Source of the DNA: Bacteroidales bacterium
Lineage (GTDB): Bacteria; Bacteroidota; Bacteroidia; Bacteroidales; VadinHA17
Reading direction: 5' to 3'
Assembly: GCA_017882245.1 (NCBI GenBank)
Contig: JADGPV010000202.1
Span: 1 to 34,546 of the forward strand
DNA: 34,546 nt
Under the pieces are notes generated by a model. The model was not told the origin of the DNA, searched no databases, and worked only from the letters and a program-made list of their open reading frames with translations. Position numbers and translations under genes: made by a program. Shown piece by piece: positions 1-34,546 of this stretch; position 1 is the first letter of the stretch; each line of letters opens with the position of its first letter.

Positions 1-2
1 CT

Positions 3-1898
3 GCGCTTACAGGTGAGTCTATGCTCATCAGCAAGAAAGAAGGTGATATGTTGTTCTCCGGATCTGTAGTAAAAAATGGGGAATGCAATGCAGTAGTGAC
101 AGCAACAGGCATTAATACTTTTTTTGGTAAAACAGTCCAGTTGGTTCAAATGGCTAAACCACGACTGCACATGGAAGAAGTTGTAGCTAATGTAGTGAAA
201 ATATTATTTTCACTTGTGCTTGTATTTGTTGGTATCACTTTTGCAATTTCTTTATTGAGGGGTGAAACCTTTTTATCCATGCTTCCTCTAGTGCTGATTT
301 TATTGGTAACTGCTGTTCCTGTGGCTATGCCAGCCATGTTTACCGTAAGTATGGCAAAAGGTTCACAGCAGTTAGCTGCCAAAGGAATTCTGATTAGTCG
401 GTTAAGTGCTACTGAAGATGCTGCAACACTAACTTCCCTGTGCATTGACAAGACAGGAACTATAACTCAAAATAAATTATCGGTACATGAAATAGAACCT
501 GCAGAAAATTTTACTGTCGACGATATTTTACGGTATGGTGTGCTGGCATCCGTAGCTGCCAATAAGGACCCGATTGATATGGCCTTTCTGCAAAGGGCGG
601 CAGATAATAAGACAGATACTTCTGGTTATACTCAAACTTCCTTCACTCCGTTTTCATCTGATACCAGAAGAACTGAAGCAATAGTACAAAAAGATGGCAA
701 ACAGTTTAAAGTAATGAAGGGTGCATATAATACTATCAAAGGTTTATGCAACCTGCAACAATCAAAACTTGATATGACTGTCGATGCCTGGGCGGCAAAA
801 GGATTCAAAACAATGGCTGTTGCGGTACAGAAAGATAATGTAACTTATCTGGCGGGCGTTGTTGCACTGGTTGACCCTCCGCTGACCGATTCTGCAAAGA
901 TGATTTCAGAAATAAAAGAATTGGGAGTTAAAGTAAAAATGCTCACGGGCGATGCGCTTCCTATTGCTAAGGAGATAGCTATTCAGGTAGGTGTGGGTGA
1001 TGATATCGTTGCTGCAGGTATGTTACGGGAATATCCACCGGGCAGTGATAGCCATTCAATAATTATTGCCCACAACGGATTTGCAGAAGTGTTACCGGAA
1101 GATAAATTTACCATCGTTAAAACCTTGCAGCAGTATCATGAAATTACCGGCATGACCGGTGATGGTGTTAACGATGCCCCGGCATTAAAACAGGCTGAAG
1201 TGGGGATAGCAGTTAAATCAGCTACCGATGCTGCTAAACAGGCTGCAAGTGTAATTTTACTTCATGAAGGGCTGGAAAGCATCATTAGCCTGATAACTGT
1301 TGGTCGAACAATACACCATCGTATAACCAATTGGGTAATAAGTAAAATTTCAAAAACATTGTTTACAGTGGCCTATGTATGTGCTGCTTATATAATTACC
1401 GGACAGTTCGTGGTTAGCGCTTTTGATATGGTTCTGTTATTATTTATTATTGATTTCGTAACATTGACATTATCTACCGATATTGTAAGCTGGTCAAAAA
1501 AGCCTGATAGTTGGAAAATAAAACCACTTGTAAAAGATGGTTTTATTTTAGGATTATTTTTGATTGCAGAGGCTTTAGTATGGCTATTTATCGGGAAGAA
1601 ATATTTTGAGCTTACTGACATTAACCAGTTGCATTCATTTGGGTTCGCTACTCTGTTTTTTGCCGGCATTTTCAATATATTTGTTGTACGCACACCTACC
1701 CGGTTTTATAGACAACCTATAGGTAAAAACTTACTACTGGCTATAATAGCAGATATAATTCTGGTCTGCTTTATTTTATCGTTGGGTTTACCGGGCTTCT
1801 CCATTTTGCCAATTGTCGTAACGGGTAGCAGTTTATTGTATTTTGCCTTCTGCAGTTTAATCATTAACGACTGGTTAAAAGTAAGATTGAAGTATTGA
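3..1898 (+). CDS. P-type ATPase, plasma-membrane H+-ATPase-like (type IIIA-like); 5' end lies outside the window
   Basis: The frame is open from nt 3 (ALTGES, with the TGES actuator motif at nt 9-20), so the listed Met at 21 is internal. DKTGT phosphorylation motif (CIDKTGTITQNKLSV, nt 447-461). Hinge motif MTGDGVNDAPALKQAEVGIAV. M4 motif VPVAMP. The M6 region IIDFVTLTLSTD...KPDSWK resembles plant/fungal AHA/Pma1 pumps as I recall them. Confidence 0.9.
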   Translation, partial: ALTGESMLISKKEGDMLFSGSVVKNGECNAVVTATGINTFFGKTVQLVQMAKPRLHMEEVVANVVKILFSLVLVFVGITFAISLLRGETFLSMLPLVLILLVTAVPVAMPAMFTVSMAKGSQQLAAKGILISRLSATEDAATLTSLCIDKTGTITQNKLSVHEIEPAENFTVDDILRYGVLASVAANKDPIDMAFLQRAADNKTDTSGYTQTSFTPFSSDTRRTEAIVQKDGKQFKVMKGAYNTIKGLCNLQQSKLDMTVDAWAAKGFKTMAVAVQKDNVTYLAGVVALVDPPLTDSAKMISEIKELGVKVKMLTGDALPIAKEIAIQVGVGDDIVAAGMLREYPPGSDSHSIIIAHNGFAEVLPEDKFTIVKTLQQYHEITGMTGDGVNDAPALKQAEVGIAVKSATDAAKQAASVILLHEGLESIISLITVGRTIHHRITNWVISKISKTLFTVAYVCAAYIITGQFVVSAFDMVLLLFIIDFVTLTLSTDIVSWSKKPDSWKIKPLVKDGFILGLFLIAEALVWLFIGKKYFELTDINQLHSFGFATLFFAGIFNIFVVRTPTRFYRQPIGKNLLLAIIADIILVCFILSLGLPGFSILPIVVTGSSLLYFAFCSLIINDWLKVRLKY

Positions 1899-2034
1899 CA
1901 CATTCCTCAAATAATATTTTACTTAGCCAGAACTACTATATGATTTGTAAATGGTTGATTTGTTATCTTATTAATGACGTTTAATACAGCTTTTGATGGT
2001 TAATATGATCTGGCCAAGTATGCATGACGATTAT

Positions 2035-2042
2035 TATCTTTG
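2035..2042 (+). promoter_or_regulatory. candidate Bacteroidetes -7 promoter box (TATCTTTG, fits TAnnTTTG)
   Basis: Matches the Bacteroidetes sigma-A -7 consensus TAnnTTTG, 57 nt upstream of the ATG at 2099. No well-spaced -33 TTTG was seen. Confidence 0.3.
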
Positions 2043-2098
2043 CTTATCGTGAGGCCGGCTTGAATATTTTATTCTTCAGTAATATTAGTTTGACAAAA

Positions 2099-2581
2099 AT
2101 GCTGAAACTTTTTATGTTGCCAATAATCATGTTCTTACAGCAGGAGCACATGACAATGACTACTATTGAGAATGTGCCAGGTACTGATTCATTGAAGGTT
2201 CTGATAAATTATAATTTTTACGAATTTCTAAAGGATTACCAGCAAACCTTAAATGATGACATAGATATTGATATATTTCGCAGTCGCAAGCCATTTCCAT
2301 CTGACCTTGCAAATAATTATATCAATTCAAAGATTTCAATTGATGTAAACGGAAAACCTCTTCTCGGGAAATTGTTGAAAATGGAGAAATCAGGTGAAAA
2401 CATAAACCTATTTGTCCTTTTCAGACTTAAAAAGGAAATCAGAACTCTAAAAGTAAGCAATACAATACTGATGGGTTTGCATTCGAATATTGAAAATCTG
2501 ACAATTCTTAGAATTAATGATTTTGAGAAAGAGATTAAATTTACACAGCAACATCCTGAGGAGACATTCTCATTTAAATGA
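2099..2581 (+). CDS. secreted hypothetical protein, DUF6702-like; paralogue of 4259-4738
   Basis: The ORF track starts at 2024, but the Met at 2099 gives MLKLFMLPIIMFLQQEHMTMTTIE, which parallels MLKILILNILLAFHPIHVTLTSID of the 4259 gene. That start gives the same length class (160 vs 159 aa). Shared blocks: H-x-T-x-T-x-I, G-x-D-x-LKV, FL-x-DY, N-x-K-x-L-x-x-KL and a late EN...L.IN block. The family assignment is from memory of DUF6702 sequences. Confidence 0.55.
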   Translation: MLKLFMLPIIMFLQQEHMTMTTIENVPGTDSLKVLINYNFYEFLKDYQQTLNDDIDIDIFRSRKPFPSDLANNYINSKISIDVNGKPLLGKLLKMEKSGENINLFVLFRLKKEIRTLKVSNTILMGLHSNIENLTILRINDFEKEIKFTQQHPEETFSFK

Positions 2582-2674
2582 AAGATAATTTCTATATGAG
2601 AATAATTTATTTATTCTCCAGCATAAAAGCTTTGCTGCATTGAATTTCAGGTTGTCTGAGCATGGAAATGAAGA

Positions 2675-2716
2675 TCATAAGCACTATCATTCACATTATG
2701 TATTTCATAAGCACTA
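2675..2716. repeat. perfect 12-bp direct repeat TCATAAGCACTA x2 (2675-2686 and 2705-2716), 30 bp apart
   Basis: Read directly from the sequence. It lies in the 163-bp gap upstream of the 2745 gene and is flanked by AGATCAT heptamers at 2672-2678 and 2724-2730. Confidence 0.6.
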
Positions 2717-2744
2717 AATTATCAGATCATTAAACTCACTGTCA

Positions 2745-4229
2745 ATGAAAAAAATCGAAATATCTCTTGGTTTATTATTCCTGACGGCAGTGGTATGGTC
2801 ACAACCCCGACCCGTAAAATTAAGCGGCAATATTATAATTGATACGGACTGCGGTTTTGATGACTTCAGAGCTGTAAGCCTGTTGCTGTCCAGACCTGAA
2901 ATCAAAATCAAAGGGATACTAACAACGGATGGTTCATTGCCACCTTCCGAAGGACTTATAAAAGTGACTTCTTTGCTCAAAGAATTTAATAGGGATGATA
3001 TACCAGTTGCATGCGGAGAATCATCCAAGACAATAAATCCTGCATGGCGAACATTTAACAGAAGCTATACGTGGGGCAGGCAAAATATCGACTTTAAACC
3101 TGAAATGAGCACAACAGATTTAATTTTCAAAATCTTAAAATCTGAAAAAGAAAAAATTACATTGGTTTGTCTTGGTCCGTTAACAAATATTGAAAAAGGA
3201 TTAAAGGCTGATCCGCAAATCGCTTCAAAAATTGAACGGATTATATGGTACAATGAATCAGTCAAACCTGCACAGGGATTCAATTACGAATGTGATAAAG
3301 AGAGTGCAAATTCGCTTTTGAAATCCGGTTTAAGGATTGATGTAATTTCAAATCTCAATATTGAAGATGCAAAATTCGATACCACAATTTTAAATGTATG
3401 TAATCATTCTGGTAGTGAAATTGCCAGGATACTTTCCATTGTTTTTAATCAGAATACGGTAAAGAAATCTCTTTATGATGGACATTTCGTTTTAGCTGAC
3501 GAACTTGTAACTGTATACATCACTAATCCGGAATTATTCAATATCAATGCCGAAACAGACAGATTAAATATAAGATTCAACAAAGACTTTGAAATTAACG
3601 CAGTCAAGGAAGTAATTATTGATATGATAAAGGGTAACTATACATCAGAACGCAACATAGTATTCAACAGGTTTCCCATTAACCGTGAGGTTTTTAATTA
3701 TGATATCCGGCCAATAATTGACACCACACTTGCTCTTTATGGACCAGATGAATGGAAAGCCAATGTTATGACGGACGAATTTCATGGGCATCTTGGAGTA
3801 TTTTCAATAGTTGGCGCAAAGATGGGCATTAAAGCAAGAGAAATATTTGGAGCAGGACCGGACATGCTGGAAGTAGTTACCTTTGCAGGATCAAAACCGC
3901 CATACAGCTGCCTTACAGATGGCATACAGGTAAGTACCGGTGCGACACTTGGAATGGGAACAATACATCTTGCAAAAAGTAAGAAGATAAGTCCGACAGC
4001 TGTGTTTACATATAATAACTGCTCTATAAAAATAAGCCTCAAACAGGAATATCTTGACAGAGTTGATGCGGATATTAAAGAAGGTATTTCGAAATTTGGA
4101 TTAATGGACGATGGCTATTGGAAACTTATCAGGCACAATGCATTGAAATACTGGATGGAATGGGACAGAAATAAAATCTTTGATATTGAGGAATTACCTT
4201 CAAAGAAACAGGTTCGTATCAAAAATTGA
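2745..4229 (+). CDS. secreted two-domain protein: N-terminal inosine/uridine-preferring nucleoside hydrolase-like domain fused to a C-terminal FmdE-like domain
   Basis: N-terminal signal peptide (MKKIEISLGLLFLTAVVWSQ). IUNH aspartate cluster IIIDTDCGFDD (nt 2841-2864). The C-terminal third carries FmdE-family signatures: FHGHLGVFSIVGAKMG (from nt 3780) and C-LTDGIQVSTGATLGMG. Confidence 0.75.
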   Translation: MKKIEISLGLLFLTAVVWSQPRPVKLSGNIIIDTDCGFDDFRAVSLLLSRPEIKIKGILTTDGSLPPSEGLIKVTSLLKEFNRDDIPVACGESSKTINPAWRTFNRSYTWGRQNIDFKPEMSTTDLIFKILKSEKEKITLVCLGPLTNIEKGLKADPQIASKIERIIWYNESVKPAQGFNYECDKESANSLLKSGLRIDVISNLNIEDAKFDTTILNVCNHSGSEIARILSIVFNQNTVKKSLYDGHFVLADELVTVYITNPELFNINAETDRLNIRFNKDFEINAVKEVIIDMIKGNYTSERNIVFNRFPINREVFNYDIRPIIDTTLALYGPDEWKANVMTDEFHGHLGVFSIVGAKMGIKAREIFGAGPDMLEVVTFAGSKPPYSCLTDGIQVSTGATLGMGTIHLAKSKKISPTAVFTYNNCSIKISLKQEYLDRVDADIKEGISKFGLMDDGYWKLIRHNALKYWMEWDRNKIFDIEELPSKKQVRIKN

Positions 4230-4258
4230 AATAGTGAAAATTACACAATCAAAAATCA

Positions 4259-4738
4259 ATGCTGAAAATTCTGATCTTAAATATCCTTCTTGCGTTTCAT
4301 CCGATTCATGTGACCCTGACAAGTATCGATCAGTCCCGGGGAAATGATACGCTGAAGGTCTTTTTCAGAATGTATTATGATGATTTTCTGAGAGATTACA
4401 GATTGTTCAAACAGGAGTCAGGTTTCAAGGAAACGACAAATTCAGAAGAGATACCTGATCAAATGTTAAATGAATATTTTGATGACAGAGTAAGGATCTA
4501 TATTAACAAAAAAATACTAACTAGTAAGTTAATTTCGGTTTCAAATGACGGTTATGAAATCTGTTTGAGTCTGATTTATAAATCGAATAAAGATCCCGGC
4601 AAACTTAAAATTAGGAACAGTGTCTTAATTAAGATTTACAGCGATCAGGAGAACATGATCTACCTAAATATCAACAATTATCAGGATGCGGTAAAGCTAA
4701 CCCCAAAATCAAATGTTGAGACACGAAATCTTAGATAA
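4259..4738 (+). CDS. secreted hypothetical protein, DUF6702-like; paralogue of 2099-2581
   Basis: Hydrophobic N-terminus followed by HPIHVTLTSID. Collinear similarity to the 2099 gene. Starts 29 nt after the 2745-4229 gene, so probably co-transcribed with it. Confidence 0.6.
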   Translation: MLKILILNILLAFHPIHVTLTSIDQSRGNDTLKVFFRMYYDDFLRDYRLFKQESGFKETTNSEEIPDQMLNEYFDDRVRIYINKKILTSKLISVSNDGYEICLSLIYKSNKDPGKLKIRNSVLIKIYSDQENMIYLNINNYQDAVKLTPKSNVETRNLR

Positions 4739-4849
4739 ATAGCAAATAAGAAAAAACTCGCTCTTTCCGGAAATTCTCTTATGCCGCCCCTTTGTGTCCA
4801 GACGTAAAGCTCAAGTCATAATAAACTTGACTTTGGCTTTTTGCTGGCG

Positions 4850-4857
4850 TAACTTTG
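4850..4857 (+). promoter_or_regulatory. candidate -7 promoter box TAACTTTG
   Basis: TAnnTTTG match 24 nt upstream of the ATG at 4881. TTTG motifs lie upstream but not at the canonical spacing. Confidence 0.3.
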
Positions 4858-4880
4858 ATTAACCAACCCCCCTTTCAGCT

Positions 4881-5474
4881 ATGAAAAATATTCTAATACG
4901 TGCCATAATTTTGATTTTTATATCATTACAGGCTAATGGACAACAATTGCAAGATACCTTGTTTCTGAAGAATGGGTATAAAGCAGTTGGGAAATTGCTC
5001 GGGCAGTCAAAGACAGAATACAGGTTTAGGTCATCAGATGGAATATACTTCATCTTTTCTCCAGATGAGGTAGAAAAAATCGTTACCACCCCGGAAATGA
5101 TAATGAGGAAAGTCAATCCTGATACATTGAATACCGACCTTCTTAATCTGTATAGGCAAAAAGCTGTTAAAATGAGAAATACGGGGAGGGCTTTAACATT
5201 AAGTGGTGCCGGTGTTATAGCAACAGGCATTGTTATTGGAATAATTTTCTGGAACATTCCAGGCGAACCGGGTGGAGACATGGATGGTCTTTTAGCTGCT
5301 TTTTATGTCATGGGTATCGGCGGTCTGGTTGGTATTCCCTGTGCTGCAGCTGGCATTCCGTTATGGGCAGTCGGAGGCAGCAGAAAGACTAAAGCGGAGC
5401 TTAATTTGCAAAAGTTTAATATTGCGCCAGTGGGTTCAATGGCCGTTGGATTGGGAATAACAATAACGTTTTAA
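4881..5474 (+). CDS. hypothetical membrane protein (signal peptide, small soluble domain, Gly-rich transmembrane segments)
   Basis: MKNILIRAIILIFISLQANG signal-like N-terminus. DTLFLKNGYKAVGKLL beta-rich module. C-terminal hydrophobic Gly-rich helices (GAGVIATGIVIGIIFW, GIGGLVGIPCAAAGIPLWAV). No recognisable catalytic motif. Confidence 0.55.
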   Translation: MKNILIRAIILIFISLQANGQQLQDTLFLKNGYKAVGKLLGQSKTEYRFRSSDGIYFIFSPDEVEKIVTTPEMIMRKVNPDTLNTDLLNLYRQKAVKMRNTGRALTLSGAGVIATGIVIGIIFWNIPGEPGGDMDGLLAAFYVMGIGGLVGIPCAAAGIPLWAVGGSRKTKAELNLQKFNIAPVGSMAVGLGITITF

Positions 5475-5515
5475 TCTGATATTGAACAATTTATTACCAG
5501 CCTTCGGTATCAAAT

Positions 5516-5607
5516 ATGAAAAACCCGGGATTTGTTCCCGGGCTTTCTACGCTCAACGCTCTCCACTCATATCTCGATTGTAGCCCCACTAAGAGAATTA
5601 TCGAACC
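5516..5607. repeat. degenerate copy of the tRNA-Arg 3' end plus its downstream terminator (counterpart at about 7945-8022)
   Basis: The sequence gaaaaacccgggatttgttcccgggcttt...ctctccactcatat...tgtagccccactaagagaattatcgaacc aligns by eye with aaaaagcccgggctgttcccccgagct...ttctccgaatcatatgtagccccactaggaatcgaacc. TGTAGCCCCACTA is identical in both copies. Confidence 0.6.
5524..5542. terminator. hairpin CCCGGGA-tttgt-TCCCGGG (perfect 7-bp stem)
   Basis: Lies 50 nt after the stop of 4881-5474. It is followed by CTTTC on the + strand and by TTTTTC on the - strand. It belongs to the duplicated tRNA-terminator unit. Confidence 0.45.
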
Positions 5608-5711
5608 TTTTTTATGAGGATTTGCGGACCTGGTTATCATATCCTGATAATCAAAATCCTTTGGAAAAGAATATCAAATATTCAGTAACTAAAGGACATT
5701 ATCCTTAAAGT

Positions 5712-5738
5712 TAGATCATGAGATTATTGATAGATCAT
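5712..5738. repeat. direct repeat TAGATCAT x2 (5712-5719 and 5731-5738)
   Basis: Read directly from the sequence, about 85-105 nt upstream of the ATG at 5820. The AGATCAT core also brackets the repeat upstream of the 2745 gene. Confidence 0.5.
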
Positions 5739-5819
5739 TCAGGTCAATATTAAAATTGATATCTTGCATCTGGATAAGGATTGATATGCTTCAATAAAAA
5801 GATACAAAATAACATAGTA

Positions 5820-6956
5820 ATGATCCCTTTTAACAAACCTCTTCTCTCAGGGAGAGAGGTAGAATACATTATAGATGCTGTCAGATCCGGAAAAATATCA
5901 GGTAATGGGATATTCACTCAAAAATGTCAGGCTTTTTTTGAAAATAAATATGGCTTAAAGAAATGCCTTCTAACCACTTCTTGTACTGATGCACTTGAGA
6001 TGTGCGCAATGCTCGCCGACCTGAAGTCAGGGGATGAAGTAATAGTTCCATCTTTTGCTTATGTTTCTACAGCTCTTGCATTTGTCCGTCAGGGTGCAAA
6101 GATAGTATTTGCTGACAGCCGCAAGGACCATCCCGGAATTGATGAGGATAAAATAGAACTACTTATTAGCCCTGCTACAAAAGCAATAGTTCCGGTCCAT
6201 TACGCTGGTGTTTCATGCGATATGGATAAGATAATGGCTCTTTCTAAAAAGTATAACCTTATTGTTATTGAAGATGCGGCTCAATCTGTTGATTCGTATT
6301 ACAAAAGCAGACCGCTGGGAAGCATCGGACATCTGGCAACTTTTTCATTTCATGAAACAAAAAACATAATTTCGGGTGAAGGAGGGTTGCTGGTGATAAA
6401 TGATGACCAATATATTAATCGCTCGAAAATCATCTGGGAAAAAGGAACTAACCGTGCTGAATTTTTGAAAGGTGAGGTCGATAAATACGAATGGGTTGAT
6501 ATAGGTTCCTCTTTCCTCCCTTCGGAAATCACCTCCGCATATCTCTGGGCACAACTTGAGAGTATTGATCAGATTCAGGAAAAACGAAAGCATATCTGGA
6601 ATTTATATTACACAGAATTAATCGACTGGGCTGAAAAAAACACTATTAAGCTACCAGAAATACCCTCTTATGCAACAAATAACGGACATATGTTCTACAT
6701 CGTCTGCAACGATCATGATCAAAGATTATATCTAACGGAGAAACTTAAAAAAAGTGATATACTTGCCGTTTTTCATTACCAGAGTCTTCACAAAAGCAAA
6801 TATTATAAAGATAAGCATGATGGCAGACCGCTTCCTTTTTCAGACTATTATTCAGATTGTCTATTAAGGCTTCCCTTTTATTTTGAGCTGGAGGATTCTG
6901 ACGTAAAACGGATATGTTCAGTACTAAAAAGTGTATTCAATGACAATGGGAAGTAA
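5820..6956 (+). CDS. wecE: dTDP-4-amino-4,6-dideoxy-sugar transaminase (WecE/RffA-type, DegT family, PLP-dependent)
   Basis: From the Met at 5820 the protein reads MIPFNKPLLSGREVEYIIDAVRSGKISGNG. It is collinear with E. coli WecE as I recall it: PSFAYVSTA, GAKIVFAD, VPVHYAG, IEDAAQ, FSFHETKN (PLP lysine), EKGTNR, DKYEWVDIGSS, AYLWAQLE, HMFYI, FHYQSLH. The TTG at 5781 in the ORF track adds 13 non-homologous residues. Confidence 0.85.
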   Translation: MIPFNKPLLSGREVEYIIDAVRSGKISGNGIFTQKCQAFFENKYGLKKCLLTTSCTDALEMCAMLADLKSGDEVIVPSFAYVSTALAFVRQGAKIVFADSRKDHPGIDEDKIELLISPATKAIVPVHYAGVSCDMDKIMALSKKYNLIVIEDAAQSVDSYYKSRPLGSIGHLATFSFHETKNIISGEGGLLVINDDQYINRSKIIWEKGTNRAEFLKGEVDKYEWVDIGSSFLPSEITSAYLWAQLESIDQIQEKRKHIWNLYYTELIDWAEKNTIKLPEIPSYATNNGHMFYIVCNDHDQRLYLTEKLKKSDILAVFHYQSLHKSKYYKDKHDGRPLPFSDYYSDCLLRLPFYFELEDSDVKRICSVLKSVFNDNGK

Positions 6957-7053
6957 AAAAATATTACAAAAAACCTCCTTTATAATTGACATCCGGTAAG
7001 TACATAAGGTGTAAAGAGGTGAATAGAAATTAAAGAATTATTTAGAAACTAAA

Positions 7054-7896
7054 ATGTCCAAGGTAATTGCTTTTGGAACAAATAAACAAGCGTTTTATGA
7101 TTTATTCATAGAATCTTGCCGGCGTTATAATATTGAACCAGTAATTTTAGGCTGGGGTGAAAAATGGATTGGTTTTGGGAGAAAATCAATGATGATTCGT
7201 GAATATATAAAATGCCTGCCTGAAGACGAAATTGTAATTTCAGTCGATCCATTCGATGTTATTTTTTTATGTGGACTTAATGAAATAGAAAACAAGTTTA
7301 ATAAGATACCCACATCTTTCCTATGTGGCGCACTTAGGTTGAATAAATTTAATGGAGCGATTTATAATTATGAATTTAACAAAACCGATAAGCGACTCCC
7401 GGAAACACCAACTAATTATAACTTCCTTAATACAGGTACTTGGATATCTAGAGCCGGCTATGCCAGTTACCTCATTGACGAACTTGTTAATAAATATCAT
7501 ATGAGAGAAACTTCTATGGATCAGCAACTAATAACTGGCATCTACATTCATAATTCGTACAAGGTAGATATCGACTGGAATTGCGAAATTTTTCATAATC
7601 TCCTTTTTAAAGATTTTATCACACGCAAACCCGATCTTAAGGATTTGGAATTTAATACTAATAGAATTATAAATACTGCTTCAGGTTCGAAGCCTTGCGT
7701 TCTTCACGCTTCAGGTAACACAAACATGAAAGTACTTGCCTTGAAGCTTGGATATGATCAAAATATTGTTGTTCCGGTAAATAACACAGTAAACTTTACA
7801 AAAAAGACCATTTTCCATATTTGTCAGATCCTGAAACCTTCTAGGTCCTCTCATCTACTACGCAGCCATAGCTCCAGCAGGGCATCCTGTTTGTAG
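7054..7896 (+). CDS. putative GT-A fold glycosyltransferase (PLOD/LH3-like nucleotide-sugar transferase pattern)
   Basis: Motif order SVDPFDVIF (DxD-like), FLNTGTWISRAGY, MDQQLITGIY, IDWNCEIFHNL, PCVLHASGNT mirrors the lysyl-hydroxylase-type glycosyltransferase domain as I remember it. The last 20 or so residues (PSRSSHLLRSHSSSRASCL) are low complexity. Confidence 0.5.
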   Translation: MSKVIAFGTNKQAFYDLFIESCRRYNIEPVILGWGEKWIGFGRKSMMIREYIKCLPEDEIVISVDPFDVIFLCGLNEIENKFNKIPTSFLCGALRLNKFNGAIYNYEFNKTDKRLPETPTNYNFLNTGTWISRAGYASYLIDELVNKYHMRETSMDQQLITGIYIHNSYKVDIDWNCEIFHNLLFKDFITRKPDLKDLEFNTNRIINTASGSKPCVLHASGNTNMKVLALKLGYDQNIVVPVNNTVNFTKKTIFHICQILKPSRSSHLLRSHSSSRASCL

Positions 7897-7921
7897 CATC
7901 AGTGATTAATACAATGATTTT

Positions 7922-7946
7922 TAGCCCCGTAGGAGTGACCTGAAAT
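7922..7946. repeat. third, more decayed fragment resembling the tRNA-Arg 3' end
   Basis: tagccccgtaggagtgacctgaaat compared with tagccccactaggaatcgaacctaaat (8001-8027). It sits directly beside the terminator hairpin. Confidence 0.35.
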
Positions 7947-7974
7947 AAAAAAGCCCGGGCTGTTCCCCCGAGCT
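7944..7974 (-). terminator. rho-independent terminator of tRNA-Arg
   Basis: The minus strand reads agctcggggg-aacag-cccgggct followed by TTTTTT. That is about 7 bp of stem with one mismatch, roughly 27 nt past the tRNA 3' end. Confidence 0.6.
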
Positions 7975-8000
7975 CCATGCACCATTCTCCGAATCATATG

Positions 8001-8072
8001 TAGCCCCACTAGGAATCGAACCTAAATTTCAGGTTTAGGAAACCCGCGTTCTATCCATTGAACTATAGGGCC
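8001..8072 (-). tRNA. tRNA-Arg (anticodon CCT)
   Basis: The minus strand folds by hand as GGCCCTA-TA-GTTC-AATGGATA-GAAC-G-CGGGT-TTCCTAA-ACCTG-AAAT-TTAGG-TTCGATT-CCTAG-TGGGGCT-A. All four arms pair (with G-U wobbles), the T-loop is GGTTCGATTCC and the anticodon is CCT in a 7-nt loop. CCA is not encoded. Confidence 0.9.
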
Positions 8073-8118
8073 GTGTTTGCAGCCGCAAATGTAACCCTTT
8101 TTTTACTCACTGCAAAAA

Positions 8119-8742
8119 TCAGCAGCCGCCAGCAGGCTTCTTCTTGGCCTTTGACGCAACAGCAGGCTTGGCAGCCTTAGGTGCCGTTGCAGCGCCTTCG
8201 GCAGCGACAACCCCGCCTCCGCCCAGGGCAGCCGAGGCACTCTTACGGAAGTCATACTTTGCAAACTCCTCATTGGGACTCGTCTGCGAGGGAGCCTGTG
8301 CCGAAAGTATGTTACCGAACCAGTAATTCAGTCCGCCTTCGAGGACAAAATTGTTCTTATAGCCCATCTGCCTGGTCAGCATCCATGCTTCATTTGCAGT
8401 GACTGAGCCGTTTGAATAGAAGACGTTCGTCCGGGCATCCTGATTTAAAATATCTGTAAACTCATCTGATAACAGGTTGCTGAGGGGGATGTTTATTGCC
8501 CCCGGCAGGCTGAAGGCCTCAAACTCTTCAGGTGTACGAACATCAATCAGCTGCAACGACGGGTCCTTCTGAACCAGCATGTCAGCAATGACATCTGGCG
8601 AGATGAACTGTGCACCGGCCCCTGCCTCCTGAAGCAGCTCATCGGCGGAAAGCCTGAAGCGCTTTGTCTTATCTGCCGGTACAGCAGCAAGGATAATCCC
8701 AAGAGGGATAATGATGAGAGCTAATAATTTTAATGGTTTCAT
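8119..8742 (-). CDS. exported rhodanese-like protein lacking the active-site loop Cys, with a low-complexity C-terminal arm ending in GGC
   Basis: Signal/anchor MKPLKLLALIIIPLGIILAAVPA. Rhodanese blocks LIDVRTPEEFEAFSLPGAINIPL and LEGGLNYW. The loop position reads VFYSNGSVTAN (Ser instead of Cys). The tail is GGGGVVAAEGAATAPKAAKPAVASKAKKKPAGGC. Confidence 0.85.
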   Translation of the reverse strand: MKPLKLLALIIIPLGIILAAVPADKTKRFRLSADELLQEAGAGAQFISPDVIADMLVQKDPSLQLIDVRTPEEFEAFSLPGAINIPLSNLLSDEFTDILNQDARTNVFYSNGSVTANEAWMLTRQMGYKNNFVLEGGLNYWFGNILSAQAPSQTSPNEEFAKYDFRKSASAALGGGGVVAAEGAATAPKAAKPAVASKAKKKPAGGC

Positions 8743-8760
8743 AATTTTATGTTTTTTGTT

Positions 8761-9351
8761 TTAATACTCTTCTCTCGGGAATTTTCTTTCTGCCCATTCA
8801 GCCACGGCAAACATTCCAAGTGCTACAAGTATAAGCAACAGGCCAAAGAGCCCGTCTTTCATGCCAAGCGATTGGCTTATCTTTGGTTCGCCGAGATATT
8901 TTGCCATGTACATTTTTTCCCACAACGGGTACGTAAAGGCAAAAGCGTAGATACCAATGAAGAGGCCCAGAATGAAAACCATTCCGTCAATCTTTCCTAT
9001 TGCTGCTCCGGTGAAGCTGGTCCCCGGACAGAAGCCGCCCATAATAAACCCTGCTCCCATCACTACGCCGCCTACGATGGCAGAAGTCAGGTAGGTGGGA
9101 TTGACATATACCAGGTCAAGGTCTATCCATCCGAACAGGCTCATGAACAAAAGTCCGATCATGCATGTGATTGCTCCTGTGAAGAAGACCTTGAGAACGA
9201 CGGTGTCATAGCCGTAAAAGATGCCGGCCAGTTTGCGGCTCGACGAGAAGCCAGAGCTCTCAAGAACCCACCCGAAGGCGATGCCGATGAAGAATGCAAG
9301 GAGAAAATTGGTGTTCTCCGATATAATTCCGTTTGGTGCTAATGGTCCCAT
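8761..9351 (-). CDS. YeeE/YedE family sulfur-compound transport membrane protein (half-size, second of a pair)
   Basis: Polytopic Gly-rich membrane protein with a GGFCPGTS motif. The start is set at the Met at 9351 (MGPLAPNG), which is preceded by an aggagaa RBS-like sequence and avoids overlap with the upstream gene. The ORF track start at 9405 would overlap that gene by 38 nt. Confidence 0.8.
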   Translation of the reverse strand: MGPLAPNGIISENTNFLLAFFIGIAFGWVLESSGFSSSRKLAGIFYGYDTVVLKVFFTGAITCMIGLLFMSLFGWIDLDLVYVNPTYLTSAIVGGVVMGAGFIMGGFCPGTSFTGAAIGKIDGMVFILGLFIGIYAFAFTYPLWEKMYMAKYLGEPKISQSLGMKDGLFGLLLILVALGMFAVAEWAERKFPREEY

Positions 9352-9367
9352 TTTATTCTCCTTTCCT

Positions 9368-9904
9368 TTAGATCCAGTTTTTCCTGAAGAAGTAAGCCAG
9401 TGCATAGGCTGTTCCGAAAATCCCCATCATGGTAATGAAGCCTCCGAGAGACAGCACTCCCATACCGCTCAGTGCCGCACCGCTGGTGCATCCGCGTCCG
9501 AGCTGTGAGCCGAAGCCAAAGAGTGTCCCTCCGATCAGGGCGAAGACCAGTCTTCGTCTGGAGGTTATCTTCGGCGAATGCTCCACTTTCAGCTTCAGAC
9601 GACCGGCAATCGCACCGGATATGAAACCTCCGACGAGTACGCCCAGCATTTCAAAGACGAGCCACGATCTCATCGGGCTTCCGCTGTGTGACTGGGCATA
9701 TTCAGCCATGAACGGCATCGTATTGACAGCATTCTTATTGACAGCCTCAATGGATGTGGCCACGACACTCTTTATGGCGCCGCTGGCTCCGAGACCCCTG
9801 CCTGCAATGAAATTGGCAGCAAGAAGTACGAGGCCAAGAAGAACCCCTCCCAGATACGGGTTGAGGTATTTTTTGCTCCTCTCAGTTTTAGAAATATTGC
9901 CCAT
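9368..9904 (-). CDS. YeeE/YedE family sulfur-compound transport membrane protein (half-size, first of a pair)
   Basis: N-terminus YLNPYLGGVLLGLVLLAANFIAGRGLGASGA and a conserved GRGCTSGA motif, both typical of the sulfur-transport domain. 178 aa, about half of E. coli YeeE. Confidence 0.8.
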   Translation of the reverse strand: MGNISKTERSKKYLNPYLGGVLLGLVLLAANFIAGRGLGASGAIKSVVATSIEAVNKNAVNTMPFMAEYAQSHSGSPMRSWLVFEMLGVLVGGFISGAIAGRLKLKVEHSPKITSRRRLVFALIGGTLFGFGSQLGRGCTSGAALSGMGVLSLGGFITMMGIFGTAYALAYFFRKNWI

Positions 9905-9924
9905 ATTGTTATTATTTATAGTGA

Positions 9925-10866
9925 TCAGTATAACCAGCGGCTCACCTGGCCGGCAAAGACAAAAACAAATCTGAACATCAGGCTCCCGAAAATAACCAGT
10001 GCGCCTGGTATCACTGCGGGTATATGGAGTCCGCGCAATTCCATAAGGTCAAGTATGCCTGGAAGAATTATTCCGATTATAACAACAAAGATCCAGAACA
10101 CCATGGTATATTGTCCGCCGAGGAAGAGCTGTGCAGCATCTATCTGCACCTGCGTACTTGCCAGGAAGCCCATGAACATATGCACTATCAGAAATAGCTC
10201 CACTCCAAGAATGATAAGATCGATCTTTGAGAAGGCAAGTCTCTCTTTCCTGTCTTTTGATGCCAGCACTATCGCTGCAGCCCCTGCTGAGAGTCCTGAA
10301 GCAAGGAACAGTGGCCCGAGAACAGAGGTGTTCCATAAGGGCCTGGCGTTGAATGCCGAAAGTAATATACCGGTATAAACGCCGGTGATGATAGCATAGA
10401 TCAGCATCACCCAGGCAAGTACTTTTTTGTATTTGTTGAAGAAAGTCTCAAGATCTTTCAGCCATTGATACTTCCAGTCCCAGCGCGGGAACAGTTCTCT
10501 GATATTAAGTGCACACCATATCACCGATACTGCCGTGATCACCAGCAGTGTCCAGGCACCCCATGACATAGGTGACTCCAGCCTGACGGTTGTATAGAGC
10601 CGCCAGAAGAAGGCCTTGTGATTCAGGTCATAAAAGAGGGCAGCAAGGCCGATTATCAGTGCTATGGGAGCAACGAATGGAACCCTGCGCACGGCAGAGC
10701 GGTATTCATCCTCCTTGCCAAGGAGATAGAACAGCGCAGCAAAGAACAGCACACCTGCCGCCAGTCCTCCGAGAAAGAGATACAGCGGTATGGGCCAGTG
10801 CCATATATGCAGTTGCGGGTCAACCATCAGGTTTTCTCTTCCGCTGATTATAAGCTCTTCGTTCAT
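9925..10866 (-). CDS. nrfD: NrfD/PsrC-family integral membrane quinol-interacting subunit
   Basis: About 8 predicted helices. The N-terminal W-x-W-P-I-P-L-Y-L-F-L-G-G-L-A-A-G signature is typical of NrfD/PsrC. It lies directly downstream of the 4Fe-4S subunit gene. Confidence 0.85.
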   Translation of the reverse strand: MNEELIISGRENLMVDPQLHIWHWPIPLYLFLGGLAAGVLFFAALFYLLGKEDEYRSAVRRVPFVAPIALIIGLAALFYDLNHKAFFWRLYTTVRLESPMSWGAWTLLVITAVSVIWCALNIRELFPRWDWKYQWLKDLETFFNKYKKVLAWVMLIYAIITGVYTGILLSAFNARPLWNTSVLGPLFLASGLSAGAAAIVLASKDRKERLAFSKIDLIILGVELFLIVHMFMGFLASTQVQIDAAQLFLGGQYTMVFWIFVVIIGIILPGILDLMELRGLHIPAVIPGALVIFGSLMFRFVFVFAGQVSRWLY

Positions 10867-10873
10867 TGTCTGC

Positions 10874-11407
10874 TCATATTAGGAAATATAACTGCGGTTG
10901 CGTCCCTGCTTCGGGGATGAGTGTCTTTGACTTGCGCTTCTTCAGTATGACGCTCACGTCACTGTTAGGATCCTCAAGGTCGCCGAAGTACATACATTTG
11001 GTAGGACATACGGCAACACATGCGGGTTTCATCCCTTCCTTCACACGGTGATGGCAGAATGTACATTTGTCGACATATCCTTTCGGATGGGGGTAACGTG
11101 CATCATACGGGCAGGAGGCTATGCAGGCGCCGCAGCCGATGCATTTGTTGTGTGTGACAAGGACAATTCCGCCCTCTGCGAAATGGCTTGCCCCAGTGGG
11201 GCAGCACCTTACACATGGTGAGTTTGCACAATGATTGCAGCGTTCTGACCTCAGCTCAACCTCAAGCTGCGGATATGTGCCATCCATTGTCTCCACAACC
11301 CAGTCGCGGCAGTAGCCTATGGGTACGTCGTTCTCCGTCTGGCATGCCACCACACAGTCGGAGCAACCAACACATTTTTTTGTATCAACAGCCATCGCGT
11401 ATCTCAT
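10874..11407 (-). CDS. 4Fe-4S ferredoxin-type electron-transfer subunit (PsrB/PhsB-like)
   Basis: Four Cys clusters: CVGCSDCVVAC, CNHCANSPCVRCCP, CIGCGACIASCP and CTFCHHR...ACVAVCP. The start overlaps the upstream stop by 4 nt (ATGA). Confidence 0.9.
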   Translation of the reverse strand: MRYAMAVDTKKCVGCSDCVVACQTENDVPIGYCRDWVVETMDGTYPQLEVELRSERCNHCANSPCVRCCPTGASHFAEGGIVLVTHNKCIGCGACIASCPYDARYPHPKGYVDKCTFCHHRVKEGMKPACVAVCPTKCMYFGDLEDPNSDVSVILKKRKSKTLIPEAGTQPQLYFLI

Positions 11408-13641
11408 GACGTCACCTCCTTTCTTTCAAGATCAGTAATGAAAGTCACGAAGTTGCCTCTCATGCCGGTCCCTCCCATTACTGGATCCATCATGACACTG
11501 GTTATCAGTTTAGTATCATTTGCACCCCGACCATAAGTCCTGGTCAGTTTTTTGTCTGCATGACCAAATCCGTGCACCATATACACTGAATCCCATCTTA
11601 TCCTTTCCGTGATTCTCACTTTGATCGGGAAGTCAGTCTCAATGCCATCCTGATTTTTAAGATGGATATACTGTCCTGCAGTCAATCCCCATTCCCTTGC
11701 CACTCTTGGATTGACCCACAGAGTGTTCTCATCCATCAGGTCAAAGAGATTAGGATTGTTGGAGGTGCGGCTGAAGGTGTGCATAGGAGCCCGTCCGTAA
11801 ATGAGCCTGTAAAAGCCCTCGGGCGGCTCGGGATGAGGTGTATAAACCGGAAGCGGGCTGAAACCTTCATTTTCAAGCGCTGTGGAATAAAGCTCAATTT
11901 TGCCGGTATTGGTCCAGAAGGCGATGTCTTCACCTTCACCGAAGTACAGGTCATCAACTTCTCTGTCCCATGTTTTTACTCCTGCTTTCTGCATCTCATC
12001 AAGTGAGCTCCCCATCTGTTTCAGCTGCCAATCCAGAAGTTCCTCCGGTTTTTCAAAGTGGAAGTACTCTCCCTTGCCTAATCTCTGGGCGAGTTCGCGT
12101 GCTATCCAGTAAGCAGGTTTTGAGTCATATTTCGGCTCGACAGCAGGTACTCGCAGAGCTAATGCCGGTTTACGGTGAGGACTGTCTCTCAGCGAGTCAT
12201 AGCGTTCGAGATATGTACATTCAGGCAAGACCACATCAGCCCATCCGGTAATTTCCATCGGCATTGTATCAACTACAACCAGGAGATCAAGATTTTGCAT
12301 CGCCTCAATGGTATGTGCAGTATTCGGAACTGTCAACGGCAGGTTTGTCCCTGATACCAGCCATCCTTTTATCATCGCATCCTTTTCAGGGGCAGGGATG
12401 CTTGCATCAATAATCACATTTGCCACTCCAAGGTCAGCAAGATTATACTTGCCCGGGTACCATTCACGCCATGATTTCTGAGGTTTTGGATACTCCGGGT
12501 GCGGATAAGACGGGACAGTTTTTCCTTCCTGTCTGTAGAAGCCTCCGCGGCGCCCCCATGATCCGAGAAGGGCGTTCAGAATTGCCACCGCCCTTGTACG
12601 TTGTGTGTCGTCTCCATACCAGGTTACATGACGGCCCGGATGAACAATGACTGCCGGTGAGGCATCAGCCATCTCCCGGGCAGTCTCCCTGATAACAACA
12701 GGATTAATAGTAGTTATTCCATAAGCCCACTCAGGGGTGAAGTTCCTGACATGCTCCTTCAGCTCGTCAAAGCCATAGCAGTATTTTTCAACATATTTTT
12801 TATCGTAGTAATCATTGTAAATTATCTCATGGATCCATGCAAGTAAAAGGGCAATGTCAGTAGCAGGCTTTATCGGGAGCCAGTACTTCGACTTGCCGGC
12901 TGCCGTTGAAAAGCGGGGATCAACAGTGATAATAGTGGCGCCTTTATCAATGGCATCAGACATCTCCTGCACCTGTCCGTTATGCATGTTCTCGCCAATA
13001 TGTGATCCTATAAGAACAAGACAGCGTGTGTCGCGTATGTCAGTATTCTCAGGTGAACCCGGATTCTCTCCGAAAGTGGCTGAGAAACCAACATCACGCG
13101 GTCCGCGGCACTGGGCGAATGATGGCTGGGCATAATTTTCAGATCCCAACGACTTCATAAGATCTGTGAAGTATTTTCCGCCTGAGCCATGGTTCAACAA
13201 TGCAAGGCTTTCAGGACCGTTCTTTTCAATTATCTCCTTCATTTTGCCCGCAATATGATCAAGGGCTTCCTCCCATGAGGCTTCCCTGAAAACCTGCTTT
13301 CCGCGCTCCTCAACTCTTATCAATGGCACCTTCAGCCTGTCTTCGTCATAATACATCCCGGGACCGCCTGTACCACGTGGACAGAACCGGCCGTTGCTGT
13401 GCTGATCTTCTTTATTTCCGGTGATCTTTTTGATGTTTCCTTCGTCATCTTTCCAGACCCAGCCGGCACACTTCCAGAAACAGACCTCACAATAAGTAGG
13501 AGTGCGTGTTGCCAGAACCGCCGCAGTGGCTTTCTGGCCGTCAGTGAACTCAGACCCTAAAAGCCTGAAACCTGCCGCACCTGCCATCACTGCTCCAGCT
13601 CCCATTGCTGAGATTCTGATGAACTGTCTGCGTGTTGCCAT
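11404..13641 (-). CDS. Tat-exported molybdopterin (bis-MGD) oxidoreductase catalytic subunit, polysulfide/thiosulfate reductase-like (PsrA/PhsA-like)
   Basis: Twin-arginine signal MATRRQFIRISAMGAGAVMAGAAG. N-terminal FeS motif C-EV-C-FWK-C...C-PRG. At 745 aa its size and layout fit the Psr/Phs branch. The substrate is inferred from the neighbouring sulfur genes only. Confidence 0.85.
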   Translation of the reverse strand: MATRRQFIRISAMGAGAVMAGAAGFRLLGSEFTDGQKATAAVLATRTPTYCEVCFWKCAGWVWKDDEGNIKKITGNKEDQHSNGRFCPRGTGGPGMYYDEDRLKVPLIRVEERGKQVFREASWEEALDHIAGKMKEIIEKNGPESLALLNHGSGGKYFTDLMKSLGSENYAQPSFAQCRGPRDVGFSATFGENPGSPENTDIRDTRCLVLIGSHIGENMHNGQVQEMSDAIDKGATIITVDPRFSTAAGKSKYWLPIKPATDIALLLAWIHEIIYNDYYDKKYVEKYCYGFDELKEHVRNFTPEWAYGITTINPVVIRETAREMADASPAVIVHPGRHVTWYGDDTQRTRAVAILNALLGSWGRRGGFYRQEGKTVPSYPHPEYPKPQKSWREWYPGKYNLADLGVANVIIDASIPAPEKDAMIKGWLVSGTNLPLTVPNTAHTIEAMQNLDLLVVVDTMPMEITGWADVVLPECTYLERYDSLRDSPHRKPALALRVPAVEPKYDSKPAYWIARELAQRLGKGEYFHFEKPEELLDWQLKQMGSSLDEMQKAGVKTWDREVDDLYFGEGEDIAFWTNTGKIELYSTALENEGFSPLPVYTPHPEPPEGFYRLIYGRAPMHTFSRTSNNPNLFDLMDENTLWVNPRVAREWGLTAGQYIHLKNQDGIETDFPIKVRITERIRWDSVYMVHGFGHADKKLTRTYGRGANDTKLITSVMMDPVMGGTGMRGNFVTFITDLERKEVTS

Positions 13642-13781
13642 CTATTAAACTTCTTACTGCGTGTCGTAGTATTCCGGGATACCAGAATACCACGGATTGA
13701 GAACAAGCTAAAGTACTGTTTAAAAATTAACAGCAGCAGCAATATGATAAATATGATATCTCTATCCAGCCATGGAATTGC

Positions 13782-15464
13782 TCAGGCCAGTCTTTTGTAT
13801 TTAATCCTTGCGGGGCCGGTGTCAGCCGTGCGTTTGTGGTAGTTCTCATCATACTCGGAGAAGTCTCCTTCAAACCATACAACCTTTGAATCGCCCTCGA
13901 AGGCGAGTATATGGGTGGCAACGCGGTCAAGGAACCAGCGGTCATGCGATATGATCACGGCACATCCCGCAAAGTTCTCAAGTCCTTCTTCAAGAGCACG
14001 CAATGTGTTGACATCTATGTCGTTGGTGGGCTCATCAAGCAGCAGCACGTTGGCCCCGCTCTTGAGGGTCAGTGCCAGATGCAGCCTGTTTCGCTCACCG
14101 CCTGAGAGAACACCACACTTCTTCTCCTGGTCAGCACCGGTGAAGTTGAAGCGCGCAGCGTAAGCACGGGCATTGACAGGCCTGTTGCCTACCATTACCT
14201 CGTCAACCCCTCCTGAAATAACTTCATAAACGCTCTTTTTCGGATCAATATCTGAATGGGCCTGATCGACATATCCAAGCGTCACAGTCGCTCCTACTTC
14301 AAAGGTGCCCTTGTTTACCTCCTCCTGACCCATGATCATCCGGAAGAGAGTTGTTTTGCCGGCGCCGTTTGGCCCGATTACTCCAACTATTCCGTTAGGG
14401 GGCAGATTAAACTCCAGATTTTCAAACAATATCTTGTCGCCGAAGGCCTTTGACACTTGTTTAGCCAAAATCACCTTATCGCCAAGTCTCGGACCGTTAG
14501 GAATAAATATCTCCAGCTTGTCCTCCTTTTGTTTCACATCCTGGTTAAGAAGGTTCTCGTAAGCGCTGAGTCTTGCCTTCGACTTGGCGCGTCGTGCCTT
14601 GGGTGACATTCTCACCCATTCAAGCTCATGTTCGAGCGTCTTGCGGCGTTTGACGTTTCCTTTCTCTTCAAGCTCAAGCCGTTTTGCCTTCTGCTCAAGC
14701 CACGATGAATAGTTTCCCTTCCAGGGAATTCCTTCGCCGCGGTCAAGCTCAAGGATCCATCCTGCAACATTATCAAGGAAATACCTGTCGTGAGTTATAC
14801 AGATAACCGTACCGTTGTACTGTTTCAGGTGAGTCTCGAGCCACTGCACGCTCTCTGCATCAAGGTGGTTTGTTGGTTCATCAAGGAGAAGGATGTCAGG
14901 CTCCAGGAGAAGCAATCGGCAGAGGGCTACCCTGCGGCGTTCACCGCCAGAGAGTATATTGACCGGTGTTGACGGATCGGGGCAGTTCAGCGCATCCATG
15001 GCACGACCGAGACGATGGTCAAGGTTCCATCCGTCAAGGGCTTCGATCTTTTCCTGTAACTCGGCCTGACGGTTCATCAGTTTCTCCATTGCGGCAGGGT
15101 TTTCATATACCTCTGGCTCGCCAAAACGCAGATTAATTTCCTCATATTCCTTCAGTGCGGCCACAACATTTGCAGCGCCCTCTTCAACTATCTCACGCAC
15201 CGTTCTTTTTTCATCCATGAGAGGATCCTGGGGCAGGTGCCCTACCGTATACCCGGGAGAAAAAATGACTTCGCCCTGGTATTCCTTCTCAATACCGGCG
15301 ATGATCTTCAGCAGCGTAGATTTCCCGGAGCCGTTGAGACCGATAATCCCTATTTTGGCTCCCAGAAAAAAGGAGAGAGAAATATCTTTAAGAACCTGTT
15401 TATGAGGAGGGTAGCTCTTGCCTACCCTGAACATGGAAAAAATGATCTTTTTGTCGTCAGCCAT
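13782..15464 (-). CDS. ettA: energy-dependent translational throttle protein EttA (ABC-F ATPase)
   Basis: 560 aa with two ABC cassettes (GLNGSGKST / LSGGERRR / LLLDEPTNHLD and GPNGAGKTT / LSGGERNR / LLLDEPTNDID). Linker and length fit EttA/YjjK. Confidence 0.92.
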   Translation of the reverse strand: MADDKKIIFSMFRVGKSYPPHKQVLKDISLSFFLGAKIGIIGLNGSGKSTLLKIIAGIEKEYQGEVIFSPGYTVGHLPQDPLMDEKRTVREIVEEGAANVVAALKEYEEINLRFGEPEVYENPAAMEKLMNRQAELQEKIEALDGWNLDHRLGRAMDALNCPDPSTPVNILSGGERRRVALCRLLLLEPDILLLDEPTNHLDAESVQWLETHLKQYNGTVICITHDRYFLDNVAGWILELDRGEGIPWKGNYSSWLEQKAKRLELEEKGNVKRRKTLEHELEWVRMSPKARRAKSKARLSAYENLLNQDVKQKEDKLEIFIPNGPRLGDKVILAKQVSKAFGDKILFENLEFNLPPNGIVGVIGPNGAGKTTLFRMIMGQEEVNKGTFEVGATVTLGYVDQAHSDIDPKKSVYEVISGGVDEVMVGNRPVNARAYAARFNFTGADQEKKCGVLSGGERNRLHLALTLKSGANVLLLDEPTNDIDVNTLRALEEGLENFAGCAVIISHDRWFLDRVATHILAFEGDSKVVWFEGDFSEYDENYHKRTADTGPARIKYKRLA

Positions 15465-15527
15465 AATTCAGTTGGTTACTGACGACAAAAATAATCATTT
15501 TGCCTCCTGTAAAAAGATGATGTCTTT

Positions 15528-15962
15528 TTATTGTGTCACAGAGGACTGGTCACAGCCCCTTGCAAAGAGAGAAACGGTTTCCTGCTGTACCAGCACCCAG
15601 ATGATATAGACACCCTTGAGAGTTCCTATAGGTATATTCAGCAGTCCCAGCGCCGCCATAACCAGTGTGAGTACCCGGGCCCATGGCTTGCATGCTAATA
15701 AACCTATGCCTCCTGCAATCATGGCTCCTCCGAAAAGGAGCATCATCACAATAATCGGTGTGCCGATTATACTGATAACCTTAATTGCAGTCGGATCGTC
15801 AACAAACTGATCGACAAAGCCAAAGACGAAAGCAACAGCCAGGCCGCCTATGACGATCAGTGAGCCGAATACTATCTGAAGAATTGCAGCAACATGAATA
15901 TGCTTTTTCATTCTGTTCTCTTCAATGGTCTTGTTCTCCAGCGGGATTTTGTTCTCTTCCAT
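15528..15962 (-). CDS. hypothetical small integral membrane protein (about 4 TM)
   Basis: Hydrophobic segments AAILQIVFGSLIVIGGLAVAFVFGF, IIGTPIIVMMLLFGGAMIAGGIGLLA and VLTLVMAALGLL. No functional motif seen. Confidence 0.5.
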   Translation of the reverse strand: MEENKIPLENKTIEENRMKKHIHVAAILQIVFGSLIVIGGLAVAFVFGFVDQFVDDPTAIKVISIIGTPIIVMMLLFGGAMIAGGIGLLACKPWARVLTLVMAALGLLNIPIGTLKGVYIIWVLVQQETVSLFARGCDQSSVTQ

Positions 15963-16051
15963 GGTATAGTAATTTAATTGTTTACAATGTATACTGAATA
16001 ATGACTCTAATTTAATAAAAATGCTGCACTGCCGTGTTATGACTATTTTTT

Positions 16052-16059
16052 TAACTTTG
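16052..16059 (+). promoter_or_regulatory. candidate -7 promoter box TAACTTTG
   Basis: TAnnTTTG match 19 nt upstream of the ATG at 16078. Confidence 0.3.
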
Positions 16060-16077
16060 CTCCAAATACCGGTAAAG

Positions 16078-16308
16078 ATGAAAAGGAAGCTTGCTTACGC
16101 TGCTGGTCTGTTACTGATTGCCTGTTCATTCACGGCATGCAGCATTCTTGGCGATAACTGCGAGGTATGCCGGCTGGTGTCATATGAAAACAATAATCAG
16201 ATAGACGCGCAATTTGAAGGCGAATACTGCGGTAATGACCTTCTTACCATAAAGGCCACACCTCCGACAACCACAGGCGGAGTCACAACGCAGTGGGAGT
16301 GCAACTGA
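16078..16308 (+). CDS. small Cys-rich putative lipoprotein
   Basis: The Met at 16078 gives MKRKLAYAAGLLLIAC-S, a lipobox-like LIAC. Five further Cys occur in about 55 mature residues. The ORF track start at 16021 adds a non-signal-like extension and would contain the candidate promoter. Confidence 0.5.
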   Translation: MKRKLAYAAGLLLIACSFTACSILGDNCEVCRLVSYENNNQIDAQFEGEYCGNDLLTIKATPPTTTGGVTTQWECN

Positions 16309-16487
16309 TCTGCTCCCGGATCTCATTATCTGACATTATATCCCTCCCTCTGCTTTGTTTAAAAGTTGTTGTAAAGAATTTAGCGGCAGCATTGACTTTA
16401 TTAAAAATAATGTCTATTCTTGCTTACTCTCGCCGGATAATATTGTATTGATTTCGGAATACTAACCCCGGATTCAATTTATAAAAG

Positions 16488-16892
16488 ATGCTGGATATCA
16501 CAGGCAAAAGAATTGCGATTGTCGAAGACGACATTGCATCACTGAAGTATTATGAAACGCTGCTCCGTGAAACCGGTGCTGAAGTCTCGACTTTCCGCAA
16601 CGGAAAGGAATTTGTTGAGGCTGTTACTTCAGGTAAGGCTGTCTTTGAAATGGTCTTCATGGATTTTCTTGTCCCGCTTGTCAACGGTATTGACTGTACA
16701 AGGGCTTTCCGCCAGGTAAATCGTTCGGCACCTGTGATCCTTATTACTGCCTATTATTCCGAACAGACTAAAAATGAAGCTTATATAGCAGGATGTACAG
16801 AATATAACCTCAAGCCGATCTTCCCCGATAAGATCTATATGATCCTGGAGAAGTACCTTGCCCCAAGGCGGGCATATCAGATGAATGATTGA
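16488..16892 (+). CDS. stand-alone response regulator receiver (CheY-like) protein
   Basis: IAIVEDD acidic pocket, phospho-acceptor in MVFMDFLVP, ILITAY, and a conserved Lys in LKPI. No output domain. Confidence 0.85.
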   Translation: MLDITGKRIAIVEDDIASLKYYETLLRETGAEVSTFRNGKEFVEAVTSGKAVFEMVFMDFLVPLVNGIDCTRAFRQVNRSAPVILITAYYSEQTKNEAYIAGCTEYNLKPIFPDKIYMILEKYLAPRRAYQMND

Positions 16893-16910
16893 ATCGAATT
16901 TTCATCATAA

Positions 16911-16931
16911 CGACGCGCAGATTGCGCGTCG
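16911..16931. terminator. GC-rich hairpin CGACGCGCA-gat-TGCGCGTCG between convergent genes
   Basis: Perfect 9-bp stem with a 3-nt loop, 19 nt after the receiver-gene stop and 59 nt from the DUF2723 stop. There is no clear U-tract on either strand. Confidence 0.4.
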
Positions 16932-16989
16932 CTACAATGTACATTTTATCTCCGCTACTGCCTCACTATTGCCTATTGCCTGTTGCCTG

Positions 16990-19900
16990 TTACTTTTTTA
17001 ACGCTACATATTTTGTATATAGCTCGCTGAACTTGCCGTTAAGCTCTTCGGCAAGGTCAGCCTCTCCGTTACTGTAACATATCTGCATCACCTGCGATAC
17101 GATCTGCAGACCCTGTGCTATCTCCTGATCAGCAGATGCGGCAATCAGAGGCTTCTGGCTTAGAAGATAACCGATATGCTCAAAATAATAATTCGTAAGA
17201 TCGCGTGTCATAGTTACTGCCTTCTCTTTGTTGCCGGCAGCAAACCAACCGGAGATGATATCCGAACAGTACAAATCATAACCGAGTTTCGACACAGGAA
17301 GAACATCCATGCATCTCTCAAGAACCTCATTGGCTCGCATCTTATCGCCCCGGGCTGCCAGTTCGCCGGCAAGCCTGGCGTACATGAGACGTGCCCTGAC
17401 CACTGTAAGTGTGCGCTTGTTATAATAATCAATATTGACATTTGGGTCGTTGGCTCCGCCCCAGACAAAATGATTCATCATGTTATCATAAAGAAGGTCT
17501 GTATCTACCCGGCCGTATTCAAACCAGCTCTTGTTCTCGCTTTTAATAGGAACCAGCCGGTAAGCAAGTCCTTCAAGCTGGAAATACTCCTCGAGTCCAA
17601 GGGCGTCATCATGATACCCTGTCACATAATATATAGGCCTGTCCCAGTTATTATTGGCAAGGATATCAAGAACCATCAGCTGGCTCTTAAGTATCCATGA
17701 CCCCTTCAGCTTGATATCGATATAGGGTACTATTTTATCAGCATCCTCCTGCCTGACAGTGCCGTTGGCAATAACCTTCGCCGAATCTACAGGTATACGT
17801 ATTGTGCGTGTGGGAATATAATAGATATCCTCACCATATAGTTTCAGTTTTGATACATCGCTGTCGCTATTGATGAAGTTGATCACTTCCTTTGCCGTTG
17901 CCGGTTCTTTTACTCTTTCATAGACAGCAACCTGGTTGTTGACACCGTCATAATACAGTTTCTTAGGCAGGCTGACGGGAAGGGACTTTGAGGTATAAGC
18001 CTCCATTTTCATCTGGTCAATATACCAATCTGTATTCAGAAGCATCAGGTTGCAGACGCGCACGTCTGTACGCATGCCCTCAACCTCCTGTGCATACCAA
18101 AGCGGGAACGTGTCGTTATCGCCGTTGGTAAAGAGTATTGCCTGCGGCGCGCATGAGTTGAGATAGTTAAATGCCACATCGCGTGCAAGATATCTTCCTG
18201 ACCTGTCATGATCATGAAAGTTTTCTGCTCCCATCAATACCGGAACAGCAAGGGTTAACAGTGAAGCGATAATAGCGCCAGCCTTCTCTCCGGTCAGCTT
18301 TCTCAGAAGCTCAAAGAGTGCCAGCACCCCCAGTCCGATCCATATCGTAAATGCATAGAAGGATGCTGCATAGGCATAATCACGCTCCCTCGGCTGGTTG
18401 GGATACTGATTGAGGTATACCACAATGGCAATGCCGGTCATAATAAAAAGCAACAGTACTATCCACCAGTTCCGCACATCACGGTTGAAATGCCAGAGAA
18501 AGCCCACAAGGCCCAGCAGAAGGGGTAATAAGAAATACCTGTTGCGCGATGGATCATTCTTCATGTCGTCCGGCATATTATAAACGGTCCCAAGCCGTGG
18601 TGCGTCAAGGAAATTAAATCCGGTTATCCAGTTGCCGTCAAGTATACCTCCGTAGCTCTGAGTATCGTTCTGCCGTCCGCTGAAGTTCCACATAAAATAT
18701 CTGAAATACATGAAGCCGAATTGGTAGTTGAACATAAACGCCAGGTTCTGACCAAAGGTGGGCACCCGCACTGTGGCCGGCTCTCCGGTCTGCGGATCAG
18801 TTATCCGTACAGGCTTGCCTTTTTTTCCTGTGTATTGTTCATAAACCTTAACATATTCCGGCTGGTCATTCCACATCCTCGGCAGGATAGTCATAAACCT
18901 TTTATCATACTTTCTTATCGTCTCACGATTGGTGATCTTATATTTACCGTCGACCGGATTATATGTCGGTTTGCCTTTTTCATAATTTGTCACCGGAGCG
19001 TTATAATACGGCCCGTAAAACAACGGACGTGCTCCGTATTGTTCGCGGTTAAGATAATAGAGCAAAGCGAAAGGGTTTGAGGGATCGTTCTCGTTTATTG
19101 GTGTCTCCGCAGTCGATCTGATGACGATAGTAGCAAACGCGGAATATCCGATAAAGATTACCATCAGAGATGTCATTATTGTGTTCAGCGCCACTCTGTT
19201 ATGCGTAGCGAGGTAATACACTAAATAAATGATCCCGGCAAGGAAAATGATATTGACCAGCCATGATCCGGTAAGTATCCATATACCTGACAAAAGAAAG
19301 GTCAGGCCGGAAAGGATGAAACCTTTTCTTCCGTCTTCATGGGAAAAAGTGTACCACACGGAAAGCAGAAGGGCGGTAATGAGCAGGATAAGATGTATAT
19401 ACATTCCGCTGTTGAAAGGCATACCGATACTGTTGACAAAGAACAGTTCAAAGCGCGATGTGATCATGAAGATACCGGGGATGATACCGTACATGATTAA
19501 CACCAGAATGAACAATGACACTACCAGTGAGAGAGCAAGTCCCTTCCATGAAAACTCATACTTGCGGAAGTAATACACGCATACAATTGCCGGAATAGCC
19601 AGAAGGTTAAGCAGATGCACCCCTATGGAGAGGCCCATCATAAAGGCAATCAGTATTATCCATCTGTCAGCGTGAGGCTGATCCGCAACATCCTCCCATC
19701 TGAGTATAGCCCAGAATACCGCCGCGGTGAAGAGTGATGATGTGGCATAAACCTCGCCTTCCACGGCCGAAAACCAGAATGTATCTGAGAATGCATATGC
19801 CAGAGCTCCTGTCAGTCCTGCTCCCAGGACAGCGATCACCCTGCCGGCAGTAAAGTCAGATTCCTGACGCATTATGATCCTCCGTGCAAGGTGGGTGATA

Positions 19901-20214
19901 GTCCAGAACAGGAAAAGAATTGTCAGCGCGCTCGCCAGCGCAGACATGGCATTTATCATCATTGCGACTTTTGATGTGTCGCCTCCGGCGAAATTGGCAA
20001 AGAACCTTCCAAGCATCATGAAGAAGGGTGCTCCGGGAGGATGGCCTACCTCAAGCTTGAAAGCTGATGCAATGAACTCGCCGCAATCCCACAGGCTTGC
20101 CGAGGGCTCTATTGTCAGGAGGTAAGTGACCGCTGCGATGGCAAAGACGACCCACCCGAGGATGTTATCCCAAAGCCTGAATTTTTTTATCATACCTGAA
20201 TTTTTACCTGTCAC
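16990..20214 (-). CDS. DUF2723 (TMEM260-like) polytopic membrane protein, putative glycosyltransferase with a large C-terminal extracytoplasmic domain
   Basis: The N-terminus ...TIEPSASLWDCGEFIASAFKLEVGHPPGAPFFMMLGRFF is the characteristic DUF2723 opening. It is followed by at least 10 hydrophobic helices and then about 450 aa of soluble region with TPR-like helices at the end. Confidence 0.8.
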   Translation of the reverse strand: MTGKNSGMIKKFRLWDNILGWVVFAIAAVTYLLTIEPSASLWDCGEFIASAFKLEVGHPPGAPFFMMLGRFFANFAGGDTSKVAMMINAMSALASALTILFLFWTITHLARRIIMRQESDFTAGRVIAVLGAGLTGALAYAFSDTFWFSAVEGEVYATSSLFTAAVFWAILRWEDVADQPHADRWIILIAFMMGLSIGVHLLNLLAIPAIVCVYYFRKYEFSWKGLALSLVVSLFILVLIMYGIIPGIFMITSRFELFFVNSIGMPFNSGMYIHLILLITALLLSVWYTFSHEDGRKGFILSGLTFLLSGIWILTGSWLVNIIFLAGIIYLVYYLATHNRVALNTIMTSLMVIFIGYSAFATIVIRSTAETPINENDPSNPFALLYYLNREQYGARPLFYGPYYNAPVTNYEKGKPTYNPVDGKYKITNRETIRKYDKRFMTILPRMWNDQPEYVKVYEQYTGKKGKPVRITDPQTGEPATVRVPTFGQNLAFMFNYQFGFMYFRYFMWNFSGRQNDTQSYGGILDGNWITGFNFLDAPRLGTVYNMPDDMKNDPSRNRYFLLPLLLGLVGFLWHFNRDVRNWWIVLLLFIMTGIAIVVYLNQYPNQPRERDYAYAASFYAFTIWIGLGVLALFELLRKLTGEKAGAIIASLLTLAVPVLMGAENFHDHDRSGRYLARDVAFNYLNSCAPQAILFTNGDNDTFPLWYAQEVEGMRTDVRVCNLMLLNTDWYIDQMKMEAYTSKSLPVSLPKKLYYDGVNNQVAVYERVKEPATAKEVINFINSDSDVSKLKLYGEDIYYIPTRTIRIPVDSAKVIANGTVRQEDADKIVPYIDIKLKGSWILKSQLMVLDILANNNWDRPIYYVTGYHDDALGLEEYFQLEGLAYRLVPIKSENKSWFEYGRVDTDLLYDNMMNHFVWGGANDPNVNIDYYNKRTLTVVRARLMYARLAGELAARGDKMRANEVLERCMDVLPVSKLGYDLYCSDIISGWFAAGNKEKAVTMTRDLTNYYFEHIGYLLSQKPLIAASADQEIAQGLQIVSQVMQICYSNGEADLAEELNGKFSELYTKYVALKK

Positions 20215-20277
20215 GGTTTACACCGCACGAAAATAATAAGAATTTGGCGTGAAGCCGAAGATATCGGCCATTTTTGG

Positions 20278-20285
20278 TATTTTTG
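20278..20285 (+). promoter_or_regulatory. candidate -7 promoter box TATTTTTG
   Basis: TAnnTTTG match 16 nt upstream of the ATG at 20301, in the 86-bp divergent intergenic region. Confidence 0.3.
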
Positions 20286-20300
20286 GCCAAACTGACATGC

Positions 20301-23168
20301 ATGAAAAAAAGGCTTCTGCTGCTCTTATTGTGTCTTATACCGCTGGTCAGGGCGGGCGCACAGTACTATGATACGGGGCAGGATCCGGCTTCCCTGAAAT
20401 GGCTTCAGATTCAGACACCGCATTTCCGCGTTATCTATCCGGATAATTTTAATTCCATTGCGGCGAAATATGCGCGGTTCCTTGAAGAATCATATGACAC
20501 CCTGTCAGTTCTTTATCCTTACGGGAAGACACGTATTCCTGTGATCATACATAATTACTCAATGGAGTCAAACGGTTATGTCACCTGGGCTCCGCGCCGG
20601 ATGGAGCTCTTTCCGTTGCCCGGCCAGGAAAACCTGCCTGAGGACCCCGCAAAATCACTGACTGTTCACGAAACAATACATGTATTGCAGCTGGCATCAC
20701 TCAACAAAAAAGGTTTTGGCAGGGCTCTGGGGTATGTTTTTGGTGAGCAGATTGTTGCCCTGAGTGCCCTGGAAATACCACCGTGGGCATTTGAAGGTGA
20801 TGCGGTTTATGCAGAAACTGTCACAGGTCTTTCAGGCAGGGGCCGTAGCAATGCGTTCACGCAGGGCGCCAGGGCCTTAGCCGCCTCCCCCGGCGGCATC
20901 TACGGCTATGACAAAATGCTTGACGGATCCTATAAGGACTTCACTCCTGATCACTATGTTTTCGGATACCTGATGATGAACAGGTTGCGTAACCAGAACG
21001 GTGAAGCCTGGAGCGACGCCATAAAAAAAGTCTCCTCGGGCTATCCCTTTAATCCTGTAAATAACAGCCTTAAAAAAGAGACCGGACTGACAAAGAAAAG
21101 GCTCTATGATTCGACATTTAGTTATCTCGCGAAAATGTGGAATGACAGCACACAACTGGCCTTCACCGATTATCCCGCGTTGAACCTCAGGGAGAAGAAT
21201 AATTATATCAGCCATTACATGCCCCAAAGGGTAGATGACAGCAGAATTATATCACTGAAGACCTCCCTGACGCATCCATCATGCTTTGTGATTACCGATA
21301 AAAGTGGTGGAACGGAACATGTGTTGACCACCACCGGGTATATATATCCTCATATTTTTTCATATTCTGACAGTACTGTAGTATGGGCAGAACTTTACCC
21401 GGATCCCAGGTGGGATAACCGCGATTATTCGGTTATCAAAAAAATGAATGTCAATGGGGGGCCTGTAACACAACTTACATTCCGTACCCGTTACGAGGCG
21501 CCTGACCTCTCCCCTGACGGAAAGACTATAGTTGCTGTATCAACAACACCTGATCTTCATTATTCACTTATATTTATTGATGCCATCAGCGGAGAGACAA
21601 TGATGGATCTTACCATACCTGACAATATGATTATACAGCGGCCGGTATGGTCATCTGACGGCAGGGCTGTGACAGTAGTCACCCTTAATAAGGAGGGTGA
21701 GGGAATAAGAACATATTATCCGACAGGTAAAAGGTGGGTTGTGAACATGCTCGAAACTGTTAAAGACATCATCCGGGCTGAAATCGTCAATGACACGCTG
21801 TATTACCTTGCACAGGGTGACGGTTCCGATAATATTTACCGGATAACAAACGACACGGCGCTAAGCCGCGTCACAAGCTCGCGCTTCGGCATATCTGGTT
21901 TCTCCGTCTCAGGCAATGAGATACTTTTTTCGGATTACAGCACCGGTGGATTTAACATCGCTTCAGCAGATGCCGGCGCCTCTGCAGTAACGGTGTCCGG
22001 CTCAATGCACAATGTCATTCCCGCGATTGCCCCGCTGCCTGCCGTGAAAGGCGGGGAACACCTTTCCGTTCCTGTCACATATGAAGCAAAACCGTACAGT
22101 AAAGCCGCGCACCTCTTTAACCTCCACAGCTGGTTCCCTTTCTATACTGATATTGATGAATTAAAGACTGATGCTACAGCAATCAGTCCAGGTGTGACAC
22201 TTCTCTCACAGAATCATCTCAGCACGCTGGTATCGACCATAGGGTATGAATATTCAGGCGGCAGCCATTATATTCATTCGGGACTAACCTGGAAGGGCTG
22301 GTATCCGGTAATTGAGGCTGATATCACTTATGGCGGTAAACAGATCATAATAAAAGATTCCGTTGCAGCACCGGACCCCAATCATCTGAATGGTAATCTG
22401 AACCTGAATGTCAATATTTATGATCAGCTGTGGTTTGCCCACAGTAAGTTCAGGCAGTTGTTCATGCCGGCGGTATACATGAACTATCGCAATATTTATA
22501 CATATATTTCTGAAGATAATGATTATGACAAGGGCGTAGTCTATCTTACCGGACGCCTCTATCTGTCAAACACTTTCAGGACAGCCTGGCGGGATATAAA
22601 TCCACGGTGGGGTCAGGTGATTGATCTCAGGCTTACAACAACGCCGTGGGACAAAGATATTTACAGCAACAGGAAATATATAAGGGGAATGCTGTTCTTC
22701 CCGGGAATTGGCAGAAATCACAGTTTAGTGATTAAGGCCGGTTACGAAAACCAGGCACCTTTCAACAAGCTGATCTACGAAAACCAGATCTCATACCCCA
22801 GGGGTTATGAAAATGATTTTGTGTCGGAAAAACTTCTCTCTTTTTCAGCTGATTATACTACGCCCCTCTTTTATCCTGATCTTGCTGCGGGAAGCCTGCT
22901 GTACCTGAAAAGGATCAGGGGCTCCTTGTTTTTTGACGCTGCGACCGCAAAGAGAATCTATAATTCCCGCACTCAGTCTTTCAGCGAGGGATCTTCAGAC
23001 TTCAGCTCATTAGGCGCCGAACTGCTTGCCGATTTCTATATACTGAGACTCCCCTTTGAGATAAACGCAGGAGTCAGCGGGGGCTATATCCCGGCAGATA
23101 ACAAACCGTTTATCAGAGGAGTATTCTCAGTCAACATCTACGGCACTACGCTCGGAAAGGAGCGATGA
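20301..23168 (+). CDS. large secreted/outer-membrane hypothetical protein: HExxH-containing N-domain, TolB-like beta-propeller repeats, barrel-like C-terminal third
   Basis: The Met at 20301 gives the signal peptide MKKRLLLLLLCLIPLVRAGAQ (the ORF track TTG at 20274 is less likely). HETIH motif in LTVHETIHVLQ. SPDGKTIVAV and WSSDGRAVTV propeller-type repeats. The C-terminal region is rich in alternating aromatic/Gly strands. Confidence 0.7.
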   Translation: MKKRLLLLLLCLIPLVRAGAQYYDTGQDPASLKWLQIQTPHFRVIYPDNFNSIAAKYARFLEESYDTLSVLYPYGKTRIPVIIHNYSMESNGYVTWAPRRMELFPLPGQENLPEDPAKSLTVHETIHVLQLASLNKKGFGRALGYVFGEQIVALSALEIPPWAFEGDAVYAETVTGLSGRGRSNAFTQGARALAASPGGIYGYDKMLDGSYKDFTPDHYVFGYLMMNRLRNQNGEAWSDAIKKVSSGYPFNPVNNSLKKETGLTKKRLYDSTFSYLAKMWNDSTQLAFTDYPALNLREKNNYISHYMPQRVDDSRIISLKTSLTHPSCFVITDKSGGTEHVLTTTGYIYPHIFSYSDSTVVWAELYPDPRWDNRDYSVIKKMNVNGGPVTQLTFRTRYEAPDLSPDGKTIVAVSTTPDLHYSLIFIDAISGETMMDLTIPDNMIIQRPVWSSDGRAVTVVTLNKEGEGIRTYYPTGKRWVVNMLETVKDIIRAEIVNDTLYYLAQGDGSDNIYRITNDTALSRVTSSRFGISGFSVSGNEILFSDYSTGGFNIASADAGASAVTVSGSMHNVIPAIAPLPAVKGGEHLSVPVTYEAKPYSKAAHLFNLHSWFPFYTDIDELKTDATAISPGVTLLSQNHLSTLVSTIGYEYSGGSHYIHSGLTWKGWYPVIEADITYGGKQIIIKDSVAAPDPNHLNGNLNLNVNIYDQLWFAHSKFRQLFMPAVYMNYRNIYTYISEDNDYDKGVVYLTGRLYLSNTFRTAWRDINPRWGQVIDLRLTTTPWDKDIYSNRKYIRGMLFFPGIGRNHSLVIKAGYENQAPFNKLIYENQISYPRGYENDFVSEKLLSFSADYTTPLFYPDLAAGSLLYLKRIRGSLFFDAATAKRIYNSRTQSFSEGSSDFSSLGAELLADFYILRLPFEINAGVSGGYIPADNKPFIRGVFSVNIYGTTLGKER

Positions 23169-24569
23169 TGCGCAATCCTTTATCATTTCCCATGCATCCA
23201 GCACATGATGCTCTGTAACACCTGTCTGAGCAGTGACCATACGAAGGACATACCTTCCGTTGACTGTGGTATGGGTCAGATAGATCCTTCCGGCATCATT
23301 AAGTGTGTGATTTATTTTTTCGTTTAGTTTGTTTGCCTGTTCAACTGTCAGTCCTTCGGGCTGGAAGCAAAAACAAACTGTGTTGAGATGTACAGGCGCC
23401 ATCACTTTGAAATTGTTTTCAGCCTCTATTAATCCTGCAAGCATCTTTGCAAGGCGTATATGTTCCCTGATCATTGTCTGCAGTTTTTCAACTCCATACG
23501 AGCGTATCACCGCCCACAGCTTGAGTGCCCTGAAGCGCCTGCCAAGCGGAATGCCCCAATCGCGGTAGTCATTGACCATACCCCTTGTGCGGGTCTTAAG
23601 GTACTCGGGGAGTATCTCAAAAGTGCGTATCAGTGAAGCAGCATCGCGGACAAAATATGCCGAGCAGTCAAATTTGGTGAACATCCACTTGTGCGGATTG
23701 AATACCAGCGAATCGACATACTCCATGCCGTCTGCCATCCATCTCATCTCAGGCAGCAGCAGGGCTGTGCCGCCGATGGCGGCGTCGACATGCAGCCAGA
23801 TATTCTTTTCGTGGCATATCTCGCCTACGGGGCGCAGAGGGTCAATGGCAGTGGTACCTGTAGTGCCAAGAGTTGCAACCACGCAACAGGGAATATATCC
23901 CGCACTGATATCCTGTTCAACAGCTTTTCTCAATGCCTCCGGGTCAATTGTATTATCATCCTTCACCGGCACCTTGACCAGGTTCTTCCTTCCGATGCCC
24001 GCCACACCTGCGCCCTTCTCAACCGATGAGTGAGCCTGTGTTGAACAGTAGATCCGCATTCTGCCAGTCCCTGAGAGACCCTCGTTATTCGAAGCAAATT
24101 CCGTCACCTTCTCCCTTGCAGTTATAATGGCCGCCAGTGTTGCAGATGAAGCGCTGTCCTGTATCACCCCCTCGAAGTATGACGGCAGACCTGTCATCAT
24201 CCTGAGCCATTCCATCATACGTTCCTCCAGCTCGGCAGCAGCAGGTGAGGTTTCCCAAATCATGCACTGTGCACCCAGCGCTGCCGTAAGCATCTCGGCA
24301 AGAACGGAAGGAGGACTTGAATTTGCGGGGAAATAGGCAAAAAAGTTAGGGCTTTGCCAGTGCGTTATGCCGGGCATGATTATCTCATCAAAATCTTTCA
24401 GGAAAAGATCAAAAGATTCACTCCCTGAAGGGGGGATCTCAGGCAGGGCATCTTTCACAGACCCCGGGACAGAACGCGATTTTACCGGAAACTGTTCAAT
24501 ATTCTCGAAATACCGGGAGATCCATTCAACAATCTCATGGCCGTATTTCCGGAACTCATCAGTATCCAT
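23127..24569 (-). CDS. pyridoxal-dependent (group II) aromatic-L-amino-acid/tyrosine decarboxylase family protein
   Basis: ITHWQSPNFFAYFPANSS, the PLP-lysine motif NPHKWMF, and DAAIGG. 480 aa, collinear with DOPA/aromatic amino acid decarboxylases. Confidence 0.88.
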   Translation of the reverse strand: MDTDEFRKYGHEIVEWISRYFENIEQFPVKSRSVPGSVKDALPEIPPSGSESFDLFLKDFDEIIMPGITHWQSPNFFAYFPANSSPPSVLAEMLTAALGAQCMIWETSPAAAELEERMMEWLRMMTGLPSYFEGVIQDSASSATLAAIITAREKVTEFASNNEGLSGTGRMRIYCSTQAHSSVEKGAGVAGIGRKNLVKVPVKDDNTIDPEALRKAVEQDISAGYIPCCVVATLGTTGTTAIDPLRPVGEICHEKNIWLHVDAAIGGTALLLPEMRWMADGMEYVDSLVFNPHKWMFTKFDCSAYFVRDAASLIRTFEILPEYLKTRTRGMVNDYRDWGIPLGRRFRALKLWAVIRSYGVEKLQTMIREHIRLAKMLAGLIEAENNFKVMAPVHLNTVCFCFQPEGLTVEQANKLNEKINHTLNDAGRIYLTHTTVNGRYVLRMVTAQTGVTEHHVLDAWEMIKDCASSLLSERSAVDVD

Positions 24570-24574
24570 CAGTT

Positions 24575-24826
24575 TCAGCTTTCAGAGACCGAATCGGCGA
24601 GAAGGATGATCCTGTTCTTTTTCACCTCTATCACACCGCCGGTAATCTCATACTTTATCACCTGACCCTGTTCATCAGCAATGATCACAGGACCTTTATC
24701 AAGAGTAGAAATGATGGGTGCATGGTCTTTCAATACCTGAAAGGAGCCTTTTTTCCCGGGCACTCTTACCGATCGTATCTCCCCCGAATAGATCCTGCTG
24801 TCTGGAGTGATTATTTCAATTTTCAC
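24575..24826 (-). CDS. atpC: F1 ATP synthase epsilon subunit (short form, beta-sandwich only)
   Basis: 83 aa, directly downstream of atpD. MKIEIITPDSRIYSGEI...VPGKKGSFQVLKDHAPIIS is typical of the epsilon N-domain. Confidence 0.88.
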   Translation of the reverse strand: MKIEIITPDSRIYSGEIRSVRVPGKKGSFQVLKDHAPIISTLDKGPVIIADEQGQVIKYEITGGVIEVKKNRIILLADSVSES

Positions 24827-24844
24827 GTCTGATCAGATTTGGCA

Positions 24845-26362
<1,518 letters not shown>

Positions 26363-26410
26363 TTAAATATATTTCTTTTTACTAATGTCCGGTTCTTTCA
26401 GTGAAGCAGT

Positions 26411-27385
26411 TCATCTTGCTCTCCCTATAAGGTTCACTGCCAGTTGTTTAATCTCATTCTTCCGTTCAGCTTTCACTGCTACCTGATCGAGCGATTCGAA
26501 GGCTTTATTAAAATATTCATATGCCAGCTTCTCAGCCTGAAGGCGTATCTCCAGCTCATCAAAGATGGCTTTCATTTCCTGTATTTTCTCCTCAGGGTCG
26601 TGGTTCCTGGCTTCAAGCAGTTTTCTAAGCTGGCGCAGCTTCTCTCCACCGGCCATCTCAAGGGCTTTGACAAGGAGATATGTCTTCTTATTGGCTACTA
26701 TGTCGCTGCCGGTTTTTTTACCGAACATCCTTGTCTCGCCATATGTATCAAGTACGTCATCCTGTATCTGAAAGGCCAATCCAAGGCTTCGTCCGAAGTC
26801 GTACAGAAGATCCTGATCTTTTTCAGATGCATCACCGATTATTGCACCGATCCTGAGTGAAGCTGCAATCAAAACAGCGGTCTTCAGTTCTATCATACGA
26901 AGATATTCGCCTTCGGTTACCAGGCCCTTTTTCTCATAATCGATATCCAGTTGCTGGCCCGTGCAAACCTCAATTGCAGTTTTATTAAAAAGCTTTAGAG
27001 TCCTGGCGAGCATCCTCTCCGGCGCCTGTCCGATACATTCAGTTGCCACAAATGCCATCACGTCACCTGATAGTACCGCCTGGTCTGCTCCCCACTTCGA
27101 ATGTACTGTGGGCGAACCTCTCCTGAGGTCAGATTTATCAATCATATCGTCATGGACAAGGGTAAAATTGTGAAACACCTCAACACCTACCGCAGGCATA
27201 ACAGCATCGTCAATTTTATCATTGAAAAGATTACAGGCCATCAGGCACATCACCGGTCTCAGTCTTTTTCCCCCGAGCGACAGGATATACCTTACTGGCT
27301 CGAAAAGCTTCCCGGCTTCTGGCGGGACAACAAGGTTGGTTATAACTTTGTCTGACAGCTCTCTAAGATAATCGCTATTGAACAT
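26411..27385 (-). CDS. polyprenyl diphosphate synthase (trans-isoprenyl diphosphate synthase family)
   Basis: First Asp-rich motif LVHDDMID, second Asp-rich motif FQIQDDVLD, GKRLRP, and KKTGSD. Confidence 0.9.
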   Translation of the reverse strand: MFNSDYLRELSDKVITNLVVPPEAGKLFEPVRYILSLGGKRLRPVMCLMACNLFNDKIDDAVMPAVGVEVFHNFTLVHDDMIDKSDLRRGSPTVHSKWGADQAVLSGDVMAFVATECIGQAPERMLARTLKLFNKTAIEVCTGQQLDIDYEKKGLVTEGEYLRMIELKTAVLIAASLRIGAIIGDASEKDQDLLYDFGRSLGLAFQIQDDVLDTYGETRMFGKKTGSDIVANKKTYLLVKALEMAGGEKLRQLRKLLEARNHDPEEKIQEMKAIFDELEIRLQAEKLAYEYFNKAFESLDQVAVKAERKNEIKQLAVNLIGRAR

Positions 27386-27399
27386 CTCTTCTCAATTTG

Positions 27400-28287
27400 T
27401 TACCCTTTCAGTGCTTCTGCACCGCTGACTACCTCAAGCAGCTGGTTTGTGATTGCAGCCTGACGGGCATTGTTATACTGCAGTGTAAGATCCTTGATAA
27501 GCTCCGTAGCATTGTCCGTCGCCTGATGCATAGCAGTCATGCGGGCGCCATGCTCGGCAGCAAAGGAGTCTAATAAAGCCTTGTACAATTGTATTCGCAG
27601 TGACTTTGGGATCAGTTCGCTGACTATACTCACCTGGTCAGGTTCATAAATATAATCTGTCACCACTGATCCTGCCTTTCCGGCGGGGGCGGTTGATACT
27701 GGCAGATAGACCTCTTCAGTGAGTTTCTGCACAGCAGCATTCCTGAACTGGTTGTAAACAATCTCTATTCTGTCATATTCTTTTGTCAGATAGAGGTTCA
27801 TTAACTTGTCAGCTATCTGTTTGGTCCTGTCGAAAGTAAGACCTGCATACAGATTATTATGTTCTTCGAGAATGTTGCATTTCAACTTTCTGAGAGCATC
27901 GTAACCCTTCTTTCCTATAGGCATGAACCAGAGGTCTCCCCTGCGAAACTGTTCACTGTACTTCTCCGCTATCAGGCGCCTCGTGTCTCTGAGGATATTG
28001 GCATTAAAACCGCCGCAGAGGCCTTTGTTTGAAGTAACAACAACAAGAAGTACGCGTCCGTTGCTGTTTTTTCTTTCAGCAAAAAGGTTCTCGATCTCCG
28101 TATCACGGAGGGCGGTATTCAGTCCTATCAGTATCTCATTGAGCTTATCCGCATAAGGCCTTAACTGTACTATTGCGTCCTGTGCCTTACGCAGTTTAGC
28201 TGCCGCCACCATCTTCATCGCCGAGGTGATCTGGCGAGTGGATTTGACCGAACCGAGTCTGACCCTTATTGCCTTTAGGTTAGCCAT
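27400..28287 (-). CDS. atpG: F1 ATP synthase gamma subunit
   Basis: MANLKAIRVRLGSVKSTRQITSAMKMVAAAKLRKAQ at the N-terminus and ...ARQAAITNQLLEVVSGAEAL at the C-terminus. Confidence 0.95.
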   Translation of the reverse strand: MANLKAIRVRLGSVKSTRQITSAMKMVAAAKLRKAQDAIVQLRPYADKLNEILIGLNTALRDTEIENLFAERKNSNGRVLLVVVTSNKGLCGGFNANILRDTRRLIAEKYSEQFRRGDLWFMPIGKKGYDALRKLKCNILEEHNNLYAGLTFDRTKQIADKLMNLYLTKEYDRIEIVYNQFRNAAVQKLTEEVYLPVSTAPAGKAGSVVTDYIYEPDQVSIVSELIPKSLRIQLYKALLDSFAAEHGARMTAMHQATDNATELIKDLTLQYNNARQAAITNQLLEVVSGAEALKG

Positions 28288-28308
28288 CTTCCTTTCCCTG
28301 TTTTCAGG

Positions 28309-29895
28309 TTATCGTGATGTGAAACGGCTTGCCACATCGGCTGCTGCTGCGTTCAGCACCCTGATCACATCCTCATTGATAATACCCTGTCTTATCGTTT
28401 CGAGCGTGTCACTATTATGATCACGGAGAAATTGAATAAAGTCCTTTTCAAAATCCCTGACCTTTAGCAGGGGGATATCCTTTAAAAGAGCATTGGTTCC
28501 GCAGTAGATTATTGCTACCTGTTCCTCAACCTTTACCGGTGAATACTGGTTCTGCTTAAGTATCTCAACATTCTTTGCGCCCTTGTCAAGGACCGCAAGC
28601 GTAGATGCGTCGAGGTCAGAGCCGAACTTTGAAAAGGCTTCGAGCTCACGGTACTGCGCCTGGTCGACCTTCAATGTGCCGGCTATCTTTTTCATTGACT
28701 TGATCTGAGCGTTGCCTCCAACCCTTGATACGGATATACCAACGTTGATGGCAGGTCTTATGCCTGCATTGAAGAGGCTCGTTTCAAGGAATATCTGCCC
28801 GTCAGTGATCGAGATAACGTTTGTGGGTATATAGGCTGCCACATCACCGGCCTGTGTCTCAATTATGGGCAGTGCTGTCAGGGACCCTCCGCCTTTGACC
28901 ATGTGATGGATCGACTCGGGTATGTCATTCATAGCCTGCGCCACCTTGTCTGACTCAATGATCTTTGCTGCCCTCTCAAGGAGGCGTGAGTGCAGATAAA
29001 AGACATCGCCGGGATAGGCTTCGCGTCCGGGCGGACGGCGCAGCAGCAGTGATACCTCGCGATATGAAACAGCCTGTTTTGACAGGTCGTCATAAATTAT
29101 CAGCGCATCGCGGCCGGTGTCACGGAAGAATTCTCCGATGGCAGCACCGGCAAACGGGGCATAGAATTGCGCCGCAGCAGGGTCAGATGCAGTGGCACTT
29201 ACAATAACCGTGTAGTCCATTGCACCATAGGTATCAAGAGTAGCGGCTATATTTGCCACGGTTGATCCTTTCTGCCCGATTGCAACATAAATGCAATATA
29301 CAGGCTTGCCTTTTTCGTATTCGCTTCGCTGGTTTATAATAGTGTCAATAGCAATGGCGGTCTTGCCTGTCTGACGGTCGCCGATGATAAGCTCACGTTG
29401 TCCTCTGCCGATAGGTATCATTGCATCGATCGCCTTCAGTCCGGTCTGTACCGGCTGTTTAACGGGCTGCCTGAAGATGACACCCGGGGCTTTTCTCTCA
29501 AAAGGCATCTCATAAAGGTCGCCTGTTACCGGCCCTTTGCCGTCGATCGGCTCGCCAGTGGTGGTGATGACTCTTCCCAGAAGGCCTTCGCCTACCATTA
29601 TTGATGAGATCCTGCCGGTCCTGCGGGCAATATCACCCTCCTTGATCTTTTCCGACAGGCCAAGGAGAACAACACCGACATTGTCTTCCTCCAGGTTGAG
29701 GACAATCCCCTTGATGCCGGATTCTACAAACTCGATCAGTTCATTCGAACCTACGTTCCTGAGGCCGTAGATGTGTGCAATCCCGTCTCCGACCTGCAGC
29801 ACCGTTCCAACTTCCTCAACATCAATAGCCGTACTGACACCCTCAAGTTGCTGTTTTAGAATCTTTGATACCTCTGAAGGTTTAATATTGGTCAT
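28309..29895 (-). CDS. atpA: F1 ATP synthase alpha subunit
   Basis: Walker A GDRQTGKT, plus the blocks [55 protein letters not shown] and [14 protein letters not shown]. Confidence 0.97.
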
Positions 29896-29916
29896 ATCAT
29901 TAAATCTTATATACTA

Positions 29917-30465
29917 TCATTCGGCATATCCTGCCAGTGAAAATTCTTTTCTGAAATGGTTCAGTCTGGTCCTGACGCTTGCATCAATGTAAGCGTCATC
30001 GACCCTGAGAATGAAGCCTCCGATAACAGAGCTGTTAACCTGTTCGATGAATTCAATCTTACCATTTGTTTCGCCGGTAATTAATGCTGCCAGCTCTTTT
30101 TTCAGTCCGGCCTTTACCGGTACTGCAGTCGTGATTGTGACCTGACGTATTCCCCTGTGCCTACGGGTGAGGTCAAGGTAATTTCTTGCTGCTGCTTCAA
30201 GGTGATCGCCACGGCCATGACTGAACATCAGTTCAATAAATCTTACAGTAAGTTTATTTGTGCCGTTGCCAGCAAGTGCTATTATTATCTCTCTTCTTTT
30301 TTTCTGCGGAATAACCGGGTTAGTAATGACCTCTTTCACCTCTGTCATTGCACATAACCGGTCAATAACCTTTATATCATCATAAACTGCATCAATTACA
30401 TTATGCTCCTCAGCAAGGTCAAAGAGCGCCTTCGCATATCTTACTGATATCTTGCTGTAGTTCAT
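29917..30465 (-). CDS. atpH: F1 ATP synthase delta (OSCP) subunit
   Basis: SVRYAKALFDLAEE N-terminus and VIGGFILRVDDAYIDASVRTRL C-terminus. Position between atpF and atpA. Confidence 0.88.
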   Translation of the reverse strand: MNYSKISVRYAKALFDLAEEHNVIDAVYDDIKVIDRLCAMTEVKEVITNPVIPQKKRREIIIALAGNGTNKLTVRFIELMFSHGRGDHLEAAARNYLDLTRRHRGIRQVTITTAVPVKAGLKKELAALITGETNGKIEFIEQVNSSVIGGFILRVDDAYIDASVRTRLNHFRKEFSLAGYAE

Positions 30466-30470
30466 AAGGT

Positions 30471-30983
30471 TCAGTTACTGGTTGTTTCAATCTCCTTAAG
30501 ATATCTTTCAATGAGCTTCTGCTGTTCGGCGTCGTTTTTAAGAGTTTGGCTGACCACCTTTGAAGCCACTTCAATTGCCAGCCCAGCCACTTCGCGTTTG
30601 ACTTCCGCTATTGCGGTATTTTTTTCGCGTTCAATAAGCTCCTTGGCACGTTTGACCATTGCATCTGCCTCCGATTGGCTCTTTTCTTTAGCTTCTGCCA
30701 GCATCCTTTCAGTTGACAACCGGGCATCGCGGATAATTTTATCTCTCTCCTCACGGGCTTTCCGAAGAACGGTTTCATTGTCAGCCTGGAGGACTTTCAT
30801 TTCCTCACGTGCTTTTTCCGCAGAATCAAGCGCATTTCGGATCATATCTTCACGTGACTTGACAGCCTTCATGATGGGTCCCCAGGCAAACTTCCATAGT
30901 AGAAAAAACAATATGAAGAAGATCAGGGTCGTCCAGAAAACTGTCCCTATGGCGGGAGTTGCGAGACTACTTGCTAGTAACAT
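30471..30983 (-). CDS. atpF: Fo ATP synthase subunit b
   Basis: A single N-terminal TM helix followed by a long charged coiled-coil (EEMKVLQADNETVLRKAREERDKII...). Position between atpE and atpH. Confidence 0.88.
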   Translation of the reverse strand: MLLASSLATPAIGTVFWTTLIFFILFFLLWKFAWGPIMKAVKSREDMIRNALDSAEKAREEMKVLQADNETVLRKAREERDKIIRDARLSTERMLAEAKEKSQSEADAMVKRAKELIEREKNTAIAEVKREVAGLAIEVASKVVSQTLKNDAEQQKLIERYLKEIETTSN

Positions 30984-31050
30984 ATCTTAATTTTCTTTTA
31001 AGTTTCTGAAGAAAGCCTGCAACCAACCGTTGCAGGCTTCATTTTACTGC

Positions 31051-31260
<210 letters not shown>

Positions 31261-31290
31261 TTAATTTAGTTGAATAAAAATATGTTGATG

Positions 31291-32367
31291 TTAATGATGT
31301 TCTTCTTCTGCTGTTGCCATTCCAATGAACAGGGAACTCAGGAGGGTGAAAACGTATGCCTGAAGAAACGCTACCAGTAATTCTATACAATCCATGAATA
31401 ACACGAAAAAAACAGAGACCGGAGCCACAAGGATTGTCTGGAAGATAAAAATCAGTGCTATGAGACTGAGTATGATGATATGACCCGCAACCATGTTGGC
31501 AAAAAGACGTATCATCAGCGCAAATGGCTTTGAAAAAAGTCCGATGATCTCCACCGGGATCATAATCGGTAACAGCCAGAAAGGTACTCCCGGAGCTTTG
31601 AAAACATGCTTCCAGTGATATTTGTTGGCGGTTAACTGCGTTATAAGGAATGTACACAATGCCAGAACAAAGGTCACGTTCACGTTACCTGTCACGTTTG
31701 CCCCGAACGGGAATATAGGGATAAGGCCCAGCAGGTTATTAATCAGGATAAAAAAGAAGACTGTCAGCAGGTATGGCATATAGCGGGCATACTTTTTCTC
31801 GCCTATATTGGGCATTGCAATATCATCCCTGATGAAAAGTATGACGGGTTCAAGGAACCCCTGTATGCCCTTCGGGGCTGAGATGCCTGTTTTCTTATAC
31901 GACCTGGCCAGCGAAAGCATCAGCCATAACAGTATGACTGCTGCAACGATCATACCGAAAATGGCCTTGGTGATTGAGAAATCAAGGGGAAGGTTTGTCT
32001 CGTCAGGATGTCCTTCCGAATTCACATGTACTATCTTCCCGGCATTGGTTCCTTCATGGGCTACGGTAAAACCCTCATAGCTGTGACCTTCAGCAATTTT
32101 CCTTGATGAAAAGATATGCAGCCCTGAAGCTTTATCATAAATTATTACCGGAAGATAGACCGCTACCGCAGAGCCATCCTTTTTTGTCAGGATATGCCAT
32201 TCATGGGAGTCCGCCACATGATCGAGGATATACGAACTGGCATCAAATTTCCCGTCACTTCCTGCACTTTTTTCTTCCTCTCCCTCAGGGTCTGCACCCA
32301 TAGTATAAAACGAGCCGGAAAGTAATCCGAACAGCAAGATTAATGTATATAAATACCTGATTTTCAA
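31291..32367 (-). CDS. atpB: Fo ATP synthase subunit a
   Basis: Essential-Arg motif LMIRLFANMVAGH. Polytopic, with an N-terminal signal-like extension. Confidence 0.9.
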   Translation of the reverse strand: MKIRYLYTLILLFGLLSGSFYTMGADPEGEEEKSAGSDGKFDASSYILDHVADSHEWHILTKKDGSAVAVYLPVIIYDKASGLHIFSSRKIAEGHSYEGFTVAHEGTNAGKIVHVNSEGHPDETNLPLDFSITKAIFGMIVAAVILLWLMLSLARSYKKTGISAPKGIQGFLEPVILFIRDDIAMPNIGEKKYARYMPYLLTVFFFILINNLLGLIPIFPFGANVTGNVNVTFVLALCTFLITQLTANKYHWKHVFKAPGVPFWLLPIMIPVEIIGLFSKPFALMIRLFANMVAGHIIILSLIALIFIFQTILVAPVSVFFVLFMDCIELLVAFLQAYVFTLLSSLFIGMATAEEEHH

Positions 32368-32378
32368 GCTTATTCTCT

Positions 32379-32771
32379 TTACATCGACTTTCTCTTCAGG
32401 AAGCTGAAAAATGTACTAAAAGTAAAAATCGCAAAGACCAAATATATGACAAAAAACAATACTACTGATCCCGGTTCTCTATTTTTAAAAATCACCAGGA
32501 ACACCAGTGCCAGGACAAATGACAGGATCATTTTCACTCCAATTGCAACGAAGGTGGTAAAGACGCTTTTTTCAGCATTTTTACCATATCCGTAGAAAAA
32601 AATAATCAGGGCGGTTAGAGATATCAGGGTGAATCCGCCTATGAGCGGAGCGATATTTCTCAAAGGGAAAAAAGAAGGGAAAATCCTTGTTATGCCCGAA
32701 AGAATCAATTGTATAAGAAGCGCAAAAAGGAGTAGGAAAAGATAAAGTTTTATTGCTTTAGGCGTAAACAT
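32379..32771 (-). CDS. hypothetical 4-TM membrane protein preceding atpB (AtpI-like position)
   Basis: Entirely hydrophobic, no motif. The start is set at the Met at 32771 (MFTPKAIKLY), 1 nt after the AtpZ stop. The ORF track start at 32792 would overlap that gene by 20 nt. Confidence 0.5.
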   Translation of the reverse strand: MFTPKAIKLYLFLLLFALLIQLILSGITRIFPSFFPLRNIAPLIGGFTLISLTALIIFFYGYGKNAEKSVFTTFVAIGVKMILSFVLALVFLVIFKNREPGSVVLFFVIYLVFAIFTFSTFFSFLKRKSM

Positions 32772-32772
32772 C

Positions 32773-33015
32773 CTATTTATTCCTGATGGCATCTTTGATT
32801 ATCAGCCACATGGCTGCTGCCACGCCCAGCAAAGACAGAATGATTGTGAATAATGGCTTGGTGCCTGCCAGCTTATCCAGCTTAACTCCACCCAGGGATG
32901 CTACAACGATTATTACCACCATCTGTAATGCGATAGTGGTGTACCTGGAGTAAGCTGAAAGGCCGCCCTCCTGGCTATTTTTCTCCTTCTTTGGATTTGA
33001 CTGCTGATCCTCCAT
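32773..33015 (-). CDS. AtpZ/AtpI family small membrane protein
   Basis: YSRYTTIALQMVVIIVVASLGGVKLDKLAGTKPLFTIILSLLGVAAAMW fits the two-helix AtpZ pattern. The start is at 33015 or 33024, and either overlaps the bactofilin gene 3' end. Confidence 0.6.
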   Translation of the reverse strand: MEDQQSNPKKEKNSQEGGLSAYSRYTTIALQMVVIIVVASLGGVKLDKLAGTKPLFTIILSLLGVAAAMWLIIKDAIRNK

Positions 33016-33364
33016 TGTCACCATCTTTCATTGAACAGTTACCGGTAAACAGGGCCCCCGGTTCAATAGAAAGCTTGCCGGTAACGATAGTGCCGTTAAT
33101 TCTTGAAGAAGCTTTCAGGTTCAGGAGCTGGGAGACACTTATTTTGCCGTCAATAACCCCTGACACTTCAGAATTCTTGCATTCAACTTCACCTTTCACG
33201 CGGCCCGTGGAACCTATGACCACCTTGCCTTTGGTTGCAAGGTTGCCATTCAGGATTCCGTCGATACGAATGTCGCCTGATGATTTTATGTCACCTGTAA
33301 TTTCGGTGCCCTGGCTCAGAAGGTTAATTGCTGCAGTGTTGTCTGTCTCATTCATTTTTGCCAT
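32975..33364 (-). CDS. bactofilin (polymer-forming cytoskeletal protein, DUF583)
   Basis: Beta-helical repeat pattern ITGDIKSSGDIRIDGILNGNLATKGKVVIGSTGRVKGEVECKNSEVSGVIDGKISV...INGTIVTGKLSIEPGALFTGNCSM. Confidence 0.85.
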   Translation of the reverse strand: MAKMNETDNTAAINLLSQGTEITGDIKSSGDIRIDGILNGNLATKGKVVIGSTGRVKGEVECKNSEVSGVIDGKISVSQLLNLKASSRINGTIVTGKLSIEPGALFTGNCSMKDGDNGGSAVKSKEGEK

Positions 33365-33425
33365 AACGATAAATGTTTATTCCCTTTGTAGGGGCGAAGC
33401 ATGTTGAACCCCTACATTTAACCCA

Positions 33426-33433
33426 CAAATATA
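33426..33433 (-). promoter_or_regulatory. candidate -7 promoter box TATATTTG (minus strand) for the bactofilin-atp operon
   Basis: TAnnTTTG match about 60 nt upstream of the start at 33364. A 7-bp hairpin (GTAGGGG...CCCCTAC, 33390-33417) lies in the putative leader. Confidence 0.3.
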
Positions 33434-33468
33434 GAAAGTATTGTGTATCATGGACGAAAAGAGGGTTC

Positions 33469-34479
33469 TTATTCTTTCCCGGACACCGGGTCATACGCCC
33501 ACTTCACCCACATGCTTCCCCAGGTGAATCCGCCGCCGAATGCAGCAAGAATGAGGTTATCCCCCTTTTTGAGCCTGTTTTCAAATTCCCATATACAGAG
33601 GGGTATGGTTGCTGCGGTTGTGTTGCCGTAGTTCTGAATATTGATCATGACCTTCTCGGGTGGCAGGCCCATTCTGCGGCCTGTGGCATCAATGATCCTT
33701 AGGTTTGCCTGATGTGGCACAAGCCACGCGATATCCTCTGATCTGAGATTGTTCTTTTCCATGATCTCTGCCGCCACATCAGCCATGTTTGACACGGCAA
33801 ACTTAAAAACGGATTGCCCTTCCTGATAGATGAAGTGTTCGCGGGCATCAACAGTTTCATGTGATGCAGGTCTTAATGAGCCTCCCGCTTTCATGTGCAG
33901 GTATTTTCTTCCCGAGCCGTCAACCCTGAAGATATGGTCCATTATACCGTATTCCTCTTCGGTCGGTTCCAGGAGGACTGCGCCGCCGGCATCGCCGAAC
34001 AGGGTGCAGGTAGTCCTGTCAGTATAGTCTGTGATTGCCGACATCTTGTCAGCACCAACAACAATGACCTTTTTGTATCTGCCCGACTCCACGTAAGAAG
34101 CGCCTGTCTGCAGGGCAAAGAGGAAGCCGGAACAGGCGGCATTCAGGTCAAAGCTGAAAGCATTCTTAATACCAGCCTTGTCTGAAATGATATTTGAAGT
34201 TGCAGGAAAAAGCATGTCGGGAGTGACAGTGGCACAGATGAGAAGGTCTATATCGTCAGGTGAGGTTTTTGTCTTTTCAAGTAATCCTCTCACCGCCTGT
34301 TCGCCCAGATCAGACGTTGCTTTGCCTTCCCCTTTTAATATTCTCCTTTCCCTGATCCCCACGCGTTGCATTATCCACTCATCGGTGGTGTCAACCATTG
34401 TTGAAAGCTCGCTGTTGGTGAGACGGTATTCAGGAACCCATGCGTTAATGCCTGTTATAGCAGCTCTTGTTTTTGTCAT
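33469..34479 (-). CDS. fabH: beta-ketoacyl-ACP synthase III
   Basis: Active-site [19 protein letters not shown] and [10 protein letters not shown]. 336 aa. Confidence 0.95.
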
Positions 34480-34546
34480 GCTCCGACAGCTTCTTTGATC
34501 TTTCTCGCAAGGTCAGCATGAACCACGTCCCTGGTCTGAAGAATCA
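34476..34546 (-). CDS. 3' end of an upstream gene (probably phosphate acyltransferase PlsX by position); partial
   Basis: The minus-strand frame reads ...[22 protein letters not shown]-stop. Its TGA overlaps the fabH ATG (ATGA). The PlsX call rests on the common rpmF-plsX-fabH order, not on motifs. Confidence 0.4.

Follow-up and report, generated by a model that had tools for sequence, protein, structure and literature searches.

An exported nucleoside hydrolase-FmdE fusion protein encoded between two DUF6702 paralogues: candidate periplasmic accessories of nickel acquisition in uncultured Bacteroidales

The window, by which we mean the whole analysed stretch of 34,546 nucleotides (Bacteroidales bacterium, VadinHA17; assembly GCA_017882245.1, contig JADGPV010000202.1), carries close to its start three co-oriented genes: an exported fusion protein is encoded between two DUF6702 paralogues (Table 1), and the open reading frames are present just as an earlier, sequence-only reading had described them. 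A longer open reading frame for DUF6702-A, starting with the ATG at 2024, exists as well; all 38 orthologues examined, however, share the MLK start at 2099, which was taken as the start of the gene. The spacer in front of the fusion gene contains an AT-rich hairpin (2598-2618) and a 12-bp direct repeat, TCATAAGCACTA, at 2675-2686 and 2705-2716, and no NikR box was found in it; in the closest relative (L001) the 163-bp spacer is absent and the gap is 15 bp. The window trio lies in a low-GC segment, which ends at a tRNA-Arg gene. The P-type ATPase preceding the trio is 87% identical to an ATPase of locus L088, which is divergent from nikR there, and its orthologue in L029 is divergent from the fusion gene; it is a recurring neighbour of the trio, not a proven part of it.

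Table 1. Genes and sequence elements at the window locus
Feature	Position	Strand	Basis and remarks
Type IIIA (H+-ATPase-like) P-type ATPase, 5' end cut off by window start	21..1898	+	NCBIfam TIGR01647
DUF6702-A paralogue, 160 aa	2099..2581	+	Pfam PF20420, E 3e-12
Spacer DUF6702-A/fusion, 163 bp	2582..2744	.	Read from sequence
IU_nuc_hydro+FmdE fusion, exported, 494 aa	2745..4229	+	Pfam; signal peptide, IUNH-type N-ribohydrolase, conserved linker, FmdE core
Fusion signal peptide, aa 1-19, MKKIEISLGLLFLTAVVWS	2745..2801	+	14-residue uncharged h-region; putative cleavage before Gln20
IU_nuc_hydro domain, aa 30-270 (D33/D35/D39/D40/N180/D252)	2832..3554	+	Pfam, E 1e-32
FmdE core domain, aa 346-480	3780..4184	+	Pfam, E 1.4e-14
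FmdE metal-site remnant: H347, H349, C389	3783-3785, 3789-3791, 3909-3911	+	Aligned to 2gvi
DUF6702-B paralogue, 159 aa	4259..4738	+	Pfam, E 4e-19

Both flanking proteins belong to the DUF6702 family (PF20420), scoring 47.1 bits (A) and 69.5 bits (B) against a gathering cut-off of 24, and are indeed the diverged paralogues they had been taken for, with 28% identical residues. The leader of A, MLKLFMLPIIMFLQQE, is followed by His17 (codon 2147-2149) and that of B, MLKILILNILLAF, by His14-Pro-Ile-His17 (4298-4309); B further contains a helix motif, D41-D42-F-L-R-D46 (4379-4396). In both copies His17 stands directly after a 10-residue hydrophobic leader and is invariant in an alignment of 30 sequences (alignment A2), which bears out the invariant His pointed out by the sequence-only reading. 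The leaders comprise 13-16 residues only and are devoid of a classic A-x-A, the residues at -1 and -3 not being those classic for SPase I; His17, or in the B copy the upstream His14, is a candidate for exposure as residue 1 of the mature proteins.

A metal-binding role of the conserved His, which had been considered merely conceivable, is supported by analogy: a family member, PaDUF6702, was reported in 2025 (Nat Commun) to bind Ni2+ via its N-terminal His with an affinity of 5.6 pM and Co2+ and Cu2+ with nanomolar affinity (3.6 nM for Co), a preference for Ni of about three orders of magnitude, and a hand-over of metal to partner proteins was proposed for this family of 'metal sequesterases' (PMC12537917). 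MAFFT pairs His1 of PaDUF6702 with His14 of the B copy, not with His17, and the second and third modelled ligands, His28 and His32, are not conserved in the trio proteins: Asp occupies the His28 column and Arg, Lys or Leu the His32 column in 33 of 38 aligned sequences each; with His28 and His32 replaced by Asp and Arg/Lys, the metal preference of the trio proteins may differ. The AF2 model of DUF6702-B (pLDDT 89) is an Ig-like beta-sandwich in which strands 1 (18-25) and 2 (31-39) are separated from the remaining seven by a pair of helices (40-54 and 67-77), in agreement with the published description of the family (PMC12537917). Foldseek matched this model to ZrgA, Ang-1 and PA4063, with ZrgA and PA4063 as the best structural matches (probability 1.0, TM 0.45-0.64).

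The architecture of the fusion protein is shared by more than 980 homologues, which form 264 clusters at 50% identity (E<=1e-30), and the FmdE half is the more conserved one. Gln20 is invariant in 30 homologues, and cleavage in front of it would fit the Bacteroidetes 'Q-rule' for SPase I substrates (PMC5837995). The proposed assignment to the IUNH and FmdE families holds for both halves, as the Pfam scores exceed the gathering cut-offs (IU_nuc_hydro, PF01156, 114.4 against 34.2 bits; FmdE, PF02663, 54.7 against 22.9 bits, with the full profile 1-133 covered), the hydrolase fold is recovered by Foldseek (E 6e-17, TMt 0.72-0.77 to RihA, YeiK and IU-NH) from a domain modelled by AF2 with pLDDT >90, and phmmer matches the FmdE domain to 2gvi; for the FmdE half, the confidence of AF2 is low.

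In the hydrolase domain, the motif DTDCGFDD (aa 33-40) provides D33, D35, D39 and D40, which together with D252 align with the DxDxxxDD motif and Asp240 of RihA (structure 3g5i). The core including D35, D39, D40, N180 and D252 is 93-99% conserved among 130 family representatives, and the Ca/ribose Asp cluster is kept. Asn39, Glu166 and His239 of RihA, the group I substrate and catalytic residues, are without counterparts in the fusion, where Ser64, Gly178 and Ala251 are aligned with them. Position 251 (RihA His239), Ala in the window copy, is occupied by Trp in 78 of the 130 representatives; an aromatic residue is used for leaving-group stacking by some purine nucleoside hydrolases. Orthology to RihA, RihB, RihC or UriH is not indicated by the NCBIfam equivalogs, with scores of 36-81 bits against cut-offs of 382-459 (RihA, 81 against 433; RihC, 78 against 382).

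To our knowledge, no function has been assigned to FmdE since the name was introduced in the 1990s. The full FHGHxC motif, which supplies three of the four metal ligands, is absent from the fusion, which reads F346-H-G-H-L-G351 (aa 346-351); the HGHLG variant lacking the usual Cys is therefore real, and 129 of the 130 representatives have Gly at position 351 in place of the fourth ligand, Cys. The second motif (C389, D392, Q395, T401) is conserved and aligns with Cys61 and the following residues in 2gvi, and H347, H349 and C389 are conserved in at least 99% of the 130 representatives; a His-His-Cys remnant of the FmdE Zn/Ni site is kept. The connection to methanogens, mentioned by the sequence-only reading, does not reach beyond the family name: fmd/fwd genes were found neither in the window nor in the 80 loci discussed below, and no Cys cluster follows residue 389 of the window fusion. 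Both the fmd/fwd context and the downstream Cys cluster are features of only part of the FmdE family, whose genes mostly have metal-ion transporter genes as neighbours and whose core site bound Zn and Ni in crystals, mostly Zn (PMC2954224).

Gene neighbourhoods were surveyed in 79-80 species-level loci of the fusion from uncultured Bacteroidales, the identity of the neighbours being confirmed by Pfam and NCBIfam. In about 21 of the 80 loci the fusion adjoins the two DUF6702 paralogues, or a single copy in a few cases, either as A-fusion-B or as fusion-B followed by a convergent A. In 16 loci besides the window, an orthologue of DUF6702-A lies either upstream of the fusion or convergent to it, and of four DUF6702-B homologues on long contigs three are adjacent to the fusion. 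In 62 of 79 loci the fusion shares a co-directional run with one or more of NikR, a TonB-dependent outer-membrane receptor (TBDR), CbiM, PDGLE, CbiQ, CbiO, a UreH-like His-rich permease or DUF6702, with CbiM, PDGLE, CbiQ and CbiO as components of a NikM/N/Q/O-type ECF importer; NikR, CbiM, PDGLE, CbiQ or CbiO are present in 18-23 loci each, TBDR in 20. Six loci show a nik operon joined to the fusion (NikR-CbiM-PDGLE-CbiQ-(CbiO)-fusion-DUF6702-(DUF6702)), and L088 has the order ATPase<, NikR>, TBDR>, fusion>, DUF6702>, DUF6702< (arrowheads giving gene direction). Alternatively, the fusion is partnered by a DsbD_2-family permease rich in His or by an ABC importer of the FecB class, and about 17 of 79 loci have no metal-related neighbour. 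Neither nikR, nikMNQO and TBDR genes nor a NikR box are present in the window, where the P-type ATPase is the only recurrent neighbour, and these genes and the box are likewise missing from the trio-only loci L001, L003, L004, L006 and L085-L087. The suggestion that the trio is a self-contained module with no described function is not supported: DUF6702 does have a published biochemistry (PMC12537917), and in relatives the fusion, often together with the DUF6702 genes, lies within NikR-controlled nickel operons.

When dyads were searched for de novo, GTGTTAC-N13/14-GTAACAC emerged, the NikR box known from the literature (PMC545781). Such boxes precede the operons that hold the nik genes. At 0-1 mismatches, 18 boxes were observed against a mean of 0.25 expected from shuffles, and in seven loci a box lies within 115 bp upstream of the fusion gene (without mismatch in L032 and L066, with one in L054 and L055, with two in L044, L045 and L072). 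Since related trio and fusion genes sit in NikR-regulated nickel-import operons, we read the trio, with a probability of roughly 0.6, as periplasmic accessory components of nickel acquisition in uncultured Bacteroidales of mostly anaerobic habitats. The window copy is a stand-alone version, and, as it lacks a NikR box and lies beside a P-type ATPase, its regulation and exact metal are extrapolated from the orthologues.

Following Sec export, the two DUF6702 beta-sandwich proteins would act as small nickel shuttles, as suggested by the picomolar Ni2+ binding of their family member and a fold like that of ZrgA and PA4063. The FmdE domain would hold Ni2+ by the three ligands of a His2Cys site, leaving one coordination position open, which would suit a hand-over of Ni from the outer-membrane receptor to the inner-membrane importer. 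Most likely, the N-ribohydrolase-like domain would bind or cleave in the periplasm a ribose-containing ligand accompanying nickel (a chelate or cofactor fragment), this being the least certain step. In its most explicit version, an exported Ca2+-dependent N-ribohydrolase would be active on a ribose-containing nickel chelate, for example a nucleoside-like 'nickelophore' or a discarded cofactor of the nickel-pincer-nucleotide type, entering through the NikR-controlled TonB-dependent receptor; periplasmic cleavage would free Ni2+, which would pass via the His2Cys site of FmdE and the DUF6702 pair to NikMN or the His-rich permease. We consider this complete chain of events improbable as it stands.

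The IUNH-like domain may instead be a non-catalytic scaffold or binding domain, which would reduce the fusion to a metallochaperone, or to an adaptor that docks between TBDR and inner-membrane importer; to this reading we assign a tentative but real chance. The substitutions at the positions of RihA Asn39, Glu166 and His239 point in this direction, we know of no nickel-linked riboside, and the pairing of the fusion with three importer classes (ECF, His-rich permease, FecB-type ABC) suits an adaptor acting upstream of import. However, the near-invariance of the full Ca2+-ligand set and of Asn180 over distances of ~30% identity is difficult to account for unless the domain has a function that depends on ribose or Ca, and the frequent Trp at the catalytic-acid position supplies an aromatic residue as in some purine nucleoside hydrolases.

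In loci that have only the trio, the window included, if not everywhere, the module might handle zinc or buffer divalent transition metals unspecifically in the periplasm, which would turn the nickel context of other species into the recruitment of a general chaperone. We regard this as unlikely, although the best PDB fold matches of DUF6702-B are zinc proteins, FmdE core sites in crystals are mainly occupied by Zn (PMC2954224), two of the three published His ligands of PaDUF6702 are replaced, the window is devoid of a NikR box, and Nramp and MgtE genes accompany the fusion in some loci: in the 80 loci the surroundings of the fusion showed neither Zur nor ZnuABC nor any other zinc-specific gene, it is NikR that recurs as regulator, with an operator immediately in front of the fusion gene in several species, and PaDUF6702 strongly favours Ni over Co and Cu.

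A still smaller chance is left for cobalt or cobamide salvage, in which a CbiMNQO-type transporter would import Co and the N-ribohydrolase would cut the nucleotide loop (an alpha-ribazole-type riboside) of cobamides taken up by the TBDR. Cobamides are the best-known metal cofactors with an N-riboside, the affinity of PaDUF6702 for Co is 3.6 nM, the S, T and A components carry the NCBIfam names CbiM, CbiQ and CbiO, and the TBDR scores weakly, far below the cut-offs, against BtuB models. Yet the evidence is for nickel rather than cobalt: the regulator of the nik-type loci is a NikR equivalog above its NCBIfam cut-off with canonical NikR boxes, the N component is of the PDGLE type and not CbiN, the Co-specific component, no B12/cobalamin riboswitch was found in six nik-type loci or the window, and no genes of cobalamin biosynthesis or remodelling were seen in the neighbourhoods. 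That the fusion is a plain periplasmic nucleoside hydrolase scavenging ribose and bases beside coincidental neighbours is hardly credible in spite of the conserved IUNH Ca/ribose core and the JGI pipeline annotation of fusion homologues as pyrimidine-specific ribonucleoside hydrolases, as the RihA and RihC equivalog scores stay far below their cut-offs, the three RihA residues are replaced, the FmdE half is the more conserved one, and nickel genes recur in most of the 79 independent species, whereas nucleoside transporter or catabolic genes do not.

Should the trio serve nickel acquisition, as we favour, the abundant uncultured Bacteroidales of fens, soils and sediments appear to carry a dedicated nickel route from the outer membrane to the cytoplasm, which bears on the hydrogenase- and other Ni-enzyme-dependent metabolism of Bacteroidales in methanogenic environments. 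The presence of FmdE in NikR-controlled operons yields the testable hypothesis of a nickel-handling domain, and the DUF6702 metal binders, so far without physiological context, are linked to a specific pathway. None of the nickel-uptake accessory proteins known to us (NikK, NikL, NiuB, DUF4198) has a nucleoside-hydrolase or FmdE domain. If the hydrolase domain is active, a ribosylated nickel carrier, possibly a new class of metallophore, would be implied; if a chelate is indeed cleaved, the fusion would be a nickel counterpart of periplasmic siderophore hydrolases, and FmdE would gain its first defined biochemical role.

Among known systems, PaDUF6702 shares with the trio proteins the family PF20420, the beta-sandwich with two helices after strand 2 and a His right after a short export leader. 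The window copies are only distantly related to it; they have an unusually short leader, conserved in its own right, and B adds an H-P-x-H motif. Asp and Arg/Lys take the places of His28 and His32, and the genes form a diverged pair beside the IUNH-FmdE fusion, joined in relatives by nik genes. The DUF6702 paper names only M1 peptidase and HAD_2 neighbours and does not report a nik or fusion context; a term search of its supplements gave no nucleoside-hydrolase entry and a single FmdE entry, a zf-dskA_traR;FmdE neighbour with count 1 (PMC12537917). NikK (DUF4198) and NikL of the proteobacterial NikMQO systems are, like the trio, exported accessories encoded within or close to nikM(N)QO operons under NikR control, in some cases by orphan genes that have a NikR box of their own, and are thought to capture Ni in the periplasm (PMC545781, PMC2667541); DUF4198 also uses an N-terminal His, as DUF6702 does. 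The IUNH-FmdE fusion, in contrast, has no sequence or fold relationship to them, occurs in operons already holding an N-type (PDGLE) component, and belongs to Bacteroidales, in which a 2009 survey found almost no Nik systems. ZrgA of Vibrio cholerae and PA4063 of Pseudomonas aeruginosa resemble DUF6702 as small exported metal-binding accessories beside a metal importer, but are ~10% identical to DUF6702-B, bind zinc under Zur control and have their metal sites in His-rich loops, which are absent from DUF6702-B. With 2gvi and its relatives (PMC2954224) the fusion has the Pfam domain and the F-H-G-H and C..D..Q..T motifs in common, and differs from them in being exported, in its place behind a hydrolase domain, in the lack of a zinc finger and in Gly for the first Cys. 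Finally, the group I nucleoside hydrolases (RihA/YbeK and YeiK of E. coli, Crithidia IU-NH) agree with it in fold (TMt up to 0.77), in the DxDxxxDD motif and in two further residues, the C-terminal Ca-ligand Asp and the ribose-pocket Asn, whereas the fusion is 23-24% identical to them, exported instead of cytoplasmic, and always fused to FmdE.

The three genes at 2099-4738, two DUF6702 paralogues (A and B) flanking the fusion of an IUNH-type nucleoside hydrolase with an FmdE domain, are best interpreted as an accessory module that assists nickel acquisition in the periplasm, a reading to which we assign a probability of about 0.6. In such a module, the DUF6702 pair would serve as small nickel shuttles and the FmdE domain would offer a His2Cys transfer site with three ligands, the whole working between a TonB-dependent receptor (TBDR) and interchangeable inner-membrane importers. 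The three co-oriented genes proposed in the sequence-only reading were recovered by ORF listing and Pfam scan, and the motifs quoted there are present. For A, which lies within a longer ORF from 2024, the start was set at 2099, as the resulting Met-Leu-Lys is kept in 38/38 orthologues from related loci; A and B share 28% identity. The spacer between A and the fusion (2582-2744) measures 163 bp, compared with a 15-bp gap in the closest relative (L001), and harbours an AT-rich hairpin (GAGAATAA/TTATTCTC, 2598-2618) as well as a directly repeated 12-bp sequence (TCATAAGCACTA, 2675-2686 and 2705-2716); an inserted promoter/operator or a small element could account for it. The membrane protein encoded downstream of B is found beside the trio in no other locus and was not counted as part of the module.

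Features of the window, with domain assignments where available
Feature	Position	Strand	Length	Assignment
Type IIIA (plasma-membrane H+-ATPase-like) P-type ATPase	21-1898			
DUF6702-A	2099-2581		160 aa	PF20420 E 3e-12 (ORF listing, Pfam scan)
Fusion	2745-4229		494 aa	IU_nuc_hydro aa 30-270 E 1e-32; FmdE aa 346-480 E 1.4e-14 (ORF listing, Pfam scan)
DUF6702-B	4259-4738		159 aa	PF20420 E 4e-19 (ORF listing, Pfam scan)
Membrane protein	4881-5474		197 aa	
WecE-type transaminase and PLOD-type glycosyltransferase genes	5781-7896	+		
tRNA-Arg(CCT)	8000-8072	-		
Rhodanese-domain protein	8119-8742	-		
Two Sulf_transp half-proteins	8761-9904	-		
NrfD-type membrane subunit	9925-10866	-		
4Fe-4S subunit	10874-11407	-		
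Molybdopterin oxidoreductase	11404-13641	-		
TMEM260-like protein O-mannosyltransferase homologue	16990-20214	-	1074 aa	

The two-domain architecture of the fusion is common to more than 980 homologues (90% clustering); when 1.84 billion cluster representatives were searched exhaustively, 264 clusters reached E<=1e-30, with full-length matches extending to about 30% identity. Gln20, the residue that follows the hydrophobic leader, is invariant in a 30-sequence alignment of fusion homologues, which fits the Gln reported to be usually exposed by signal peptidase I in Bacteroidetes (PMC5837995). Among 130 divergent representatives, conservation of the hydrolase half peaks at D35, D39, D40, N180 and D252, and alignment to E. 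coli RihA (3g5i) identifies D33/D35/D39/D40 as the DxDxxxDD motif and D252 as the C-terminal Ca-ligand Asp. In the same alignment, Asn39, Glu166 and His239 of RihA correspond to Ser64, Gly178 and Ala251 of the fusion, position 251 being Trp in most of the family (130 representatives). The AF2 model reaches pLDDT >90 in the hydrolase half, with the linker and the FmdE half at poor to low confidence, and Foldseek re-identified only the hydrolase domain (nucleoside hydrolases, TMt 0.72-0.77). The strictly conserved Ca/ribose core argues that the domain has retained riboside binding and possibly cleavage; it thereby speaks against a non-catalytic hydrolase domain, which we consider rather doubtful. 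As to which riboside this would be, and whether it carries nickel, we can only infer, and a periplasmic enzyme processing a ribosylated nickel carrier is a minority possibility.

In the FmdE half, H347, H349, G351, C389, D392 and Q395 are the most conserved residues of the same 130 representatives. By alignment, H347, H349 and C389 coincide with three zinc ligands of 2gvi, the fourth, Cys20, being replaced by Gly351. The metal ligands of the FmdE family were defined in a study (PMC2954224), which also noted mixed Zn/Ni occupancy in one FmdE crystal and the location of most FmdE-family genes next to metal-ion transporter genes. A link to methanogenesis, for which FmdE might be taken as an indication, was rejected since no fmd/fwd genes are found anywhere nearby. 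Standalone FmdE-family genes occur beside a TauE-family membrane protein gene near the fusion-DUF6702 module in two loci (L004, 19273-20718, minus strand; L088, 9354-10745, minus strand), the one in L004 carrying a DksA/TraR-type zinc finger; their products are probably cytoplasmic, which hints at a cytoplasmic FmdE partner across the membrane.

The leader of the DUF6702 proteins has an uncharged stretch of only 10 residues, a length within the range of signal-peptide h-regions and too short for a membrane anchor. AF2 renders it as a low-confidence helix (residues 2-12), strand 1 beginning at residue 18, and the residues preceding His17 are not classic signal peptidase I residues. His17 itself, proposed to be invariant by the sequence-only reading, is so in a 30-sequence DUF6702 alignment (A2). 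The description of the flanking proteins as unknown in that reading is outdated: the DUF6702 member from Pseudomonas aeruginosa was expressed and binds Ni2+ with a Kd of 5.6 pM, Co2+ with 3.6 nM and Cu2+ with 3.3 nM, shows no oxidase or peroxidase activity, and is modelled as a beta-sandwich with a site of His1, His28 and His32, a role in metal sequestration or transport being proposed (PMC12537917, Nat Commun 2025). Its sequence, taken from the paper's supplement, was aligned with 38 proteins of the A and B types. In this alignment, His1 falls on His14 of B, the leading His of a conserved H-P-[VI]-H motif, the His28 column is Asp in 33/38, and the His32 column is Arg, Lys or Leu, so that the published tri-His site has no equivalent in the subfamily of the window. 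With His28 and His32 replaced, the candidate ligands would be His14 and/or His17 together with the conserved acidic helix motif D41-D42-x-x-x-D46. These altered ligands, along with the fold of B (AF2, pLDDT 89), whose best PDB matches are ZrgA, an Ang-1 domain and PA4063 (Foldseek probability 1.0, TM 0.45-0.64), would also suit zinc handling or non-specific metal buffering, an alternative that we regard as unlikely.

The nickel reading draws on the genomic surroundings of the fusion in related organisms. A one-genome-per-species scan gave 188 fusion carriers, essentially all uncultured Bacteroidales/Bacteroidota MAGs of fen, soil, lake and digester origin; 80 loci were retrieved, ORFs were called, HMMs were built for the fusion and DUF6702, and all neighbours within 6 kb were clustered. 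Recurrent neighbours, assigned with Pfam and NCBIfam, are a TBDR, NikR (scoring above its equivalog cut-off), CbiM, CbiQ, an N component carrying a PDGLE domain, an ECF ATPase whose tail is rich in His and a DsbD_2-family membrane protein containing a long His-rich loop. In 62/79 loci, the fusion shares a co-directional run with one or more of these neighbours or DUF6702, in orders such as NikR-CbiM-PDGLE-CbiQ-CbiO-fusion, NikR-TBDR-fusion, fusion-CbiM-PDGLE-CbiQ-CbiO and TBDR-fusion-His-rich permease; in L082 and L053, NikR-TBDR precedes the fusion and an ABC system with a FecB-class binding protein. In six loci (L015, L016, L020, L036, L037, L050), the fusion together with one or two DUF6702 genes is attached directly to the nik operon, and a reverse search from DUF6702-B homologues found the fusion adjacent on 3/4 long contigs. 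L088 combines, in this order, a P-type ATPase (reverse), NikR, TBDR, fusion and DUF6702 (all forward), and a second DUF6702, a standalone FmdE and TauE (all reverse), while L087 has the window's order A-fusion-B beside an ECF-sigma/FecR/TBDR system.

Several further observations concern these loci. A convergent DUF6702 B/A pair in L086 (8001-9117) has no fusion gene within 8 kb, so the paralogue pair can exist alone. The His-rich tail of the nik-operon ECF ATPase reads HEHIHKHEGDEHKHYHSHYVFHKH in L035 (9179-9988, plus strand) and the His-rich loop of the DsbD_2-family protein HSHVHYHTGEGMHEHVHTHENNHDHIH in L075 (11461-12177, plus strand); the gene of the latter, for which NCBIfam has no model, immediately follows that of the fusion in 12-14 loci. 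About 11 loci without nikR have a HisKA/HATPase_c sensor kinase gene as an immediate neighbour of the fusion gene (L085, 4954-6150; also L013, L043, L048, L006); the kinase may be an alternative regulator of stand-alone fusion copies. Smaller recurrent clusters (S46 peptidase, metallo-beta-lactamase fold, Ldh_2, Maf, GH88, methyltransferase) reflect synteny among related genomes and were not functionally suggestive.

A de novo dyad search of the upstream regions yielded GTGTTAC-N13/14-GTAACAC above the AT-rich background, a motif already derived as the NikR box of delta-proteobacteria (PMC545781). At <=2 mismatches 37 sites were counted versus 6-14 in shuffles, and at <=1 mismatch 18 versus a shuffle mean of 0.25; they lie upstream of nikR, the TBDR gene or the fusion gene, the last with 0 mismatches in L032 and L066, 1 in L054 and L055, and 2 in L044, L045 and L072. 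In the window, a search at <=3 mismatches gave only chance-level matches inside coding regions and no nik genes were found, so direct NikR control of this copy is not claimed; the other trio-only loci are likewise without nik genes or a credible NikR box. Cobalt or cobamide salvage is very improbable and was rejected, since NikR recurs in the related loci, neither the window nor six nik-type loci yielded a cobalamin riboswitch, and the N component differs from CbiN, the cobalt-specific component (PMC2667541). In a 2009 survey, the 30 Bacteroidetes genomes then available were almost devoid of Nik/Cbi ECF systems (PMC2667541). Plain nucleoside salvage is highly improbable, given the gene context and the scores of the fusion far below the NCBIfam cut-offs of RihA, RihC, RihB and UriH.

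The ATPase upstream of the trio is 87% identical to that of L088 (1333-3735, minus strand, divergent from nikR) and 78% identical at DNA level to that of L029 (about 7477-9371, minus strand, divergent from the fusion), so its adjacency to the module recurs in three arrangements. The trio lies in a low-GC segment (36.7%, 1-7990), the loci of its relatives having 36-41% GC, and the step to the remaining 26 kb (47.7%, 8080-end) falls exactly at the tRNA-Arg(CCT) gene. Integration of a genomic island at the tRNA gene or a chimeric assembly of the contig may account for this segment, and neither affects the trio. Downstream of the trio are genes for a WecE-type dTDP-4-amino-4,6-dideoxy-sugar transaminase and a PLOD-type glycosyltransferase. 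The higher-GC part contains the mannosyltransferase homologue and, unrelated to the trio finding, an operon-like run (8119-13641) resembling a polysulfide or thiosulfate reductase system.

Nickel-uptake accessory proteins and metal binding by DUF6702 are already known. Literature searches combining FmdE with nucleoside hydrolase, nickel or NikR returned nothing relevant, one on FmdE in a periplasmic Bacteroid context nothing on FmdE, and no paper among the literature searched ties FmdE or the IUNH-FmdE fusion to NikR or nickel uptake; neither the membership of the fusion in a NikR regulon nor its association with two DUF6702 paralogues is described there. The fold matches of B, namely ZrgA of Vibrio cholerae, PA4063 of P. 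aeruginosa and the Ang-1 domain of a HupE/UreJ protein, all serve metal importers as periplasmic metal-binding accessories.
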